This document shows positions 1 through 64,000 of a DNA stretch of 64,000 nucleotides, one piece after another. The notes under the pieces were generated by a model. That model saw nothing but the letters and a program-made list of their open reading frames with translations, did not search any database and was not told the origin of the DNA. How positions within the stretch are numbered: the stretch's first letter is position 1; each line of letters opens with the position of its first letter. Source of the DNA: Alphaproteobacteria bacterium (GTDB lineage: Bacteria; Pseudomonadota; Alphaproteobacteria; MPNO01); NCBI GenBank assembly GCA_965248835.1, contig CBDFLJ010000001.1, positions 1,504,001 through 1,568,000 of the forward strand, in the 5' to 3' direction. The position numbers were made by a program, and so were the translations under genes.

Positions 1-645
1 GCGATCCTGACCGTCGCACTCGGGCTTCAGCCGGCAATGGCGCTGCTGCTGGTCCCGTCGCTGGTGACCAATGTCTGGCAGGCCGCCGTCGGTGGGCACC
101 TCCGGATGATCATCGCCCGGACCTGGCCGCTCCTGCTGCTGGCGGCCGTGACGGTGTGGATCGGCGCCGGCGCGCTCACCCGGGTCGACGTCGCCTGGCT
201 GTCGGCGCTGCTCGGGCTCCTGGTTGCGCTTTACGCGGCGGTGAGCCTGGCCGGGTTCCGGCTCACCATTTCCGAGCGGCGCCGGGTCTGGGCCGGCCCG
301 CTGGTGGGCGCGGTGAACGGGGTTCTCACCGGCATGACCGGCTCGTTCGTCTTCCCGGGCGTGCTCTACCTCCAGGCGATCGGCCTGCCGCGCGATGCGC
401 TGATCCAGGCGATGGGGATGCTGTTCACCATCTCCACGGCTGCGCTCGGCATCGCGCTCGCCGGGCGCGGCCTCGTGTCGGCGGAATTCGGGCTGGTGTC
501 GTCCGCCGCGGTGCTGCCGGCGCTGCTCGGCATGGTGATCGGCCAGCGGCTGCGCAAGGCGATGTCCGATGCGCTGTTCCGGCGGGTCTTTTTCACCGCC
601 CTGCTGGCGCTCGGCCTCTACATCATCGCGCGGTCGGTGCTTTGA
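1..645 (+). CDS. TauE/SafE-family (sulfite exporter-like) membrane protein, 5'-truncated by window edge
   Basis: Frame is open from base 1 (AILTVALGLQPAM...). Highly hydrophobic, with LLLVPSLVTNVWQ and GVLTGMTGSFVFPG motifs typical of TauE/SafE. Confidence 0.8.
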   Translation, partial: AILTVALGLQPAMALLLVPSLVTNVWQAAVGGHLRMIIARTWPLLLLAAVTVWIGAGALTRVDVAWLSALLGLLVALYAAVSLAGFRLTISERRRVWAGPLVGAVNGVLTGMTGSFVFPGVLYLQAIGLPRDALIQAMGMLFTISTAALGIALAGRGLVSAEFGLVSSAAVLPALLGMVIGQRLRKAMSDALFRRVFFTALLALGLYIIARSVL

Positions 646-715
646 CGGCCGGCCCGACGGTGGTCGCCGTCCTCGGCCTGCTGCCGGTCCTCGCCGTCCC
701 GTTTCGGCGGCGCGG

Positions 716-2233
716 CTAATCCAGCGTGTGCAGCTCGCGCCGCAGGATCTTTCCGGTCGATGTGGTCGGCAGGTCGGGGACGATCTGGACCTCGCGCGGG
801 ACCTTGTAGGCGGCCATGTGCTGGCGGCAGAAGGCGGCAATATCGTCCGGCGCGGCACTCCCGCCGGGCTTGAGCACGACATAGGCCTTGGCGATCTCGC
901 CCTTGTCGGCATCCTTCCTGGCGCCGACGCCGACCATGGCGACGGCCGGATGGCCGGAGATCACCCGCTCCAGCTCAGCCGGGTAGATGTTGAAGCCGGC
1001 GGTCAGGATCATGTCCTTCTTGCGGTCGACGATATGGACATAGCCGTCCGCATCGCGCTTGGCGAGGTCGCCGGAATGGAGCCAGCCGTCCGGCTCGATC
1101 GTCTCGGCCGTCGCCGCCTCGTTGCCGTAATAGCCCATCATCACGAACGGGCCCTTGACCATGAGCTCGCCGACCTCGCCGTCGGGCAGTTCCCTGGATG
1201 CATCTTCCGGATCGACGATCTTGGTGCGGTGGTAGAGCATGTCGACCCCGACCGAGCCCAGCCGGTTCTCGCCATAGGAATGCTGCATCACCGCGGGGCC
1301 GGCGAGCTCGGTCATGCCCCACAGCTCGAAGACCTCCACTCCGGCGCGCGCGGCCCATTCCTCCGACTTGGCGACCGGCATGGTCTGGCCGCCGACCACC
1401 GAGCGGGTGAGCGATGACAGATCGAAGGTCTCGAACGCCGGATGGGCCAGCATGTAGAGATACATCGTCGGCACGCCGTCGGTGATCGTCGCCTTGTGCT
1501 CCTGGATCGCCGCCAGCATCTCGCCGGCGTCGAACCGTTCGAGCAGGACCAGGGCGGAGCCGAACAGGAAGCAGAGGTTCAGGATCGCGCCGCCATAGAC
1601 ATGCGCACACGGCAGCGCCGTCAGATGGATATCCGCGCCGGTGCGCATGTTCATCGCCGCGGTGATCGCCGCGTTGAGGACGACGTTGCGGTGAGACAGC
1701 ATCGCGCCCTTGGGGAACCCGGTGGTGCCGGAGGTGTAGCAGATCGTCGACAACGCCTCGGCGGAGACCTCCGGCGGCTCGAAGGACGGCGCGCCGGCAT
1801 CGACCAGGTCTTCGAAGCTCGCCGCGCCCTCGAGCGCGCCGCCGATCACGATCACCTCGGCGAGGTCGCCCGCCCTCTTCAAGGGTAGGATCGGCGCACC
1901 GCGGTCGGCAGTGGTGAACAGCGCTTTCGCGCCGCAATCCCTGACCACGAAGGCGACCTCATCGGGCGTCAGCATGACGTTGATGGGGTTGAGCACCGCG
2001 CCCAGCTTGGCGATCGCGTAGTAGCTGACGATCCATTCCCAGCCGTTCTGGGCATAGAGCGTCACCCGGTCCCCCGGCGCGACGCCAAGCTCTCTCAGGC
2101 TGTTGGCAAGCCGGTTGGCCATGCTGTCGAACTCGGCATAGGAGAAGGACCGCCCGCCGAAGACCAGCGCCGTCCGGTCGCCGAACCTGGCCGCGGCCTC
2201 GCCCGGTATCTGCCCTATCGTCTTGTTCAACAT
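716..2233 (-). CDS. AMP-dependent acyl/aryl-CoA ligase
   Basis: YTSGTTGFPKG AMP-binding motif, WGMTE, GWLHSGDLA, DRKKDMI and TSTGKILR. Confidence 0.92.
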   Translation of the reverse strand: MLNKTIGQIPGEAAARFGDRTALVFGGRSFSYAEFDSMANRLANSLRELGVAPGDRVTLYAQNGWEWIVSYYAIAKLGAVLNPINVMLTPDEVAFVVRDCGAKALFTTADRGAPILPLKRAGDLAEVIVIGGALEGAASFEDLVDAGAPSFEPPEVSAEALSTICYTSGTTGFPKGAMLSHRNVVLNAAITAAMNMRTGADIHLTALPCAHVYGGAILNLCFLFGSALVLLERFDAGEMLAAIQEHKATITDGVPTMYLYMLAHPAFETFDLSSLTRSVVGGQTMPVAKSEEWAARAGVEVFELWGMTELAGPAVMQHSYGENRLGSVGVDMLYHRTKIVDPEDASRELPDGEVGELMVKGPFVMMGYYGNEAATAETIEPDGWLHSGDLAKRDADGYVHIVDRKKDMILTAGFNIYPAELERVISGHPAVAMVGVGARKDADKGEIAKAYVVLKPGGSAAPDDIAAFCRQHMAAYKVPREVQIVPDLPTTSTGKILRRELHTLD

Positions 2234-2245
2234 CGCCGGATTCCT

Positions 2246-3124
2246 TCAGTCCAGAACGAAATCGAAGACCTCGCCCCGGCGCCGGACACGGCCGACGGAC
2301 GGCGAGGGGAAATGGGCGGTCATCACCACCGTGGCGGTCTCGCAATGGGCATCGAGGAAGGCCCGCCTCGTGGCGGCCGACCGGACGGGGTCGAGGCAGC
2401 CCACCGCGCTCCAGCCCGGCTCGCGGCATTGCAGCGGCGTATGGCAGACATCGCCCGACAGCACCGCCCGATGCCCCTGCGATGCAAGGTTGATCGCGAC
2501 GTGGCCCGGCGTGTGCCCGGGGGTCGGCTCGAACCAGATCTCATCGTCGAAGGCGTAGTCGTCATCGACGATCTCCGCCTGTCCGGCTTCCAGCACGGGC
2601 AGGACGGAATCATCGATGCAACCGTCGGAAAATTTCTTTCCCTTCCTGTTGATCTCCACCCAGTGGTCGAGCTCGGTGCGGGCGAAGACGTAGCGCGCAT
2701 TGGGAAAGGTCGGCACCCACCGCCCGTCGACCAGCGTCGTGTTCCAGCCGACGTGATCGGCATGCAGGTGGGTGCACATCACGAAATCGATGTCGTCTGG
2801 TGCCAGCCCGATCGCGGAAAGCCGGTCGAGATAAGCGGCCGAAGTGCGATGGGACCACGGCTTGTGGAAGCGCCGCTCCTTGTCGTTGCCGACGCAGGTA
2901 TCGACCAGGATGGTGTGGCGTCCGGTCCGAAGCACGTAGGACTGGACGGCCATCACCAGCTTGTCGCTCGCCGGATCGAGAAATCGGGGCTCCAGCCATT
3001 GGCGGTGCGGCGCCAGCGCCTCGGGCGTCGCATCGGGCAGCAGAAAGCCGACCGGAAAGTCCGGCTCCTCGGTCTCGACGACTCGATGGTAGGTGATGCC
3101 GCCTATGGTCCCGCCCTGCGTCAT
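2246..3124 (-). CDS. Metallo-beta-lactamase-fold hydrolase (lactonase-like)
   Basis: THLHADHVG, PGHTPGH, SGDVCH and C-terminal AHF motifs. Start placed at ATG 3124 (MTQGG), just after the upstream gene's stop. Confidence 0.9.
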   Translation of the reverse strand: MTQGGTIGGITYHRVVETEEPDFPVGFLLPDATPEALAPHRQWLEPRFLDPASDKLVMAVQSYVLRTGRHTILVDTCVGNDKERRFHKPWSHRTSAAYLDRLSAIGLAPDDIDFVMCTHLHADHVGWNTTLVDGRWVPTFPNARYVFARTELDHWVEINRKGKKFSDGCIDDSVLPVLEAGQAEIVDDDYAFDDEIWFEPTPGHTPGHVAINLASQGHRAVLSGDVCHTPLQCREPGWSAVGCLDPVRSAATRRAFLDAHCETATVVMTAHFPSPSVGRVRRRGEVFDFVLD

Positions 3125-3135
3125 CGCGCGCCCGC

Positions 3136-4014
3136 TCACACCCCGTTTGCGAAATCGACAATCAGGCGGTTGAAGGCGTCCGGGTGCTCGCGGTAGGTGA
3201 AGTGGCCGGCCTGGTTGAAGATGTGCATGTCGGTCCGCTTCTCCTTCTCGGTCAGCATCTCGAACAGTCCGAACCCCTGGTCGAGCGTCGCCGTCGGGTC
3301 GTTGGCGCCCCAGACCAGAAGGTTCGGCCGCTGGGTGCCGCGGCTCAACAGTGTATCGAAGGTCTGGGCCTTCTGGCGGCCGAGATGGGGCAGGAACAGG
3401 CTCCTCAGCAGCCCGCCGGCGTTCATCTTCTCCGCCGCCTCGATGCATTTGGGCAGCCCGGCGACGCGCACGAGCTCGTCCAGCCAGTCCTCGGTCACGC
3501 ACGAGGCGTGGTAGGAGTAGTGCTCCATCACCCAGCGCTGACTTTCGCGGCTGAGGTTCGGCCGCGGCTTGTCCCGGAACACCAGGCCGGTCCGGCTCTC
3601 GCCCGGCCCCAGCGTGCCGGTATCGACCATGATGTTGGACGCGATGCGCGCGGGGTTGTCCAGCGTCATTCGGCAGGTCAGGTAGGCGCCGCGGGAATGG
3701 CCGATGATGTGGCATTCGCCGAGGTCAAGGACTTCCAGGCAGCGCAGCGCGTGGTCGACCACCGCCTGCATGGTGTAGTCCTCGTCCGTGCGCGGGTTGT
3801 CGGTCTCGCCCTGTCCGATCTTGTCGATCGCCACCACGCGGCAGTGCTCGGCCAGCCCGTCGAAATTGAGGTTCCAGTCCGCAGCGCAGTCCGCGCCGTC
3901 GAGCGAGCCGAAATTGCCGCCATGGAACAGCACCACGGTCGGTCCGGTCCCTGCCTCGAAATAGCGCGTTCGGATGCCGTCGACGTCGATGAATTTTCCC
4001 TGGCTCAGATCCAT
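3136..4014 (-). CDS. Alpha/beta-fold hydrolase (meta-cleavage-product hydrolase-like)
   Basis: HGG oxyanion loop, GHSRG nucleophile elbow, WGAND acid and GHF catalytic His. GAGGA RBS upstream. Confidence 0.88.
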   Translation of the reverse strand: MDLSQGKFIDVDGIRTRYFEAGTGPTVVLFHGGNFGSLDGADCAADWNLNFDGLAEHCRVVAIDKIGQGETDNPRTDEDYTMQAVVDHALRCLEVLDLGECHIIGHSRGAYLTCRMTLDNPARIASNIMVDTGTLGPGESRTGLVFRDKPRPNLSRESQRWVMEHYSYHASCVTEDWLDELVRVAGLPKCIEAAEKMNAGGLLRSLFLPHLGRQKAQTFDTLLSRGTQRPNLLVWGANDPTATLDQGFGLFEMLTEKEKRTDMHIFNQAGHFTYREHPDAFNRLIVDFANGV

Positions 4015-4028
4015 AGCGTGTCCTCCCC

Positions 4029-4907
4029 TCAGGCGGCGTGAACGAAGCTTTTGATCACTTCGTTGAACCGCTTGGGATGCTCGCGGTAGCTGAAGTGGGC
4101 GGCGTGGTCGAACACCTGCCAGCGGGCGCAGCGCTCCTTCTCGGCCAGGATCCGATAGAGCGCCTCCGTCTGGGCGTGCGAGACCGTCTCGTCGTTGCGG
4201 CTCCAGACCAACAGCACCGGGCGCTGGATGCCGCGCGCGCCGAGGGTCCTGAACATCGCTTCCTTGTCGGCCAGAAGCCCGGGCAGGAATTTGGTCCAGA
4301 GAAATCCCTCGTCATTCATCTTGGCGACCGCCTGGCGGTATTCTGGACGCTCGGTGATCCTGACCAGGGCATCGAGCCACGCCTCGCTCACATGCGAGGG
4401 ATCGTAGGAATATTGCTCCAGCACCCAGCGCTGGGCCGCCCGGCTCAAGGCCGGTTCCGGATTGTTGGCGAAGACGTATTCGTTACGCCCGGTGCCCGGC
4501 GCGCAGGTGTTGCTGTTGATGATCGTGCATGTCGCCACCAGGTCGGGGTGATCGACGGTCACCCGGCAGGTCACATAGCCGCCGCGCGAATGGCCGATCA
4601 GGTGGGCGTTGTCCACCCGCAGCGCCCGCAATGTGGCCGCGGCATGGCGGACGACCGCTTCCATCGTGTAGTCGTCGTCGACCTTGGGGTTGCCGGTATG
4701 GCCCTGGCCCAGCTTGTCGAAGGCGATCACCCGGGCCCATTCCGCGAGCCCGTCGAAATTGAGGTCCCAGTCCTCCGATGCGTCCGCCGAGGTGGTCGCG
4801 CCGAAATGACCGCCATGGACCAGGACCAGGGTCGGGCCCTGTCCCTTCTCGAAGTAACGCGTTCGAACGCCGTCGACGTCGACGAATTTCTCCTCGCAGC
4901 TTGGCAT
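4029..4907 (-). CDS. Alpha/beta-fold hydrolase, tandem paralog of 3136-4014
   Basis: Start MPSCEEKFVDVDG after AGGAGG. Has HGG, GHSRG, WSRND and AHFSYREHP motifs. Same length (292 aa) as its neighbour and colinear with it. Confidence 0.88.
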   Translation of the reverse strand: MPSCEEKFVDVDGVRTRYFEKGQGPTLVLVHGGHFGATTSADASEDWDLNFDGLAEWARVIAFDKLGQGHTGNPKVDDDYTMEAVVRHAAATLRALRVDNAHLIGHSRGGYVTCRVTVDHPDLVATCTIINSNTCAPGTGRNEYVFANNPEPALSRAAQRWVLEQYSYDPSHVSEAWLDALVRITERPEYRQAVAKMNDEGFLWTKFLPGLLADKEAMFRTLGARGIQRPVLLVWSRNDETVSHAQTEALYRILAEKERCARWQVFDHAAHFSYREHPKRFNEVIKSFVHAA

Positions 4908-5014
4908 CGCCGCCTCCTGATGCACCGATCGGTTCGCCGGCGGGGGAACTATAGCGCGGCCGCGCGCGCGATGGGATGGTTTGCCGGCCGGCCGGGGTCG
5001 AATATGCTTGTGCG

Positions 5015-6133
5015 ATGACCGCACCCGGACCACCGTTCCGCGCCGAACATGTCGGCAGCTTCGTCCGGCCTGACCGGCTGCTCGATGCCGTGCGCGCGCA
5101 CCGCGCCGGCACGATCGATGACGCCGCGCTCCGGGCCGTCCAGGACGATACCATCGCCGAGGTCGTCGCCTTCCAGGACGCGGTCGGCATGCCTTCGGTT
5201 ACCGACGGAGAGTTCCGCAGGCGTTCGTGGTCGGCGGGCGTGATCGATGCGCTGGACGGGCTGGGCCTGCGCGAAGAAGGGGTGTTGACGTTCAAGACCG
5301 CCTATTCCGACCTCGGCGTCGCGTCATCGCCCTATGCCGCGCGGCGGCTGTCGCGCCGCCGCCCGATCGTCGCAGACGACTACCGCTACCTGAAATCGCT
5401 CGCGCCGAAGGGCGTGCCGAAGGTGACCATGGCTTCGCCCCCGGTGCTGCACTTCTTCCTCGGACCGCGCAGCTTCGAGACCACGGCCTATCCCGACCGT
5501 GATGCGTTCTTCGCCGATCTGGCGCGGATCTACCGGCAGGAGATCGACGATCTCGCCGATGCAGGCTGCACCTATCTGCAGCTCGACGACACCGCCCTGC
5601 CGTGCAGTTGCGATGCGACCGCACGGGCCGGCGTGCGCGCCCGCGGCGAGGATCCCGATGGCCTGACCGAGGCTTACGTCAAGCTGATCAACGACGCGGT
5701 CGCCGGCCGACCCGACGGTATGACCGTCGCCGTTCACATGTGCCGCGGCAACCTCAAGGGCATGTGGATGGCCGAGGGCGGCTACGAGCCGATCGCCGAG
5801 CGGGTGCTGGGCGGGCTCGACGTCGACCTCTTCCTGATGGAATACGATACCGACCGGGCGGGCGATTTCTCGCCGCTGCGCCACTTGCCCGCCGGCAAGG
5901 TCGCTGTCCTCGGGCTGATCAGCACCAAGACGCCGGAACTGGAGTCGCGCGAAGACATCCTGCACCGGATCGACCTGGCCGCCCAGATGGTTCCGATCGA
6001 GCGTCTGGCGATCGGCCCGCAATGCGGGTTCGCCTCGGGCGGCGGCGGCGGTCAGGTCGTCGGCCACGACGACACGCGACGGAAGCTCGAGCTGGTCCTG
6101 GAGATCGCCCGCGAGGTCTGGGGCACCACGTGA
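5015..6133 (+). CDS. Cobalamin-independent methionine synthase II (MetE C-terminal-only) family Zn protein
   Basis: RAEHVGSF, TDGEFRR, LQLDD, HMCRGN, EYD and PQCGFAS (His/Cys/Glu/Cys Zn site). No N-terminal folate-binding half. Confidence 0.88.
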   Translation: MTAPGPPFRAEHVGSFVRPDRLLDAVRAHRAGTIDDAALRAVQDDTIAEVVAFQDAVGMPSVTDGEFRRRSWSAGVIDALDGLGLREEGVLTFKTAYSDLGVASSPYAARRLSRRRPIVADDYRYLKSLAPKGVPKVTMASPPVLHFFLGPRSFETTAYPDRDAFFADLARIYRQEIDDLADAGCTYLQLDDTALPCSCDATARAGVRARGEDPDGLTEAYVKLINDAVAGRPDGMTVAVHMCRGNLKGMWMAEGGYEPIAERVLGGLDVDLFLMEYDTDRAGDFSPLRHLPAGKVAVLGLISTKTPELESREDILHRIDLAAQMVPIERLAIGPQCGFASGGGGGQVVGHDDTRRKLELVLEIAREVWGTT

Positions 6134-6213
6134 GAGCTCCGGCCTTGATCGCCGGCCGGACCTGGGATTAGCTTGACGGGCCGCGCTCAGCAAGCGCGAA
6201 GCCGGGAGCCACC

Positions 6214-7386
6214 ATGGCAAACAGGACCAGCCAGGCCGACAGGGACAGAAGGTTCTACGCGCCCTATCTCGATGCGGCGTGGGGGCTCAAGAACCATTGG
6301 TATCCGGGCCTGTTCAGCCACGAGATCGCCGACGGCGAGGTCAAGGGCATCCAGATCGCCGGTGTGCCGATCCTGCTCAGGCGCGCCAAGGGCACGGTGC
6401 ACGCGCTGCTCGACCGCTGCGTCCATCGCGGGGTGAAGCTGTCGCTCCATCCGACCTGCCTGACCGAGGACACCGTGTCCTGCTGGTATCACGGCTTCAC
6501 CTACAACCTCGAGGACGGCGGCCTGGTCTCGATCGTGGCCGCGCCCGACGACGAGATCATCGGCAAGGTCAAGCTGCGCACCTTTCCGGTCCAGGAGTTC
6601 AAGGGCATCATCTTCGTCTTCGTCGGCGATGAAGGCTACGCGCCGGTCCCGCCGCTTTCCGATGACCTGCCGCCGGTCATTGCCGGGGACTACGAATGGC
6701 GCGCGGCCCACCCGCTGGACGAGGACGCGGCGATCCTCGGCATCCATCGCACCGGAAACGCCAACTGGCGGCTCGCGGTCGAGAACGGCTTCGATCCGGG
6801 CCATGTGCTGATCCACCGCGACAACATCCTGGTGCTCGCTTCCGGCCGTTCCCTGGCGCTGGGCTACAAGCCGGTCGATGACGGCGCCATCAAATCCTTC
6901 GAGGGCGACGGCCCCAAGGGTCTGATGAACATGTACGACACCGACAGCTACGAGCCGGTGGTCAAGAACGAGCGGCTCAACCTGACCAGTGCCGCGCGCA
7001 CCGAGTTCAAGTTCGTCGGCATCCGCACCTCGATGTTCCTGCCGGGCGTCTTGATGGTGGAGAACTTCCCCGAACGCGGGCTGGCGCAGTACGAATGGTA
7101 CGTCCCGATCGACGACGAGCGCCACGAGTACTGGCAGATTCTGGTGAAATGGTGTCCGGACGACGACGCGCTTGCCCAGTTCGAATACCGGTTCGAGCAC
7201 TATTACGAGTCGATCGTGCTGCGCGACTTCAACGACCGCGATCTCGATGCGCGCCAGGCGATGCAGCCGTTCTATGCCAATGGCGGCTGGCAGGAGGAAA
7301 ACCTGTGCAGCCTGGACTCGGTGATCGTCGGCTGGCGCAAGCTGGTCTCGCGCTACAACCGCGGCATCCAATCGCCGCAACCCTAG
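6214..7386 (+). CDS. oxoO: Rieske non-heme iron oxygenase, 2-oxo-1,2-dihydroquinoline 8-monooxygenase (OxoO)/CarAa family
   Basis: Rieske CVH...CWYH and mononuclear Fe motif ENGFDPGHVLIH. Segments PYLDAAWGLKNHWYP, GIQIAGVPI, LPGVLMVEN and QYEWYVPID match my recollection of OxoO better than CarAa. Confidence 0.8.
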   Translation: MANRTSQADRDRRFYAPYLDAAWGLKNHWYPGLFSHEIADGEVKGIQIAGVPILLRRAKGTVHALLDRCVHRGVKLSLHPTCLTEDTVSCWYHGFTYNLEDGGLVSIVAAPDDEIIGKVKLRTFPVQEFKGIIFVFVGDEGYAPVPPLSDDLPPVIAGDYEWRAAHPLDEDAAILGIHRTGNANWRLAVENGFDPGHVLIHRDNILVLASGRSLALGYKPVDDGAIKSFEGDGPKGLMNMYDTDSYEPVVKNERLNLTSAARTEFKFVGIRTSMFLPGVLMVENFPERGLAQYEWYVPIDDERHEYWQILVKWCPDDDALAQFEYRFEHYYESIVLRDFNDRDLDARQAMQPFYANGGWQEENLCSLDSVIVGWRKLVSRYNRGIQSPQP

Positions 7387-7389
7387 ACC

Positions 7390-8412
7390 ATGGCTGACAT
7401 CCGACTGGTCTTTCGCGACGGCCAAGAGCAACGGGTCTCTCCGGAGCCCGGCGAAACCGTGCTCCAGGCCGCGCTGCGCTGTGGCCTGGCGCTGGTTCAC
7501 CAGTGCGAATCGGGAAGCTGCGGGACCTGCATCGTCCGGCTGCTCGACGGCCAGACCGAAACCGTTCCCGGCCGCACGCTCGCGCTCCTGGACGGCGAGG
7601 TGCGCGACGGCTACCGCCTGGCTTGCTCGATCCGCCCGTTGGGCGCCTGCAGCTTCGGGCTCGATTATCCGGCGACCCTGCTCAGTGGACCGCAGCCGGC
7701 GGTCCGCAAGGCGAGGGTGGGGGCGCTCGACTGGGCCTCGCGCTCGGTGATCCGGCTCGACCTGGTGCTCGAGGACGCCGATGATTTCGCCTTCACCGCC
7801 GGCCAGTATGTCCGCATCCGGGTGCCCGGCACCGATCAGTGGCGGTCCTATTCGATGGCCAGCACGCCCGGCGATCTGCCGCGCATGAGCTTCCTGGTCC
7901 GCTATCTCGAAGGCGGCGCGATGTCGGGCTGGCTCGACGAGATCGCCGCGCCCGAAATGGAGATCGAGATCGACGGCCCGATGGGCTCCTTCGGTCTGGT
8001 GGAAAGCGAGGGCCCGATCCTGATGCTCGCAGGCGGGACCGGGCTCGCCCCGTTGCTTGCCATGCTCGATGCGCTGCGCGTCCGCCCGGGTCCGGCGCCT
8101 GACATCGTGCTCGGGTTCGGCTGCAACACCATCGAAGATCTGTTCTGCCTCGACGATCTCGAGCTGCGCGAATTCTGGATGCCGGGCCTGTCCTTGCGGA
8201 TCGCGGTCATGGCGGCGCCCGAAGGCGCGTTCGACGGACAGGTCGGCGATGCGGTCTCGCTGATCGAACCGGCGGATCTGGAGAAGCCGGGCCTTACGTC
8301 CTATCTTTGCGGGCCGCCGGGGATGATCGAGGCGGCGCGAAGCAGGCTGATCGACGGCGGGATCGCGCCGGAGCGCATCCGCAGCGAGCCGTTCCGCCCC
8401 AGCGAAGCCTAG
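7390..8412 (+). CDS. oxoR: [2Fe-2S]/FAD/NAD reductase component (OxoR-like)
   Basis: N-terminal CESGSCGTC...C ferredoxin, RSYS, GAMS, AGGTGLAP and YLCGPP. Starts 3 bp after the oxygenase. Confidence 0.8.
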   Translation: MADIRLVFRDGQEQRVSPEPGETVLQAALRCGLALVHQCESGSCGTCIVRLLDGQTETVPGRTLALLDGEVRDGYRLACSIRPLGACSFGLDYPATLLSGPQPAVRKARVGALDWASRSVIRLDLVLEDADDFAFTAGQYVRIRVPGTDQWRSYSMASTPGDLPRMSFLVRYLEGGAMSGWLDEIAAPEMEIEIDGPMGSFGLVESEGPILMLAGGTGLAPLLAMLDALRVRPGPAPDIVLGFGCNTIEDLFCLDDLELREFWMPGLSLRIAVMAAPEGAFDGQVGDAVSLIEPADLEKPGLTSYLCGPPGMIEAARSRLIDGGIAPERIRSEPFRPSEA

Positions 8413-8458
8413 AACATGATCCGAACATGCCCAGCCGGCCAGGAAGGGGACGCACGCA

Positions 8459-9790
8459 ATGGCACATCCCGGGCTTTCCGCCGAACAGAAGGAATGGTTC
8501 GACAAGGCCGATGCGCTGATCGACGAGGATCGGCTCCGCAGGTTCAACTTCGATTTGACCGCGATCCACTGCCCGACGGGGCGCGAGCGGGAAGCGAGCG
8601 AGTTCATGGTCCGGGCGCTCGCCGAGGCGGGGCTGGAGGCGTGGTACCAGCCGATGGGCGAGGAATCGGGCAACGCCGCGGCGCGGTTGAGGGGCAGCGG
8701 CGGAGGACCGAGCCTGCTGCTCTACGCGCCGATCGACACGCACCTTGAAGGCGATGCCGCAACCGACGTCCCATGGGTCGGCCCGCGTCTGCGCGCCGAC
8801 ATGGTGCCCGAGCCCGAGATCCGCGACGGGTTGGTCATCGGGCTCGGCGCGGCCAACCCCAAGGCCATGGTCACCACCCAGGTCGAGGCCGCGCGCGTGG
8901 TGCGTGCCGCCGACGTCCCGCTGAAGGGTGACCTGCTCGTGGCGTTTGCCGGCGGCGGCATGCCGGTCGACCTCGCCGGGCCCGGCAACCGCGGGCTCAG
9001 CGACGGCGTCTTCCACCTGCTGACCCGGGGGGTCTATGCCGATTTCGCGCTGGTGATGAAGCCGGGCAACGCGGTCTATTACGAGGAACCGGGCCTGTGC
9101 TGGTTCAAGGTCTCGGTCAAGGGGACGATGTGCTATGCTGGCATGACGCGCGGCATCCCCGGCTTCCGCAGCTCGATCGTGCCGGCGGCGACCGTGATTA
9201 CCGAGCTCGAGGCCTGGCTGCCGGAATATGCCGAGCGCAACAGCTCCGGCCAGATCATGCCCAATGGCTGGGTCGCCGGCGTCCAATCGGGCTGGCCCGA
9301 ACGGGTCGCCTTCCCCTCGGCGACGACCGAGATCTATCTCGACATCAGGTGCAGCCCGCGCACACCGCCGGCCGAGGTCGCCGCCCAGTTCGGCGAGGCG
9401 GTCGAAGCCATCCGCGCGCGCCACCCGGACTTCGAGCTCGATTGGGAAATGATCGCCTCGATCCCCGGTGCGAGCACCGATCCGGAGAACTGGATCATCC
9501 AATCCGCCACCCGGGCTTGGGAGACGATCGAGGGCAGACCGCACGAGCCGCCGCGCCGGACCGGGGGGCAGACCGACATCTCGACCATCCGCAATCTCGG
9601 CATCCCGACGGCGCGTACCGGTTGGCTCGCCATGCCCGAGACGGCGCCCGAAGAGCTCAAGGAAGGGCTCGGCGGCATGGGCGTCAGCAACCCGCCCGAC
9701 CTCGCCCACACCTGCCGCAAGCTGGTTTATTCGATCATCGACACCTGTATGCGCACCCGCGAGGAGGTCGGCTGCATCGGCCGGCCGTGA
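8459..9790 (+). CDS. M20/ArgE-fold protein with substituted metal ligands
   Basis: Colinear with ArgE/DapE (PTGRE, GNAAARLRGSGGGPSLLL, GLGAANPK, GGQTD), but the canonical H/D/EE/E/H ligands are absent. Confidence 0.8.
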   Translation: MAHPGLSAEQKEWFDKADALIDEDRLRRFNFDLTAIHCPTGREREASEFMVRALAEAGLEAWYQPMGEESGNAAARLRGSGGGPSLLLYAPIDTHLEGDAATDVPWVGPRLRADMVPEPEIRDGLVIGLGAANPKAMVTTQVEAARVVRAADVPLKGDLLVAFAGGGMPVDLAGPGNRGLSDGVFHLLTRGVYADFALVMKPGNAVYYEEPGLCWFKVSVKGTMCYAGMTRGIPGFRSSIVPAATVITELEAWLPEYAERNSSGQIMPNGWVAGVQSGWPERVAFPSATTEIYLDIRCSPRTPPAEVAAQFGEAVEAIRARHPDFELDWEMIASIPGASTDPENWIIQSATRAWETIEGRPHEPPRRTGGQTDISTIRNLGIPTARTGWLAMPETAPEELKEGLGGMGVSNPPDLAHTCRKLVYSIIDTCMRTREEVGCIGRP

Positions 9791-9796
9791 GCCGGA

Positions 9797-10864
9797 TCAG
9801 CCGGCCAGCCGGCGGATGATCCGGCGCATGGCAAGCAGACCGTCATCGGCATCGAGCGTGCCGCGCGGGTCGACGTCGCCCGGATTGCCCGCCGCGCCTG
9901 CCAGATCGACCGCCCGCTGCTGGGCCTCGTAGACCGCCAGATCCTCAGGCGGGATCGCCCGCATCTGCTGCTCGAAGACCGCGCGCCGGGCGTCCGGCAC
10001 CCACGCGGCGGGCAGCGAGACCGCCCAGAACTGCCGTGTCGTGCTCGGGCTGACCGGGGTCAGCGCGTGATAGACCACGAACCCCCACAGACCCTGGTCG
10101 TCGATCCAGCCCTCCGGGCCCGGTCCCGCGCCGGCCGCGCAAGAGCCGCTGTTGACGTAGATGTAGGACGGTGGGGTGTAGACGCTGGCCTGCCAGCGGT
10201 CGATGGTTCCGCCATAGCCGGCGTATTCGGTGAACGACGGGGCCGGCGGGATGTTGCTCATCCACCGCGTGACCGTCACGCAATCGCCCTCCACCGTGGT
10301 CGCGATGGACGCGGACTCGGCCAGTGCGCGGTTGCCGGTGGTGGAGGAATGGACGAACGCCAGATGCGACAGGTCGAGCAGGTTGTCGAGGATCAGCCGA
10401 TAGCCGCACCGGGCCTCGATCGTCCCGCTGTGGGTGATCCAGTCTTCGTCGACCAGCCGGGTCTGGAAGTCCGGGACCAAGGCAGGATCGACCCGGTCGG
10501 GATCGCCCATCCAGACGAACACCCAGCCGAGATTTTCCGCCGTCGGGTAGCTGCGGACCCGCGCCCAGCCGGGCACCGAATCCTGGCCCGGCACGTGCAC
10601 GCAGCGCCCGTCGCGGCCAAAGACCAGACCGTGATACCCGCATTCCAGCCGGTCGCCGTCGCGCCGTCCGGCCGACAGCGGCAGGTTGCGGTGCGCGCAG
10701 CGGTCCTCGAGGGCGACCACCGAGCCGTCCTCGGCACGGTACAGCGCCACCATCTCGTCCAGCATGACACGGCCGATCGGCGCGTGGCCGACCTCCTCGC
10801 TCCAGGCCGCGACGTACCACGCCTGGCGGATCAGCGTGCGCGGATCGAATTCGGTATCGGTCAT
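9797..10864 (-). CDS. Rieske oxygenase alpha subunit, VanA/O-demethylase-like
   Basis: AWYVAAW, DRCAHR, CGYHG, DNLLDLSHLAFVH and PEDLAVYEAQQ. Start at MTDTEF (10864). Confidence 0.88.
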   Translation of the reverse strand: MTDTEFDPRTLIRQAWYVAAWSEEVGHAPIGRVMLDEMVALYRAEDGSVVALEDRCAHRNLPLSAGRRDGDRLECGYHGLVFGRDGRCVHVPGQDSVPGWARVRSYPTAENLGWVFVWMGDPDRVDPALVPDFQTRLVDEDWITHSGTIEARCGYRLILDNLLDLSHLAFVHSSTTGNRALAESASIATTVEGDCVTVTRWMSNIPPAPSFTEYAGYGGTIDRWQASVYTPPSYIYVNSGSCAAGAGPGPEGWIDDQGLWGFVVYHALTPVSPSTTRQFWAVSLPAAWVPDARRAVFEQQMRAIPPEDLAVYEAQQRAVDLAGAAGNPGDVDPRGTLDADDGLLAMRRIIRRLAG

Positions 10865-10892
10865 CTCCCCCGCCGAGCTGCCCCGCTCCCGC

Positions 10893-11351
10893 CTATGATA
10901 GCCGCACTCTTGCGCCCAATTCTGCACAATCGGCATCGGTCTTCAGGCCGCAGGCGCGGATTCCGTACACCGCCAGCTCGTCGTCGCGTTCCTGGGCATC
11001 GCCGGTCACGCCGACTGCACCGATAACCTCTGCCCGGTCGTTGCGGATAAGCTGTCCACCGCCTTCGGGAAAGATCCGCTCGCCCGATGCCTTGATCAAA
11101 TAGTCCATGAACATCGGCCGCTCCTCGGCGCGAATGCGCACCAGGTTGGACGACCGTCCGAGCGCCAGCGCCGCATAGGCTTTGCCGTACGCCATCTCGA
11201 AGCGCAGCATGGCGCCGTGGTCCTCTTTCTGGAATGCCTTGAGGACTGCGCCCGGCTCGACCACCACCGCGGCCAGCGGCCGGCAGTCGAGCTCACGCCC
11301 GCGCGCGAAAATCCTGTCGATGACCGCGTTGGCCTGCTCGAGCGTGATCAT
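10893..11351 (-). CDS. GlcG/HbpS heme-binding family protein
   Basis: ITLEQA, AYGKAYAA, EGGGQLI and IGAVGVTG..DD motifs. Start uncertain (11351 or 11369). Confidence 0.85.
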   Translation of the reverse strand: MITLEQANAVIDRIFARGRELDCRPLAAVVVEPGAVLKAFQKEDHGAMLRFEMAYGKAYAALALGRSSNLVRIRAEERPMFMDYLIKASGERIFPEGGGQLIRNDRAEVIGAVGVTGDAQERDDELAVYGIRACGLKTDADCAELGARVRLS

Positions 11352-11369
11352 CGTCCATTGCCTGGGCAT

Positions 11370-11390
11370 AACTGTTTCGCGCGAACAGTT
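11370..11390. promoter_or_regulatory. Inverted repeat AACTGTT-N7-AACAGTT, candidate operator in a divergent intergenic region
   Basis: Perfect 7-bp AT-rich arms in a GC-rich background, between the divergent GlcG-like and M24 genes. Confidence 0.4.
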
Positions 11391-11512
11391 TCACGAATTC
11401 CGACGCGCTCCGATAGCCGCCCCGCCAAAAAATCCGATGGCCTGCGCGTTTGAGGCGTCCCGCCTGCTCGGCTAGGTTGGGTATCGGTACAACCGCTGCG
11501 TGGAGGAGCCGC

Positions 11513-12664
11513 ATGCCGGTACCGGCCGAGGAGTATGTCGCGCGCACCGCCCGCGCCCGCGCGCTGATGCGCGTGCACGACATGGATGGGCTGGTGGTGA
11601 CCGATGCGACCAGCTTCTTCTATTTCAGCGGTCAGAAGGCGCCTGCCTGGATGAAGCAGCGGCCGAACGTGTTCATCCTGCCGCTCGAAGGCGAGCCGGT
11701 GGTGATCACCTGGTCGGGGCCGGGCATGTTCGCAAGGCTCTATGGCCGGCCCTACCCGTCCTGGGTCGAGGACCGCAGGATCTATCCCGAGACGCCGTTC
11801 AACACCGAAGCGCGGGTCGATTGGGGGATCGCCGAGGCGCTCAGGGACCGCGGGCTCGCCAAGGGTGCGGTCGGCATCGAGCTTGGCCGCGAGACCTGGC
11901 TCGGCATTCCCTATGCCGATTTCATCCGGCTGCAGGAGGACATGCCCGGGGTCCGGTTCGTCGAATCGGGACCGGTGATCTGGGGCTGCCGGATGATCAA
12001 GTCCGAATGGGAGATCGAGGCCCAGCGCCGGGCGTGCGCGATCGGCGGCGCGGCCTGGAAGCGCTGTCTCGCCGAACTCCATGTCGGCATCACCGCAGCG
12101 GAGATCCAGAAGCGCATCATCACCTACTACATGGAGGGCGGCGCCGACCTCGGCTCCGAGCCGCCGATCGCGCTCGGCGCCCGCGGGCCGGGCGGCGCCT
12201 TCCAGGAGGGCGACGTGCTCTATCTCGACGGCGGATGCACCGTGGAGGGCTATCGGATGGACTTCACCCGCCGCGCGGTCTTCGGTGCGCCGAGCGACCG
12301 CCAGCGGCGCGAACACGACGGGATGTGGGAGATCCTCTACAAGGTGATGGAGCGGATGAAGCCCGGCGCGACCCAGGCCGAGATCTTCGCGTATTCCCAG
12401 TCGCTGCTGGCCAAGACCGCGTTCGTCAACTACTCCGACCACCCGGCCAAGCGCATCGGCCACGGGATCGGGCTGGAGACCGAGCCGCCCTCGATGAACC
12501 CGTTCGATCCCAACCCGCTGCAGGTCGGCATGACGCTGACGCCGGAGCCCAAGATCGAATCGGTGGACGGTCTGGTGAACCCGGAGGAGCACGTCGCGAT
12601 CCGCGAACACGGCTGCGAGATCCTGTCGACCGATCCGGGCTGGGAACTGTTCGTGGTGCGCTGA
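11513..12664 (+). CDS. M24 (Xaa-Pro peptidase/creatinase fold) hydrolase
   Basis: GGAGGAG RBS, creatinase-like N-domain, RMIKSEWE, and metal motifs LDGG..DFTR, GHGIGL, TPEP and EE. Confidence 0.88.
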   Translation: MPVPAEEYVARTARARALMRVHDMDGLVVTDATSFFYFSGQKAPAWMKQRPNVFILPLEGEPVVITWSGPGMFARLYGRPYPSWVEDRRIYPETPFNTEARVDWGIAEALRDRGLAKGAVGIELGRETWLGIPYADFIRLQEDMPGVRFVESGPVIWGCRMIKSEWEIEAQRRACAIGGAAWKRCLAELHVGITAAEIQKRIITYYMEGGADLGSEPPIALGARGPGGAFQEGDVLYLDGGCTVEGYRMDFTRRAVFGAPSDRQRREHDGMWEILYKVMERMKPGATQAEIFAYSQSLLAKTAFVNYSDHPAKRIGHGIGLETEPPSMNPFDPNPLQVGMTLTPEPKIESVDGLVNPEEHVAIREHGCEILSTDPGWELFVVR

Positions 12665-12669
12665 GGCTC

Positions 12670-13668
12670 ATGGTCGAAGCCGGTTCCAGGTTTCCCGAGA
12701 TCCTGCTGCTGACCCGCGCGGACATCGAGGCTGTCGCACCGGACCTGGTCGAGATCGTCGATCTGGCCGAGCGCACCTACTTGATGGAGGCGCGCGGCGA
12801 GGCCGACGTCCCGGTCAAGGTCGGCGTCCATCCCCATGGACGCCACACCTTCCTCCACGCGCTGCCCGCCTGGATCCCGGCCGATCGGGCGCTCGGCATG
12901 AAATGGATCTCCTACTTTCCCGGCAATTTCGAGCGCGGCATGCCCGACTCCTCGGGGCTGATCGTGCTCAACGATCCCGATCACGGCCTGCCGGTGGCCA
13001 TCATGGAAGGCATGTGGATCACCTTCGTGCGCACCGCGGCGTGCGGCGCGGTGGCGGCCCGTCTTTGCGCGATCGAGCATCCGCGCACGCTCGCGCTGAT
13101 CGGCTGCGGCGGGCTGGGCACCTGGTCGCTCCGCGTGCTGTCGGCGATCTACCCGGGGATCACGGAGGTCCGCGTGGCCTCACGGACGCCGGAATCGCGG
13201 CTTGCGTTCTGCGCCCGGATGGCCGCGGAAGGCGACTGGGACCTGCGCCCGGTCGCCGACAACGAACAGGCGGTGCGCGGCGCGGACATTGTCGTCTCCT
13301 CGGTCCCGCAGGGCAGCCACCGTGCGCTCCGCGGCGCGTGGTGGAGCCCGGGCGCGGTCGGGATCGCGCTCGACGTGGTGGCCGCCTGGGACGATCCCGC
13401 CTACCGCATGGTCGATCGGATCGTCGCCGACAGTCTCCCGGCACTGCATCTGGCGCGCGACCGGCGCCGGCCCGACCTCGACCTGCCCGACACGCTCACC
13501 TCCTTTGGCGACATCCTGCTCGGCAACGCCGCGGGCCGGACCGGGCCGGACGAACGCATCATGGCGATCCCGACGGGCATCGGAAGTATCGACATTACGC
13601 TGGGCTGGGAGATATACCGCCGGGCCTTGGCGGCGGGCAGCGGGCGCAAGATCGACCTGCTGTCCTAG
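12670..13668 (+). CDS. Ornithine cyclodeaminase/mu-crystallin family protein
   Basis: GMKWISYFPGN, ITFVRTAA, IGCGGLG Rossmann motif and GRTGPDERI...GIGSID. Confidence 0.88.
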   Translation: MVEAGSRFPEILLLTRADIEAVAPDLVEIVDLAERTYLMEARGEADVPVKVGVHPHGRHTFLHALPAWIPADRALGMKWISYFPGNFERGMPDSSGLIVLNDPDHGLPVAIMEGMWITFVRTAACGAVAARLCAIEHPRTLALIGCGGLGTWSLRVLSAIYPGITEVRVASRTPESRLAFCARMAAEGDWDLRPVADNEQAVRGADIVVSSVPQGSHRALRGAWWSPGAVGIALDVVAAWDDPAYRMVDRIVADSLPALHLARDRRRPDLDLPDTLTSFGDILLGNAAGRTGPDERIMAIPTGIGSIDITLGWEIYRRALAAGSGRKIDLLS

Positions 13669-13680
13669 CGGGCCGACCCG

Positions 13681-14790
13681 ATGAGGGGCTTCATGGACGG
13701 ACTTACGACGACATTGACCGAACACAGCCGGCTCGGCCGGCTCGATCCGGACTCCCTGGTGTTCGGCGAGCTGTTCTCCGATCACATGTTCTCGTTGGTC
13801 TATGAGAACGGCGCGTGGCAAAAGCCGGAGATCCTGCCCTACGGGCCGATCGCGATCGAGCCCGGGGTGATGACCATGCACTACAGCCAGATGGTTTTCG
13901 AGGGGCTGAAGGCCTATCGCGGGGTGGACGGGGCGATCCGGCTGTTCCGTCCCGAGCGCAACGCGGCCAGGCTGCGCGCGTCGTGCCGCCGGATGTGCAT
14001 CCCGGAGATCGACGAGGACGTGTTCATCGAGGCGATCGAGGCGCTGGTGCGCATCGACCACCGCTGGGTGCCGGACCGGCCGGGCTGTGCGCTCTACATC
14101 CGGCCGATCGTCTTCAGCACCGAGCAGCACCTCGAAGTCCGCCCCTCGACCACCTTCCGGATGATCATCCTGACCTGTCCCGCCGGGCAATACTTCAAGA
14201 CCGGCGCCGCCGGCCTTTCGCTCAAGGTCGAGGACGTCTTCGCCCGGACCGCGCCGCACGGCGGCGTCGGCGAAGCCAAGACCTCGGCCAACTACGCCAC
14301 AACCTTCCTCGCCGGCCGCCGGGCGCGCGATGACGGCTTCGACCAGGTCCTGTGGCTCGACGGCGGCGCGCACCGCTATGTCGAAGAAGCCGGGTTGATG
14401 AACGTCTTTTTCAAGATCGGCGAGCGGGTGATCACGCCCGCGCTCGACGGCGCGATCCTACCCGGCATCACCAGGGCGAGCGCGGTTACGCTGATCGAGG
14501 ACCACGGCATCGCGGTCGAGCAGCGCCGGCTCGCCATCGACGAGGTGGCCGACGCCTTCGCGCGCGGCGCCATGGAGGAGGTCTTCGTCACCGGCACCGC
14601 AGCGGTGGTGCTGCCGGTCGGCCGGCTTCATCTGAAGGGGGAGGATCTCATGCCGGCACACCGCGACGCCGGGCCGCTGACTCGATGGCTGCACGACGCG
14701 CTCACCGGGATTCAATTCGGCCGCCAGGCCGACCACCGCGGCTGGACCCGGACCGTCGTGCCTCCGCCCGGCGTCGCGAGGACCGCGTGA
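13681..14790 (+). CDS. ilvE: Branched-chain amino acid aminotransferase (class IV)
   Basis: FSDHMF, HYSQMVFEGLKAY, AKTSANY (PLP Lys), EEAGLMN, ILPGITR and TGTAA. Confidence 0.9.
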   Translation: MRGFMDGLTTTLTEHSRLGRLDPDSLVFGELFSDHMFSLVYENGAWQKPEILPYGPIAIEPGVMTMHYSQMVFEGLKAYRGVDGAIRLFRPERNAARLRASCRRMCIPEIDEDVFIEAIEALVRIDHRWVPDRPGCALYIRPIVFSTEQHLEVRPSTTFRMIILTCPAGQYFKTGAAGLSLKVEDVFARTAPHGGVGEAKTSANYATTFLAGRRARDDGFDQVLWLDGGAHRYVEEAGLMNVFFKIGERVITPALDGAILPGITRASAVTLIEDHGIAVEQRRLAIDEVADAFARGAMEEVFVTGTAAVVLPVGRLHLKGEDLMPAHRDAGPLTRWLHDALTGIQFGRQADHRGWTRTVVPPPGVARTA

Positions 14791-15410
14791 TGGAACGCCT
14801 GTCCAGGGAGATTCTGTCCTTCTGGTTCGGCACCACCGACCTCGGCGCCCCGATCGAACGGCGCCAGATCTGGTTCCGCGCGACGCCCGAGTTCGACGCC
14901 TACCTCGCCCGGACCTATGCCGGGGTTCATGAGCAGGCGGCGGCGGGCGCGCTCGATCACTTCATGAATACTGCCGAGGATTGCCTGACGCTGATCATCG
15001 CTCTGGACCAGTTCCCGCGGAACATCTTTCGCGGCACCGCGCGCGCCTATGCGACCGACGCGAAGGCGCGCACTGTGGCCAGGCACGCGCTCGCCCAGGG
15101 TTATGACCAGGCCTTCTACCGCTGGCCGCGGACGTTCACCTACCTGCCCTTCGAGCACAGCGAGATCCTTGCCGACCAGGAGCGCGGGGTCGCGCTCTAC
15201 CGCACCCTTGGCGACGAGCGCTCCCTGGAGTCGGCCGTGGGCCACTACGAGGCGATCAGGCGCTTCGGCCGCTTCCCCCACAGGAACGCCATGCTCGGCC
15301 GCGTGAGCACCCCGGAGGAGGAAGCGTATCTCAAGGACCCGCCGCTTTGGGGCATGACCGCGGCCCAAGTCGCCGCGCTGGAAGAGCGCAAGGCGTTGGA
15401 GGACGGCTGA
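14790..15410 (+). CDS. DUF924 family protein
   Basis: ILSFWF, LDQFPRNIFR, YLPFEHSE and FGRFPHRN. TGATG overlap with ilvE. Confidence 0.88.
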   Translation: MERLSREILSFWFGTTDLGAPIERRQIWFRATPEFDAYLARTYAGVHEQAAAGALDHFMNTAEDCLTLIIALDQFPRNIFRGTARAYATDAKARTVARHALAQGYDQAFYRWPRTFTYLPFEHSEILADQERGVALYRTLGDERSLESAVGHYEAIRRFGRFPHRNAMLGRVSTPEEEAYLKDPPLWGMTAAQVAALEERKALEDG

Positions 15411-15430
15411 ACCCGGCACCCGTGGTCGGG

Positions 15431-17164
15431 TCAGTCGCGAGTGGCGGTGCCGTCGGGCAGGATGCGAACGCCGTAGTTGCTGAGCGCGCTCTCGCCGGAG
15501 ATGTAGCCGTGGCTGACGTCGCGCGCCACCGCCGCCGGCGGGCGCTCCAGCGGCACGCCGTAGCCGCCGCCGCCGCCGGCCTCGACGCACACGGCGTCGC
15601 CGGGCTCGAGCGGGACGGCGTCAGCCTTGTAATACGTCTCCGGTTCCGTGCCGGCCGCGCGCATCACCGAAACCCGGCCCGATTTCCCGTCTCTGCCGCC
15701 GAGAACGCCCCACGGCGGGCAGCCGATGCGGTCGAAGTTGACCCACAGCCTGCACGGCGCCAGCACGCGGTAGCGCTTGCGAAAACCCAGCCCGCCGCGC
15801 CACTTGCCCGCGCCGCCGGAATCCTCGCGCAGCGCGAGCTCCTCGTAGCGGAACGGGTACATCGATTCCTGAAGCTCCATCGGGATGATCCGCGAATCGC
15901 CGTGCGCCATGGTGCGGAACGGGCCGGAGCCGTCATGGGTCGCGCACGCACCCCAGCCGCCGTGGGCGGAATCGTAGCAGTCGAACCAGCTCCCGTCGGT
16001 GCGGTGACCGTAGATCCGAACCGAGGAATAGGTGCCGAAATGTGCACCCGTGACGGTCTCGGGAAGCGCCGGCGCCAGCGCCTTGATCAGCGTGTCGATG
16101 ATGGTCGGGAACGGGAACCCGTAATGACCCATCGGTGCCGTCGGCCGGGCGCTGACCAGCGTCCCGTCGGGCAGGATCAGCTTGAGCGGCCGGAAGGTCC
16201 CCTCGTTCGCCGGCTCGCCGCGGGCGATGAGGTACATGAACGCGACGCGGGCGGTGGTCACGCCGCCGCCGTGGCGCCCCGAATTGATCCGGCCCTCGAC
16301 CTGTTCGGGCATCTCGGAATAATCGACCGTCATCACCGAGCCCTCGACCACGACCCGGACCTTGATCGGGATGCGCTGTTCGCGCATGCCGTCGTTGTCG
16401 AGGAAGGACTCCGCTTCGTAGACGCCGTCCGGAATCGCCTCGATCCGCTTGCGGCTCGCCGCCTCGCACTGGTCAAGGATGATCTCAAGGGCCGCCCACC
16501 AGGTCTCCAGCCCGGCCTTCTCGGCCAACCCCCTGGTGAGGTCGCGCCCCATAAGGCAGCCGCCGAGCTGCGCCTCGATGTCGCCCAACAGCTCGGTCGG
16601 GAAACGGGTATTGCATTCGATGATGCGATAGACCTCCTCGATCGGCTCTCCGCGCGAATGGATCTTTACCGAGCGGTACTGAATGCCTTCCGCGAAGATG
16701 TCGCTCGCCCGGTAGGTGCCGACCTCGCCGCCGATGTCGATCCAGTGGCAGTTGATGGCGAAGAAGCCGATCAGCTCCTCTGCCGCACCGGCAAAGACCG
16801 GCGTGTACATGACGGTGTTGTTGAGATGCTGGCCCTGGACGGCGGCGTGGTTGCACAGAACGACGTCGCCCGGATGGAACCGCGCCTTGCCGTAGACCTG
16901 GAGCCCGTCGCGCACCGCGGCGCCCACCGCGTCGGCGACGAAGACCGGCATGCCGCCGTTGCATTGGGCGATCAGCCGACCGTCCGCGTCGGTCATGCCA
17001 ACCGCGTAGTCCTTGTACTCGTATATGTAGGGGCTGAAGGCGGTGCGGGTGATGTTGGCATCGATCTGGTCGTTGATCGAGATGATGCCGTGGCGGATGA
17101 CCTCCAAGGTGATCGGATCGACCGCACGGTTCTGCGTCGGGCCTGTGGTCTGCCTGGTCGCCAT
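15431..17164 (-). CDS. Hydantoinase B/oxoprolinase family subunit
   Basis: DPITLEVI, RTAFSPYIYE, HWIDIGG, DSGGAGKWRGG and GGGGYG. Start at MATRQ. Confidence 0.92.
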   Translation of the reverse strand: MATRQTTGPTQNRAVDPITLEVIRHGIISINDQIDANITRTAFSPYIYEYKDYAVGMTDADGRLIAQCNGGMPVFVADAVGAAVRDGLQVYGKARFHPGDVVLCNHAAVQGQHLNNTVMYTPVFAGAAEELIGFFAINCHWIDIGGEVGTYRASDIFAEGIQYRSVKIHSRGEPIEEVYRIIECNTRFPTELLGDIEAQLGGCLMGRDLTRGLAEKAGLETWWAALEIILDQCEAASRKRIEAIPDGVYEAESFLDNDGMREQRIPIKVRVVVEGSVMTVDYSEMPEQVEGRINSGRHGGGVTTARVAFMYLIARGEPANEGTFRPLKLILPDGTLVSARPTAPMGHYGFPFPTIIDTLIKALAPALPETVTGAHFGTYSSVRIYGHRTDGSWFDCYDSAHGGWGACATHDGSGPFRTMAHGDSRIIPMELQESMYPFRYEELALREDSGGAGKWRGGLGFRKRYRVLAPCRLWVNFDRIGCPPWGVLGGRDGKSGRVSVMRAAGTEPETYYKADAVPLEPGDAVCVEAGGGGGYGVPLERPPAAVARDVSHGYISGESALSNYGVRILPDGTATRD

Positions 17165-17169
17165 GTTGC

Positions 17170-19218
17170 CTACCCCGCCCCGCAGGTGATGCGGATCTCG
17201 TGGAACGGACCGATCTCGAAGCTGTCGCCGGGCCAGACCGCGGTGGTCGCGCCGTATTCCTCGATGATCGCCGGTCCGGCGCCGCGGAAGCCGGAGGCCA
17301 GATCGTAGCGGTCGAAGATCGCGGTCTCGACCCACCCGGCCTCGCGCGAGAACAGAACCGGGCGGGTGCGCCGGCCGCCGCCGCCCGCGGCGCGATGGAG
17401 CCCGGCGAGCTGCGGCCGTCGCAGCCGCGCGAAGGCCGAAAGGTGAAGCGCCTGGATCTCTGCGGCGGCACGCCGGTCGGCATGGCCGTAGCGGCGCTCA
17501 TAATCACGGTCGAAGGTCGCGCGGATGGCGTCCGGCCCGTCGAGCCCGGGCAGCGGCACCTTGATGTTGTGGCGCTGGCCGCGATATCGCATCTCGGCCG
17601 CGCGCTCGAAATAGATTTCCGTCACGCCGACCTCCTCGCGCAGGACCATCCCGGCGTCGCGCTCCATCTGTTCGAACAGCCCGGCCATCCCCGCGACCGT
17701 CGTGTGTTCGAGCGCGCCGGTGAAGGTCCGCGCGATGTCCATGCGCGCATCGGCCAGCATCATGCCGGTGGCCGAGAAATTTCCGGGCTCCGGCGGGATG
17801 ATCACCGTCGGGATCGACAATTCGCGGGCAAGGGCTGCGGCATGCAGCGGCCCGGCGCCGCCGTAGCTGAACAGGACGAAGTCACGCGGGTCGCGGCCGT
17901 GCTCGACGGTCTGGCGGCGTATGGCGCCGGCCATCACCACGGTCGCGATCGAAAGGATGCCCTCGGCAAGCGCGACCGCGCCGTCTTCGCCGGCAAAGCC
18001 CAGCCGGCCGGCGATGCCTTCCAGAAGCGCGGCTCGGGCGGCCTCGGCATCGAGCAGCAGCTCGCCGCCGAGGAACCGGTCCGGCGCCAGGCGGCCCAAC
18101 AACAGGTTGGCATCGGTTACCGTCGGCTCGGTGCCGCCGCCGCCGTAGCAGACCGGGCCCGGGTTGGAGCCGGCCGAGCGCGGGCCGACATGCAGCCGCG
18201 CCTGGTCGTCGAGCCAGGCGATCGAGCCGCCGCCCGAGCCCACCTCGATGATGTCGATCACCGGTGCCTTGATCGGGAAGCCTTGAACGTATCCGCCGGC
18301 GTAATAGGTCGAGTTCACCGCGTAGCGGCCGGCCTCGACGAGGGCGCACTTGGCCGTCGTGCCCCCCATGTCGAACGCGATAACGTTGTCCAGGCCGAGC
18401 GAATCGGCGTAGGCGGCGGTGCCGATGCAGCCGCCGATCGGGCCCGACTCGACCAAGGCGATGGGCTCGCGGCGGGCGCGCTCGGCCGACAGCACGCCGC
18501 CGTTCGAGCCCATCATGAACAGCGGTCCGGAGAACCCGCCCCCGCGCAGCTCGTCCTCGAGCCGGCCCAGATAGCCCGAGACCTGAGGGCCGACATAGGC
18601 GTTGGCCGCCGCCGTCGCGGTGCGCTCGTATTCGTACCACTCCCGGCACAGCGCCGCGCCGGAGCAGACATAAATGTCCGGCAGAAGCCCGCGCAGCACG
18701 GCGACCGCGCGCTCCTCGTGGACCGGGTTGGCGTAGGCATTGAGGAACGAGACCGCGACCGCCTCGACGTCCTGTCGGGCCATCGCCTCGGCGGTTGCGG
18801 CGAGCTCGTCCTCGGCCAACGGTAAGACGATCTCGCCTCCGGTCCCGATGCGCTCGGTGACCTCGAAACGCCTGTCGCGCGGAATCAGAGGCGCATCGCG
18901 CCGATAGTAGAGGTCGAACGGGTCCGGCCGGTTGCCGCGCGCGATCTCCAGCACGTCGCGGAAGCCCCGCGTGGTGACCAGCGCGGCGCGGCTTCCCCGG
19001 CGCTGGATGAGCGCATTGATGACCAGTGTGGTGCCGTGGTTGACCAGGCTCGCCTCCGCCGATGCGATGCCGGCCTTGGCGAGGCAGGCGAGGATGCCGT
19101 CGACGAAATTCCCGTAGGTCGTCGCGCTCTTGGCGTAGAGCACGTTCGCGGTCTCGCGGTCGAGGGCGACCAGATCGGTGAACGTCCCTCCGATGTCGAT
19201 GGCGAGCGCATAGCGCAT
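17170..19218 (-). CDS. Hydantoinase A/oxoprolinase family ATP-binding subunit
   Basis: IDIGGTFTD, HGTT, ESGP, DMGGTT, SAGSNPGP and GGAGPLH. Start at MRYAL. Confidence 0.92.
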   Translation of the reverse strand: MRYALAIDIGGTFTDLVALDRETANVLYAKSATTYGNFVDGILACLAKAGIASAEASLVNHGTTLVINALIQRRGSRAALVTTRGFRDVLEIARGNRPDPFDLYYRRDAPLIPRDRRFEVTERIGTGGEIVLPLAEDELAATAEAMARQDVEAVAVSFLNAYANPVHEERAVAVLRGLLPDIYVCSGAALCREWYEYERTATAAANAYVGPQVSGYLGRLEDELRGGGFSGPLFMMGSNGGVLSAERARREPIALVESGPIGGCIGTAAYADSLGLDNVIAFDMGGTTAKCALVEAGRYAVNSTYYAGGYVQGFPIKAPVIDIIEVGSGGGSIAWLDDQARLHVGPRSAGSNPGPVCYGGGGTEPTVTDANLLLGRLAPDRFLGGELLLDAEAARAALLEGIAGRLGFAGEDGAVALAEGILSIATVVMAGAIRRQTVEHGRDPRDFVLFSYGGAGPLHAAALARELSIPTVIIPPEPGNFSATGMMLADARMDIARTFTGALEHTTVAGMAGLFEQMERDAGMVLREEVGVTEIYFERAAEMRYRGQRHNIKVPLPGLDGPDAIRATFDRDYERRYGHADRRAAAEIQALHLSAFARLRRPQLAGLHRAAGGGGRRTRPVLFSREAGWVETAIFDRYDLASGFRGAGPAIIEEYGATTAVWPGDSFEIGPFHEIRITCGAG

Positions 19219-19333
19219 CCGGCGAATTCCAGTCTCCGTACTGCCGGGCGATGTTAGTGGACGCGTGCAGGGCGTTCTAGCGCCGCGCTGCGGCCCGCCG
19301 TTATGATCGAGTCCGGCACGGTGCGCAGGAGCT

Positions 19334-21115
19334 ATGGGACGGCCGATGGCAAACGGGAAGCATGCAACGGGCCGGTTGACCGATCCGGTGGTTACCGAAC
19401 TGGTCCGCAACGGGGTCATGGCGGTGACCGAGGAGATGAAGACCAATCTCACGCGCACCGCCTACAACATGATCATCTACGAGGCGCTCGACTTCACCGT
19501 CGGGCTGTTCACCGCAGACGGCGAGACCGTCTCGATCGGGCTCGGCCTGCCGATGTTCATCCGCGGCATGGCCGCGACCTTGAAGGCCAAGCTGGAGCAT
19601 TTCGGACCCGACGGAATCGAGCCCGGCGACATCCTGGTCACCAACGATGCCTACATCACCGGAAGCCATCTCAACCACGTCACCCTGAGCCAGCCGATCT
19701 TCCACGGCGGCAAGCTGGTCGCGTTCGCCTGCTGCATGGCGCATTGGCTGGATATCGGCGGGGTGCTCGGCGGGATTACCACCGACATCTATTCGGAGGG
19801 GCTGCAGATCCCGGTCCTGAAGCTTCAGAAGGCCGGCAGGATCAACCAGGACCTCGTGGACGTGATCAAGATGAACGTCCACATCCCCGACCGGGCGATG
19901 GGCGATCTGCGGGCACAGCTCACCGCGGTGAAGACCGGCGAGCGGCGCTTCACCGAGCTGCTCGACCGCTACGGTTGCGACGAGGTCCTGGCGGCGATCG
20001 CCGACATCATGGACCATTCCGAGCAGGCGGCGCGGGCGCGCACCGCCTCGATCCCCGACGGCGTCTACGAGGCCGAATCCTTCATGGACGATGACGGCAT
20101 CGACATCGGCAAGCCCATCCCGATCCGGGTCCGGGTGAGCGTCCAGGGCGAGGCGATGACCGTCGACCTGTCGGAGATTTCCGCGCAGGTGCGCGGCTTC
20201 TATAACTCCGGCATCACCACCGGGCATGCCTGCGCGCAGGTCGCCTACAAGTGCATCACCTCGCCCACCGACTACCCGATCAACGACGGCAGCCTGCGCC
20301 CGCTGAAGGTGGTCGTCCCGCCGGGCCGGGTGGTCAGCGCGACCAAGCCGGCGCCCATGCGGGTCTGGATGACGATCCCCATGACGGTCATCGACACCGT
20401 CTTCAAGGCGCTTGCACCGGCGATCCCCGACCGGGTGATCGCCGGCCATCACGCCGATCTCGGAGTCGCCGGCTTCCACGGCATCGCGCCGAAGGAACGG
20501 CGCCTGTTCATCGGCTCGAGCGGGCCGCTCGGCGGCGGCTGGGGGGCCAAGCACAACCAGGACGGCGTCTCCGCCACCGTCTGTCTGAACGACGGCGATA
20601 CCCACAACACGCCGGTCGAGCTGACCGAGAACCGCTACCCGATGATGATCGACCGCCACGGCCTGGTCCCCGATTCCTGCGGCGCCGGACGCCAGCGTGG
20701 CGGGCTCGGCATCGAGTACGCGGTCACCGCCCTGTCGCCGTTCAACCTGACGACCCGCACCGAGCGCGCGCATTGCAGGCCCTGGGGTCTGCATGGCGGG
20801 CTCGAAGCCTCGGGCAACGACGTCGCGCTGCGGCTCGACGGGGCGTGGAAGGACGATCTCGCCAACGCCAAGGTGCTGGCGGTGAACCTGCAGGAGGGCG
20901 ACGGCTATCGCCTGCGCTCGGGCGGCGGCGGCGGGTTCGGCGCGCCGCACGACCGGCCGGCCGAGGCGGTGCTGGAGGACGTCCGGCAAGGCTATGTCTC
21001 GCTCGCCGCCGCAGGCGAGCTCTACGGCGTGGTCATCGATCCGGCACGGATGGAGGTCGACGCCGCTGCGACCGAGCGCGCCCGGGCGGTCCCCGGCACG
21101 CCGCCCGACCGCTAG
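19334..21115 (+). CDS. Hydantoinase B/oxoprolinase family subunit with no co-oriented A partner
   Basis: DPVVTELVRN, RTAYNMIIYE, HWLDIGG, DSCGAGRQRGG and GGGGFG. Start 19334 or 19346. Confidence 0.92.
   Translation: MGRPMANGKHATGRLTDPVVTELVRNGVMAVTEEMKTNLTRTAYNMIIYEALDFTVGLFTADGETVSIGLGLPMFIRGMAATLKAKLEHFGPDGIEPGDILVTNDAYITGSHLNHVTLSQPIFHGGKLVAFACCMAHWLDIGGVLGGITTDIYSEGLQIPVLKLQKAGRINQDLVDVIKMNVHIPDRAMGDLRAQLTAVKTGERRFTELLDRYGCDEVLAAIADIMDHSEQAARARTASIPDGVYEAESFMDDDGIDIGKPIPIRVRVSVQGEAMTVDLSEISAQVRGFYNSGITTGHACAQVAYKCITSPTDYPINDGSLRPLKVVVPPGRVVSATKPAPMRVWMTIPMTVIDTVFKALAPAIPDRVIAGHHADLGVAGFHGIAPKERRLFIGSSGPLGGGWGAKHNQDGVSATVCLNDGDTHNTPVELTENRYPMMIDRHGLVPDSCGAGRQRGGLGIEYAVTALSPFNLTTRTERAHCRPWGLHGGLEASGNDVALRLDGAWKDDLANAKVLAVNLQEGDGYRLRSGGGGGFGAPHDRPAEAVLEDVRQGYVSLAAAGELYGVVIDPARMEVDAAATERARAVPGTPPDR
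19529..19574. repeat. 46-bp exact match, inverted, to 45270-45315 inside paralogous hydantoinase B genes
   Basis: GTCTCGATCGGGCTCGGCCTGCCGATGTTCATCCGCGGCATGGCCG is the reverse complement of 45270-45315. Confidence 0.8.
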
Positions 21116-23103
21116 CAATCGTCGCGGCGGAAGACGAAGTTGGTGTACTCGTCGACATCGAGCCGCCAGCCCGGCGCGACGGCATAGGACGTATCGGGTC
21201 CGTCGACCATCGCCGGTCCGCCGACCGACTGGCCCGGCAGCAGCGTTGCGCGCGCGTAGACCGGGGTGCGCAGCCGCCCCGCGGCGGCCCAACGTATGGG
21301 CCGCCTGCCCTGCGGCCGCGGCGCTTTGCGGGCCCGTGTCGTGGCCTTGACCGGGACCCAGTGCGAGACCTCGCACTCGGCCGACAGGCGGATGGCGTGG
21401 ATCCGGCCCCGCTCGCCCGCCGCCTCAGCGGCCTTGGAAACGGTCCCCGTCTTGCCGCGAACCGGCAGGGTGCGCAGTTTCTTGCCCACCGCGATATCGA
21501 CCTCGGCGATGGACTTGATCTCGCTCGCGGCGAAACCCTCGCTGCGCATGTCGGCCTCGGCCTGTTCGCGAAACGCGGCGAGGACCGCGTCGGCCTCGGC
21601 GATGCGGCTGGCCGCGATGCCGAGCGTCCGCGCATAGGCGTGGCGCACGTTGGTCGTGCTCGAGCCGAAGGCGCTGAACACCGAGCCGTAGGGAAAGGCG
21701 TAGACCTTGTCGACGCCGAGCTGGTCGGCCACCGCGCAGGCGTGCAGCGGCCCGCTGCCGCCGAACGAGAACAGCGTGAACCCCGCCGGGTCGCGGCCTG
21801 CCGCCTCCAGCCGGGTGCGGATCTCGTTGGCCATCTGGCGGTCGACCGCCTCGCGGACGGCAAGCGCCGCGTCCTCGCTGCCGATGCCCAGCGGGCGCGC
21901 GATGCGCCGGTCCATGGCGCGCTCGGCCAGCGCGGTCTCCAACCGCATGCGCCCGCCGAGGAAGCCCTCCGGATCGATATAGCCGAGCAGCAGGTTCGCG
22001 TCGGTCACGGTCGGCTCCATGCCGCCCTTGGCATAGCACGCCGGCCCGGGCGCCGCGCCGGCGCTTTCCGGCCCGACCCGCAACCGGCTGCCGGTGACCG
22101 TGGCGATGCTGCCGCCCCCGGCACCCAGGGATTCGACCTCGATCATCGGGGTGGCCAGCGGAATCCCCTCGATCCTCGGCGCCGTGCTGAGTGAGGCAGC
22201 CGCGTTCTCGATTACCGCGATGTCGAGGCTGGTGCCGCCCATGTCGGTGGTCACCACCCGGTCGAGCTTGAGCCGGCCGGCGAGATAGGCCGCACCGCGC
22301 GTGGCCACCGCCGGACCGGAATGCAGCGTGTTCAGAGCCACCGTCTTCGCGACCCGCGCATTGCCCCCGCTCGCGTGCACGACCAGCAGCGGGCGGTCGT
22401 AGCCGGCTTCGCGCAGCTTGTCCTCGGCACGGTAGAGCGTGCGCGCCATCGTCGCGTGGATATAGGCGTTCAGCACCAGCGAATTGGTCCGGCCGTGGTC
22501 GTCGGCGACGTGGATCACCTCGGTGCCGATCTGCAGCGGGACCGAGCGCAGGTAATGGATCGGATAGCGCTCCCGGATCAGGTCGCGGGCCGCAATCTCG
22601 TTCGCGGCGTTGCGCCAGGCGTTGCGGAAGCTGATGCCGATCATTCGCACGCCCTCGGCGAGGAGGTGCCGGACGGCTTCGCGCAGCCGGTCGGCATCGA
22701 CCGGCTTGCGCAGGCGGCCGCGGTCGTCGACCGTCTCCTCGACCCCCACCACCAGGTCGGCGGCGACAAACCGGTCGAGGATCCCGGCCCTCGGGGCCTT
22801 GCCGTAGAGCGTGGACTCGCAGCCCGCGGTGACGATCAGCCCGAGCCGCGGCCCGGCGCGCTGGACCAGGAGGTTGGTGCCCACCGTGGTCGAGACCCGC
22901 GCGACATCGGTGCGCCGCAGGAAGGATTCGAGGTCCATCGCGAAGGCCCGGCTGCCCGCCTCGACGCAGCTCATGAAGCATTCGGTGATGTCGTGCGGCG
23001 TGGTCAGGACTTTTTCGGTCTTGACCCGGGTTCCATCGCAGAAGAACCCGTCGGTGAACGTTCCCCCGATATCGATATCGATGCTGTACACTCCGGACCT
23101 CAC
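21112..23103 (-). CDS. apcA: Acetophenone carboxylase ApcA-like subunit (hydantoinase A family)
   Basis: YSIDIDIGGTFTD, TTPHD, ESTLYG, YPIHYLRSVPL, LYRAEDKLR and ARVAKT match my recollection of ApcA. True start may be GTG 23091. Confidence 0.72.
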   Translation of the reverse strand: MRSGVYSIDIDIGGTFTDGFFCDGTRVKTEKVLTTPHDITECFMSCVEAGSRAFAMDLESFLRRTDVARVSTTVGTNLLVQRAGPRLGLIVTAGCESTLYGKAPRAGILDRFVAADLVVGVEETVDDRGRLRKPVDADRLREAVRHLLAEGVRMIGISFRNAWRNAANEIAARDLIRERYPIHYLRSVPLQIGTEVIHVADDHGRTNSLVLNAYIHATMARTLYRAEDKLREAGYDRPLLVVHASGGNARVAKTVALNTLHSGPAVATRGAAYLAGRLKLDRVVTTDMGGTSLDIAVIENAAASLSTAPRIEGIPLATPMIEVESLGAGGGSIATVTGSRLRVGPESAGAAPGPACYAKGGMEPTVTDANLLLGYIDPEGFLGGRMRLETALAERAMDRRIARPLGIGSEDAALAVREAVDRQMANEIRTRLEAAGRDPAGFTLFSFGGSGPLHACAVADQLGVDKVYAFPYGSVFSAFGSSTTNVRHAYARTLGIAASRIAEADAVLAAFREQAEADMRSEGFAASEIKSIAEVDIAVGKKLRTLPVRGKTGTVSKAAEAAGERGRIHAIRLSAECEVSHWVPVKATTRARKAPRPQGRRPIRWAAAGRLRTPVYARATLLPGQSVGGPAMVDGPDTSYAVAPGWRLDVDEYTNFVFRRDDC

Positions 23104-23106
23104 CCC

Positions 23107-23976
23107 TTATCCGACGACAATGTTGCGCACGCGCAGGATGGTCTCCGCCGCGGTCTCCGCCGGGATCTCCCACGCCGAAAGGAACAGCCGCACCGTATCG
23201 GGCAGCCCGCGTTTCCAATCCGCGCCGAAATCGCCGTCTGCGGCAAACGCCCCGAGCGGAATGGCCGCGACCAACCCGTCGGCATCGCCCGGACCGACCG
23301 CCCAGCGCGCACCGGCGCCGCGCGCGGCTTCGCCGGCCTGCGCGGACAGCGCGGTGCGCGAAAGATAGAGCACCGGGACCTGGTAGTAGGCCGCCAGATT
23401 GAAAGCCGCATCGAATTGGCCGAATAGCGCCGGTTCGGGCGGCTCGTCTTCCAAGAGCATGATCGCCGCCACGCCGGCGCCGCACAGCAGGTCGACCATT
23501 TTCGACGAAAGCTGGGCGGCTGCCGCAACCGGCGCGTGTCCGCGCGCGGTGCCGTAGAGCCGTTTCAGCAGCGTCGCCGGCGCGGTCATCGTGCCGACCA
23601 CCGAGACGCCGTCGGCCATCTCTTCGCGCGCCCGCCTGGTCAGCGCCGCGGTCACCGCCACGGGCGTTGCATCGATGACCGCTGCCGGATCGACCGGCGC
23701 GGTGAGCGGGTCGGCAGGCCGGCTCACGCTCCCGTCCCCGGCCCGCGCCAGCGTTCGGCCGGCGGCCTCGGCCTCGGCCCATGTATCGAAGGCCACAGCG
23801 ATCGCATCGGCCTGCAGCACCTCTTGCGCCGAACGCAGGCTGAAGCTCGCCAGGGCCGGATCGGCCATGAACGCGGCATGGTCGAGCTGCTCCAGCCGCA
23901 AGACGACGCCGAGCCCCAGCGGGGCGAATAGCGGCGTCGGGGCACCCTCGAGTCGGCGGTCGAGCGGCGTTGCCAT
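23107..23976 (-). CDS. apcE: Acetophenone carboxylase ApcE-like subunit (UROD/MtaA-like fold)
   Basis: 289 aa. PLFAPL...LEQL...FMADP, AEAEAAG, MTAPATLL, LCGAGV and NLAAYYQVP. TGATG overlap with apcD-like. Size and position fit ApcE. Confidence 0.62.
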   Translation of the reverse strand: MATPLDRRLEGAPTPLFAPLGLGVVLRLEQLDHAAFMADPALASFSLRSAQEVLQADAIAVAFDTWAEAEAAGRTLARAGDGSVSRPADPLTAPVDPAAVIDATPVAVTAALTRRAREEMADGVSVVGTMTAPATLLKRLYGTARGHAPVAAAAQLSSKMVDLLCGAGVAAIMLLEDEPPEPALFGQFDAAFNLAAYYQVPVLYLSRTALSAQAGEAARGAGARWAVGPGDADGLVAAIPLGAFAADGDFGADWKRGLPDTVRLFLSAWEIPAETAAETILRVRNIVVG

Positions 23977-26111
23977 CAGCGATAAAGACCCCAGAACGGC
24001 TGGTCGTAGGCCGCAAGACGGGGCTCGGGCCAGCTTCCGTATTTCTCGATCACCGTCTCGGGCGGCCGCTTTCCGGACCAGCTCCGGGTGAAGGCCTCGA
24101 ACGTCCTGCCCTTGGCAAGGCGCTCGGTGCGGATGGCGTTTCGTCTCCGCTCGGTGGCCGCGTGGTCGATTCCGCCCTGCCGGTCGAGGACGACGCCGTA
24201 GATCTTGACGGCCACCTCGGTGGTGATCAGCCCTTCGTCGAGGTCGCGCCGTACCGCGGCCGGGTCCCGCTCGAGCACGTCGCCGTAGCCGCCGCCCGCG
24301 CCGACGCTGTGGACCACCAGGTCGGTCTCGCCGAACCCCTCGGCGTCCTTGGACGAGGAGGTGACCACATAGGTGCCGCCGATGCGGCTCTCGGCAAGCA
24401 GCGCATATTGTCCGAGCTCGACGTCCTCGCCGGCCTGCACGCGGCGCATCAGGTCTGCGTCGCGGATCACCAGCCGCGGGTTGGGCGGGCCGGCATAGCC
24501 GCCGAACAGGCCGAAGTTGAAGCTCAGCTTGTCGCAGCTCCCCCAGGAGCTCATCTGACAGGCGGCCTCGCCGCAGCCCATCGCGACCTCGAGCAGCGGC
24601 GTGCCGCCGCGATACTTGCCGAATCCGTGGAAATTCTTGTCGAGCTTGCGCGACAGGATCAGATGGGGCAGCCGCTCGTCCTGCTCCTCGACCTCGCCGG
24701 CATCGGTCCACGGCCCCCAATAGAAACCCAGCGCATGCTCGCCGTCCATGTCCAAGCGCCCGCCGCCGCCGCCGGCATTGGCTGCCCCGCCGTAATTGAC
24801 GGCGAAATAGCCGCGCCGGTTGGTGCCGGCGAAGATCGGCAGTGAATAGTTGCGCGACTGCGGCGCCTGGACGGCCTCGCGGTGATCGCTGTCGAACAGC
24901 ATCTTGGCGCCGACCATGTACATGTTCTGGGTGGCGAACGAGCAGGTCTGGTTGGCGAGTCCGTGGGCGAGCTCGTCCGAGGAGTTCATCATCGAGGGGC
25001 CCTCGACATAGTAGCTCACCGGTTCGAGCAGCCCGGCATTGGCCGGCAACAGACCGCGGAAGAAGTAGGAGAACAGATAAACCGCGGTCGCGGCTCGGGT
25101 CAGGTGCCAGCTCGAATTGAACGGCCCTTCATCGTTCTCCGGCGAGACGCCCTGGAGGATGACCGCCAGGCTGTCGTCTTCCTTGACGACGGTCAGCGGC
25201 ACGCGGGTAAGCCCGAAGAAGGTACCGTGCTCGTCGTTGAACAGGATCGATCGGAACACGCCGTCGTTGATCTCGCGCAGACGCGCGCGGGCGCTTTGCT
25301 CGCCGCGCACCAGCACGCCGCGCATGCCGCCGACCACCGGCTCGACACCGCGGCGCTCGACCTCGCGCAGGAACCGGCGGCGGATCTGGAACAGCGTAGC
25401 CACCCGCGACTTGAGGTCCGCCTCGAAGACCAGCGGGTTGCGCACCGACCCGGCCATGTAGTCGAGCACGTCGCGCCGGATCTGGAAGTCGCGGCCGATG
25501 CGCACGGCCGGCATGTGGAAGCCTTCCTCGTAGCGCGACTTGGCGGTCGGTGCGAACCCGCCCGGGGTGATCGAGCCGGTATCGCCCTGGTGGCCGCCGA
25601 CCTCGGCCCAGGCGACCAGCCGGTCCTGCCAGAAGATCGGCATTGCGGTGAACATGTCGAGGTTGTGGATCCCGCCGGCGAGTTCCTCGTTGAAGAAAAA
25701 AATGTCGCCGTCGGCGAGCCCGACCGAGGGGTCGTCGCGGTAGTATTTCAGGATGTATTTGAGCTGGGCGTTGTTGAGCAGCGTATGGAAATAGATCCCG
25801 GTGCCGACGACGACCGGATCGCCCGATGCGGTGAAGATCCCGCAATTCATGTCGCCGGTGATAATTCCTTCCGAGATCGACAGCGACATATAGACGTCGC
25901 GCGCCTCCTCGACGATCGAGCTCAGCTTGTGGGTCAGGATCTCGACATCGATATCGGACAGCAGCGCCATGCCGGCCCGCTCGATTTCGGTGACCGGCTC
26001 CAGCCCCCGGCAGATCAACTCCGGATCGCAGCCCGGCCGCTTTGCATAGACGTCGCGGTCATAGATCAGGTCGTCGAAAAGCCGGACATGACGGTCGAAC
26101 AGGACGCCCAT
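23976..26111 (-). CDS. apcD: Acetophenone carboxylase ApcD-like subunit (hydantoinase B family, metal site)
   Basis: GTGIYFH, GGIHNLD, GGHQGDTGSITPGGF, RYEEG, GFGKYRGG, LFGGYAG, GGGYGDVLERDP and KYGSWP are characteristic of Apc/acetone carboxylase large subunits. Confidence 0.75.
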   Translation of the reverse strand: MGVLFDRHVRLFDDLIYDRDVYAKRPGCDPELICRGLEPVTEIERAGMALLSDIDVEILTHKLSSIVEEARDVYMSLSISEGIITGDMNCGIFTASGDPVVVGTGIYFHTLLNNAQLKYILKYYRDDPSVGLADGDIFFFNEELAGGIHNLDMFTAMPIFWQDRLVAWAEVGGHQGDTGSITPGGFAPTAKSRYEEGFHMPAVRIGRDFQIRRDVLDYMAGSVRNPLVFEADLKSRVATLFQIRRRFLREVERRGVEPVVGGMRGVLVRGEQSARARLREINDGVFRSILFNDEHGTFFGLTRVPLTVVKEDDSLAVILQGVSPENDEGPFNSSWHLTRAATAVYLFSYFFRGLLPANAGLLEPVSYYVEGPSMMNSSDELAHGLANQTCSFATQNMYMVGAKMLFDSDHREAVQAPQSRNYSLPIFAGTNRRGYFAVNYGGAANAGGGGGRLDMDGEHALGFYWGPWTDAGEVEEQDERLPHLILSRKLDKNFHGFGKYRGGTPLLEVAMGCGEAACQMSSWGSCDKLSFNFGLFGGYAGPPNPRLVIRDADLMRRVQAGEDVELGQYALLAESRIGGTYVVTSSSKDAEGFGETDLVVHSVGAGGGYGDVLERDPAAVRRDLDEGLITTEVAVKIYGVVLDRQGGIDHAATERRRNAIRTERLAKGRTFEAFTRSWSGKRPPETVIEKYGSWPEPRLAAYDQPFWGLYR

Positions 26112-26118
26112 GCCGTCC

Positions 26119-28248
26119 TCAGTCCAGTCGCTCGATCCAGCCGGTGCCCCAGCCGTCGGTGCGGAACCTCCAGCCTGGCGGCGTGACGATGACGGTATCC
26201 TCGGCCTCGCACAGCACCGGACCCGGGAACGCGACCTTGGCGCCCAGGGTCTCGCGGCGGTAGATCGGCGTGTCGATGAACCCGAGCTCGGGTCCCCAAT
26301 AGGCCGGCCGCGTGCCGGTGCGCGAGGCTTCGGGGTCGGTATCTTCCTCGACCGGCTCGAAGGCGTGCTTGTCCGCCGCGCCGATCGCGTTCAGCCGCAC
26401 CTCGACCATCTCGATCCCGGCCTCCGGATAGCACGCGCCTTCGCCGTATTTCTCGGCGTAGGTGGCGTTGAAGGAATCGCAGACCGCCTTGATGTCCGCG
26501 GCGTCTCTCAGCCGCAGGCCGGGGACCCGGATCGGCAGGGTCTGGCGCTGCTGGCCGTAGCAGATGTGGACTTCCACCTGCAGCGTGACCGCGTCGAGAT
26601 CGAAGCCTTCCTCGGTCATGTCTCGCCTGCCGAACGCCATCAGCCGGTCGACCTCGGCGTTGAACCGCTCGATATTGCCGGTGGCATAGGTCCCGTCGCG
26701 GTGCGAGTAGAGGTTGAGGTGGAGCGTCCGCTCGTAGGTCTGCAGAACATCCATGGTCAACGTCGAGAAGGCGCCAAACACCGAGGAGACTGAGAACGTC
26801 GCAACCCGGCTGACGTCTGCGCCGTCTGCGTAGCCGGTCGCGTGCGCGGGCCCGGCGCCGCCGAGCGCGAACAGCACGAAGTCGCGCGGGTCCTGGCCGG
26901 AGGTCAGCGCGCAGATGCGGTACATCTCCTGGCCCATATAGCCGTCGATCAGCCGCTTGATGTCCCAGGCGGCCTCCACGACCGACTTGCCCAGGGGCGC
27001 GGCGATGTGGCTGCGGATCGCCGCCTCGGCGCGGGCGGCGTCGATCCGCAGCCGCCCGCCGAGGAAATTCTCCGGGTTGATGTAGCCCAGCACGACATCC
27101 GCATCGGTCACCGTCGGGTCGTCGCCGCCGCGGCCGTAGCACGCCGGCCCGGGGTTGGAGCCGGCGCTTTCCGGCCCGACCCGCAGGTCGCCCTCGACCA
27201 TTTTGGCGATCGAGCCGCCGCCCGCGCCCACCGACCAGTGCGCCACGTAAGGGATCTGCACTCTGAACCGGTCGATCACCGGGTCGTACTCGTAGACCCG
27301 ATCGCGCCCCTCGACGACCAGACCGACGTCGAAGCTCGTCCCGCCCATGTCGGAGACGATGATATTGGGCGCGCCGATGATCCCGCCGATATGGTCCGAG
27401 CCGATCACCGTCGCCACCGGGCTCGAGCCCAGCAGGTGAAGCGCCTGGGAACGCGACAGCGAGGACAGCCCGCCGGTGTTCTTGGCCACGAACACCGGCT
27501 TGCGGTAGCCCACCTCGCGCAGGTCATCGGACAGCCGCAGCACGTGCCCCTCGGTCAGGTCGCGCAGATAGGCATCGATGATCACCGTCATCGAGCGCCG
27601 GTATTCGCCGGCCTTGGGCGAGATTTCGTGCGACAGGAAGATAGGCATGTGGCCGAGGTAGCATTCCGGGAACTGCTCGGCGATGAGAGCGCCGACCCGC
27701 CGTTCGTGAACCGGGTTGACGTAGGCGTTGAGCAGCACGACCACGAAACCGCGCACGCCCCGGTCGACCAGGGATTGGACCTGGGTGCGGACGTCTTCGT
27801 CGCGCATCGGGATGATCACGTTCCCGAGATTGTCGATGCGTTCCTGGATGCCGACGATGCGGTCCTGCGGCACCAGCGGCGCCGGCCGGACCGCGCGCCC
27901 GCGGTCGTACTTCTTCTCCGTCGGCAGCCCGTCGCCCCAGTTGCGCGCCCGCCCGACATGAACGGTGTGCTCGAACCCCTTGGTGGTGATCAGGCCGAGC
28001 CGCGCGCCGCGCCGTTCGATCAGCGCGTTGGTCCCCACCGTGGTGGAGTAGGCGATCGACTCAGCGCCCTTCAGCGCATCATCGAGGTCGAGCCCGGCGC
28101 GGGCGACCGCCGCACGGGTCGCGTTCATGAACCCGACCTTGAGGTCGTAATGGGTGGTGTCGGACTTGCCGCGGTACAATTCGCCGTCGCGGATGTAGAC
28201 GACGTCGGTGAACGTGCCGCCGATATCGACGCCGATGGAGCCGCTCAT
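26119..28248 (-). CDS. apcC: Acetophenone carboxylase ApcC-like subunit (hydantoinase A family)
   Basis: VDIGGTFTD, TTHYDLKVGF, GRARNWGDG, ERIDNLG, GEYRRSMTVIIDAYL, PVIDRF and AYWG. ATGA overlap with apcB-like. Confidence 0.75.
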   Translation of the reverse strand: MSGSIGVDIGGTFTDVVYIRDGELYRGKSDTTHYDLKVGFMNATRAAVARAGLDLDDALKGAESIAYSTTVGTNALIERRGARLGLITTKGFEHTVHVGRARNWGDGLPTEKKYDRGRAVRPAPLVPQDRIVGIQERIDNLGNVIIPMRDEDVRTQVQSLVDRGVRGFVVVLLNAYVNPVHERRVGALIAEQFPECYLGHMPIFLSHEISPKAGEYRRSMTVIIDAYLRDLTEGHVLRLSDDLREVGYRKPVFVAKNTGGLSSLSRSQALHLLGSSPVATVIGSDHIGGIIGAPNIIVSDMGGTSFDVGLVVEGRDRVYEYDPVIDRFRVQIPYVAHWSVGAGGGSIAKMVEGDLRVGPESAGSNPGPACYGRGGDDPTVTDADVVLGYINPENFLGGRLRIDAARAEAAIRSHIAAPLGKSVVEAAWDIKRLIDGYMGQEMYRICALTSGQDPRDFVLFALGGAGPAHATGYADGADVSRVATFSVSSVFGAFSTLTMDVLQTYERTLHLNLYSHRDGTYATGNIERFNAEVDRLMAFGRRDMTEEGFDLDAVTLQVEVHICYGQQRQTLPIRVPGLRLRDAADIKAVCDSFNATYAEKYGEGACYPEAGIEMVEVRLNAIGAADKHAFEPVEEDTDPEASRTGTRPAYWGPELGFIDTPIYRRETLGAKVAFPGPVLCEAEDTVIVTPPGWRFRTDGWGTGWIERLD

Positions 28249-28652
28249 CGCTTCGCCGCCTTCGCGTTCGCCTTTGTCCCGGCTTTTGTCTTCGGCTTGG
28301 CCGGGGCCTTGCGCCGGCGCGACCTTATGCCGTGCTTTTGCTTCAGCTTGTCGAGATCGAGCTGGATGTCCCAGGTCAGCGGATGGCCCGGCGGCAGATA
28401 CTCGTTCTCGACCATGACCGCACAGCCCGGACAATAGAACTCGACGATCCGCATCCATTCCGGATCGAATGAAAAGTTGAATTCCTTGCTCGGCCCGATC
28501 GGGAAATGGATCTCCCGCGGGTCGCGTTCGCGGACCAGGCAGCCCCTCTTGTAGGATTCGCGCGCATCGCCGAGGTCGTGATCGCACCGGTTGCAGCACC
28601 ACCGCTCGGCCTCGAGATCGATGTCGAGATACTCGGTGATCCTCACCCGCAT
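28245..28652 (-). CDS. apcB: Acetophenone/acetone carboxylase small Zn-binding subunit (ApcB/AcxC family)
   Basis: RITEYLDIDL, CNRC, ARESYKRGCLV, EFYCPGC and EYLPPGHP. Two CxxC pairs. Confidence 0.85.
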   Translation of the reverse strand: MRVRITEYLDIDLEAERWCCNRCDHDLGDARESYKRGCLVRERDPREIHFPIGPSKEFNFSFDPEWMRIVEFYCPGCAVMVENEYLPPGHPLTWDIQLDLDKLKQKHGIRSRRRKAPAKPKTKAGTKANAKAAKR

Positions 28653-28684
28653 CGCGCCGGCCCCGCCTGTTGTCGGTCGAATTC

Positions 28685-28726
28685 GTTAGGCGGCTAACTT
28701 TTCGCAGCGCGGTAGCGTCCGGTCAA
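28685..28726 (-). promoter_or_regulatory. Candidate sigma70 promoter of the apc-like operon with an overlapping palindrome
   Basis: Minus strand TTGACC (28726-28721), 18-nt spacer, AAAAGT (28702-28697). Palindrome GTTAG-GCGG-CTAAC at 28685-28698. Confidence 0.35.
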
Positions 28727-28789
28727 GAATTACCAGGGTTCAACCGCTCGCAGGACGGATCGTGCGCCTCGTCCGCGCCCCATTCCCGC

Positions 28790-30337
28790 TCACGCGTCCA
28801 GGTCGCCGAGCTGAGGGAAGTGTTCGGCCCGGAAGGACGAATAGGCGACGGCGTTCTCTGCCGAGTCGTCGTCGACCGTCAATTCGAACACGATTTCGTC
28901 CGGCGACGCTTTCGCCGTCTCGATCTGCCGCAATTTGCAGTGACCTTCGTCGAGCCTGTCCGAAGGCGTGCCGTCGACGCTGCACACGCCGCCGTAGTTG
29001 ATGTAGGTGTTGCCGGTCGAGGGCAACCGGTAGGCGCCGCTCTGGAAGCACGAATAAGTCCCGTCATCCGCCCGGCCTCGCGCCCAGATCTGGCGCGCCG
29101 TCATACCGTCACGATCGACGGCGAACTCGACGGCCCGGCTGTAGCAGTCCACCTCCGGCATCCCGGGCGCGAACGGGATCGCACGGTGGTTGCCGTTGTC
29201 GAAGCACAACAGAGTGCCCGCGGGCGTGATCGAGCAATCGTGCTGGTGATAGGGCCATTCGAGCCCGGGTGCTGCGGTGAGCAGCTTGTCCGTCCAGGGC
29301 GCGCGCCAGCCCGCGTGATCGCCCAGTATCCAGACCAGTTCGCCGCTAGCGCGGTCGATCTTGATCAGGCAGTCCTGATGCCGGACCGAGGCGACGAAGC
29401 CGTCATCGGCGCCGTCATAGGCGAGCGCGTTGACGTGGCTCCAATCGCAGGTGCCGGGAAAGCCGCGGCGGACCCAATAGGCGCTGCGGCTGCCGTAACA
29501 GACGCGTCTCGGGTCGAGCAGGTCGAGCAGCCGGTATTCGTTGACGACCGTCCCGTCGCGGGCGAATTCGACGATCACGTCGCCCACCAGGCGGGCGGTC
29601 TCGGTTCCCCCTTCGGGGTCGTCCTCCGTCGCCGGGAAGCCGTCGATCTCGCGGATCTCCATGCTGCACGCCAGAAGATTGCCCCACGGCAGCTCGATCG
29701 CCGCGTGGTGGAACATTCCCGCCGCGACCTCGCGCGCGCCGGCCTGCGGCGTGCGGTCCTCCCAGCGTCCCTTCGCGTACCATTCGGCCCTGGTGTCGCC
29801 CAGGAGATCGATCTCGCGGACCCGCCCGTCGGCGACATACAGCAGGTTGCCGTTGGCGAGCCGCCGCACATCGCCGATCGCCTCGTCGATGCGGTAGGTC
29901 CAGACGATCTCCCCCCAGCGGTCGATTCCGACCAGGAGGCCGAATCCCGGGAGGTGCTCGGATGCGGGCGAGTGCCGGATGTTGAACACCATCACCCCGG
30001 GCTCGCGTCTCTCGGGGATGCAGGACATCACCTTGAGGAGCGGAAAATCGTCTGCCAGCTCGGGCGCGGTGAAGCCGAGCGTCTCGACCGCCCGGTTTCC
30101 TTCCCCGTCCTGCGCGGTCACCACGATCGCATGGTCACGGCCGGGGCGGAGCCCGATCACCGGGACGCTGTGCCGGGTCCGGCGCTGTTCGACGGAATCA
30201 ACGGTCCAGCGGCGCTCTCCCTCCGAGACCTCCAGCACGGCGCGGGACGGCGTATCGGTCGTGAACGCGACGATGGCCGAAAGAGGCGCCCGTTCGTTGG
30301 GGTTTGCGGAAGCGACCGGCGCGGTCACGAACTTCAT
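28790..30337 (-). CDS. Aryl-sulfate sulfotransferase (ASST, PAPS-independent)
   Basis: N-terminal Ig-like domain (NPNERAPLSA, HSVPVIGLRP). Active-site-type motifs FHH, DWSHVNA, SVRHQD, WILG, YHQHD and FDNG. No signal peptide. Confidence 0.88.
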   Translation of the reverse strand: MKFVTAPVASANPNERAPLSAIVAFTTDTPSRAVLEVSEGERRWTVDSVEQRRTRHSVPVIGLRPGRDHAIVVTAQDGEGNRAVETLGFTAPELADDFPLLKVMSCIPERREPGVMVFNIRHSPASEHLPGFGLLVGIDRWGEIVWTYRIDEAIGDVRRLANGNLLYVADGRVREIDLLGDTRAEWYAKGRWEDRTPQAGAREVAAGMFHHAAIELPWGNLLACSMEIREIDGFPATEDDPEGGTETARLVGDVIVEFARDGTVVNEYRLLDLLDPRRVCYGSRSAYWVRRGFPGTCDWSHVNALAYDGADDGFVASVRHQDCLIKIDRASGELVWILGDHAGWRAPWTDKLLTAAPGLEWPYHQHDCSITPAGTLLCFDNGNHRAIPFAPGMPEVDCYSRAVEFAVDRDGMTARQIWARGRADDGTYSCFQSGAYRLPSTGNTYINYGGVCSVDGTPSDRLDEGHCKLRQIETAKASPDEIVFELTVDDDSAENAVAYSSFRAEHFPQLGDLDA

Positions 30338-30426
30338 GGTCTCGCTCCCCGATGCCCCGCCCGTTGTAATATTCGCCCCGTCTGTTAGTGTTTTTCGACG
30401 ACGGGCGAGGCGAGGGGGACCATAGC

Positions 30427-31521
30427 ATGGGACCGATCCAGCGGCTACCGGCGGGCCTGATCGCCGGCTTCATCGTGGTTGCCGGTGTGGTTGCCGGTGT
30501 CGATGCACGGGCGAAGACGTATTTCGAGGGAAAGACGATCACGGTGCTGAGCCCGGTGCCGGGCGGCAGCGGCCTGGACCGGCTCACCCGCGCCTTCGTG
30601 CGGCACTGGCCGGGGCACATCCCGGGCAAACCCAACATGATCGTCAAGAACATGCCGGGCGGCGGCGGCGCCAAGCCCTTGAACTTCCTTTACGAGCGTG
30701 GCCGGCCGGATGGGCTCACACTCTATCTGGGTCCGTGGAACGCACCCGGCGTCGTGGTCGGCACCCCGGGGCTGCGCTACACGCCCGAAAAGTTCGTGAT
30801 GATCGGCGCCGGCGGCCTGGACCGGGTGACGCTGATGCGCACCGACGTCGCGCCCGGCATCAGGACGCCGGCCGACGTGATGAAGGCGCCCGGCTTCAAT
30901 GTCGGCGGAAGGCGCGCCGATCAGATGCTGGATTTCCTCGGCAACCTCGCCTTCGAGATGATCGGGGCGAAGTACAGATTCATCGGCGGCTACCGCGGCA
31001 TGGCCAAGATCCGCCCGGCCTTCATGTCCAACGAAGTGCAGGCCGCGAACAGCGGGAGCATCGGCTATTACGTCTTCTTCAAGGACACGATGCTGAAGGA
31101 CGGCTCAGCCATTGCGCTGTGGTCGCATCCCGATTTCGACAAGGCGGGCAATCCGGTCAAAGCCGTTTCGTTTCCCGGCGTGCCGAGCTTCGAAGAGGTG
31201 TATCGGGAGGTGCACGGCAAGATGCCCTCGGGCCCCCTCTGGAAGACCTACAAATGGTACTCGCAGGTTCTGGGGAACACGACCTTCACCGTCTTCGCTG
31301 CGCCCGGCACGCCGGCGGAACCGACCGCGGTCCTGCGTGCTTCCTACAAGGCCACGACGCAGGATCCCGCCTATTACGAACCGGAGAGGAAGCGGCTCGG
31401 CGGCACCGGGGTCAACTTCATCGGCGTCGAGGAAGCGCTGCACGTCCAGAAGACGTTCCGCAAGGTCGATCCCGACGTGCTCGCGACATTGAAGAAGATA
31501 ACCACGGTCGGCCAGCGATAA
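30427..31521 (+). CDS. tctC: Tripartite tricarboxylate transporter substrate-binding protein (TctC/Bug)
   Basis: Signal peptide ending ARA-K, YFEGKTI, PGGSGLD, VKNMPGGGG, PDGLT and GYRG. Confidence 0.85.
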   Translation: MGPIQRLPAGLIAGFIVVAGVVAGVDARAKTYFEGKTITVLSPVPGGSGLDRLTRAFVRHWPGHIPGKPNMIVKNMPGGGGAKPLNFLYERGRPDGLTLYLGPWNAPGVVVGTPGLRYTPEKFVMIGAGGLDRVTLMRTDVAPGIRTPADVMKAPGFNVGGRRADQMLDFLGNLAFEMIGAKYRFIGGYRGMAKIRPAFMSNEVQAANSGSIGYYVFFKDTMLKDGSAIALWSHPDFDKAGNPVKAVSFPGVPSFEEVYREVHGKMPSGPLWKTYKWYSQVLGNTTFTVFAAPGTPAEPTAVLRASYKATTQDPAYYEPERKRLGGTGVNFIGVEEALHVQKTFRKVDPDVLATLKKITTVGQR

Positions 31522-31551
31522 GGCCGCCTCTTCCCATGTGCGGCGGCGCGC

Positions 31552-33531
31552 TCAGCCGAACACCAGCGGCTGATGCCAGAAAACGTGCATCACCTGGTCG
31601 TAGAAGCCGTAGAGGAATGCCCAGCCGCCGGCAGCGTAGGCGAGCGAGACCCTCCAGCGATAACCGCCCCATCGCCGCAGATAGAGGGCGACGAACAGCG
31701 GCAGGGCGATCATCTGCCCGAAGAGATACGCGACCAGGATGAGCGCGACGAGGTAGCCGAAGAAGCACGCGGCGGGGCCGAGCAGCGCTTCTCGGGCGGC
31801 GGCCCCGGCTGCCGCCGCCAGGCCGCTTGCCTCGCGCACGGCAGCGCGCAGAAGCGGCGTCTCGCGCCATAGCACGGCGAAAGAGAGCACTGCGCCCGGG
31901 ATGGCGGCGGTCAAAGGGAACTGCCGGACGACCGCCGGCCAGTCGAGCGATTCGAGCGCCGCCAGAGCGAAGACCGCCGTCATCAGCACCGCGAACGGCA
32001 CCGAGATGACCGGGCTGCCTTCCGCTCCTTCGCCCCTTGTCGGCGCGTCCGGCGCGGCTTTCGACTTGACGACCCCGCGCGCGGAAAGGAACAGGGTCAG
32101 GGCGATCAGGGCGACGATCACCAGAACGATCGGCCGATCCAGCCATCCCAGGCCGGTATGGATGCGCATGCTGATCTGAAAGGCATTCTCCAGGATCGGA
32201 CCCAGGATCAACGCCAGAATGAGCGGCGGGCGAGGCCAGCCGCCGCGCTTCATGGCGAAGCCGATCACGCCCATCGCGAGGCAGGTGATCCAGTCGCCGA
32301 TCGACGCTCCGCCCAGCCAGGCGCCCATGAAGACGAACAGGATCACCCCCGGCACGATCAGATGGCCGCGGATGAACGCGATCTTGGCCACCTGTCCGCT
32401 CCACAGCATCAGCAGAGCGGCCGCCAGGATGTTGGCGAGGACGATGGCCCAGACCATGCTGAAGGTGATGTCCAGCTTCTCGGTCAGCATTTCCGGGCCC
32501 GGCTTGAGGCCCTGGATGAGGAGCGCCCCCATCAGGATCGCCGTGCCGAGGCTGCCGGGGATTCCGAAGGCGACCATGGGCAGCAGCGCGCCGCCCCTGG
32601 TGGCGTTGTTGGCGGCCTCCGGCGCGATGACGCCGCGAATGTCGCCGCGGCCGAACTGCGACTTGTCCTTCGCCGATTGGACGGCATGGCCATAGGCGAA
32701 CCAGTCGACGACCGCGGCGCCGAGCCCCGGCAGCATGCCGACATAGGTGCCGAGCGCCGCGGAACGAAGCGCCAGCCACCAATGCCGGAAGGCGTCGCGG
32801 ATGCCCTCGCGCATCCCGCCGCCCCGGCTCTGCTCCTTGGGAATGCGGGCGATCGAGGTGTCCTTGATCGCCAGCTCCATGAGCTCGGGGATGGCAAAGA
32901 GACCGAGCACGACGGGGATCAACGGAACGCCGTCGAGCAGATATACGGCGCCGAACCAGTACCGGGGAACGGGTGCGGTCTCGGCATAGCCGATCATCGC
33001 CATCAGCAGCCCGAGCAACGCCACGGTCAGGCCCTTGAGCACGGACCCGCCGCTGAGCGAGCCCACCATCGCAAGCCCGAGCATGCCCAGCATGAACAGT
33101 TCCGGCGATCCGAAGGCGAGGATGATCGGCAGCACCAGCGGGATGGACACAGCCAGGATCAGCGCGCCGAATATCCCGCCGAAGGCGGAGACGGTGAACG
33201 CGGCGCCGAACGCCCGTGCCGCCTGGCCCTGCTGCGCCAAAGGATAGCCGTCGAGGATCGTCGCCTGCGAGGCCGCAGTGCCCGGTATGCCGAGCATCAC
33301 CGAGGCGATCGTGTCGCTGGTCGAGGTCACCGCGAACATGCCGAGCAGCAGCGCGAACGCCGAAACCGGATCCATGCCGTAGGTGAACGGCAACAGGATC
33401 ACCAGCCCGAGGATTCCGCCGAGGCCCGGGACCGCGCCGAGCCAGATCCCGAGCAGCACGCCGAGCGCCAGAAACCCGATCGCCGGCCATTGGAACACCA
33501 ACGCAAGACCGGTCAGCATGCTCTCGATCAT
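31552..33531 (-). CDS. tctA: Tripartite tricarboxylate transporter permease TctA with fused C-terminal TctB-like domain
   Basis: GAVPGLG, GIPGT, LDGYPLAQQG, GVIAPEAANNA and FGIPGS. About 160 extra hydrophobic residues at the C-terminus. Confidence 0.9.
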   Translation of the reverse strand: MIESMLTGLALVFQWPAIGFLALGVLLGIWLGAVPGLGGILGLVILLPFTYGMDPVSAFALLLGMFAVTSTSDTIASVMLGIPGTAASQATILDGYPLAQQGQAARAFGAAFTVSAFGGIFGALILAVSIPLVLPIILAFGSPELFMLGMLGLAMVGSLSGGSVLKGLTVALLGLLMAMIGYAETAPVPRYWFGAVYLLDGVPLIPVVLGLFAIPELMELAIKDTSIARIPKEQSRGGGMREGIRDAFRHWWLALRSAALGTYVGMLPGLGAAVVDWFAYGHAVQSAKDKSQFGRGDIRGVIAPEAANNATRGGALLPMVAFGIPGSLGTAILMGALLIQGLKPGPEMLTEKLDITFSMVWAIVLANILAAALLMLWSGQVAKIAFIRGHLIVPGVILFVFMGAWLGGASIGDWITCLAMGVIGFAMKRGGWPRPPLILALILGPILENAFQISMRIHTGLGWLDRPIVLVIVALIALTLFLSARGVVKSKAAPDAPTRGEGAEGSPVISVPFAVLMTAVFALAALESLDWPAVVRQFPLTAAIPGAVLSFAVLWRETPLLRAAVREASGLAAAAGAAAREALLGPAACFFGYLVALILVAYLFGQMIALPLFVALYLRRWGGYRWRVSLAYAAGGWAFLYGFYDQVMHVFWHQPLVFG

Positions 33532-33611
33532 CGGGAGTCCGTCTCCACCCGCGTGCCGCGACTATATCGGCAATCCCGGGCGGTGTCCGAAGCACCGAGG
33601 CGGGCCGGCGC

Positions 33612-35129
33612 TTAAAGGGGGACGAAGGTTCCGTGAAGTCCGAGCGGGAGGGCGTAGGGAAGGCTTGCGACAGCGAGCGGGCCGTCTTCCAACCGCGCGG
33701 CATCGAAGACGTTCAGTCGTGTTACCCCGGCTGCGAAGTCGAGGCTGGTGCCGATCAGCCAGCCGTTGTCCTCGCCGCCGCCCGGGCGGGGAACGAACAG
33801 ATGTTCCTCGGGGATCGTCGTCGGATCATAGGCATGGACCGTCAGATCCCCGGTCTCGACGTCCAGCCGGCCGACGGCGTTGAGCATCGGGTGCCGGCTC
33901 TCCGCCGCCGGTGTCTGCATCAAAAGCGTGATCTTGCGATAGCAGCGGCCGGTGCGGCGTCGATCGACGTGAGGGAACTCGGCTCCGAGACCCGGTTGGG
34001 TCAGCGGGGTTTCGGTGATGCGGCCCCGAGCGGGATCGATGCGCACCAGATGCTGTCGGGCCGCGAGGCCTGGTCGGCCTTCGCCGCGCATGATCGCCCT
34101 TAGCGGTCCGAACATGATCGAAGGATCGTCGTAGCGGGCGGAGTCCAGACGAATGATCCCGGCCGCGTCCTCCCAGGCGTTGCCGTAGTGGAAGGTGAAA
34201 TGGGCCGGCATTTCGAGGACTCTCGGTCGGGAAAGTGCGGTCTTGTCGAGGATCAGGACCCGGGCGGGCAGCTCGGGCTGCCAGACCATGCTGTCCAGAA
34301 GGCTCTTCCCCGGCTCGGGCGCAAAAAACAGCGGCGGCAGGATCGCGACCACATGGTTTTCGGTGATCACGAAGTCATGGACCATCGGTGTCTTGCCGAT
34401 GCGAAGCGGAACGGCAGTCTTCAGCTTGCCGTCACGGCCGATGTGATAGATCACAAGGACACCGAACCCGGCCGCGTAACCGATATTCCAGAGCGTTCCG
34501 TCTCGATCCAGCCTCGGATGGGCGCCGAAGGGGACGCCGCTCGTTTCGGGCGACCAGTAGTGGGGTGCCTCGGTCTCCAGGGTCGCCGGGTCCAGGCGAT
34601 GCGCCGAGCCGCCCTCCCAGAGCGCGTATAGTCTCTCGGCGTGCCATAAGACGCTGGTATTCGCCGGGTTGGTCGAATCCGGGCTCGTGACACGCTCCAT
34701 GCCGGGCACCACCGTGCCGAAGGTTTGCCGCAGGGCGCGCCCGGCCCGGCGTTCGGCCTTGAACTTCGCGGTCTCGACGATGCGGCCGAGATGGGAAATC
34801 CGGCCGTCGGCGAAGCGGAAGGCCTGCACCATCCCGTCGCCGTCGAACCAGTGCCGGTAGCGCAGGCCGCCGATCTCATGCCGGCCCGGCCCGTTGCGAT
34901 AGACAGTGCCGCGAAGCTCCGCCGGCCAAGCCCCTCTAACATCGAGCGACGGTGTTTCGAGACGCGCCTCGGGGCGGCCCAGCCAGCCCAGCAGATAGGG
35001 TCTGGTCTTCAGGGCCTTCCGGAAGGATACCGCCCACGCATCGAGGGCAGCGGCGCCCGCTCGGCCGGGGAGGCCGGCAAGCGCCAGCGCCGAGACGGCC
35101 GCATAGTGGAGGAATTCTCGTCGGATCAT
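33612..35129 (-). CDS. Carotenoid-cleavage/lignostilbene-type oxygenase (RPE65 family) with Tat signal
   Basis: MIRREFL Tat motif, YRNGP, HWFDGDG and four Fe-His motifs (AHPR, VHDF, FHYGN, GLHG). Confidence 0.9.
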   Translation of the reverse strand: MIRREFLHYAAVSALALAGLPGRAGAAALDAWAVSFRKALKTRPYLLGWLGRPEARLETPSLDVRGAWPAELRGTVYRNGPGRHEIGGLRYRHWFDGDGMVQAFRFADGRISHLGRIVETAKFKAERRAGRALRQTFGTVVPGMERVTSPDSTNPANTSVLWHAERLYALWEGGSAHRLDPATLETEAPHYWSPETSGVPFGAHPRLDRDGTLWNIGYAAGFGVLVIYHIGRDGKLKTAVPLRIGKTPMVHDFVITENHVVAILPPLFFAPEPGKSLLDSMVWQPELPARVLILDKTALSRPRVLEMPAHFTFHYGNAWEDAAGIIRLDSARYDDPSIMFGPLRAIMRGEGRPGLAARQHLVRIDPARGRITETPLTQPGLGAEFPHVDRRRTGRCYRKITLLMQTPAAESRHPMLNAVGRLDVETGDLTVHAYDPTTIPEEHLFVPRPGGGEDNGWLIGTSLDFAAGVTRLNVFDAARLEDGPLAVASLPYALPLGLHGTFVPL

Positions 35130-35137
35130 GGTGGGTC

Positions 35138-35575
35138 CTATTGATAGATCAGCCTGATCGGCAGCTCGCCCCGGTCGCCTTCGACCGCAAGCGCGGCGTC
35201 GGCAAAAGACGGCGGCCCCATCATGCCGACCGCGTCTTTGGAGAACCCGTGCCCTTCGGTCGGGATCCCCAACAGATTGGCATCGAGCCTGCCGTCGCCG
35301 TTCTCGTCGTGGAACGCGGCAACGGCGTAGCGCCCCGGGGGCAGATTGCCGAGAGTCAGTGAAAGATCTCCTTCTTGAGCCCGGATGCGGATCGTCGCAA
35401 CGGCGCCCTCGCGCGCTTGAAAGGCCGCCGCATGATCGAAGACGGCGATCATCACCCGACCAAGATCGCTGCGGATGCCGCTGACCGAAAGCGTCAGCTC
35501 TGCCGTCGAGGTGGAGCGGCCCCAAAACAGAATCGTCGCCAAAGTCAGAGCCGCAGTCATTGTCCGCATTCGCAT
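35138..35575 (-). CDS. DUF2141 secreted protein
   Basis: Signal peptide, PGRYAVAAFHDENGDGRLD, GIPTEGHGFS and GPPSF. Confidence 0.88.
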   Translation of the reverse strand: MRMRTMTAALTLATILFWGRSTSTAELTLSVSGIRSDLGRVMIAVFDHAAAFQAREGAVATIRIRAQEGDLSLTLGNLPPGRYAVAAFHDENGDGRLDANLLGIPTEGHGFSKDAVGMMGPPSFADAALAVEGDRGELPIRLIYQ

Positions 35576-35697
35576 TTCAGGACTCTCTTCGATGGTTGCG
35601 CCGGTTGCGAGCTTTCCTGCGCATCGGTGGTACGGGCAAGAGCGGCTGCGCGAACCGCGTTTATTTCTTCGCGAACCGACCGTAGGATCGTTTCGCG

Positions 35698-36474
35698 ATG
35701 CGTGAACGGTCCTTGCCGAGACGGCTTGCGCTGCACATCCTAGGGGCGGTGGCGATCGCCGTGATCGTGGCGACCATCGGCCCGTTCGGTACCTTCACCC
35801 GGTTCGCGCCCGCAGACCGGTATCTCTACTGGATGATCATCATCCCGTTGAACTGGGCGCAGATCGTCCTTGCGGTGGTCGCGGTTTCGCGGCTTGCCTT
35901 CGCCGAACGCTGGCCAACGCTCGCCGTCGTGGCGGCGGGGTGCCTGGTTGCGTCGGTTCCGGCATCGTTCGAGGTGCTGTGGCTCGAGAGCTGGTTGGGA
36001 CAAAAGGAAAGCGGCGGACTGACCGTTTTCAAGGTCTGGCCCTATGTCGTTCTTCTGACCCTGGTGATCGCACTCCCGATCTTCAAGTTCAGCCCGGGCG
36101 CGATTCGGCTTCTGGGGCGCTGGCCCGGCGCGCGGCCGGGTGCCGGTGAGGCAGCGCCCAACTTCCTCAAACGCGTGCCGCAACAGATCAAGGGCACGCT
36201 CTTATGCGTCGCCGCGGAGGATCACTATCTCCGCGTCCATACCACCGCCGGCAGCGCCTTGATTCTCTACCGGATGGCTGATGCCTTGTCGGAGCTTGGC
36301 GACACCGACGGCCTTCGGGTCCATCGTTCCTTCTGGGTCGCGGCCGATGCCGTGGCCGGCGTCGAGCGCAGCGGGCGGCGCGTCTCGCTCAAACTGACCA
36401 ACGGACTCGTCGTTCCGGTGAGTCGCACTTTCCTGGCACGAGTGCGCGAGGCGGGTTGGCTCGCCAAGGCATGA
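35698..36474 (+). CDS. Membrane-anchored LytTR-family transcriptional regulator
   Basis: Four N-terminal hydrophobic segments. C-terminal AEDHYLRVHT, RVHRSFWV and VPVSR. Confidence 0.88.
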   Translation: MRERSLPRRLALHILGAVAIAVIVATIGPFGTFTRFAPADRYLYWMIIIPLNWAQIVLAVVAVSRLAFAERWPTLAVVAAGCLVASVPASFEVLWLESWLGQKESGGLTVFKVWPYVVLLTLVIALPIFKFSPGAIRLLGRWPGARPGAGEAAPNFLKRVPQQIKGTLLCVAAEDHYLRVHTTAGSALILYRMADALSELGDTDGLRVHRSFWVAADAVAGVERSGRRVSLKLTNGLVVPVSRTFLARVREAGWLAKA

Positions 36475-36484
36475 TTGCCGGCCT

Positions 36485-37039
36485 CTATGACCTCTCGGCG
36501 AATTGCGGGTAGAGGTTGCGGTATCCCAGCTTCTTCCGGTTCCGGGCGTTCGTCTCCGCGGCCTCGGGCGACATCGGGGTGAAGCCGTATCCCTGGACCA
36601 GGCGGCACATGAAGTTCATCCGCGCCGTCACCGCGATCGCATCGTGCAGCGCCTTCTCGTCCCAGCCGGCGGCGAAGGCCGCATCGGCATCTTCCTGGGT
36701 GACCTCGGTCGGGGCGAGCGTGAGTTTCCTCGCATAGGCCAGCAGCGGGCGGAACCGGTCCTCGACCGGCGCGCTTTCGAAATCGGCCAGCAGCTTGTCG
36801 ATCAGCCCCTCGGCGATCCCATGGGCGTGGGCCGCGGCGCGATGGGCGACAAAGGCGTAGCGGCAGTTCGCGGTGCCGACGACGAAGGCCGCGATCATCT
36901 CCCGCTCGCCCGGCGTAAGCGGCGAAGGGCCGTTCATCAGCGCCTGGCTGGTATCGGCCCAGGGCCCGTATATCTCCGGATAGGCCTGGAACACGTCGCC
37001 GGGCCCGGCCTCGGCGGGTAACGATTTGAAGAACGGCAT
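36485..37039 (-). CDS. AhpD/carboxymuconolactone decarboxylase-like protein
   Basis: SPLTPGEREMIAAFV, NCRYAFVAH, YARKLT and AAGWDE. Start at MPFFKS. Confidence 0.85.
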   Translation of the reverse strand: MPFFKSLPAEAGPGDVFQAYPEIYGPWADTSQALMNGPSPLTPGEREMIAAFVVGTANCRYAFVAHRAAAHAHGIAEGLIDKLLADFESAPVEDRFRPLLAYARKLTLAPTEVTQEDADAAFAAGWDEKALHDAIAVTARMNFMCRLVQGYGFTPMSPEAAETNARNRKKLGYRNLYPQFAERS

Positions 37040-37058
37040 GGTCGGGGGGTTCCTCGTT

Positions 37059-37772
37059 TCAGCGCGCATCGAAAGCGGTCTGCATTCCGGCGGTGACCGC
37101 GCGCGCGACCGCGGGCGGATCGTCGGCCCGGATGATCGGCCGGCCCATGATGATGTAATCGGCGCCGCCTTCGATCGCCGCTTCCGGCGTGCCGCCGCGC
37201 TTGTGGTCGTCCTGGCCGTGGCCGGCCGGGCGCACGCCGGGCGTGCCGAGCAGCAGCGCCCCGGCGGGCGCGATCGAGCGGATGCGCGGGGCGTCCTGCG
37301 GTGCGGCGATCAGCCCGTCGCAGCCGTATTCGACCGCCTTTTTCACCCGGATATCGACCAGCGCCTCGACCGGACACAGATAGCCCATCTCGCGCGCGTC
37401 CTCGTCGTCGAGGTTGGTGAGCACTGAAATGGCAAAGATCTTGAGCGCCGAGCCCCGCTTGCCCTCGACCGCGGCCCGCAGGATGTCACGGTTGCCGTGG
37501 ACGGTCACCAGGCTCGCCCCGCGCCCGGCGGCGCGCTTGACGCCCTCGCGCACGGTCTCGCCGATGTCGTACATCTTGCAGTCGAGGAAAACCTCCTTGC
37601 CGGCGCCGATCAGCCGGTCGATCAGCCGGTCGATGCCGGACGCGTGCAGCAGCCACAGCCCGACCTTGTAGAAGGCGACCTCATCGCCCAGCCGGTCGAT
37701 CAGCCGGTTCGCCTCCCCGACCGTGGGCACGTCGAGCGCAACGATCAGCCGCGATCTCGCGTCGATGCCCAT
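37059..37772 (-). CDS. pyrF: Orotidine-5'-phosphate decarboxylase
   Basis: RLIVALD, YKVG, FLDCKMYDIGETV (DxKxxD), TVHG, TPGVRP, DDHKR and MGRPI. Confidence 0.92.
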   Translation of the reverse strand: MGIDARSRLIVALDVPTVGEANRLIDRLGDEVAFYKVGLWLLHASGIDRLIDRLIGAGKEVFLDCKMYDIGETVREGVKRAAGRGASLVTVHGNRDILRAAVEGKRGSALKIFAISVLTNLDDEDAREMGYLCPVEALVDIRVKKAVEYGCDGLIAAPQDAPRIRSIAPAGALLLGTPGVRPAGHGQDDHKRGGTPEAAIEGGADYIIMGRPIIRADDPPAVARAVTAGMQTAFDAR

Positions 37773-38188
37773 CAGCGCCCGCCGGTCAGGGCGAGCTTGG
37801 CGCGCTTGGCCTGGAGCCGGTCCGCCTGGCGGCCGCGGTCGATCACGAAACGGGTGTGGCGGGCCCTGCCGACCAGCTCGATCGGGTCGTGCACCTCGAC
37901 ATCGAGGACGATCTTTCGCCGGTCGACCTCGATGATCTCGGCCTTGATGTCGACCCAGGAGCCCGACAGCGAGGCGCCCAGATGGTCGAGCTCGACCCGC
38001 GCGCCGACCGTCTCCTCTTGCTCCTCGAGATGCTGCTTGATCATCTCCAGGCAGGCGATCTCGATATCGCGCAGCAGCATCGGCGTGGCGTAGACCCGCA
38101 ATGCCTCGCCCATGAACCCGATCGTCTTGTCGTCGTCGATGTCGAAGCGGCGGGTCGTGCCCAGCCCCGGCTTGAGCGTGTCCTTCAT
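37772..38188 (-). CDS. Hot-dog-fold thioesterase (FlK-like)
   Basis: VYATP, E, ETVG..VELDHL and GRARHTRFVID. Confidence 0.85.
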   Translation of the reverse strand: MKDTLKPGLGTTRRFDIDDDKTIGFMGEALRVYATPMLLRDIEIACLEMIKQHLEEQEETVGARVELDHLGASLSGSWVDIKAEIIEVDRRKIVLDVEVHDPIELVGRARHTRFVIDRGRQADRLQAKRAKLALTGGR

Positions 38189-39747
38189 CCATTTTCCTTC
38201 GGTGCCGCCGCGCCGCCGTAGATACGGCGCAGCTCGGTCTTGAGGATCTTGCCCATCGCCGATTTGGGCATCTGGTCGACGAATGCCATGCGGCGGGGGA
38301 TCTTGTAACCGCCGATGCGCTCACGGCAATGGGCGATGATCTCGTCCTGGGACATATGCGCGCCCGGCGCCGGCACGATGACCGCGAACAGCGCCTCGCC
38401 GTAGGTCTCGTCGGGGACCCCGACCACCGCGGCTTCGTTGACCCCGGGGTGCTGGTAGAGCGCGGCCTCGACCTCGGAGGTGTAGACGTTTTCCCCGCCG
38501 GTGATCACCATGTCCTTCTTGCGGTCGAGCAGGTACATGAACCCCTCTTCGTCCATCCGCCCGATGTCGCCGGTATGGAACCAGCCGCCGCGAAAGGCTT
38601 CCTCGGTTTCGGCCGGCCGGTTGAGATAGCCCTTGGTCACGTTCGGGCCGCGCACCACCACCTCGCCCGCCGCGCCCGGCGGAACCGGCCGGCCCTCGGC
38701 ATCGACGATCCGCATGTCGACGCCGGTGACCGGCCGTCCGGCGGCCTTGAGGCGTTCGAGATTGCCGGACGCGATGGCCCGGCGGTGCTCGTCCGCATCC
38801 AGCGTGGTCAGGATCGGCGATGTCTCGGTCAGCCCGTAGCCCTGCTGCAGCTCGGCGTTGGGAAAGTTCTCCATCGCCCGGCGGATCCATTCGACCGCCA
38901 TCGGCGAGGAGCCGTAGAAGATGCGGCGCAACGCCGTCAGGTCGAAGCTGTCGAAGGCGGGGTCCTGCAGCATCAGGATCAACATCGTCGGCGCCGTGAA
39001 GGCGAAGCTGACGCGGTGGCGCTGCATCGCGCCCAGCATGGCCTCGGGCGTGAACTGCGGCAGGTAGACGTGGGCCGCCCCCAGGAGCGTGAACCCGGTG
39101 CCCAACAGGTCGGCGGAATGGAACATCGGGGCGGCGTGGATAAAGACGTCATCGCCCCGCATGCCGAGCGCGATCGCGCATTGCTGGCCGTTGGCATAGA
39201 CGTTGCGGTGGCTCAGCCGGACTCCCTTGCTGCGCCCGGTCGTCCCGCCGGTATAGAGCAGGATCGCATCGTCGTCCTCGCCGCTGGGATAGGGATCGGC
39301 CGGACTCGCGTCCGCCAGCAGTGTCTCGTAGTGCGGCCGGCCGCCGTCGGCCGGCGCCGCGCCGACGGTGAGGATGCGCTCCTGCCAGGGCGCGAGCTCG
39401 GGCGCGGCGGCAAGGTCGGTCAGCGCCTCGTCGACGATCAGCAGGCCGCTGGAGGAATCGTCCAGGATGTGGCGGATCTCCGGGCCGGCGAGCCGGAAGT
39501 TGATCGGCACCGGAATCGCCCCCATCCAGTAGCCGGCATGGATCAACTCGGCGTGGCGGAAGGTGTTGCGCGACAAGATGGCGTAGCGCTCGCCCGGCCT
39601 CACCCCGAGCCCGGCGAGCGCACCGGCCGCGCGCATCGCCCGGTCGGTGAATTGGCTCCAGGTGAGCGTCCCCTGGTCGTCGAGGATCGCCGGCCGGGCG
39701 CCATAGAGCCTGCGCGCCCGCTCGATCGCCGAGACCATCGTCAGCAT
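38185..39747 (-). CDS. AMP-dependent acyl-CoA ligase
   Basis: YTGGTTGRSKG, GYGLTE, WFHTGD, DRKKDMVITGGEN and GKILK. Confidence 0.92.
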   Translation of the reverse strand: MLTMVSAIERARRLYGARPAILDDQGTLTWSQFTDRAMRAAGALAGLGVRPGERYAILSRNTFRHAELIHAGYWMGAIPVPINFRLAGPEIRHILDDSSSGLLIVDEALTDLAAAPELAPWQERILTVGAAPADGGRPHYETLLADASPADPYPSGEDDDAILLYTGGTTGRSKGVRLSHRNVYANGQQCAIALGMRGDDVFIHAAPMFHSADLLGTGFTLLGAAHVYLPQFTPEAMLGAMQRHRVSFAFTAPTMLILMLQDPAFDSFDLTALRRIFYGSSPMAVEWIRRAMENFPNAELQQGYGLTETSPILTTLDADEHRRAIASGNLERLKAAGRPVTGVDMRIVDAEGRPVPPGAAGEVVVRGPNVTKGYLNRPAETEEAFRGGWFHTGDIGRMDEEGFMYLLDRKKDMVITGGENVYTSEVEAALYQHPGVNEAAVVGVPDETYGEALFAVIVPAPGAHMSQDEIIAHCRERIGGYKIPRRMAFVDQMPKSAMGKILKTELRRIYGGAAAPKENG

Positions 39748-39882
39748 TGCCGCCGTCCGTGCAGTATCACAGCCCGCGCCATGTTAATGGAGAATGTGCG
39801 CCGGCGTCATCGCCGCGATCGAGTTGCATGGACCCCGGACCGTTCCTAGGATGCCGGCGAAGCCGTTGGAAAAGGGTGAGAC

Positions 39883-40341
39883 GTGAAGATCGAGGATACC
39901 TTCATCGTCGATGCGCCGGTCGACCGCGTCTGGCAGATGATCACCGACCCGGAAATCGTCGGCCCGTGCATCCCCGGTTGCCAAAGGATCGAGACGACCG
40001 GGCCCGACACCTACAAGGCCGACATCAAGGTCGCGGTCGGGCCGATCAAGACGACGTTCTCGGTCACGGTCGAGAAGACCGAGGAACGGCCGCCGCATTT
40101 CGCGGCCTCGACCACCAGGGGCGAGGAGGGCGGCAAGGCGAGCACCTTGAACGCAACCAGCACGCTGGACCTTTCCGAGGCCGAGGGCGGCGGCACCGCG
40201 GTCGCCTACGCCGCCGACGTCTCGGTGTTCGGGCGGCTGGGGAAATTCGGGCTCGGCATCATGAAAAAGAAGGCCCGCGATATCGGCCGCGAGTTCGCCG
40301 AGACTTTCCGCGGCAAGGTGGAGGGCGCCGCCGATGGCTGA
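39883..40341 (+). CDS. coxG: CoxG/SRPBCC family protein
   Basis: VW...DPE...CIPG, VGPIK and GRLGKFG. GTG start. Confidence 0.85.
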   Translation: MKIEDTFIVDAPVDRVWQMITDPEIVGPCIPGCQRIETTGPDTYKADIKVAVGPIKTTFSVTVEKTEERPPHFAASTTRGEEGGKASTLNATSTLDLSEAEGGGTAVAYAADVSVFGRLGKFGLGIMKKKARDIGREFAETFRGKVEGAADG

Positions 40342-40873
40342 GACCGACCCCGACGTGCCGGAATACGCCCGCCTGTTCATGGAGGGGCTCAAAGAGGCCG
40401 GCGTCGGCGTGGTCGCAGCGCTGCCCGAATCGCTGCTCAAGTCCGTCTTCCGCCTGTGCGCCGACGACAACGCGATCCGCTACGTCCAGGTGTCCAACGA
40501 GGCCGACATGCCGGGGATCTGCGCCGGCACCTACCTCGCCGGCGGCCGGGCGCTGATGATCATGGAGAACTCCGGCATCCGCCAGGCCTGCGAGCCGATC
40601 GCTCGGCTCGCCTTCCAGCACGCGATGCCGTTGGTGATGGTGATGAGCTACCGCGGCGATTGGGGCGAGCAGAACTGGTGGGGCCACAACCACGCCCAGA
40701 CCATGGCGCCGATCCTGGACTCGCTGCGCATCCCCTACCGCTTCGTGCGCGAGCTGGACGAGATCAAGCCGGCCATCAAGGGCGCCTTCAAGCACACCGA
40801 CGGAAGCAACTGGCCGGTGGCGCTGGTGTTCAGCGGCAACTGCGTGGAGCTTCCGGACTATGCAAAGGATTGA
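40334..40873 (+). CDS. TPP-dependent decarboxylase alpha subunit (ComD/phosphonopyruvate decarboxylase-like)
   Basis: LPESLL, SNEA...GICAG, MENSG and SYRGDWGE. Confidence 0.85.
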   Translation: MAETDPDVPEYARLFMEGLKEAGVGVVAALPESLLKSVFRLCADDNAIRYVQVSNEADMPGICAGTYLAGGRALMIMENSGIRQACEPIARLAFQHAMPLVMVMSYRGDWGEQNWWGHNHAQTMAPILDSLRIPYRFVRELDEIKPAIKGAFKHTDGSNWPVALVFSGNCVELPDYAKD

Positions 40874-41471
40874 CGTCTTGCGCGCCATCGCGCCGATGAT
40901 TACGCCCGAAGACCTGGTGACCACCTCGATCGGCGGGACGTGGGACGACTGGTGGAACCTCAAGCCCGCCGCGGACAACACCTTCTTCACCGGCGTGCTC
41001 GGCTCCGTCACCTCGACCGCGCTGGGGCTGGCGATCTCGCTGCCGCACCGCCGCATCATCGCTTTCGAGAGTGATGGCTCGATGCTGATGAACACCGGCA
41101 TCATGTGCACGCTGGGCGCGCAGCGTCCGGCCAACCTGACGGTGCTGGTCTTCGACAACGAGATCTACGAGAACATCGGCGGGCCGCCGACCTTGACGTC
41201 CGGGAACACCGACCTCGCCCGCATGGCCGAGGGCGCCGGCTGCCTGAACTGCGCGACCGAGACTGAGACCGGCGCGGTCTCCCGGCACTTTTCCCGACTG
41301 CTCGATGACGGCGAGATGGGCTTCCTGGTCGCCAAGATCGCGCCCGGCAAGCATCCCTGGGCGTGGCAGGACCGCAAGCCCACCGACGGGATCGAGGACA
41401 AGTACCGGTTCCTGCGCTATGTCGAAAAGCTCGAAGGGGTGGTCATCCATCCCGGCGCCCCGCAAAACTGA
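40860..41471 (+). CDS. TPP-dependent decarboxylase beta subunit (ComE-like)
   Basis: TPP motif SDGSMLMN...FDNEIY and DLARMAEGAG. Overlaps the alpha-subunit gene. Confidence 0.85.
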   Translation: MQRIDVLRAIAPMITPEDLVTTSIGGTWDDWWNLKPAADNTFFTGVLGSVTSTALGLAISLPHRRIIAFESDGSMLMNTGIMCTLGAQRPANLTVLVFDNEIYENIGGPPTLTSGNTDLARMAEGAGCLNCATETETGAVSRHFSRLLDDGEMGFLVAKIAPGKHPWAWQDRKPTDGIEDKYRFLRYVEKLEGVVIHPGAPQN

Positions 41472-41478
41472 TCCGCAC

Positions 41479-41778
41479 GTGGGAAGCGGCCTGGACGACG
41501 ACCGCAACATCCGGCTCGCCGGGCCATACCGGGCGCTGTGGCGCACCGCCCGCGCCGCCGGGAAGAAGGCGGTCGACCGGCCCCGACCCGAAGCAGACGG
41601 CCCGCCCGATCCGGTTCATTCGGCGCTGCGCCGCCAGGTCGAGGATCTGCTGGCCGATGCCGGCGCAAGCGATGCGGAGCGCCGCAGGATCCTCGACTCG
41701 ATCGCGTGCCCGTGCTGCGGCGGCACCGGGGCGAGCTTTACGATGACCATCCGGCCGGCGTCGAAGACCGGGTTCTGA
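41479..41778 (+). CDS. Small hypothetical protein with a C-terminal CPCCGG motif
   Basis: Fills the gap between the comE-like and Rieske genes. GTG start 7 bp after the upstream stop gives about 99 aa. Start uncertain. Confidence 0.55.
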   Translation: MGSGLDDDRNIRLAGPYRALWRTARAAGKKAVDRPRPEADGPPDPVHSALRRQVEDLLADAGASDAERRRILDSIACPCCGGTGASFTMTIRPASKTGF

Positions 41779-41853
41779 AGCCGCCGTGTTGTGCATCCAA
41801 TCCGACGCTGGTAGCGTCAACTTGAGAATCGTCTCGACCGGAAGGGTACGGGC

Positions 41854-42957
41854 ATGTTCCTGAAAAACTACTGGTATGTCGCGGCCGAACCCGGCGAGGT
41901 CGGCGACAAGCCGCTTGCGCGCCGTCTGCTGGGCGAGCCGGTGGTCATGTACCGCACCGCCGATGGCCGCGCGGTGGCGTTCGAGGACCGCTGCTGCCAC
42001 CGCCGGGCGCCGCTGTCGTTCGGGCGCGTGATCGGCAACAACCTGCGATGCGGCTATCACGGGCTGACCTACGGCCCCGATGGCAAGTGCGTGGCGATTC
42101 CGGGCCAGACCCAGCTTCCGCCGGGCGCCCGGGTCCGCACCTACCCGTTGGTCGAGCGCTGGAAGTGGCTGTGGATCTGGATGGGCGATCCCGAACTGGC
42201 CGACGATTCGGCGATCCCCAACCTCTATTGGCATGATGATCCGGCGTGGACGATGGTCAGCGGCTATCTGAGCATCGATGCCCATTACCAGCTCCTGGTC
42301 GACAATCTGCTCGACTTGACCCACGAGACGTTCCTGCACGCCTCGACCATCGGCAACGAGCACGTCGCCAATACACCGCTCGGCAAGGTCGATCGCAACA
42401 CCCTCGACGGGGTGAAGGGCACCGCCCTGGAGGCGGTCTCGCGCGATGTCCCGTCGGTGACCGTGACGCGGTGGATGTACGATATCGACCCGCCGCCGTT
42501 CTATGCCCGCTCCGGCGGGTTCGACAAGACCCGGGAAAACGTCGATCGCTGGCAGATCATCCGCTTCGAGCCGCCGTCTCATGTCTGGCTCGATGTCGGC
42601 GTCGCCCGCGCCGGGACCGGCGCGCCCGACGGCGACCGCAGCCAGGGGGTCACCCACACGGTGGTCGATTCGATCACCCCGGCAGACGAAGGCAAGACCC
42701 ATTATTTCTGGTCCTTCCCGCGCAACCATCAGCTCGACGACCAGGAGCTGTCGGCCTATTTCAAGGCCGGCGTCGACAGGACCTTCCTCGAGGACAAGGC
42801 CATGCTGGAGGGCCAGCAGGCGATCATCGATGCCGACCCCGACGCGCCGTTCATCGACATCAACGCCGATGCCGGCCCGGTCCTCGCCCGCAAGATCGTC
42901 GAGACCCTGTTGGTCGAGGAGGCGCGCGGCGGCGCCCGGGCCTCCCGCAGCGCATAA
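41854..42957 (+). CDS. Rieske oxygenase alpha subunit, VanA-like
   Basis: MFLKNYWYV, DRCCHR, CGYHG, DNLLDLTHETFLH, VDRWQIIRF and EDKAMLEGQQ. Confidence 0.9.
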   Translation: MFLKNYWYVAAEPGEVGDKPLARRLLGEPVVMYRTADGRAVAFEDRCCHRRAPLSFGRVIGNNLRCGYHGLTYGPDGKCVAIPGQTQLPPGARVRTYPLVERWKWLWIWMGDPELADDSAIPNLYWHDDPAWTMVSGYLSIDAHYQLLVDNLLDLTHETFLHASTIGNEHVANTPLGKVDRNTLDGVKGTALEAVSRDVPSVTVTRWMYDIDPPPFYARSGGFDKTRENVDRWQIIRFEPPSHVWLDVGVARAGTGAPDGDRSQGVTHTVVDSITPADEGKTHYFWSFPRNHQLDDQELSAYFKAGVDRTFLEDKAMLEGQQAIIDADPDAPFIDINADAGPVLARKIVETLLVEEARGGARASRSA

Positions 42958-42979
42958 TCTGCATTTCGGACAGGCCATA

Positions 42980-43708
42980 ATGACCCAGGACGTTGTCGCC
43001 GAGATCGCCCCGAGCGGAACCTTGCGGGCGGGCATCAACCTCGCCAACTTTCTCCTGGTCACCGGCAAGACCGCTTCCGGCGAGCCCGAGGGCGTCGGGC
43101 CGGATCTCGCGCGCGCAATCGCCGACCGACTGGGGGTGGGGGTCGCCTGCGTCCCCTATGATTCGCCCGGCGCGCTGGCTGATGCGGTCGACGATGACGT
43201 CTGGGATATCGTGCTGATCGGTGCCGAGCCGGCGCGCGCGCAGACCATCGCGTTCACCGCCGCCTATGTCGAGATCGAGGCCACCTATCTCGTGCCCGCC
43301 GGCTCGTCCTTGGGCTCGATTGCCGACGTCGACCGTCCCGGTATCCGGATCGCGGTCTCCGGCCGAAGCGCCTACGACCTCTATTTGTCGCGCAATTTGG
43401 AGCATGCCGAGCTGGTGCGCGCCGAGGGCATCGCCGCCTCGTTCGCGCTGTTCAAGGACGAGAAGCTCGACGCCTTGGCGGGCCTCAGGCCGGCGCTGGT
43501 GACCTCGGCCGAGGCGCTGCCCGGGTCAAGGATCCTCGACGGCCGGTTCACCGCCGTCCAGCAGGCGGTCGGCACCCGGCGGGCCAACGCGGCGAGTGCG
43601 GCCTTTCTGCGGGAATTCGTCGAGGAGGCGAAGGCGAGCGGGCTCGTCGCCGGTCTGATTGCCCGCCACGGCGTCACCGGCCGGCTGTCGGTCGCGCCGC
43701 CGGCATAG
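42980..43708 (+). CDS. Orphan family-3 solute-binding protein without signal peptide
   Basis: APSGTLRAGIN, EPARA, YVEIEATYLV and SAYDLYL. No permease gene nearby. Confidence 0.8.
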   Translation: MTQDVVAEIAPSGTLRAGINLANFLLVTGKTASGEPEGVGPDLARAIADRLGVGVACVPYDSPGALADAVDDDVWDIVLIGAEPARAQTIAFTAAYVEIEATYLVPAGSSLGSIADVDRPGIRIAVSGRSAYDLYLSRNLEHAELVRAEGIAASFALFKDEKLDALAGLRPALVTSAEALPGSRILDGRFTAVQQAVGTRRANAASAAFLREFVEEAKASGLVAGLIARHGVTGRLSVAPPA

Positions 43709-43713
43709 GCGGT

Positions 43714-45486
43714 CTACGGGTCGGGCGTTGCCTGCGCGGCGGCGAGCGTCGCCTTGGCCGCGCGGATCTCGGCAGAGGCCGCTTCGTCGACCACCAGCGT
43801 CGCTGGGTCGCACACCACGCCATACTCGCGAAGCGCGGCTTCCAGGCTGACATAGCCCTGGCGGACATCGTTGGCGACCGCTTCGATCGGCCGTTCCAGG
43901 GGGGAGCCGAACCCGCCGCCGCCGCCGGATTTGAACGAGAACGCATCGCCCGGCCCCAGGCGTTGGGAGAGCACCTTGGCGTTGCTGTAATCGTCGCGCC
44001 AGGTGCCGTCGCGGCGCAGCGCGACGCTGTTGCCCGCCGCCGGAAGCCCGCCGTCGAGCCCCCAGGGCGCGCAGCGGACGCGGTCGATCTGGGCGTTGAG
44101 CGTCAGTGCCGCCCGTGCCCGCACGATGTTCTCGATCCCCAGCCCACCGCGGTGGCGCCCGGCGCCGCAGGAGTCCGGGCGCAGCGCGTGCGCCTCGAAC
44201 AGGATCGGGAATTTGGCCTCGAGCTGCTCGACCGGGCTGTTGTGGGTATCGCCGTCGTTCATGCAGATCGTGGCGCTGTTGCCGTCCTCGCTGCGCTTGG
44301 CGCCCCAACCGCCGCCGGTCGGCCCGATGAAGGCGATATAGAATTCGGAGGTCTTCGGGTTGATGCCGTTGAAGAAGCCGACGATCAAATCGGCGTGGTG
44401 TCCGGCGATGGTGCGGTCGGGGATCGCCGGTGCCAATGCCTTGAAGACGGTATCGACGATGGTCATCGGGAAGGTCATCCACCAGCGCATCGGCGCGGGC
44501 TTCTGGGCGCTGACGATCCGGCCCATCGGCACGATGGTCTCCAGGTTGCGGAACGAGCCGTCGTTGATCGGGTAGTCGGTCGGCGAGGTCAGGCACTTGA
44601 AGGCCACCTGGGTGCAGGCATAACCGGTGGTCACGCCGGAGTTGTAGAAGCCCTTGACCTGGTTCGATACTTCGGTGAGATCGACGGTCATGCGGTCGCC
44701 CTGGACGATCACCTTGACCCGGATGGGTACCGGCTTGTCGACATCGACACCGTCGTCGTCCATGAAGGACTCGGCCCAGTAGACGCCGTCGGGGATGGAT
44801 TCGGTGCGCGCGCGGGCGGCCGCCTCGGACTGGTCCATGATCGCGGCGATCGCGCCCAGCACCGCCTCGCGGCCATAGCGGCCGATGAGCTCCAGGAACC
44901 GGCGCTCCCCCGATTTGATCGCGGTGAGCTGGGCGCGCAGATCGCCCATCGCGCGCTCCGGCAGGCGGACATTCATGTGCAGGATGTCGAGCAGGTCCTG
45001 GTTGACCACGCCTGCGCGCTGGTACTTGACGATCGGGATCTGCAGGCCTTCGGAATAGATGTCGGTGGTCATCCCGTCCAGGGTGCCGCCGATATCGGGC
45101 CAGTGGGCCATGCAGCAGGCGAACCCGATCAGGGTGCCGTCATCGAAGATCGGCAGGCTGAAGGTGACATGGTTGAGGTGGCTGCCGGTGATGTAGGCGT
45201 CGTTGGTCACCAGGATGTCGCCGGGGTGGATGTCATCGCCGAAATGGCGCAGCTTCGCCTTCACCGTTTCGGCCATGCCGCGGATGAACATCGGCAGGCC
45301 GAGCCCGATCGAGACCGTCTCGCCCTTGGCGGTGAACAGGCCGACGGTGAAGTCCAGCGCCTCGTATATGATCATGTTGTAGGCGGTGCGCATCAGGTTG
45401 GTCTTCATCTCCTCGGTGATGGCGATGACGCCGTTGCGCACCAGCTCGGTGACCACCGGGTCGACGTTCGCGGCAGGAGCGCTCAT
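43714..45486 (-). CDS. Hydantoinase B/oxoprolinase family subunit
   Basis: Start at MSAPAANVDPVVTELVRN, with an ATGA overlap with the A subunit. HWPDIGG and DSCGAGRHRGG. Close paralog of 19334-21115. Confidence 0.92.
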   Translation of the reverse strand: MSAPAANVDPVVTELVRNGVIAITEEMKTNLMRTAYNMIIYEALDFTVGLFTAKGETVSIGLGLPMFIRGMAETVKAKLRHFGDDIHPGDILVTNDAYITGSHLNHVTFSLPIFDDGTLIGFACCMAHWPDIGGTLDGMTTDIYSEGLQIPIVKYQRAGVVNQDLLDILHMNVRLPERAMGDLRAQLTAIKSGERRFLELIGRYGREAVLGAIAAIMDQSEAAARARTESIPDGVYWAESFMDDDGVDVDKPVPIRVKVIVQGDRMTVDLTEVSNQVKGFYNSGVTTGYACTQVAFKCLTSPTDYPINDGSFRNLETIVPMGRIVSAQKPAPMRWWMTFPMTIVDTVFKALAPAIPDRTIAGHHADLIVGFFNGINPKTSEFYIAFIGPTGGGWGAKRSEDGNSATICMNDGDTHNSPVEQLEAKFPILFEAHALRPDSCGAGRHRGGLGIENIVRARAALTLNAQIDRVRCAPWGLDGGLPAAGNSVALRRDGTWRDDYSNAKVLSQRLGPGDAFSFKSGGGGGFGSPLERPIEAVANDVRQGYVSLEAALREYGVVCDPATLVVDEAASAEIRAAKATLAAAQATPDP

Positions 45487-47561
45487 GAGCTTCGCGCCCC
45501 GACCTTGATACGCAGATTGCCGTGCGCATCGACGCGCATCAGGTCGCCGGGCAGGAGCAGCGTGGTCGAGGCCTGCTCCTCGATGACCGCCGGGCCCTCC
45601 AGCCGGATGTCGGGGCCGAGCGCGGCACGGGCATGGACCGGGGTGTCGACGAACCCGCCGGCCTCGGAGAAATAGACCCGCCGCTGCCCGACGGGCAGAT
45701 CGAGCGGCTCGGCGGCGCGGGCCCGCGGCGGTTTGGAAAGGATCCCGGCCACGGTCGCGCGCAGGCTGACCAGTTCGGCCGGCTCCTCGGGCGCCGAGGT
45801 GCCGTAGCGCAGCGCATGGACCTGGTCGAACCGCGTCTTGATCGCCGACCGGTCGCCGGCGGCGAAGACCTCGGCCGGGAGATCGACCGTCACCGCATGC
45901 TCCTGGCCGACATAGCGCATGTCGGCCGACCGTCCGGCGAGGATCTCCTCGATCGCCGTGCCGGTGGCCGAGACCGCCGCGCGGCCCTGCCGCTCCATCT
46001 CGGCATAGAGCCGCTCGATCTCTTCGAACGGCGCCTCGGCGAGTCGGGCAAACCAGGTGCGGACGTAGTCGTAGCGGAGATCGGCGTGCATCATGCCGAC
46101 CGCGGAGAAGTGGCCCGGCGCCGGGGGCACGACGATCTCGCCCATGCCGAGCTCGCGCGCCACGGCGCTGGCATGCAGCGGGCCGGCGCCGCCGAAGGCG
46201 ACCAGGGCGAAATCGCCCACATCGAGCCCGCGCTCGGTGGACACGCCCTTGACCGCGAACGACATCGCGGTGGCGGCGATCTGCAGCACGCCGGCGGCGG
46301 CGGCCACGACGTCCATGCCGAGCGGTTCGGCGACCGCATCGCGCATCGCACGTTCGGCGGCGGCCGGATCGAGCGTCATGTCGCCGCCGAGGAACTTGTC
46401 GGGCGCGATGCGGCCGAGGATCAGATTGGCATCGGTTACCGTCGGCGCCGTACCGCCGAGCGCATAGCACGCCGGTCCCGGGCTCGCGCCGGCGCTGTCC
46501 GGGCCGACCCGCAGCGCGCCCTGCGGTCCGACGCGGGCGATCGAGCCGCCGCCGGTGCCGACCTCGAAGATGTCCATCATCGCGATCTGGACCGGCAGGC
46601 CCTGCTCGTAGCCGCCGATCATCGCGGAGCCCGTCGTCAGCGCTTCGCCGCCGCAGATCACCCCGGATTTGGCAGTCGTGCCGCCCATGTCGAAGGTGAT
46701 CGCGTTGTCCAGCCCGATCGCGCGGGCGAGCGCCCGGCCGGCGATCACGCCCGCCGCCGGGCCGGACTCCAGCATGTGCACGCAATCCTCGCGCGCCTGG
46801 GCGACGTCGTAGAGCCCGCCGGTCGATTGGACCACCAGAAATGCGCCGGGAAAGGACTCGGCCTCCAAGTGATCGCCGATCTCGCCCAGATAGGCGCGGA
46901 CCTGTGGTCCGATATAGGCGTTTGCCGCGACCGTCGAGCAGCGCTCGAACTCGCGGTATTCCTGGGACAGCTCGCAGGAGGCGGTGATGAACACCCCCGG
47001 CAGGCGGTCCTCGAAGATCGCCTTGACCCGCTTCTCGTGGTCGGGGTTGCGGTAGCTGTGGAGCAGCAGGATCGCCACCGCCTCGATGTCGAGCGCTGCC
47101 AGGCGGTCGGCCAGCGCATGGACCTCGTCCTCGTCCAGCGGGGTCAGCACCTCGCCTTCGGCAAGCATCCTCTCGGCGAGCTCGAAGCACATCGCGCGCT
47201 CGATCAACGGGACGTGCTTCTTGAAGAACAGGTTGTAAGAATCGGGCCGGTTGACCCGGCCGATCTCGTAGATGTCGCGAAAGCCCTCGGTGATTACCAG
47301 CGCCGCACGCGCGCCGGTGCGCTCGAGCATGGTGTTGATGGCGATCGTCGAGCCGTGCAGGAACAGGGCGGCGTCGCGGAACCTGATGCCGGCGCGCGCG
47401 ACGCCGGCGGCGATGCCCTCGACCAGATGGGACGGCGTCGACAGCGCCTTGCCGAGGCTGAGCGTGCCGCCTTCGGGGTCAAACGCCACGATGTCGGTGA
47501 ACGTACCTCCGATATCGGCGGCGAGCCGAAGCCCGCCGCCGAGCGATTGTGGTTCCGCCAT
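45483..47561 (-). CDS. Hydantoinase A/oxoprolinase family subunit
   Basis: DIGGTFTD, HGST, ESGPAAG, DMGGTT, SAGASPGP and MRYVGQ. Confidence 0.92.
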   Translation of the reverse strand: MAEPQSLGGGLRLAADIGGTFTDIVAFDPEGGTLSLGKALSTPSHLVEGIAAGVARAGIRFRDAALFLHGSTIAINTMLERTGARAALVITEGFRDIYEIGRVNRPDSYNLFFKKHVPLIERAMCFELAERMLAEGEVLTPLDEDEVHALADRLAALDIEAVAILLLHSYRNPDHEKRVKAIFEDRLPGVFITASCELSQEYREFERCSTVAANAYIGPQVRAYLGEIGDHLEAESFPGAFLVVQSTGGLYDVAQAREDCVHMLESGPAAGVIAGRALARAIGLDNAITFDMGGTTAKSGVICGGEALTTGSAMIGGYEQGLPVQIAMMDIFEVGTGGGSIARVGPQGALRVGPDSAGASPGPACYALGGTAPTVTDANLILGRIAPDKFLGGDMTLDPAAAERAMRDAVAEPLGMDVVAAAAGVLQIAATAMSFAVKGVSTERGLDVGDFALVAFGGAGPLHASAVARELGMGEIVVPPAPGHFSAVGMMHADLRYDYVRTWFARLAEAPFEEIERLYAEMERQGRAAVSATGTAIEEILAGRSADMRYVGQEHAVTVDLPAEVFAAGDRSAIKTRFDQVHALRYGTSAPEEPAELVSLRATVAGILSKPPRARAAEPLDLPVGQRRVYFSEAGGFVDTPVHARAALGPDIRLEGPAVIEEQASTTLLLPGDLMRVDAHGNLRIKVGARSS

Positions 47562-47621
47562 GAATCAGTCCGAAAGCGTCGTTTGCTGCCGCCGGGAATA
47601 TCAAAGCGGCCTCGGGTCGAG

Positions 47622-48545
47622 TCAACCGCGCGCGGGGCTCGATCCCGGTTCCGAACGGATTGAGCCGGCCAGCATCCGGATGATGCCGGAAAAATCGCTC
47701 GTGCCCTGGCCGGACTCGCAATAGCGCTCGTAGAGCGTGGCCGCATGGGTGCCGAGCGGGGTGGCCGCACCGGTGCTCTTGGCCGCATCGCGGGCGAGGG
47801 TCAGGTCCTTCAGCATCATCCGGGCGGTAAAGCCCGCTGCGTAGCCGCGGTTGGCGGGCGAGGACGGCACCGGCCCCGCCACCGGGCAGTAGGAGGTGAG
47901 CGACCAGCACTGGCCCGAGGCGGTCGAGACGATATCGAACAGGGTCTGCGGGTCGAGTCCGGTGCGCTCGGCAAGCGTGAACGCTTCCGAGACCGCGATC
48001 ATGGACACGCCCAGGATCATGTTGTTGCACATCTTCGCGGCCTGGCCGTTGCCCGGCCCGCCGGCATGGATGATGTTGCGGCCCATAGCCGCCATCGGTG
48101 TCCGGGCCTCCAGGAAGGCCGGCTCCGCGCCGCCCACCATGAAGGTGAGCGTGCCGGCTTCGGCGCCGCCGACGCCGCCCGAGACCGGTGCATCGAGGTG
48201 GGCAAGCCCCCTGTCGGCGGCCGCCCGGTGGACATCGCGCGCGGCCTGCAGGTCGATGGTCGAGCAATCGACGAGCAGCGTCTCCGGCCGGGCGCACTCG
48301 ATCAGCCCGCCCGGCGCGGTATAGACCGCGCGCACGTCATCGCCGGCCGGCAGCATCGTGAACACCGCCTCGGCACCGTCGAGCGCGGCGGCGAGGTCGT
48401 CGACGATCGCGATACCGTCGGCCTTCGCGGCCTCCCGCGCCGCCGCCGCGATGTCGAAGCCCCGCACCGCATGGCCGGCGCCGGCCAGATTGCGCGCCAT
48501 GGGCCGGCCCATGTTGCCGAGCCCGATGAAGCCGATCTCGGCCAT
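47622..48545 (-). CDS. mmsB: 3-hydroxyisobutyrate dehydrogenase
   Basis: FIGLGNMG, DAPVSGG, FMVGG, AKMCNN, WSLTSYCPV and MLKDL. Confidence 0.93.
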   Translation of the reverse strand: MAEIGFIGLGNMGRPMARNLAGAGHAVRGFDIAAAAREAAKADGIAIVDDLAAALDGAEAVFTMLPAGDDVRAVYTAPGGLIECARPETLLVDCSTIDLQAARDVHRAAADRGLAHLDAPVSGGVGGAEAGTLTFMVGGAEPAFLEARTPMAAMGRNIIHAGGPGNGQAAKMCNNMILGVSMIAVSEAFTLAERTGLDPQTLFDIVSTASGQCWSLTSYCPVAGPVPSSPANRGYAAGFTARMMLKDLTLARDAAKSTGAATPLGTHAATLYERYCESGQGTSDFSGIIRMLAGSIRSEPGSSPARG

Positions 48546-48558
48546 GGTCCTCTCCTTG

Positions 48559-49608
48559 TCAGTCGAACGCCAACTCGCGCTCCCGCGGGGCGAAATAGGC
48601 CGCCACGGTTTCTTCGCACACGTCTTCCAGCCGCGCCGGGTCCCAGCGCGGCTTGCGGTCCTTGTCGATCACCGTGGCCCGGATGCCCTCGAAGAAGTCG
48701 TGACCGTCCAGGAAAGCGACGGCCATGCGGTACTCCCGCCGCATGATCTCCTCCCAGCCGAGCCCGTCGCCCTCGCGGAGCTGGCGGTGGGTGACCAGCA
48801 AGCTGGTCGGCGACTTGGTGCGCAACTCATCGGCGGCCTCGATCGCGAAATAGCCGTCCTCTTGCTCCAGAGCCTCGATGATCGCCGCCACGCCGGGCGC
48901 GCCGAAGCAGGCATCGATCACCCGTGCGTGCTGGCGGATCTGCACCGGTCCGGGCGATTCCGCGACCTCGGCGATCAGCGCATCGATCGCGGCCGCGCCA
49001 TCGCCCAGATCGGCGGCAGCGAGCCTTTCCTCGAGGTCCGCCAGCTTCTCGGACGGGATGTAATGGGTGCCGATCCCGGCATGGATCGCGTCGGCGGCCT
49101 TCAGCCGCGCGCCGGTGAGCGCGAGATACATGCCGAGCGCGCCCGGGCAGCGGGGCAGGAATTCGGTCGCGCCGACATCCGGAAACAGGCCGATCCCGGT
49201 CTCGGGCATCGCGAACAGCGTGCGCTCGGTCATGATCCGGTGCGAGCCGTGGACCGAGATCCCGACGCCGCCGCCCATCACGATCCCGTCGATGAGCGCG
49301 ACATAGGGCTTGGGGAAGCAATGGACGGCGTGATCGAGCCGGTATTCGTGCCAAAAGAACGCGCTGACACCCGGATCGCCCGCCTGCCTGGCGGCGTAGA
49401 GCGCGCGGATGTCCCCGCCGGCGCAGAACGCGCGCTCGCCCGCGCCGGTGACCACGACCGCCTTGACGGCATCGTCGGCCGCCCAGTCGAGCAGCGCCTG
49501 GCGGAAGGTCACGCACATCTGTTTGCTCAACGCGTTGAACGTGTCCGGCGAATTGAGGTGAACCCGGCCGATGCCGCCGACTCGACGAAGCTGAACCGAT
49601 TCGTCCAT
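48559..49608 (-). CDS. 3-hydroxyisobutyryl-CoA hydrolase (crotonase family)
   Basis: AFCAGGDI, GIVMGGGVG, AMPETGIGLFPDVG and DFFEGIRA..IDKD. Confidence 0.9.
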   Translation of the reverse strand: MDESVQLRRVGGIGRVHLNSPDTFNALSKQMCVTFRQALLDWAADDAVKAVVVTGAGERAFCAGGDIRALYAARQAGDPGVSAFFWHEYRLDHAVHCFPKPYVALIDGIVMGGGVGISVHGSHRIMTERTLFAMPETGIGLFPDVGATEFLPRCPGALGMYLALTGARLKAADAIHAGIGTHYIPSEKLADLEERLAAADLGDGAAAIDALIAEVAESPGPVQIRQHARVIDACFGAPGVAAIIEALEQEDGYFAIEAADELRTKSPTSLLVTHRQLREGDGLGWEEIMRREYRMAVAFLDGHDFFEGIRATVIDKDRKPRWDPARLEDVCEETVAAYFAPRERELAFD

Positions 49609-49611
49609 CGC

Positions 49612-50757
49612 TCAGGTCTCGGCCAGCAGGCGCCGGGCGATGATCACACGCATGATCTCGTTGGTCCCTTCCAGGATCTGATGGACCCTGAGGTCGCGAA
49701 AATAGCGCTCGATCCCGAACGCGCGTAGATAGCCGTAGCCACCGTGGAGCTGCAGCGCCTCGTTGCACACCTCGAATCCGGCATCGGTGGCGAGCCGTTT
49801 GGCCATCGCGCAGTGGAGCGTGGCATCGGGCGTGCCGGCGTCCAGTGCCGCGGCGGCGCGGAAGACCATCAGCCGCGCGGCGTCGAGCGCGGTTGCCATG
49901 TCGGCGAGCTTGAACTGGATGGCCTGGAAGTCGGCGATCGCGCGGCCGAACTGGCGGCGGGCGCCGACATAGACACGCGCGGCCTCGAAGCACGCCCGTG
50001 CGCCGCCGATCGAGCATGCGCCGATATTGATCCGCCCGCCGTCGAGCCCGGCCATCGCAATGCGAAACCCCTGCCCCTCGGCGCCGATCAGGTTGGCGGC
50101 CGGCACCCGGCAGTCGTCGAAATGGACCATCGCCGTCGGCTGCGAATGCCAGCCGAGCTTCTTCTCCTGCGCGCCGAACGAAATCCCGGCGGCCTCCCGT
50201 TCGATGGCAAGGCACGATATTCCGCCCGCACCCGCGCCGCCGGTGCGCACCATGGTGAGGTAGACGTCCGCGGCGCCGGCGCCGGAGATGAACGCCTTCG
50301 CGCCGTTGACCACGTAATCCTCACCGTCGCGCTCGGCCCGGGTGACGAGCGCGGCCGCGTCCGAGCCCGCCTCCGGCTCGGTTAGGCAATAGCTGGCGAA
50401 CCAATCCATGGTGTTCAGCTTCGGCAGGAAGCGCCGGCGTTGATCGTCGGTCCCGAAGGCATCGATCATCCAGGCGGCCATGTTGTGGATCGAGATATAG
50501 GCCGCCGTGGAGGTGCAGCCGGCGGCGAGCTCCTCGAGCACGATCGCCGCATCGAGCCGGCTGAGCGCCGCGCCGCCGACATCCTCGCGCACGTAAAGCC
50601 CCGCGAAGCCGAGCGCCGCCGCCGCCCGGAGCGCCGCGACCGGGAAGACCGAGTCCTCGTCCCAGACCGCCGCATCGGGTGCAAGCTCGCCCGCGGCGAA
50701 CGCCTGCGCGGCGTCGCGAAACGCCAGTTGCTCTTCGGACAGCGCGAAATCCATCAT
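49612..50757 (-). CDS. Isobutyryl-CoA dehydrogenase (ACAD8-like)
   Basis: AYISIHNM, SYCLTEP..GSD, KAFISG, GLDGGRINI and RVHQILEGTNEIM. Co-transcribed with mmsB. Confidence 0.9.
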   Translation of the reverse strand: MMDFALSEEQLAFRDAAQAFAAGELAPDAAVWDEDSVFPVAALRAAAALGFAGLYVREDVGGAALSRLDAAIVLEELAAGCTSTAAYISIHNMAAWMIDAFGTDDQRRRFLPKLNTMDWFASYCLTEPEAGSDAAALVTRAERDGEDYVVNGAKAFISGAGAADVYLTMVRTGGAGAGGISCLAIEREAAGISFGAQEKKLGWHSQPTAMVHFDDCRVPAANLIGAEGQGFRIAMAGLDGGRINIGACSIGGARACFEAARVYVGARRQFGRAIADFQAIQFKLADMATALDAARLMVFRAAAALDAGTPDATLHCAMAKRLATDAGFEVCNEALQLHGGYGYLRAFGIERYFRDLRVHQILEGTNEIMRVIIARRLLAET

Positions 50758-51004
50758 CGCTCCTTGCCGGCGACCCTAGCGGCCGCTCTCTCCGCGCTCA
50801 ACCGGCCGCGCTATTCCCGTCGGGTCGATTTCCGTGGCGATCGGTCGGCAAGGCAAAGCCGATCTGACGACTGCTCAGAGATGGCCGGTTGACCGGCGCT
50901 CGGGCGCGCCGGTATCGTTTTCGATGGACGTCGCCGGGATTCGGCGTGCTTGCGGTCGTCTCGGCGATTGACCGATCGGACGAAAGACTTGGGGAGAGGA
51001 CACG

Positions 51005-51379
51005 ATGAAAAGAGGTGTTTGGGCGATCGCCGGGCTGGTCCTGCTCGCCTGTTCGTCATGGGCATCCGCGCAAGACTTTCTCTCGAAATCCGAGATCAAA
51101 AATCTCTATTCCGGACTGACGATCGATGGGACCAGTCGACGCGGTGGCGCGATGACACATTATTTCCGCGGTGACGGCAGCCTTTTGATTGACATCGCCC
51201 GACGGGGTGGTCACCTCATGTTAGAGACGAAATGGCGGGTCACTGACGACGCTGCGGTCTGCTGGGAGAGCTTCGGCGACCGGCAGTTTTGCAACAAGGT
51301 GAAGAAAGCGGGCGAGGGATACGAATTCTACGGTCGGGGAGGCCAGAAAATCCCTGGATTCTGGAAACCTCGGCTGTAA
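51005..51379 (+). CDS. Small secreted hypothetical protein (possibly DUF995-like)
   Basis: GAGGA RBS, signal peptide ending ASA-Q and two Cys in the mature part. Visibly more AT-rich than its flanks. Confidence 0.7.
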   Translation: MKRGVWAIAGLVLLACSSWASAQDFLSKSEIKNLYSGLTIDGTSRRGGAMTHYFRGDGSLLIDIARRGGHLMLETKWRVTDDAAVCWESFGDRQFCNKVKKAGEGYEFYGRGGQKIPGFWKPRL

Positions 51380-51535
51380 CCGCCATTCGCGCTTCCCGAG
51401 ATCCGACCCGCGGCACGTCCTGAGCGCTCCTTCCAACCGATCCCCGCATCTTGGCAAGGACGGGCGCCCGCGAGTCGCCAGCAGATCTCTTGTGCTATAC
51501 AGGCGCTCGTGCGTGACGGAAGGAGACCTGTCTAG

Positions 51536-52396
51536 ATGCGATATGAGGCCCCGGAGACGCTGGAGGCCGCGACCGCGCTGCTCGCCGGCGCGGACGGCGA
51601 GGCGCGGGTGCTGGCCGGCGGCACGGACCTGTTGATCCAGATGCGCGGCGATTTGGTCGAGCCCGACCTGGTGGTCGACGTCAAGAACATCGCCGAGCTG
51701 CGCACCCTGGCCGACGACGGCGGGCGCTACCGGCTGGGTGCCGCCGTCACCGGTATGGAGGTGATGGAGCACGCGGGCTTCAACGCCGCCTGGCCGGGCG
51801 TGGTCGACGGGGTGAAGTTGATCGGCTCGATCCAGGTGCGGGGCCGCGCGACGGTGGGCGGCAATCTGTGCAACGCCTCGCCCGCGGCGGACAGCGTGCC
51901 GGCGCTGATCGCCGCCGGCGCGGTGGCCGCGATCGCCGGGCCCGACGGGCGCCGCGAGATGCCGGTCGAGGACGTCGCGACAGGGCCGGGCCTGACCTCG
52001 CTCGCCAAGGGCGAGATCGTGGTTTCTTTCCTGTTCCCCGAACGCCCGCCGCGCTCGGGCGACTGCTATTTGCGCTTCACGCCGAGGACCGAGATGGACA
52101 TCGCCGTGGTGGGGGTCGGGGTGTGCCTGACGCTCGCTCCCGACGGGACCTGCACGGCTGCCAGGGTGTCGCTCGGGGCGGTCGCCGAACGCGCGCTGCT
52201 GGTCGAAGAGGCCGCCGCGGCGCTGATCGGCAGCAGGCTCGAGGATGGCGCGCTCGCCCGCCTGGCGGACGCGGCCAGCGCCGCCTGCCGGCCGATCGAC
52301 GACAAGCGGGGGACGATCGAATTCAGGACACAGGTCGCGGGCGTGCTGGCCGAGCGGGCCGCGCGGATCGCAGCAGAACGGGCGGGACGGAACTGA
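51536..52396 (+). CDS. Molybdenum hydroxylase FAD-binding (M) subunit
   Basis: AGGTDL, ATVGGNLCNASPAAD and PIDDKRG. AAGGAG RBS. Confidence 0.92.
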   Translation: MRYEAPETLEAATALLAGADGEARVLAGGTDLLIQMRGDLVEPDLVVDVKNIAELRTLADDGGRYRLGAAVTGMEVMEHAGFNAAWPGVVDGVKLIGSIQVRGRATVGGNLCNASPAADSVPALIAAGAVAAIAGPDGRREMPVEDVATGPGLTSLAKGEIVVSFLFPERPPRSGDCYLRFTPRTEMDIAVVGVGVCLTLAPDGTCTAARVSLGAVAERALLVEEAAAALIGSRLEDGALARLADAASAACRPIDDKRGTIEFRTQVAGVLAERAARIAAERAGRN

Positions 52397-52872
52397 TGGC
52401 GCGTTATCACATCAACACCACCATCAACGGCGATGCGGTCGATTTCCTGTGCGAGGGCGACCAGACGCTGCTGTCGGTGCTGCGCGACGAGCTGCAGATG
52501 ACCGGCACCAAGGAAGGCTGCGGCACCGGCGATTGCGGGGCGTGCTCGGTGACCGTCGACGGACGGCTGCTGTGCTCCTGCCTGATGCTGGGCGTCGAGA
52601 TCGAGGGCAGGTCGGTGGCGACCATCGAGGGCATGGCCGAGGGCGAGCGCCTGCACCCGCTGCAGCAAAAGTTCCTCGAGCACGCGGCGCTGCAATGCGG
52701 GATCTGCACGCCGGGGATCCTGGTCGCCGCACGCGCGCTGCTCGAGACCAACCCCGATCCGAGCGAAACCGAAATCCGTTACGGGCTCGCCGGCAACCTG
52801 TGCCGTTGCACCGGCTATCACAAGATCGTCGAGGCGGTCCAGGACGCGGCCGCCGAAATGAGAGGACGCTGA
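52396..52872 (+). CDS. Molybdenum hydroxylase 2x[2Fe-2S] (S) subunit
   Basis: GCGTGDCGAC, QCGICTPG and NLCRCTGY. TGATG overlap with M. Confidence 0.93.
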   Translation: MARYHINTTINGDAVDFLCEGDQTLLSVLRDELQMTGTKEGCGTGDCGACSVTVDGRLLCSCLMLGVEIEGRSVATIEGMAEGERLHPLQQKFLEHAALQCGICTPGILVAARALLETNPDPSETEIRYGLAGNLCRCTGYHKIVEAVQDAAAEMRGR

Positions 52873-52874
52873 TC

Positions 52875-55175
52875 ATGGCCACGATGCTCAAATATGAGGA
52901 GAAGGACCTCAAGGTCGTCGGCACGAGGCCGATCCGCCCGGACGGCGTGGACAAGGTGACCGGCCGCGCCCGCTACGGTGCGGACATCAACCTGCCGGGC
53001 CAGCTCTTCGGCCGGGTGATCAGGAGCCCGCACGCCCATGCGCGGCTGCTGTCGATCGATACCGCGGCGGCCGAAGCGCTGGCGGGCGTCAAGGCGGTGG
53101 TCACGCGCGACGACTTCCCGGAGATGCCGGTCGAGTACGCGGCTGCGGGCGAGCTGATCGTCAATTTCCGCGACGTGACCCGCAACATGATGGCGCGCGA
53201 GAAGGTGCTCTATGACGGCCACCCCGTGGCGGCGGTCGCTGCAATCTCCGATGCTATCGCGCGCAAGGCGCTCAAGCTGATCAGGGTCGAATACGAAGTG
53301 CTGCCGCATGTCATCGACGTGGTCGACGCGATGAAGGACGATGCGCCGCTGCTGCACGAGGACCAGATCACCATCGGCGTCGAGCCGCCGCCCGACAGGC
53401 CCTCCAACATCGCCAAGCGAGTCCAGTTCGCAACCGGCGACATCGAGGCCGGCTTCCGGGAGGCCGACCTGGTCATCGAGCGCGAGTTCCACACCAAGCC
53501 GGTCCACCAGGGCTATATCGAGCCGCAGGCTTCGATCGCCACCTACAGCGAGGACGGCCAGGTCGAGCTGTGGACGGCGACCCAGGGCCATTTCGTCATC
53601 CGCGCGCAATGCGCGAAGCTGCTGCAGATGGACATCTCCAAGATCCGCGTCATCCCGACCGAGCTCGGCGGCGGGTTCGGCGGAAAGAACAACGTCTATC
53701 TCGAGCCGCTCGCCATCGCGCTGTCCAAGAAATCCAACCGGCCGGTCAAGATGGTGATGAGCCGCGAGGACGTGTTCCGCTCGACCGGACCGACCTCGGG
53801 CGCGCATACCCGCATCAAGATGGGCTGCACCAGAGACGGCCGCATCACCGCGGCGGAAGCCCAGCTCGACTTCCAGGCCGGCGCCTTCCCCGGCTCCTCG
53901 GTGCCGATGGCCTCGATGTGTGCGTTCACCCGCTACGATCTGGAGAACGTCAAGGTCGTCGGCAACGACGTGACGGTCAACCGGCCCAAGGTTGCGGCCT
54001 ATCGCGCGCCGGGCGCGCCGATCGCGGTCTTCGGCGTCGAGAGCATCCTCGACGAGATGGCGCGCGCGTTCGATATCGATCCGATCGACATCCGGCTCAA
54101 GAACGCCGCCAAGGAAGGCACCAAGGCCTATTACGGCCCGACCTTGGGCCCGATCGGCTATATCGCGACGCTGGAGAGGGCCAAGGCGCACCCGCAGCTC
54201 AGCATCCCGCTCGGCCCCAACCAGGGCCGCGGCATCGCCACCGGTTTCTGGTTCAACATCGGCAACGAGACCACCTCGGCGCTGAACGTGAACGAGGATG
54301 GCACGGTCGCGCTGATGATGGGCACCATCGATGTCGCGGGCGGCAGCCGGGCGGCGATGGCGATGATGGTGGCCGAGGAACTCGGCGTCGACGTCGACAA
54401 GGTCCGGGTGAGCATCGGCGATACCTCGGCGCTCGGCTTCAACTTCGTCACCGCCGGCAGCCGCGGGACCTTCGCCTCGGGCATGGCTGCGGTGATCGCC
54501 GCCCGCCAGGCGATCGACACGCTGCGCGCACGCGCTGCCCAGATCTGGGAGGTGCCGGTCGACGGTGTCGTCTGGGAGGACGGCCACGCACGGCCGGCGA
54601 GCTCCAATGTCGGCGAGTTCGAGCCGATGTCGATCGGCGATATCGCGCGCGTCGCCGGCAAGACCGGTGGGCCGATCGCCGGCCACGCCGAGATCAACGC
54701 CCAGGGTGCCGGACCCGGCTTCGGCACCCATATCGTCGATGTCGAGGTCGACACCAGGACAGGGCTGGTCAAGATTCTGCGCTACGTCGTCATCCAGGAC
54801 ACCGGCAAGGCCATCCACCCGGCCTATGTCGAAGGCCAGTTCCAGGGCGGTGCGGTCCAGGGCATCGGCTGGGCGCTCAACGAGGAATATATCTACGACA
54901 AGGACGGTCGGCTGGAGAACCCGGGCTTCCTCGACTACCGCGTGCCGGTCGCCTCGGACGTGCCCTTCATCGACACCGAGATCGTCGAGGTGCCCAACCC
55001 CAACCATCCCTACGGCGTGCGCGGCATCGGCGAGGTGCCGATCATCCCACCCATAGCCGCGATCTCGAACGCGATCCATGACGCGATCGGCATCCGGCTT
55101 CGCGAACAGCCGATGTCCCCGCCCAAGGTCCTCAAGGCCATCGGCGAGAACGGCGCGGGGCAGGGGGCGCGGTAG
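52875..55175 (+). CDS. Molybdenum hydroxylase molybdopterin-binding (L) subunit, xanthine dehydrogenase family
   Basis: KVTGRARY, GGGFGGK, AYRAPG, EGQFQGG and RGIGE (catalytic Glu). Confidence 0.93.
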   Translation: MATMLKYEEKDLKVVGTRPIRPDGVDKVTGRARYGADINLPGQLFGRVIRSPHAHARLLSIDTAAAEALAGVKAVVTRDDFPEMPVEYAAAGELIVNFRDVTRNMMAREKVLYDGHPVAAVAAISDAIARKALKLIRVEYEVLPHVIDVVDAMKDDAPLLHEDQITIGVEPPPDRPSNIAKRVQFATGDIEAGFREADLVIEREFHTKPVHQGYIEPQASIATYSEDGQVELWTATQGHFVIRAQCAKLLQMDISKIRVIPTELGGGFGGKNNVYLEPLAIALSKKSNRPVKMVMSREDVFRSTGPTSGAHTRIKMGCTRDGRITAAEAQLDFQAGAFPGSSVPMASMCAFTRYDLENVKVVGNDVTVNRPKVAAYRAPGAPIAVFGVESILDEMARAFDIDPIDIRLKNAAKEGTKAYYGPTLGPIGYIATLERAKAHPQLSIPLGPNQGRGIATGFWFNIGNETTSALNVNEDGTVALMMGTIDVAGGSRAAMAMMVAEELGVDVDKVRVSIGDTSALGFNFVTAGSRGTFASGMAAVIAARQAIDTLRARAAQIWEVPVDGVVWEDGHARPASSNVGEFEPMSIGDIARVAGKTGGPIAGHAEINAQGAGPGFGTHIVDVEVDTRTGLVKILRYVVIQDTGKAIHPAYVEGQFQGGAVQGIGWALNEEYIYDKDGRLENPGFLDYRVPVASDVPFIDTEIVEVPNPNHPYGVRGIGEVPIIPPIAAISNAIHDAIGIRLREQPMSPPKVLKAIGENGAGQGAR

Positions 55176-55233
55176 CTTGGACGGCGGCCCCGGGGCCCGG
55201 GGAAAGACCTCTGCGGGCTGACCCGCGGCCGGC

Positions 55234-55812
55234 TCAGACGGCGAGCGCTACCAGCTCCAGGCCGCGGTGGGTGTCGTCGGTGGTCCCGGTCTCCGGGAAG
55301 AAGCGGTTCTGGTTGTAGCCGCCGGGCCGGTCGCTGCGCACGGTGACGGCGACCGAGCGCTCGGCCGCACCCCATTCCGAATGCGGTACCCAAGGGCCGA
55401 TCACATCGACATGGCCGGTCGGCGCCTCGTGGCGGTCGATCAGCTCGAGCGTCGCCTTGCCCGGGGTCTTGCCGCCGTCGGTGCGCTGATAGACATGGGT
55501 GATCTCCGCCCCGTCGAGCACGCCGTAGACGGTCCAGGTATGGGCGTGGTCGTGGATGACGGCCCTGTGGTTCGGCTCGCGCACCAGGGCGCCGACGAAG
55601 AAGCCGTGATCGGTATCGTGGTGGAGGACGTATTCGCGGCCCTTCTTCGCCGTCCAGGCCCGCGAGGCCTGGCGCATCTCCCGGTCGGCGACCAGCGTCC
55701 GGAGCAGGTCCCTGACGCCCTTCCAATGATCGTCTTCGGGCAGGCCGGCGGCGAAATGCGCGCGCAGGTCATCGATGAAGCGGGAAAAGGCGGGGACCGC
55801 GTAGCGCGCCAT
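55234..55812 (-). CDS. Cysteine-dioxygenase-like cupin
   Basis: IHDH..W..YGVLDGAE and PHSE (three-His site). GGAGG RBS before MARYAV. Confidence 0.72.
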   Translation of the reverse strand: MARYAVPAFSRFIDDLRAHFAAGLPEDDHWKGVRDLLRTLVADREMRQASRAWTAKKGREYVLHHDTDHGFFVGALVREPNHRAVIHDHAHTWTVYGVLDGAEITHVYQRTDGGKTPGKATLELIDRHEAPTGHVDVIGPWVPHSEWGAAERSVAVTVRSDRPGGYNQNRFFPETGTTDDTHRGLELVALAV

Positions 55813-55828
55813 CGTTTGCCTCCTGTCG

Positions 55829-55851
55829 GACCGGACCGACGCGGTCCGGTC
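55829..55851. other. Intergenic stem-loop GACCGGACCG-ACG-CGGTCCGGTC
   Basis: Perfect 10-bp stem with no U-tract, between co-oriented genes and just upstream of the cupin RBS. Possible mRNA stability or processing element. Confidence 0.45.
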
Positions 55852-55861
55852 GGAACATGGT

Positions 55862-57049
55862 CTATACCAGCGGGTTGGTCGGCTGCAGGCCGAAGGCGAC
55901 CTGGCCGTAGATAGGCCCGGAAATGTCCCAGCTATTGATGTGGTGGGCGCCGATTGCGTGGATGTCGGCGTGCATCCGGCGCATCGCGTTGCCGTCGAAA
56001 AGACCGTTCGCGCCGACGGCCTGGAACAGCCGGTCGGCCGCACGCATGCACAGCACCGCCACATAGGCCATGTCGCGCCGGTTGCGGGCGCGCTGATCGA
56101 GGTCGAGGCGGCCGGCCTCGTGCATGCTCGTCATGGTCTCCTGCGTCGCGCGCCGGAGCAGCAGCCGCGCACAGTCCCGCTCGGCGCTGGACTCGGCCAG
56201 CCGGAGCTGCATCGTCGTCAACTCGGCGTGGCGGAAGCCGCGGGTTGCGCGTTCCTGCGTCCGCTCGGTAAAGCCCTCGATCATCGCATCCAGGATACCG
56301 ATCGCCGGTGCGGCGAGCGAAAACGGCACCGTGGCGATCCGCGGCAGGCGGTAGATCGGCCCCGGATTGATCTGCCCGCCCGGCCCTGCGCCCGCGTTGA
56401 ACAGCGCGACCGGTTGGGCGCGATGCGCGGGCACGAACGCAGCCTCGATAACGATGTCCTTGCTGCCGGTCCCGACCAGCCCGGACACGAACCAGCTATC
56501 GATGATCTCGTAGTCTCGGCGCGGCAGCAGGAAATAGGCCGGCGTGGGCGCCGCCTCCTCGCCCTCCGGCGGGATCGCGCTCTGGACGAACACCCAGGCG
56601 GCGTGATCGCAGCCGCTGGAAAACTGCCAGCGGCCGGACAGGTGGAAGCCGCCTTCGACGCGCTCGGCGCGGCCGGCGGGCATCAGGCCTGAGCAGACCA
56701 GCGCCTCCGGATCGTCGGACCAGATCTCGTCCTGTGCCTCGGCCGGCATCATCCCCATGGTGATCGCGTGGTCGCAAAAGATGCCGAAGACCCACGCCGT
56801 CGAGCCGCAGCCGCGCCCCAGCCGCGAGATGATCTCGATCACCGCATCGAGGTCGAGCTCGAATCCGCCGTAGCGCCCCGGCCGCGCCGCCTTCAGCAGG
56901 TCGGCCTGGACGAGGTCCGCGATCGACCGGTCGGGGACGCGGCGCAGGGTCTCGGTCTCGGCCACCCGCTCGGCCAGTCCCGGCACCAGCGCCTCGGCGC
57001 GCTGGAGCAGCATCCGCGCCAGCGCGGCCTTGTCGGGAATGGCGTCCAT
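55862..57049 (-). CDS. Acyl-CoA-dehydrogenase-fold flavin-dependent monooxygenase (HsaA/C2-HpaH type)
   Basis: GCGSTAW, GRWQFSSGCDHA, SWFVSGLVGTGS and DIHAIGAH. Start at MDAIPD. Confidence 0.88.
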   Translation of the reverse strand: MDAIPDKAALARMLLQRAEALVPGLAERVAETETLRRVPDRSIADLVQADLLKAARPGRYGGFELDLDAVIEIISRLGRGCGSTAWVFGIFCDHAITMGMMPAEAQDEIWSDDPEALVCSGLMPAGRAERVEGGFHLSGRWQFSSGCDHAAWVFVQSAIPPEGEEAAPTPAYFLLPRRDYEIIDSWFVSGLVGTGSKDIVIEAAFVPAHRAQPVALFNAGAGPGGQINPGPIYRLPRIATVPFSLAAPAIGILDAMIEGFTERTQERATRGFRHAELTTMQLRLAESSAERDCARLLLRRATQETMTSMHEAGRLDLDQRARNRRDMAYVAVLCMRAADRLFQAVGANGLFDGNAMRRMHADIHAIGAHHINSWDISGPIYGQVAFGLQPTNPLV

Positions 57050-57211
57050 CGGCGGTCTCCTGTGTCCCCGCTGGGGGCGCTCAAGTTGATCCTGACCCGG
57101 CGATGCGGTCGGTTGACCATAGCACGAGTTCACCTGGAAGGGTCGCAGTCACCGGCCCGCACAACGGCTTGGAGATTGCCGCCGCCGGCATTTGCGCTAC
57201 GCTGGAGCGCG

Positions 57212-58279
57212 ATGAAAGCGATCCTGATGCGAGCGTTCGGCGGACCGGACGTCCTGGTTCAGGCCGATGTGCCTGCACCCGAGCCGGCATCCGACGAGGT
57301 GGTGGTCGCGGTCCGCGCGGTGTCGATCAACCGGTCCTTCGACCTTCTGGTCCGCCGCGACGGCAACAGCCGGAATGTGGCCTTGCCGCACGTGCTGGGC
57401 GCCGACCCGGCCGGCACCGTTCACCGTGTCGGTGCCGCGGTCGCGGGCTTCGCACCGGGCGATCCGGTGGTCGCAGCCTCCTCGATCCGCTGCGGCACCT
57501 GCCGGGAATGCCGGGCCGGTGACGAATCCTCCTGTCGCCGGCCTTCGCATATCGGAGTCCACCGCTGGGGCGGCTACGCCGAGCTGGTGGCCGTCCCGGC
57601 CGCGAGCGTCCACCGAATCCCCGGCGGGCTGAGCTTCGCCGAGGCCTGCGTGATCACCCGCCACGCCCCGGCCGCGTTCAACCAGCTCGTCGACAAGGCC
57701 GGGGTCGAGCCGGGCGAATGGGTCCTGGTGATGGGCGCGGCCGGCGCCTTGGGGAACTGCTGCGTCCAGGTCGCCAAGCATCTGGGGGCCCGGGTGATCG
57801 CCGCCGCCGGCGCGGATGCGCGCGTCCGCGCCGCGCTGGCGCTCGGTGCCGACCACGGCATCAATTACCGCACCCAGGACCTGGAAGCCGAGGTACGCGC
57901 GATCACCGACGGCGAGGGGGCCGACGTGGTCTGCGAGAACATCGGCGATCCCGGTCTGTGGGCCGGCGCTTTTGAGAGCCTCGCCCAGCGCGGCCGGCTG
58001 GTGACCATGGGCGCGCACGGCGGCGGCAGGGTCGCGCTCGACGTGCGCAAGCTCTACGGCCGCCGTTTGCGGCTCATCGGCTCGGCCGGCGTCAGCCGGC
58101 GGAATATCGACCAGGCCCTGGAGGCCGGCGCCTCGGGCGCGGTCAAGGCGCTGATCGATTCGATCCACCCCCTGGAACAGGCCGCCCTGCTCCACCGCCG
58201 GCTCGAAGACGATCCCGATGTCCTCGGCAAGATCATCCTCGATCCGGGACTGTCCAACCCTGCGGGAGATGCCCGATGA
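57212..58279 (+). CDS. MDR/zinc-binding dehydrogenase family oxidoreductase
   Basis: FGGPDVL, CGTCREC...C structural Zn site, GGYAE, GAAGALG and GKIIL. Confidence 0.88.
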   Translation: MKAILMRAFGGPDVLVQADVPAPEPASDEVVVAVRAVSINRSFDLLVRRDGNSRNVALPHVLGADPAGTVHRVGAAVAGFAPGDPVVAASSIRCGTCRECRAGDESSCRRPSHIGVHRWGGYAELVAVPAASVHRIPGGLSFAEACVITRHAPAAFNQLVDKAGVEPGEWVLVMGAAGALGNCCVQVAKHLGARVIAAAGADARVRAALALGADHGINYRTQDLEAEVRAITDGEGADVVCENIGDPGLWAGAFESLAQRGRLVTMGAHGGGRVALDVRKLYGRRLRLIGSAGVSRRNIDQALEAGASGAVKALIDSIHPLEQAALLHRRLEDDPDVLGKIILDPGLSNPAGDAR

Positions 58280-59580
58280 ACCAGGCCGCTTCAACGCAAC
58301 CGATCGCACCGGTCAGCCTCGGCAACGGCCGGGTCCTCTATGCGCCCGGGATGCGGGCCGGCGATTGGGTGTTTGCCACCGGGCACATGGCGCAGGACTA
58401 TGGCGCCGGGATCGCGGCCGCGGTGCTGCGGCCGCGCAGCCCCAATGCCAAGGGCTCCAAACGCGCGCGCGAGGCCGCACGGGTCTTCGACAACGTCGAG
58501 GCCGTGCTCGCGGCCGCCGGCGCCGGGCTCGAGCACATCGTCCGGACCGATCAGTACTACACGACCGTCGCCATGGTGCCGCCGTTTCAGGCCGAGCGGC
58601 GCAAACGCCTGGGTCGGCTGATCCCGCCCAGCACCTCGATCGTCCAGGCCGGTCTGTTGCTGCCGGGCGCCGATCTCGATTGGCAGGTGATCGCGGTCGC
58701 GCCCGGCGGCCCGGCGATCGCGCACATCGACGATGAGGCGCTCCGGGCGCGGCCGACCTCGGGCTACTCGCCGGCGCTCACCGTGGGCGACTTCGTTTTC
58801 GTGCCCGGCAACACCGCGATGGCTCAGGGCGAGGAACCGCGCCGGGACGGCGTCGCGCTGGCCGCTTTGATCGAGCCCGGCCTGCAATGGGGCGGTGAGC
58901 CGATCCGGCGCGAGGCCGAGTTCATCATCACCGAGCGCCTGCTGCCCTCGCTTGCGCTGGCGGGCGTCGGCCCGCAGGACGTGGTCAAGGCGCAGGTCTA
59001 TCTCACCGAGCCCGAGGAATGCGCGGTGCTCGCCGAGGTCTGGCACAGCCATTTCGGCGCGGCCGGGGCCGCCCTGTCGGTCATACCCTGCGCCGCCCGC
59101 GGCCTGGTCTCGCTCGGCGGCAAGATCGAGATCAACGTGCTGGCCCACCGGGGCGGCGCGGCGGCGAAGACCGCCGTCGATGCCGGCGTGGCAACATCCT
59201 TCCACGGCCAGCCCCAGGCGGTCCGCGCCGGCGACCTGCTGTTCCTGTCCGCCCTGCTGGCCATCGACGAAGACGGGCTCTTGCCCGAAGCGGCGGTCGA
59301 TCCGCGCCAGCCCAACCTGACGGACAGCGCCGAGGCCCAGGCGGATGCGATCCTGGAAGCAGCGGACAAGCTGTGCGCCGCCGCGGGCACCTCGCTTGCC
59401 AATGTGGTACGCGCTCAGCAATTCCACATCGACCTCGGTGATTTCCATGCCGTCCATCGCGCCTGGCAACGCCGTCTGCCGGGGCGTCCCATCCCGTACT
59501 CTGCCGTCGAGGTTCCCGGCCCGCTGCCGGTCCCCGGGTGTAGCGTGATGATGGATCTGTGGGTCTATGCGCCCGCGTGA
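58276..59580 (+). CDS. Protein with three tandem RidA/YjgF domains
   Basis: Three repeats of 'xAxxxGDxxFxxG ... AGxxxxxxVrxqxY/F ... xxIxxxA'. ATGA overlap with the dehydrogenase. Confidence 0.82.
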   Translation: MNQAASTQPIAPVSLGNGRVLYAPGMRAGDWVFATGHMAQDYGAGIAAAVLRPRSPNAKGSKRAREAARVFDNVEAVLAAAGAGLEHIVRTDQYYTTVAMVPPFQAERRKRLGRLIPPSTSIVQAGLLLPGADLDWQVIAVAPGGPAIAHIDDEALRARPTSGYSPALTVGDFVFVPGNTAMAQGEEPRRDGVALAALIEPGLQWGGEPIRREAEFIITERLLPSLALAGVGPQDVVKAQVYLTEPEECAVLAEVWHSHFGAAGAALSVIPCAARGLVSLGGKIEINVLAHRGGAAAKTAVDAGVATSFHGQPQAVRAGDLLFLSALLAIDEDGLLPEAAVDPRQPNLTDSAEAQADAILEAADKLCAAAGTSLANVVRAQQFHIDLGDFHAVHRAWQRRLPGRPIPYSAVEVPGPLPVPGCSVMMDLWVYAPA

Positions 59581-59582
59581 TA

Positions 59583-59600
59583 CGCCGCCCTCCGGCGGCG
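59583..59600 (+). terminator. Possible hairpin CGCCGCC-CTCC-GGCGGCG after the RidA gene
   Basis: 7-bp GC stem directly after the stop codon. U-tract is weak. Confidence 0.3.
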
Positions 59601-59642
59601 GGATGTGTTAACAGGAAACGGAAACCAACAAGGAGACCCACC

Positions 59643-60566
59643 ATGCGCCTTGCCGTGCCGGATCTGATCTCGAACTCCTATTTCCCGTCGATCTCGGCGG
59701 TCGAGCTGGGCGACTTCGCCGACCAGGGCCTGGACATGAGCCATGAGCTGATTTTCCCCGTCGACAAGTGCTACGAAGCGCTGCGCGACGGCGAGGTCGA
59801 CTTCATCGGCGGCTCGGCGCACGCCACGCTGTCGGCGTTTCCCGGTTGGCAGGGCGCGAAGCTGCTGTGTGCGCTGTCACAGGGCATGTACTGGTTCCTG
59901 GTCATGCGCGCCGATCTCGGTGTCCGCCGCGGCGATGTCGCGGCGCTCAAGGGCAGGCATATCGGTGCTGCACCCTGGGTCGAGTTCGGCTTGCGGCGCA
60001 TGCTGAAACAAGCGGGTATCGACCCGGAGGTCGACGGGGTCGACATCCGCCCGATCCCCGGCACGGTGAAGCCGGGTGTGAGCTTCGGCGTCACCGCGGC
60101 CAGGGCGCTCGAGGACGGCAAGCTCGACGGGTTCTGGGCCAACGGGATGGGCGCGGAGATCGCGGTGACCCGCGGCGTGGGCACCGTGGTGATCGATGTG
60201 CGCCGCGGCGACGGTCCGGCCCAGGCGTTCAACTACACCCAGCCCGTCCTGGTCACGACCGACAGGATGATCGCCGAGCAGCCGGAGACGGCGGCTGCGG
60301 CGGTGCGCGCGATCATCGCCACACAGAACAGGCTCAAGGCCGACGTGGGCCTTGCCACCGGCATCGGCGAGAAGCTGTTCTCGCCCGACGAGGCCAAGCT
60401 GATCGCCGGCGTGGTCGAGCGCGACCTGCCCTATTACGACCCGGCGATTACCGAGGCGTTCGTCGCCGGCATGAACACGTTCGCCAGCGAGATGGGATTC
60501 CTCGACCGCGCGGTGACCTACGACGACGTTGTCGCGCCCGCGTTCCGCCATCTCTGGCAGGTTTAG
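59643..60566 (+). CDS. Orphan SsuA/NMT1-type solute-binding protein without signal peptide
   Basis: AAGGAG RBS, then MRLAVPDLISNSYFP, LKGRHIGA and ALEDGKLDGFWAN. No permease or ATPase gene nearby. Confidence 0.82.
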   Translation: MRLAVPDLISNSYFPSISAVELGDFADQGLDMSHELIFPVDKCYEALRDGEVDFIGGSAHATLSAFPGWQGAKLLCALSQGMYWFLVMRADLGVRRGDVAALKGRHIGAAPWVEFGLRRMLKQAGIDPEVDGVDIRPIPGTVKPGVSFGVTAARALEDGKLDGFWANGMGAEIAVTRGVGTVVIDVRRGDGPAQAFNYTQPVLVTTDRMIAEQPETAAAAVRAIIATQNRLKADVGLATGIGEKLFSPDEAKLIAGVVERDLPYYDPAITEAFVAGMNTFASEMGFLDRAVTYDDVVAPAFRHLWQV

Positions 60567-60615
60567 AGCAGGGTGCGACCGCGCCGACCCCACTCGCACC
60601 GCCGCCGGTTTCGCG

Positions 60616-61236
60616 CTACTGCATCGGCGAGTACGACGCTGGCAGCATGATCTTGTTGGCCTGGGTGAGGATCGGGTCGGGCCCGTCGCCCTTGGGCGGC
60701 CAGATCCCCTTGGCAAGGCATTCCTCGCGCACCTGGCGGCGGTGCTCGAGGCTCTCGTACGGCCAGATGTGGACGAACTTGTTGAGCACGCCGCATTCGG
60801 TGATCATCGCGATGGCCAGCGGTGAGACCTTCACACGAGCTTCGATCGCCGGCTCCCAGCGCTTGATCAACTCCCCCGCGCCGTTGGCCGTCATCATGTA
60901 TTCGCGCCATTCATAGATCGGGCCGAGCTTGCCGGTCTTCATCGTCGGCGTGAACGGCAGCGGCGTGAAGATCTCCGACTGCATCGTCTCCAGCACGTGG
61001 GAGACCTTGGGCGGCCAGTTGGGGTCCTTCATCGACTCCACGCGGATGCTCTCGCGCTTGCCCAGATTCTCGTAGGGCCAGATGTGGCAGACCTGGTTGA
61101 GCTCGCCGATCTCGGAATAGAGCATGCCGACGATCGGCGAGATCTTGCTGCGGCTCTGGTAGCCCTCCTCGAACAGCTTGAGGAATTCCGGCACTTTTCC
61201 GCGGACGGTCCGGTAGGTCCTGGCTTCATAGATCAT
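60616..61236 (-). CDS. NIPSNAP family protein (two domains)
   Basis: Two repeats of IYExRxY...HIWPYE. Ends with PASYSPMQ. Confidence 0.9.
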   Translation of the reverse strand: MIYEARTYRTVRGKVPEFLKLFEEGYQSRSKISPIVGMLYSEIGELNQVCHIWPYENLGKRESIRVESMKDPNWPPKVSHVLETMQSEIFTPLPFTPTMKTGKLGPIYEWREYMMTANGAGELIKRWEPAIEARVKVSPLAIAMITECGVLNKFVHIWPYESLEHRRQVREECLAKGIWPPKGDGPDPILTQANKIMLPASYSPMQ

Positions 61237-61267
61237 CGTGGCGTCCTTTCGATCGAAGGTTCCGATT

Positions 61268-62335
61268 TCAGAGAAGGTTGTTTCCGCCGAACCGCTCGCG
61301 CCAGCGCGGCAGGACGTCCGGGTTCACGACATGTTTGGGGACCTCGCCGCGCAGCGCCGCGAAGACAGCCCGTTCGACCCAGGGGACCGCGACCTGCAGA
61401 CCGGTGCCGTGGTTGTTGGAGACCATGTGCGGCGACAGGATCACCTTCTCGCCCAGGCCCAGCAGCGGGGTCTGGGGATCGGGCGGCTCCTCGGGCAGGA
61501 CGTCGAGCGCGGCGCCGGCGATGCGCTCGCGCTGGAGCGCGTCGAACAGCGCATCGATATCGACGATCCGGCCGCGCGCGGCATTGATCAGCACCGCGCC
61601 CGGCTTCATCAGGCCGAGTTCGCGCTCGCCGATCAGGTTCTCGGTCTCGCGGGTCAGGTTGCAGTGCACGGTGACGACATCGGATTCGGCGAGCAGCGTC
61701 TCGAGGTCGACCCGGCGAACGTTGTGATGAACGAACCGCGCGTCCTCGACATAGGGATCGCAGGCGATCAGCCCGACCCGCCAGGGCCCCAGGAGATCCG
61801 CCAGCCGCGAGCCGATGCGCCCCAGCCCGATTATGCCCACCGTAATCCCCGCATAGCCGTCGATCTGGCGCGCACCCAGATAGGTGCCGCGGAGCGCGGG
61901 ATCGCGCCAGCCGCCTTCCTTCACGTGCCGGTCGCGCTCGCGCACCTTCTTCAACAGCGCCAGCATGAACGCCATGGCGCCTTCGGCGACGCCGCCCCAG
62001 TTGCTCTCGGTCGGGCTATGCACCACGCAGACTCCCCGCGCCGTCGCCGCATCCACATCGACGTTGTCGTAGCCGACGGTGTATTTGGCGATCATCCGCA
62101 GGTCCGGCGCGCTGTCGAGCGAGCGAGCGGTGATCAGCTTGGCCCGGCTCGCCACCCCGATGCCGGCGACCGTCGCCGGGTCGAACACGAGCTCTTCCGA
62201 AGCACCGCGCTGGTTCGCGGCCTGATCCCAGGTCTCGGCCGGCATTTCGAGCGCGATCCCGGCCGCCCGCATCCGGTCATAGGACGCGCCGGTCTCGTCG
62301 ACAGCCTGGTAGACCCTGACCAGAGGCTTTGCCAT
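61268..62335 (-). CDS. D-isomer-specific 2-hydroxyacid dehydrogenase
   Basis: VGYDNVD, GLGRIG, INAARG, LDVLPEEP and SPH. Confidence 0.9.
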   Translation of the reverse strand: MAKPLVRVYQAVDETGASYDRMRAAGIALEMPAETWDQAANQRGASEELVFDPATVAGIGVASRAKLITARSLDSAPDLRMIAKYTVGYDNVDVDAATARGVCVVHSPTESNWGGVAEGAMAFMLALLKKVRERDRHVKEGGWRDPALRGTYLGARQIDGYAGITVGIIGLGRIGSRLADLLGPWRVGLIACDPYVEDARFVHHNVRRVDLETLLAESDVVTVHCNLTRETENLIGERELGLMKPGAVLINAARGRIVDIDALFDALQRERIAGAALDVLPEEPPDPQTPLLGLGEKVILSPHMVSNNHGTGLQVAVPWVERAVFAALRGEVPKHVVNPDVLPRWRERFGGNNLL

Positions 62336-62346
62336 CGTCCGGCGCC

Positions 62347-62739
62347 TCAGCCGGTGCCCGGCTGGTCGGAAACATGGGCGCAGACGATCCGCCAGCCTTC
62401 GGGCATGCGCACCCAGGTCTGGCTCTGTCGGCTGATCGTCGTCTCCCCGCGGCGAACCGCCTCGGTGTTGGCGGTCGCCACGTCCCGGCCGAAGGTCGTG
62501 ATGATGGTGTTCTGCAGGGTGCGATCCACGCCTGTGATGTCGCGGCCCCGCCTGAAGCCGTCGATCGCGGCGTGGCTCAGCAGCGTCCCGTTGGGCCCGT
62601 AGCGCAGCGTCAGCTCGCTGTCCCAGAACAGCTCGGCCAGCGTGTCCAGGTCGTTGACCGCAAGCGCCGCCTCGTAGCGGTTGAACGCCTCGGTCGCCTC
62701 GGCGAGGACCTCAGGGATATTGATCTGGTAGCTGCTCAT
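62347..62739 (-). CDS. AtzH/HpxZ-like (DUF3225, NTF2-fold) protein
   Basis: INIPEVLAE, YEAAL..ND, ITTFGRD, RQSQTWVR and WRIVCAHVS. Confidence 0.88.
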   Translation of the reverse strand: MSSYQINIPEVLAEATEAFNRYEAALAVNDLDTLAELFWDSELTLRYGPNGTLLSHAAIDGFRRGRDITGVDRTLQNTIITTFGRDVATANTEAVRRGETTISRQSQTWVRMPEGWRIVCAHVSDQPGTG

Positions 62740-62870
62740 CGTGCCCCGGCTCTCCCGTGTTCTTCCAGCCTCGCAGGATGTCGCGATTGGCCGGCCCGTT
62801 CAACCACCCGCGCCGGACCTTGTTCAGACGGAAGCAAGACGCGGCAATTGATGTGAGAGCGGAGGTCTCC

Positions 62871-64000
62871 ATGCCTCGCTCAACGAACCGCCGAAGAAAC
62901 CCCACCGTCTCGCCCGTCCTGAACCGGGACAGCGCCTTGCCAGGGCGAGTTCGCAGGGTCATTGTCGGCCGCCGAAAGCTTGGAAGGGCCAGGGTCTTGG
63001 AAGAACAGTCGCTAAGAGGATTCCTCGACCTCGTCGAGCGCACCTGCCCCGACGAGCTGTTGCGGGTAAGCGAGCCGGTCAGCCGCGATCTCGACATCAC
63101 CTCGGCGGTCTTCGAGCTCGAGCGGTCGGGGCGCAGCCCGGTGGTCGTCTTCGAGCATGTCGAGGGCTTCGACATGCCGGTCGTCACCAACGCCGCGGGC
63201 AACCGGCGGCTCCTGGCGCTGGCGCTCGGCGTCGAATCGGACGCCTTGCCGGACACGTTTCGCGAGCGCTGTCAGAACTACACCCCGGTCGAGGTCGTGG
63301 CCGATGCGCCCTGGCAGGACGTGGTCCTGGAAGGCGCGGATGTCGATCTGACCCGGCTGCCGATCCCGCTCCATTTCTCGGTCGATGCCGCGCCCTACAT
63401 CACCGCGGGCCAGATCAGCGCGCGCGACCCGGAGACCGGGGTCGATACCACCGGGTTCCACCGCCTGATGCTGCGCGGCAAGGACCGGCTGGGCGTGTCG
63501 CTACATTCGCGGCGGCGGATGTACGAGTTCCACCGCCGGGCCGAGGAGCGCGGCGTTGCGCTGCCGGCGGCGGTGACGCTGGGCATCCATCCGATCCATT
63601 ACATGGGCTCGATGGCCTATCACTACCCGCCGGACGTCCGCAAGCTCGAGATCATCGGCGCGTTGTTCGGTGCGCCCTACCGGGTCGCGCGATGCGGCAC
63701 CGACGCCCTGGAGGTGCCCTGGGGGGCGGAGATCGTCATCGAGGGCGAGATCCTCAACGACGCGCGCGAGGCCGAAGGCCCGTTCGGCGAGTTCACCGGC
63801 TACGCCTCCTACCGCTCGACCGACAACGTCTTTGTCGCCAAGCGCATCCAGATGCGCGCCGCGCCCTATTTCCACTCCGTCGCCTCGGGCACCGCCGCCG
63901 ATCACATCCTGGTCTCCAGCATCAGCCGCGAGGCCGAGATCATGAACGCCCTGCGGCGCAACCTGCCCAACGTCCGGGCGGTCCATGTGCCGACGACCAC
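62871..64000 (+). CDS. UbiD-family prFMN-dependent (de)carboxylase, 3'-truncated by window edge and absent from the ORF track
   Basis: Manual translation gives QSLRGFLDLV, MPVVTN, DLTRLPIP, PYITAG, GFHRLM, EIVIEG and EGPFGEFTGY. Start is ATG 62871 (GGAGG upstream) or the in-frame TTG 62997. Confidence 0.9.
   Translation, partial: MPRSTNRRRNPTVSPVLNRDSALPGRVRRVIVGRRKLGRARVLEEQSLRGFLDLVERTCPDELLRVSEPVSRDLDITSAVFELERSGRSPVVVFEHVEGFDMPVVTNAAGNRRLLALALGVESDALPDTFRERCQNYTPVEVVADAPWQDVVLEGADVDLTRLPIPLHFSVDAAPYITAGQISARDPETGVDTTGFHRLMLRGKDRLGVSLHSRRRMYEFHRRAEERGVALPAAVTLGIHPIHYMGSMAYHYPPDVRKLEIIGALFGAPYRVARCGTDALEVPWGAEIVIEGEILNDAREAEGPFGEFTGYASYRSTDNVFVAKRIQMRAAPYFHSVASGTAADHILVSSISREAEIMNALRRNLPNVRAVHVPTT

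Follow-up and report, generated by a model that had tools for sequence, protein, structure and literature searches.

A large, strongly conserved clade of NaaA-like M20-fold proteins without the canonical metal ligands, linked to OxoO/CarAa-type Rieske oxygenases: candidate C-N hydrolases of aromatic catabolism

An M20-like gene behind a two-component Rieske oxygenase

We found a three-gene module on the forward strand of the 64-kb window (the whole stretch of DNA analyzed), in which a gene for an M20-like protein follows those for a Rieske oxygenase and its reductase:

6214..7386, + strand: OxoO/CarAa-type homotrimeric Rieske oxygenase, 390 aa (PF11723 at 252.7 bits, plus a Rieske domain)
7390..8412, + strand: BenC/OxoR-type Fer2-FAD-NAD reductase of the oxygenase (Pfam Fer2, FAD_binding_6 and NAD_binding_1)
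8441..8449, + strand: Shine-Dalgarno-like AGGAAGGGG, 9 nt ahead of the ATG at 8459, read off the sequence
8459..9790, + strand: M20-fold, NaaA-like protein without the canonical metal ligands, 443 aa

The oxygenase matches OxoO (1z01) at 429 bits (E 1.4e-127) and CarAa at ~305-315 bits, and its gene lies 1.07 kb upstream of the M20-like gene on the same strand. The reductase matches the NCBIfam BenC model at 218 bits, which is under the cut-off of that model, and PDB 1krh at 147.7 bits; the M20-like ORF begins 46 nt past its stop codon. The pair thus recalls OxoOR, the 2-oxo-1,2-dihydroquinoline 8-monooxygenase of Pseudomonas putida 86, which likewise combines OxoO with a one-protein Fer2/FAD/NAD reductase, and an earlier note on this DNA, which placed the M20-like gene directly behind oxoOR, is borne out by this gene order. 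Its description of a full-length ORF with normal codon usage also holds: the frame from 8459 to 9790 is open over its full length in translation, and its GC3-GC2 coding signal of 0.36 lies within the range of the neighboring genes (0.34-0.49).

The M20-like protein matches Pfam PF01546 at 27.4 bits (cut-off 24.6), and AF2 predicts for it the two-domain M20 fold, with a catalytic α/β domain and a dimerization/lid domain (pLDDT 90.8, pTM 0.90), in agreement with the fold assigned in the earlier note. The best 10 Foldseek matches of the model are all chains of NaaA (5k8o/5k8n/5k8p/5k8m; TM 0.78-0.83, E ~2e-34), and the overall fold is shared with the canonical M20 proteins ArgE, DapE, CPG2 and PepT and the putative deacetylase 3PFO (TM 0.56-0.73). 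NaaA (5NAA-A) of Bradyrhizobium sp. JS329 (PDB 5K8M, 5K8N, 5K8O, 5K8P) is thereby the best fold match and also the best sequence match (phmmer E 1.7e-19, 22-23% identity); the profile of our alignment A2, defined below, in turn matches NaaA over its full length at 322 bits. Curated models of the superfamily score far lower: TIGR01910 reaches 50.9 bits with a cut-off of 217.6, and all nine NCBIfam matches, the ArgE and DapE models included, are far under their cut-offs.

Homologs are plentiful, with 963 at E<=1e-3 among the 8000 candidates scored and 1105 cluster representatives matching at the same threshold; the best 120 homologs are 57-98% identical to the query and come from several phyla. 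Their present annotation goes no further than 'M20 family metallopeptidase' or 'acetylornithine deacetylase-like', labels that, should our reading below be right, are almost certainly misleading for the members that have lost the metal ligands. The look-alikes of the protein in the ESM Atlas are generic 'M20 family' clusters only.

Conserved substitutions at the metal-ligand positions

Canonical M20 enzymes carry five metal ligands and a general-base Glu. The query retains other canonical motifs, namely the N-terminal SPTGxE, the Asp of HxD, GxTD and the lid motifs, but all of these ligand and general-base positions are replaced. The segments that stand at these positions, together with other conserved elements, are the following:

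8726..8743, + strand: A90-P91-I92-D93-T94-H95 in place of GHxDxV, with Pro91 for the His ligand (translation)
8840..8863, + strand: G128-L-G-A-A-N133-P-K135 in place of GxGxxDMK, with Asn133 for the bridging Asp
8951..8959, + strand: G165-G166-G167 in place of DEE/TEE, replacing the general-base and ligand Glu pair
9056..9064, + strand: M200-K201-P202 in place of GEP, with Lys201 for the Glu ligand
9083..9088, + strand: E209-E210 acidic pair, specific to the ligand-less clade
9134..9136, + strand: Tyr226 of the lid (dimerization) domain, invariant in alignments A3 and A5
9341..9349, + strand: D295-I-R297 lid-domain motif, common to NaaA (DIR) and the ligand-retaining relatives
9566..9577, + strand: G370-Q371-T372-D373, the M20 'GxTD' motif, kept (alignment A3)

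Conservation was read from alignments A3 (129 sequences, 31-98% identical to the query), A2 (31 sequences, both ligand-retaining NaaA-like and ligand-less), A5 (17 sequences of a second ligand-less subfamily, ~41% identical to the query) and A8 (10 control proteins from ligand-retaining relatives). In HMMER alignments, Pro91 falls on the His of 3pfo and on His86 of NaaA (residue numbers of NaaA being counted on the HMMER alignment, and their role as metal ligands being deduced from the M20 equivalents); it is conserved in at least 90% of A3, where D93 is invariant. Asn133 falls on the Asp of 3pfo and on Asn124 of NaaA and is invariant in alignments A1, A2, A3 and A8, with K135 of the same segment at least 90% conserved in A3. 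Gly167 aligns with Glu158 of NaaA, and the Gly residues at 166 and 167 each occur in at least 90% of A3, at the position where the ligand-retaining relatives display GE (A2, A8); this assignment rests on the clear NaaA alignment and on A2, the HMMER gap at the GGG/EEE triplet being ambiguous against 3pfo. No nearby replacement for the side chains lost at Gly166-Gly167 is visible in A2 or A3. Lys201 falls on the Glu of 3pfo and on Glu196 of NaaA and is invariant both in A3 and at the matching column of A5, whereas the same column of the control proteins in A8 has Glu in six and Asp in four. Finally, the C-terminal His is absent, with GLGGMGVSNPPD standing where 3pfo has GPHAFDE, and the family profile has none either; His417, near the site of the missing residue, is not conserved.

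All five canonical metal-ligand positions are thus replaced in the query (Pro91, Asn133, Gly166/Gly167, Lys201 and the absent C-terminal His). This is what the earlier note had claimed; the translation confirms each of the five substitutions, and the HMMER alignments support most of them. The same note had pointed to a new Lys, Asn and His in the pocket: Lys201 and Asn133 stand up as invariant residues, and His95 does not, since the deeper ligand-less subfamily (A5) does not conserve it. That subfamily otherwise displays the same conservation of N133, K201, P91, K135, G166, G167, E209 and E210, and the check for conservation of the substitutions among homologs, which that note had called for, accordingly came out in favor of a maintained gene.

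Outside the ligand positions, E209 and E210 are each conserved in at least 90% of A3, the equivalent of E210 is invariant in A5, and the pair is absent from the NaaA-like sequences of A2. Tyr226 may stand where DapE has its lid-domain His. Neither D295 nor R297 varies in A3, A5 or A8; in the GxTD motif, G370 is invariant and Q371, T372 and D373 are at least 90% conserved in A3, with D373 also invariant in A8. Arg289 of NaaA aligns with Ala284 of the query, in a column that is Ala/Ser across the family.

A probable sister clade of NaaA that accompanies Rieske oxygenases

NaaA and the query share the two-domain M20 architecture, the Asn at the bridging position, the NxK motif, the absence of a C-terminal His and the DIR motif of the lid. 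They differ in that NaaA keeps His86, Glu158 and Glu196 where the query has Pro91, Gly167 and Lys201, and in Arg289, the residue mutated in the intermediate-trapping structure 5K8P, where the query has Ala284. Asn at the position of the bridging Asp is common to NaaA and all 30 other sequences of A2, and because this Asn and the missing C-terminal His are features of NaaA as well, the ligand-less clade has just three of the five losses to itself. A2 itself splits into 16 sequences that keep GH.DT/NMK/GE/E and 15 that carry the Pro/Gly/Lys set and, by these alignments, the His-to-Pro, Glu-to-Gly and Glu-to-Lys changes define a clade separate from NaaA. Intermediates also exist: the genome of the query encodes one paralog (L084) in which the His is kept and the Gly and Lys are present, and another (L083), 41% identical to the query, that is ligand-less and has a PF11723 Rieske gene and an Amidase gene as its neighbors. 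The sequence relationships are best explained if the query is functional and belongs to a sister clade of the NaaA-type M20 branch, one both large and strongly conserved. In such a history, the NaaA-like branch would first have exchanged the bridging Asp for Asn and lost the C-terminal His; the ligand-less clade would later have put Pro, Gly and Lys in the place of the His, Glu and Glu still left, and this replacement would have coincided with a fixed gene partnership with homotrimeric Rieske oxygenases of the OxoO/CarAa type.

The earlier note had asked for a test of linkage to oxoO, and its idea survives this test: ligand-less proteins are strongly associated with an OxoO-like oxygenase, and ligand-retaining relatives are not. 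By tblastn, a Rieske homolog is present in 68 of the 81 loci of the query's subfamily, and a homolog of the reductase in 40 of the 81. The loci of the second subfamily (~41% identical, gathered with the 6-sequence alignment A6) and the control loci of ligand-retaining relatives were scored instead with a codon-degenerate Rieske DNA motif, which undercounts relative to tblastn (44/81 against 68/81 in the query's subfamily); by this measure the Rieske motif occurs in 67/80 loci of the second subfamily, mostly adjoining the M20-like gene, and in 0/80 control loci. All 10 control relatives inspected retain the His and Glu. The oxygenase is therefore found next to nearly all ligand-less proteins, unlike their ligand-retaining relatives. 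The gene orders seen are Rieske-reductase-M20 or Rieske-M20, and they recur in Actinomycetota, Burkholderiales, Alphaproteobacteria, Binataceae and Chloroflexota. Prediction of a complex between the Rieske oxygenase (alignment A4) and the M20-like protein (alignment A1) gave run scores of 0.00, 0.45 and 0.00, which we count neither for nor against an interaction.

Beyond this core, the related loci display recurrent catabolic genes, for which the counts are lower bounds, as the GC3-based ORF caller behind the gene-order tables missed the M20 gene itself in ~10/81 loci: Amidase (PF01425) in at least 19 of the 81, extradiol dioxygenases of the BphC type in at least 19 and of the LigB type in at least nine, α/β-hydrolases in at least 29 and members of the Asp/Glu-racemase family in at least eight. 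The Defluviicoccus-type loci group genes for a LigB-type dioxygenase, a Rieske oxygenase, an α/β-hydrolase and M20-like proteins, the last as two divergent paralogs side by side. The first three recall the carbazole car operon, with its angular dioxygenase CarAa, which the query's Rieske partner also matches, the LigB-type CarB and the α/β-hydrolase CarC; we know of no car operon described with an M20-like gene, which these loci add. In Binataceae and other lineages, the module instead sits amid unrelated genes (TPP enzyme, Amidohydro_3, aquaporin, CoA-transferase). The module is spread over uncultured soil, lake and marine lineages, including Chloroflexota/SAR202, in varied contexts, and its cultured hosts belong to Rhodococcus, Prescottella, Nocardia and Paraburkholderia; Rhodococcus gordoniae DSM 44689 is among the carriers. 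In the present window, no amidase-signature gene lies beside the module. The context of the query is one of aromatic catabolism, whereas that of canonical ArgE and DapE is arginine and lysine synthesis.

Predicted function and competing explanations

Based on these observations, we tentatively propose, with a likelihood that we put a little short of even, that the M20-like protein is a C-N hydrolase, either a deaminase or a lactam opener, that acts after hydroxylation of a 2-quinolone-type ring and does so without the canonical metal center. The two-component oxygenase would hydroxylate a 2-quinolone-type N-heteroaromatic lactam beside the nitrogen, and the M20-like protein would then hydrolyze a C-N bond of the product, by opening the lactam or by exchanging an aryl amino group for a hydroxyl in the manner of NaaA; in many genomes, it would act jointly with an amidase-signature enzyme. 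The nitrogen would be released as ammonia, and the resulting catechol-type acid would go on to extradiol cleavage. Catalysis would dispense with the canonical dimetal center, with Lys201, at the sequence position of a metal-binding Glu, and Asn133, Glu209/Glu210, Tyr226 and Arg297 polarizing the substrate and activating water; we infer the location of Lys201 and its partners in the pocket from their alignment with the M20 active-site motifs. A quinolone substrate is a guess by analogy, from the similarity of the oxygenase to OxoO. Given the wide range of bacteria and gene neighborhoods in which the pair is found, the substrate class is probably broader than quinoline and would take in lactams or arylamines.

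Passages of a study of Rhodococcus gordoniae JH145 give the route from quinoline through 2,8-dihydroxyquinoline to 8-hydroxycoumarin and NH4+, with the last step presented without a named enzyme (PMC9029321). In the literature that we searched, which takes in few subscription journals, we likewise found no enzyme named for the conversion of 8-hydroxy-2-oxoquinoline to 8-hydroxycoumarin, and the same searches returned no description of an M20/Rieske/amidase cluster. No characterized homolog of the ligand-less clade was found in the literature searched. The nearest characterized relative, NaaA, is a C-N hydrolase of aromatic catabolism, more precisely a hydrolytic aryl deaminase (PMC9814641, PMC10306065), and this fits, by analogy, the earlier note's idea that the protein removes nitrogen. 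The chemistry of NaaA requires Mn2+ or Zn2+ and a nitro group (PMC9814641; the use of Mn2+/Zn2+ is also given in the PDB titles). Hence, a residue-level claim that the query 'works like NaaA' would be weakly grounded, because His86, Glu158 and Glu196 of NaaA are absent from the clade and Arg289 has given way to the non-conserved Ala284. The fully specified version of our proposal, in which a metal-free M20-fold catalyst has co-evolved with OxoO/CarAa-type Rieske oxygenases, uses Lys201 in lieu of the Glu and presumably of the electrostatics of the metal, and removes nitrogen by lactam opening and/or aryl deamination in the 8-hydroxycoumarin route, is possible, though we lean against it as a whole. 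Were it true, it would put forward an enzyme family as the candidate to fill a textbook gap in quinoline degradation, the loss of nitrogen from 8-hydroxy-2-quinolone, and supply a natural metallohydrolase fold that has shed its metal center while still under strong selection; it would also delineate a module of two or three genes (Rieske oxygenase, reductase and ligand-less M20) that is widespread among soil, freshwater and marine bacteria.

The protein might alternatively have lost hydrolase activity altogether and serve to bind, sequester or scaffold, an explanation that we regard as unlikely. Such a non-catalytic partner may hold the substrate or a reactive product of the oxygenase, or be an accessory subunit or effector of it, with NdmE in the caffeine demethylase NdmCDE and AbgA in AbgAB as possible analogies. 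The loss of all five canonical ligands and of the equivalent of NaaA Arg289 is in line with this, as are the tie between ligand loss and Rieske partnership across the second-subfamily and control loci and the status of the oxygenase as the sole universally conserved neighbor, often with nothing else in common between loci; the adjacent divergent paralogs of the Defluviicoccus-type loci would also suit a heteromer. However, N133, K135, K201, E209/E210, Y226, D295, R297 and GQTD are invariant or nearly so at positions that align with the old active site, and such constancy across subfamilies that are only ~40% identical is a pattern more typically seen in remodeled catalytic sites than in simple binding pockets. 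The frequent amidase, extradiol dioxygenase and hydrolase neighbors suit a pathway enzyme, and the solved structures of the PF11723 proteins OxoO and CarAa carry the name oxygenase component and include no such subunit (PDB titles).

About as improbable, in our estimate, is a metalloenzyme with a site rebuilt from other residues, which would perform ordinary M20-type amide hydrolysis as a deacylase or aryl-acylamidase, for example in lactam opening. Candidates for such a site are Asp93, His95, Glu209/Glu210 and Asn133, or a carbamylated Lys201 in place of the lost Glu; in other families of hydrolases, lysines modified in this way bind metal or serve as the general base. The clade-specific acidic pair E209/E210 arises together with the Glu-to-Lys change, D93 is invariant in A3, and NaaA, the closest relative, binds Mn2+/Zn2+ with a reduced ligand set, judging from the PDB titles and PMC9814641. 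Against this, His95 is not conserved deeper in the clade, which leaves mainly carboxylates and an Asn around a Lys, an unusual Zn site, and Gly166-Gly167 eliminates both side chains with no close substitute in the alignment. A decaying M20 peptidase gene trailing the oxygenase genes, or a chance ORF, would be suggested only by the ligand loss and the weak scores with curated M20 models such as TIGR01910. The ORF is full length, with a Shine-Dalgarno-like site, a normal coding signal and a confidently predicted fold, and it has closely related homologs in several phyla in which the substituted residues are themselves invariant; since these substitutions are conserved, the gene is not decaying, and we rule this explanation out, its probability being negligible.

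The remainder of the window

We also considered the window as a quinoline degradation island and rejected the idea. The 8-hydroxycoumarin pathway of OxoOR differs from the query module in that no Qor-type quinoline 2-oxidoreductase adjoins the latter, and no clear Qor is present anywhere within the 64-kb window. Its sole Mo-hydroxylase (51536-55175), 43 kb away, is not Qor-like: its score with Qor (215 bits) is below that with 4-hydroxybenzoyl-CoA reductase (329 bits). Nor do we count the MetE-like gene (4976-6133) as a part of the module, since only 1/81 loci has a homolog of it. The rest of the window features hydantoinase/oxoprolinase pairs, a creatinase/M24 protein, VanA-like oxygenases and β-oxidation genes. 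A search of plasmids returned a single match, at 55% identity, on an unannotated megaplasmid of Cupriavidus necator.

Gene String and Genomic Setting of the M20-like Protein

The M20-like gene is the fourth and final member of a string of four same-strand genes headed by a MetE-like gene and including a Rieske oxygenase, with no terminator-like site found across 4976–9790.

Genes of the string
4976–6133, + strand: MetE-like protein, similar to cobalamin-independent methionine synthase (NCBIfam PRK06520, 355.7 bits)
6214–7386, + strand: homotrimeric Rieske ring hydroxylase (PF11723, 252.7 bits)
7390–8412, + strand: Fer2/FAD/NAD reductase (domain matches)
8459–9790, + strand: M20-like protein (Pfam M20, 27.4 bits)

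The Rieske protein matches carbazole dioxygenase CarAa with about 305–315 bits and OxoO (2-oxoquinoline 8-monooxygenase oxygenase) of P. putida 86 (PDB 1z01) with 429 bits, which makes the earlier label "oxoOR" for the upstream genes fair in the form "OxoOR-like". An intergenic gap of 46 nt, with an SD-like AGGAAGGGG at 8441–8449, separates the reductase gene from the M20-like ORF; the ORF is open throughout (443 aa) and its third-position GC signal resembles that of the neighboring genes, in keeping with the full-length, normally coding ORF described in the earlier note. The host genome spans 4.89 Mb in two contigs, and within the genome collection the window is most closely related to MAGs carrying the labels Rhodospirillaceae, Defluviicoccus or Alphaproteobacteria.

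A Ligand-less Offshoot of the NaaA-type Hydrolases

We found the M20-like protein to be a ligand-less, Rieske-partnered offshoot of the M20 hydrolases typified by NaaA (5-nitroanthranilate aminohydrolase). Its confident AF2 model (pLDDT 90.8, pTM 0.90) displays the M20 two-domain fold by Foldseek; the sequence narrowly exceeds the Pfam M20 cut-off (27.4 vs. 24.6 bits), and every NCBIfam ArgE/DapE-type model scores far under its cut-off. All the ligand substitutions previously listed are present in the translation (APIDTH, 90–95; GLGAANPK, 128–135; GGG, 165–167; MKP, 200–202), and the C-terminal ligand His is indeed missing. In HMMER alignments, Pro91 pairs with His, Asn133 with Asp and Lys201 with Glu in the canonical M20 protein 3pfo. 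The C-terminal ligand His of 3pfo is within GPHAFDE, a site at which the M20-like family has no His; against NaaA, Gly167 and Lys201 lie opposite Glu158 and Glu196. The protein shares fold and ancestry with the canonical M20 enzymes but none of the ligand and general-base residues by which they are recognized, and shares fold and ancestry with NaaA but lacks three NaaA-specific residue features.

NaaA is the nearest solved protein both by sequence (E 1.7e-19) and by fold, providing all ten top Foldseek matches (TM 0.78–0.83). PMC9814641 and PMC10306065, together with PDB titles, describe it as converting an aryl amino group to a hydroxyl by hydrolysis and as requiring Mn2+ or Zn2+. NaaA resembles the M20-like protein in carrying Asn where the bridging Asp would be and in lacking the C-terminal His; unlike it, NaaA retains His86, Glu158 and Glu196 (numbering counted on the HMMER alignment), and its Arg289 lies opposite Ala284, in a column that is not conserved. 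An alignment of 31 representatives (23–53% identity to the M20-like protein) divides cleanly into 16 NaaA-like sequences with GH.DT/NMK/GE/E and 15 with the set seen here, mostly Pro/NPK/GG/Lys. All 31 carry Asn133. Of the five "losses", two are therefore old and, judging from the alignment, common to the working metalloenzyme NaaA, the other three marking out the ligand-less clade. No description of this clade was found in the searched literature, which covers few subscription journals.

A word-indexed search with 8000 candidates scored recovered 963 homologues at E ≤ 1e-3, and an exhaustive search recovered 1105 50%-cluster representatives at E ≤ 1e-3 (114 at E ≤ 1e-30). The best 120 of the 963 (57–98% identity), from Alphaproteobacteria, Binataceae, Dehalococcoidia, KSB1, Myxococcales and others, are annotated at source solely as M20 metallopeptidase or acetylornithine-deacetylase-like. 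Across an alignment (n = 129) of the M20-like protein, 114 full-length members of these 120 (six fragments were kept out) and 14 divergent representatives, Asn133, Lys201, Asp93, Tyr226, Asp295 and Arg297 are invariant, and Pro91, His95, Lys135, Gly166, Gly167, Glu209, Glu210, Gln371, Thr372 and Asp373 are at least 90% conserved. The substitutions are therefore conserved among homologues, and these numbers, with the conservation of the substituted residues, rule out a decaying M20 gene. In 17 sequences of a deeper ligand-less subfamily, Lys201, Asn133, Glu210, Tyr226, Asp295 and Arg297 are invariant and the His position is variable (Pro, Gln, His, Gly, Glu).

Intermediate ligand states exist: the own-genome paralogue L084 (G000:C2:2415485-2416795; 37% identical), between a LigB-like and an Amidohydro_2 gene, keeps the His (YGHLDT) with the Gly and Lys already in place, and looks like an evolutionary intermediate from its sequence. 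A second paralogue, L083 (G000:C2:2070590-2071864; locus 1498-2844, minus strand; 41% identical), is ligand-less (FAPLDS/NPK/GAGG/AKPG) and has a PF11723 Rieske gene on one side and an amidase-signature gene on the other.

Ligand Loss Accompanies Rieske Partnership

Relatives are encoded in 335 of the 349 stretches that matched the pattern, each species being represented by a single genome; the best 80 were combined with three earlier loci, two of them recovered again, to give 81 loci. Using tblastn with the window's neighbors, we found a Rieske gene in 68 of these (51 at ≥45% identity, 17 at 31–41%), which upholds the proposed link to an OxoO-like oxygenase, a reductase in 40 and the MetE-like gene (4976–6133) in just one; four of the 13 loci with no Rieske match end just upstream of the M20 gene. 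For the subfamily of L083, 199 of 249 stretches encode relatives, of which 80 were kept. All loci were scanned for a codon-degenerate DNA motif of the Rieske CxYHG(W/F) site, which is present in 67/80 second-subfamily loci, in most cases either about 250 nt past the M20 gene or about 1.1 kb ahead of it, in 44/81 loci of the first set, where it under-counts relative to the 68 Rieske genes from tblastn, and in 0/80 control loci of ligand-retaining (NMK) relatives with equal 5-kb flanks. All ten control genes translated, out of the 80, keep the His, NMK and GE, with Glu (six) or Asp (four) in the Lys201 column. Because the motif occurs in 67/80 loci versus 0/80 controls, we conclude that metal-ligand loss and Rieske partnership go together.

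Gene orders were derived with an in-house ORF caller and clustering, and neighbor counts are lower bounds. Rieske-reductase-M20 or Rieske-M20 is the order in Binataceae, Paraburkholderia and the window. Rhodococcus, Prescottella, Nocardia, Gordonia and Mycolicibacterium share one order (identities from Pfam matches of cluster representatives): MarR (opposite strand), Rieske, reductase, BphC-type extradiol dioxygenase, Amidase, M20-like, Asp/Glu-racemase-family protein, α/β-hydrolase and flavin monooxygenase. Defluviicoccus-type loci feature a LigB-type dioxygenase, Rieske, α/β-hydrolase and two divergent M20-like paralogues; in the Defluviicoccus-type MAG loci L002, L007, L009 and L011, the two lie back to back around 6500–9330 and may constitute a heteromeric form. 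One PLSDB plasmid alone carries a homologue (L088; 55% identity): the 1.19-Mb p1 of Cupriavidus necator strain C39 (NZ_CP068436.1, 1181093-1182391), with a Rieske motif about 2.1 kb upstream and no genes in the PLSDB table there.

Proposed Pathway and Catalysis

The constant neighbor of the M20-like gene is an OxoO/CarAa-type oxygenase, with an amidase, an extradiol dioxygenase and a meta-cleavage-type hydrolase as frequent companions. We infer as most likely the simplest scheme that uses these genes and the NaaA relationship. The oxygenase would hydroxylate a 2-quinolone-type lactam beside the ring nitrogen, in the fashion of OxoO; the M20-like protein, with the amidase where present, would then open the lactam amide and convert the aryl amine to a hydroxyl, in either order, with release of NH3. 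The resulting cis-2,3-dihydroxycinnamate or 8-hydroxycoumarin-type catechol acid would undergo ring cleavage and hydrolysis, the cis side chain potentially yielding maleate, which would explain the Asp/Glu-racemase-family (maleate-isomerase-like) gene of the actinobacterial clusters. PMC9029321 reports conversion of 2,8-dihydroxyquinoline to 8-hydroxycoumarin and NH4+ in Rhodococcus gordoniae JH145, in passages that name no enzyme for it; the cluster is present in R. gordoniae DSM 44689 (L047). No named enzyme for the nitrogen-removal step was found in the searched literature, with its coverage of few subscription journals.

Arg297 and Asp295 are conserved over the whole NaaA-like branch, suggesting a carboxylate-bearing substrate. 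Lys201, which occupies the place of the Glu ligand in the sequence, could replace the positive charge of the metal, with His/Glu/Glu gone; Glu209/Glu210 are the candidate base, and Tyr226 and Asn133 the predicted hydrogen-bond donors. Less activation would be needed with an o-aminophenol or vinylogous-acid substrate than with 5-nitroanthranilate. Alternatively, a metal site may have been rebuilt, e.g., through carbamylated Lys201 or Glu209/210, or the protein may partner the oxygenase without catalyzing a reaction. As to the substrate, no amidase lies beside the module in the window, no quinoline 2-oxidoreductase (Qor) was found in its 64 kb, and many lineages set the module among unrelated genes; hence, the substrate may be a wider class of compounds than quinolines alone. 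Binataceae-type loci (L017–L022, L025, L029, L033, L050) carry the Rieske-M20 pair with no adjacent reductase, with luciferase-like monooxygenase, Amidohydro_3 and TPP-enzyme genes upstream and an aquaporin (MIP) gene downstream, a context that does not look like quinoline degradation.

Other Genes of the Window

Further features
9797–10936, − strand: VanA-type Rieske oxygenase (PF19112)
28790–30337, − strand: arylsulfotransferase (PF05935)
31552–33531, − strand: TctA transporter
33612–35525, − strand: RPE65/carotenoid-oxygenase-family protein
41854–42957, + strand: VanA-type Rieske oxygenase (PF19112)
51536–55175, + strand: three-part molybdenum hydroxylase (FAD, 2Fe-2S and MoCo subunits)

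The first VanA-type gene is convergent with the M20-like gene across a 6-nt gap and shares 44 nt with the HbpS-like gene (10893–11369, PF03928) located before it on the minus strand. The molybdenum hydroxylase was rejected as a Qor, its large subunit being nearer 4-hydroxybenzoyl-CoA reductase (329 bits) than quinoline 2-oxidoreductase (215 bits). Four hydantoinase/oxoprolinase A+B pairs (PF01968/PF05378 with PF02538; 15431–19458, 19334–23103, 23976–28602 and 43714–47561) lie within 32 kb; such a dense grouping of ATP-dependent lactam- or ketone-opening enzymes is unusual and may be relevant to lactam catabolism in the organism. The arylsulfotransferase, RPE65-family and TctA genes in mid-window are consistent with a generally aromatic-catabolic region.

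Follow-up and report, generated by a model that had tools for sequence, protein, structure and literature searches.

We consider it likely that the locus described here consists of two independent modules, which came to lie side by side through lineage-specific rearrangement; the genome in question harbors 22 hydantoinase-family loci. The first module, composed of a TctC-like binding protein, a TctA–TctB fusion, and a cytoplasmic arylsulfate sulfotransferase (ASST), would form a conserved uptake-and-processing unit. The second, apcBCDEA, would encode an ATP-dependent ketone carboxylase that has five subunits and belongs to the acetophenone carboxylase (Apc) type.

Gene content and orientation

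Genes at this locus of the window, i.e., the whole stretch of 64,000 nucleotides that was analyzed, were called by GC3-guided ORF calling combined with Pfam (Table 1). This confirmed the gene content, coordinates, and spacings of the initial annotation, with three corrections. A close-packed apcB-C-D-E-A-like operon extends on the minus strand from 28652 to 21112. The ASST gene is co-oriented with this operon, its stop codon lying 137 bp from the apcB start, and 89 bp separate its own start from the ATG of the binding-protein gene (50 bp if the GTG at 30388 is used). The tctA-B genes, which had been said to follow tctC, are present; TctA, however, is encoded on the minus strand and convergent with the binding-protein gene, and thus does not lie downstream of tctC in one transcript. 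An RPE65-like gene is co-oriented with TctA, 80 bp upstream; it scored 186 bits against the NCBIfam lignostilbene dioxygenase model (cutoff 800) and found no match by tblastn in any of the relatives' loci compared.

Table 1. Features of the locus, with positions in the window.
Feature	Positions	Strand	Details
apcA-like HydA-type large subunit, final operon gene	21112..23103	-	663 aa; Pfam Hydantoinase_A, Hydant_A_N, Hydant_A_C
Epsilon-like (apcE-like) subunit gene	23107..23976	-	289 aa; size and position fit ApcE
apcD-like HydB-type subunit	23976..26111	-	711 aa; Pfam Hydantoinase_B
apcC-like HydA-type subunit	26119..28248	-	709 aa from ATG at 28248
apcB-like small Cys-rich subunit	28245..28652	-	135 aa; PF08882 (Acetone_carb_G)
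Promoter-like motif 5' of apcB, within the 137-bp gap	28698..28726	-	TTGACCG..CCGCGCTGCGAAAAG
ASST-family gene without signal peptide	28790..30337	-	515 aa; PF05935 and PF17425
TctC-like periplasmic binding protein, divergent from ASST, with signal peptide	30427..31521	+	364 aa
TctA membrane subunit with TctB-like C-terminus fused	31552..33531	-	659 aa; PF01970
RPE65/lignostilbene-dioxygenase-like neighbor gene	33612..35050 (start approximate)	-	Pfam RPE65, E = 5.3e-108

The transporter and the sulfotransferase-family protein

The binding protein had been labeled tctC. It found no Pfam or NCBIfam match even at E = 10, so the label is not backed by these models; however, relatives with 35–43% identity carry PF03401, and the AlphaFold model (pLDDT 92.9) has TctC, Bug, TphC, and MatC as top PDB matches (E 1e-15 to 1e-11). 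By its relatives and predicted fold, the protein is TctC-like. The TctA match is strong (Pfam E = 1.1e-122, residues 19–439). The C-terminal 180 aa of the same ORF contain hydrophobic segments and match TctB (PF07331), which agrees with the TctB that had been proposed, but the match is weak and under the cutoff (E = 1.2e-4, 22.7 bits, cutoff 29.1). Known tripartite tricarboxylate transporters (TTT; TctCBA, including the terephthalate-binding TphC/TBP and MatC) thus share with this locus the binding-protein fold, a clear TctA, and a TctB-like part, whereas here the binding protein has diverged beyond the reach of the Pfam TctC model and TctA carries TctB as a C-terminal fusion.

Linkage of these transporter genes to ASST is conserved. 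TctA adjoins ASST in 19 of 80 ASST-centered loci, and a TctC-like gene and/or TctA does so in 31 of the 80, in three gene orders. The genome analyzed has just six TctA matches in 4.9 Mb, and TctA orthologs of 657–692 aa adjoin ASST homologs elsewhere. Among relatives, ASST–TTT linkage was found in 7 of 19 loci, and in a paralogous ASST clade (33–39% identity) all four loci fetched contain binding protein–TctA–ASST operons. The transporter–ASST coupling put forward in the initial annotation is therefore supported by conservation, the conserved unit being a TTT transporter together with a cytoplasmic ASST.

The ASST matches Pfam Arylsulfotrans (E = 3.1e-61) and carries an Ig-like N-terminal domain. 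Its residues H301, R319, and H366 align to H356, R374, and H436 of E. coli AssT, and all 81 relatives compared retain them. Neither an N-terminal hydrophobic stretch nor an in-frame upstream start codon is present, and the N-termini of relatives are also without a signal peptide; with its catalytic His/Arg/His intact, the protein agrees at the sequence level with the cytoplasmic ASST that had been proposed. Periplasmic AssT of uropathogenic E. coli CFT073 (PDB 3ELQ) shares its Pfam family and the aligned residues with the protein encoded here, but differs in possessing a signal peptide and in its linkage to dsbL/dsbI-type partner genes, which are missing here, where the linkage is to a TTT importer. 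Cpz4, an AST-type sulfotransferase of caprazamycin biosynthesis in Streptomyces, is described as having an intracellular physiological role (PMC13426309), so the ASST-type family is not restricted to the periplasm. Compared by description, Cpz4 belongs to an antibiotic biosynthetic cluster, whereas the clade studied here stands beside an uptake transporter.

In the first module, the periplasmic binding protein would capture an organic anion, for which a sulfated phenolic acid or some comparable aryl sulfate ester is the most likely candidate, and TctA-B would bring the captured anion into the cell. By analogy with the E. coli enzyme, the ASST would then accept the sulfuryl group on His366 in a ping-pong mechanism and hand it to a phenolic acceptor or to water, thereby freeing the phenol. 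An unlikely alternative keeps the link between the ASST-family protein and the transporter, but the protein would be no aryl sulfotransferase in vivo; its conserved His/Arg/His site would act on some other imported anion, e.g., to hydrolyze it or to transfer a different group. The clade is indeed unlike the characterized enzymes, since it is cytoplasmic and only residues 295–453 (~160 residues) align to E. coli AssT in phmmer. Moreover, many members (~420 aa) are without the Ig-like N-terminal domain, NCBIfam holds no model for the ASST found here, and a 2026 review describes the natural substrates of ASTs as unknown (PMC13426309). The invariance of the three catalytic residues and the strength of the Pfam match nevertheless speak for a sulfotransferase, as does the presence of sulfatases beside ASST homologs in 6 of 80 loci, an arrangement in keeping with sulfate-ester chemistry.

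The five-gene carboxylase operon

For all four core subunits, the best PDB matches are chains of acetophenone carboxylase from Aromatoleum aromaticum EbN1 (PDB 5L9W), i.e., 5l9w_b (alpha) for apcA-like (E = 1e-112), 5l9w_C for apcB-like (1.4e-39; Pfam Acetone_carb_G, 3.8e-33), 5l9w_B for apcC-like (3.2e-159), and 5l9w_A for apcD-like (6.1e-90, against only 1.4e-44 for acetone carboxylase alpha). The naming as a five-subunit acetophenone-carboxylase-like enzyme was well chosen in light of these and the Pfam matches. The operon has the subunit set of ApcABCDE, comprising two HydA-type, one HydB-type, one small Cys-rich, and one ~30-kDa epsilon subunit, and apart from its apcB-like gene the genome yielded no ApcB-type gene at E ≤ 1e-10. 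Differences from the EbN1 enzyme are the gene order (B-C-D-E-A here, A-B-C-D-E there), the absence of an adjoining benzoylacetate-CoA ligase gene, and NCBIfam equivalog scores that are far under the cutoffs for all five subunits, including ApcA (487.8 bits, cutoff 1250) and ApcD (333 bits, cutoff 1500). The epsilon-like protein is hardly alignable and matches NCBIfam ApcE weakly (E = 3.9e-6, 26.4 bits, cutoff 450), with a weak Pfam match to URO-D as well; its orthologs, with 28–51% identity, occupy the same operon position in relatives. The apcB stop and apcC start overlap as ATGA, the ATG at 28248 being the sole start codon close to the start of apcC homology; the apcD stop and apcE start also overlap, and 3 nt separate apcE from apcA. 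Judged by this spacing, the apc genes are translationally coupled.

Apc works in an ATP-dependent manner via enol-phosphate and carboxyphosphate, as described in PMC5214803, and the same mechanism is assumed for the operon here. By this analogy, the enol of a methyl ketone would be phosphorylated, and a second ATP would activate bicarbonate to yield a beta-keto acid. Acr, the heterodecameric acetone carboxylase of Rhodococcus aetherivorans, is likewise encoded by a five-gene Apc-like operon, and its epsilon subunit is reported to be highly divergent, yet essential (PMC13677872). The same source counts such operons in 30–45 genomes each of Alpha-, Beta-, and Gammaproteobacteria and infers acetone as Acr substrate from downstream acetoacetate-converting genes. 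A highly divergent epsilon subunit is common to both systems; in contrast, no acetoacetate-converting gene adjoins the locus here, and relatives of the operon show a VanA-like oxygenase, CoA-transferase III, AMP-ligase, or HpaB nearby. As far as its sequence tells, the operon adds a new member to the ketone carboxylases with five subunits that are already known. Judged by neighboring genes in relatives, the ketone may be aromatic. A VanA-like oxygenase and a CoA-transferase adjoin apcB in 12 loci, an HpaB-type phenol hydroxylase and a CoA-transferase follow the apc cluster in one relative (L018), and a sulfatase and a GST lie immediately upstream of apcC in another (L009). In view of the latter two, a link of the carboxylase clade to phenolic or sulfated substrates is not absurd.

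Adjacency of the two modules

The initial annotation had suggested that ASST and transporter work with the Apc-like carboxylase. As one newly assembled pathway, they would import a sulfated aryl methyl ketone, desulfate it in the cytoplasm by ASST, and carboxylate the freed ketone, which we consider improbable. Such a pathway would suit the intact active site and missing signal peptide of the ASST, the phenol-handling and sulfatase genes near apc in relatives, and the short distance between the co-oriented ASST and apcB. We looked for a terminator-like hairpin in the ASST–apcB gap and found none, so read-through transcription from ASST to apcB is possible. In addition, short-read contigs bridge apcC–apcB–ASST (27964–30232, 1 difference) and likewise ASST and the binding-protein gene. 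These contigs stem from four runs of one sample, which may be the source of the assembly itself; since they span the junction, it is no assembly artefact, and the adjacency is real in the population sampled.

No other genome, however, showed this junction. Of 28 ApcD-centered loci (flanks ≤ 10 kb), none had ASST, the binding-protein gene, or TctA near apcD; 13 of the 28 are apcC/D clusters (apcE also seen in 12; at least 3 kb of upstream sequence in 9 of the 13). Likewise, no ASST, TctC, or TctA was near apcB in the 31 ApcB-centered loci; conversely, there was no HydA, HydB, ApcB, or ApcE match near ASST in the 80 ASST-centered loci, and no apcB/C within 1.5 kb of ASST in the 19 loci of relatives. 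In all 11 related genomes with both orthologs, apc and ASST are unlinked, at distances of 1.57–2.87 Mb in four (G007, G012, G014, and G015) and on separate contigs in the other seven. On a DNA map, the blocks that make up the window are scattered over four sites of G007, and a complete genome of the same genus (G002) yielded neither an ASST nor an ApcB ortholog with the queries used. The initial annotation had held that absent linkage in related clusters would count against a joint function, and absence is what we observed. Missing synteny is weaker evidence here than in well-conserved regions, because the genomes compared are related to one another, have undergone heavy rearrangement, and are for the most part MAGs. 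The ASST–transporter module is nonetheless widespread without any carboxylase. Moreover, with 21 HydA and 27 HydB matches grouped in 22 loci, the genome offers ~44 flanking genes, so a single adjacency is by itself not significant. Finally, the ligands of solved TctC-fold proteins are, according to the PDB titles, carboxylates; a ketone sulfate carries no such group.

The region upstream of apcB also argues for independence. The TTGACCG.. motif (Table 1) does not vary among the window, G007, and G014, unlike the intergenic DNA around it and the upstream gene; the latter is ASST in the window and CoA-transferase III in G007 and in the same-species counterpart of G014 (L160). The apc operon thus probably has a promoter of its own, separate from ASST. 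The motif is absent from G012, where apcB starts 10 nt past the upstream stop, so that three genomes have it and a fourth does not.

The Rhodococcus Hpe and Sphingobium Acv routes reportedly combine phenol phosphorylation with a biotin-dependent carboxylase. A preprint on Sphingobium names the genes acvABCDE F (10.1101/2022.04.28.489975). Carboxylation of aryl methyl ketones is the theme these routes have in common with our locus, although neither a kinase of the Hpe/Acv type nor a biotin carboxylase domain was seen by Pfam among the window ORFs scanned. It had been proposed that ASST masks the phenolic OH of a hydroxy-aryl ketone with sulfate, where Hpe/Acv use phosphorylation, before biotin-independent carboxylation. 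We give this very little credence. Besides the adjacency, it could draw on the reversibility of ASST sulfuryl transfer among phenols described in PMC13426309, but all linkage data presented above count against it as well, the locus has no enzyme for later desulfation, and a stoichiometric cytoplasmic aryl-sulfate donor would be needed, for the synthesis of which no gene was present among the window ORFs scanned.

Coincidental adjacency, which the initial annotation had allowed for, is therefore the better-supported reading, given the absence of the junction elsewhere and the conserved motif 5' of apcB. With two independent modules as the preferred explanation, the TTT–ASST module may provide a modest new lead to the natural role of such sulfotransferases.

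Gene content around the carboxylase operon

As the G+C content of the window is 66-72%, genes were called from third-position G+C, with Pfam, NCBIfam, and PDB searches serving as a check on the calls. Five genes on the minus strand encode an enzyme resembling acetophenone carboxylase (Apc; see the table below). They are tightly packed: apcB and apcC share an ATGA, apcD and apcE overlap, and apcE and apcA are spaced by 3 nt. For each core subunit, the acetophenone carboxylase chain outscored the acetone carboxylase chain in the PDB search. According to the Figure 4 legend of PMC13677872, five-subunit enzymes of the Apc type and of the Acr type (Rhodococcus acetone carboxylase) comprise three hydantoinase/oxoprolinase homologs (two HydA-type, one HydB-type), an ApcB/AcxG-type subunit, and a protein of ~30 kDa. 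The window operon has the composition of such a five-subunit (heterodecameric) ketone carboxylase with respect to domains, gene packing, and the 289-aa product of the fifth gene of the set. Domains, PDB matches, and overlapping or near-abutting genes thus confirmed the apcBCDEA-like operon proposed in the initial annotation, and the operon belongs to the already known five-subunit Apc-like ketone carboxylases. Strict Apc equivalog status was not reached, as all five NCBIfam scores are far below the cutoffs (ApcA to ApcE, bits/cutoff: 487.8/1250, 151.8/250, 565.5/1500, 333.4/1500, and 26.4/450). The match of the epsilon-like protein is weak, and section 2.6 of PMC13677872 describes true epsilons as matching one another just as weakly.

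Window features discussed in the text, with positions and supporting matches
Feature	Coordinates	Strand	Length (aa)	Position	Match
apcB-like small subunit	28245-28652	-	135	first of five genes (28652 to 21112)	PF08882; best PDB 5l9w_C, E=1.4e-39
apcC-like HydA-type subunit	26119-28248	-		second gene	best PDB 5l9w_B, E=3.2e-159
apcD-like HydB-type subunit	23976-26111	-		third gene	best PDB 5l9w_A, E=6.1e-90
epsilon-like protein (apcE)	23107-23976	-	289	fourth gene	weak: NCBIfam ApcE E=3.9e-6, URO-D E=2e-6
apcA-like second HydA-type subunit	21112-23103	-		fifth gene	best PDB 5l9w_b, E=1e-112
motif TTGACCG..CCGCGCTGCGAAAAG	28698-28726			46-74 nt upstream of apcB	
ASST-family protein	28790-30337	-	515	137 bp upstream of apc operon, co-oriented	PF05935, E=3e-61
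TctC-like binding protein	30427-31521	+	364	89 bp from ASST, divergent	signal peptide; fold and relatives
TctA	31552-33531	-	659	convergent with binding-protein gene	PF01970, 410 bits
RPE65/lignostilbene-dioxygenase-like gene	33612-35050			80 bp upstream of TctA, co-oriented	
AMP-binding gene	38185-39783			~4.6 kb past TctA	
split small TPP-enzyme genes	40265-41471			~10 kb from ASST	N- and C-domain ORFs
HydA-HydB pair	19458-15431	-		flanking set	
lone divergent HydB	19334-21115	+		flanking set	
HydA-HydB pair	47564-43762	-		flanking set	

Three more hydantoinase/oxoprolinase-type gene sets flank the apc operon. Paralog families are very large in the window's own genome, with 21 HydA-type and 27 HydB-type matches in 22 loci, ~44 matches to VanA-like Rieske oxygenases, and many to family III CoA-transferases and AMP-ligases; ApcB and ApcE gave just one match each. 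A strict Apc would convert acetophenone to benzoylacetate with ATP and would be accompanied by a benzoylacetate-CoA ligase; the nearest AMP-binding gene lies beyond TctA and outside the operon.

The gene in front of the operon is a member of the arylsulfate sulfotransferase (ASST) family, as judged by its sequence, and is predicted to transfer sulfuryl groups between phenols independently of PAPS. Its beta-propeller domain scores 207.9 bits (Pfam cutoff 24.2), and in the alignment to 3ELQ its residues H301, R319, and H366 correspond to H356, R374, and H436 of E. coli AssT, with the H436N variant in the PDB (4P04) anchoring the register of the catalytic histidine. We take H436 to be the histidine that carries the sulfuryl group, and H356 and R374 to be further active-site residues. 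The His/Arg/His site is invariant in 81/81 aligned relatives. Those with clean N-termini lack signal peptides, and many of the relatives are ~420 aa long and have no N-terminal Ig-like domain. Enterobacterial ASSTs are periplasmic, with a signal peptide and a partner of the Dsb type, whereas the window protein has neither: no signal peptide or alternative upstream start was found, and a Pfam scan of the window ORFs gave no Dsb-type gene among the neighbours. The initial annotation had described a cytoplasmic ASST co-oriented with the apc operon, which agrees with the gene position and the absence of a signal peptide.

Neither Pfam nor NCBIfam has a model that matches the binding protein of the tripartite tricarboxylate transporter (TTT). 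The TctC domain PF03401 is, however, present in relatives that are 35-43% identical to it, and the structural model (pLDDT 92.9) retrieved TctC, BugD, TphC, and MatC as first matches (TM 0.64-0.80 by target length), so that relatives and predicted fold identify it as a TctC/Bug-type periplasmic binding protein. The divergent tctC of the initial annotation therefore stands, although by this route and not by a direct domain match. Its tctA-B downstream of tctC holds in part: TctA is present, but on the minus strand and convergent. No separate tctB gene was seen besides the TctA ORF; the last 180 aa of this ORF align with TctB PF07331 over 126/137 positions below threshold (E=1.2e-4, 22.7 bits, cutoff 29.1). 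No NCBIfam model matched ASST, the binding protein, or TctA. The RPE65-like gene upstream of TctA has a third-position G+C below that of its neighbours, failed the GC3 filter, and is not kept beside TctA in relatives.

Contigs from four short-read runs span apcC-apcB-ASST and ASST-binding protein with almost no differences, and hence the ASST-apcB junction is not an assembly artefact; all four runs stem from one sample, possibly the assembly's own source, and do not amount to independent biological replication. A 12-base insertion behind position 30474, present in the contigs of three runs out of the four, lengthens the hydrophobic core of the TctC-like signal peptide by four residues and looks like a strain variant.

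Carboxylase and sulfotransferase loci in related genomes

The initial annotation had combined TTT import, desulfation or sulfate masking by ASST, and Apc-like carboxylation into one candidate pathway, had proposed conserved linkage of the genes as a check, and had named missing ASST linkage in related clusters as an outcome that would refute it. This is what we found. Relatives of ApcD in species-representative genomes (28 loci, flanks up to 10 kb) had no ASST, TctC-like, or TctA homolog beside them (0/28). Thirteen of these loci are apcC/D clusters with 70-87% ApcD identity; 12 of the 13 also show apcE, and 9 include at least 3 kb of upstream sequence. Around ApcB, none of 31 loci from Alpha- and Betaproteobacteria, Chloroflexota, and Actinomycetota had ASST, TctC, or TctA within 5 kb. 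Conversely, no HydA, HydB, ApcB, or ApcE match was found in 80 loci of ASST relatives at 40-69% identity, and apcB or apcC was never located within 1.5 kb of ASST in 19 loci from the window's relatives. The compared genomes are nearly all MAGs of related Alphaproteobacteria, and these counts could miss very distant ASST or Apc homologs, since neighbours were detected by tblastn with the window's proteins.

The same picture emerged from 11 related genomes possessing both genes, where 1.57-2.87 Mb separate the ASST and ApcD orthologs in 4 genomes and the two lie on different contigs in the other 7. When the DNA was compared with that of one relative (G007), the blocks of the window mapped to four distinct places: apcB to 0.12 Mb, apcCDEA to 1.29 Mb, a HydAB pair to 3.03 Mb, and ASST-binding protein-TctA to 3.17 Mb. 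In G002, a complete genome of the same genus, window queries found neither ASST nor an ApcB ortholog.

The initial annotation was thus right about the genes, with the corrections described, but the joint TTT-ASST-Apc pathway is not supported, and the adjacency most likely represents a lineage-specific juxtaposition. A real functional link in this organism, in which the TTT-ASST genes were captured before the carboxylase operon in one lineage and created a new route, appears quite improbable given the missing linkage in relatives; it retains a small chance because read-through from ASST into apcB is possible. Such a route would import the sulfate of an aryl ketone or of a phenolic precursor, desulfate it in the cytoplasm, and then use the biotin-free Apc-like carboxylation, a sequence of events that we likewise regard as a long shot. 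If true, it would be an operon caught mid-assembly. Showing that the attractive sulfated aryl ketone pathway is unsupported should save experimental effort.

Upstream region, neighbours, and possible substrate of the apc operon

Between ASST and apcB, the motif TTGACCG..CCGCGCTGCGAAAAG is invariant in the window and two relatives (G007 and G014), while the remaining intergenic DNA and the upstream gene differ; the latter encodes a family III CoA-transferase in G007 and in L160, a locus apparently representing the same place as that of G014. The motif is absent from a further relative, G012. We infer that it is a putative promoter or operator of apcB itself. A sigma-70/terminator consensus scan of 20900-33800 gave no site in the ASST-apcB gap, one promoter-like site (0.7 expected), and ten terminator-like sites (5.7 expected), this consensus being uninformative for the organism. 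A loose sigma-54-type regular expression had no match upstream of apcB or apcC.

In a related genus, apcB is located more than 1 Mb from apcCDEA (split loci L060, L061, L149-L158, and L160) and directly follows genes for an AMP-ligase, a SnoaL-like protein (annotated in L060 only), a VanA-like Rieske oxygenase, and a family III CoA-transferase (12 loci, one genus), suggesting that the carboxylase operon is split there and linked to the catabolism of methoxy-aromatics. The apcCDEA part is flanked by FGase-GNAT genes and by an NMT1-type ABC system with a cupin. Downstream of the full apc operon at L018 are genes for a CoA-transferase, an esterase, and an HpaB-type hydroxylase. These neighbours hint weakly at an aromatic ketone rather than acetone, as neighbours come cheap in a genome with ~44 VanA-like matches and 22 hydantoinase-family loci.

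Two further features of these loci were considered and dropped. At L009 (5212-7624), a PF00884 sulfatase and a GST gene lie directly upstream of apcC, but a recurring sulfate-ester theme was rejected, as this applies to 1/13 apcC/D clusters and coincides with an apparent inversion that also shifted the ABC/NMT1/cupin genes. NitT/TauT-type ABC genes, found next to ASST and also next to the apc cluster in the related genus, proved to be ordinary paralogs (43-46% identity).

As described in PMC13677872 (2026), Rhodococcus aetherivorans has a five-gene Apc-like enzyme that carboxylates acetone and contains an essential and highly divergent epsilon subunit, and such operons are widespread in Pseudomonadota. 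For Apc, PMC5214803 describes a mechanism with two ATP, an enol phosphate, and carboxyphosphate, and by analogy we assume the same for the window operon. The operon adds a proteobacterial five-subunit ketone carboxylase, for which the neighbours in relatives may point to aromatic rather than acetone substrates.

A conserved TTT-ASST module

The linkage of ASST to the transporter recurs in relatives. Homologs of the same long-type TctA adjoin ASST homologs in at least 19 of the 80 loci, and TctC-like and/or TctA homologs in at least 31, both lower bounds because many contigs are short. The linkage persists in three gene orders: divergent, as in the window; a binding protein-TctA-ASST operon with all genes in one direction, found chiefly in MAGs under the label Rhodospirillaceae or Rhodospirillales; and ASST-binding protein-TctA. 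A second ASST clade (33-39% identity) has binding protein-TctA-ASST operons in 4/4 loci fetched. With only six TctA matches in the 4.9 Mb of the window's own genome, the linkage is far above chance, although the genomes are related and the counts not independent. A sulfatase adjoins ASST in 6/80 loci; in some loci the adjoining genes encode 2OG oxygenases, GSTs, or LysR regulators. A metagenome scan with ASST returned two short contigs (2.0 and 2.4 kb) without usable flanks.

At five loci (L064-L066, L069, and L070), the block TTGTGGCAYC..TTGCGCTAG is conserved between ASST and the divergent TctC-like gene. In an alignment with six relatives, five share this block and the 89-bp region of the window lacks it, so that no shared regulatory site can be defined there. 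ORFs of 168-206 aa with TPP_enzyme_N lie 3-5 kb from ASST in three relatives (L002, L004, and L005, around 14.6-15.9 kb); together with the split TPP-enzyme genes of the window, they may be a remnant of shared synteny.

In the literature searched, subscription journals aside, no paper was found that connects ASST with TTT transporters or with Apc. For ASST and TTT nothing came up, for acetophenone carboxylase and sulfotransferases a single metagenomic study on another subject, and none of the 15 papers listed out of 1,296 in a broader search mentions arylsulfotransferase. What endures is a conserved module that pairs a TTT importer with a cytoplasmic ASST, with a signal-less, TTT-linked ASST clade in Alphaproteobacteria that includes many MAGs labelled Rhodospirillales or Rhodospirillaceae. 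The module would import an anionic aryl sulfate, its probable substrate, and then de-sulfate or trans-sulfate it. According to a 2026 review (PMC13426309), it is still unknown which substrates PAPS-independent aryl sulfotransferases use in nature and what their physiological roles are, and the module offers a concrete handle: the ligand of the binding protein should reveal the natural donor of ASST.
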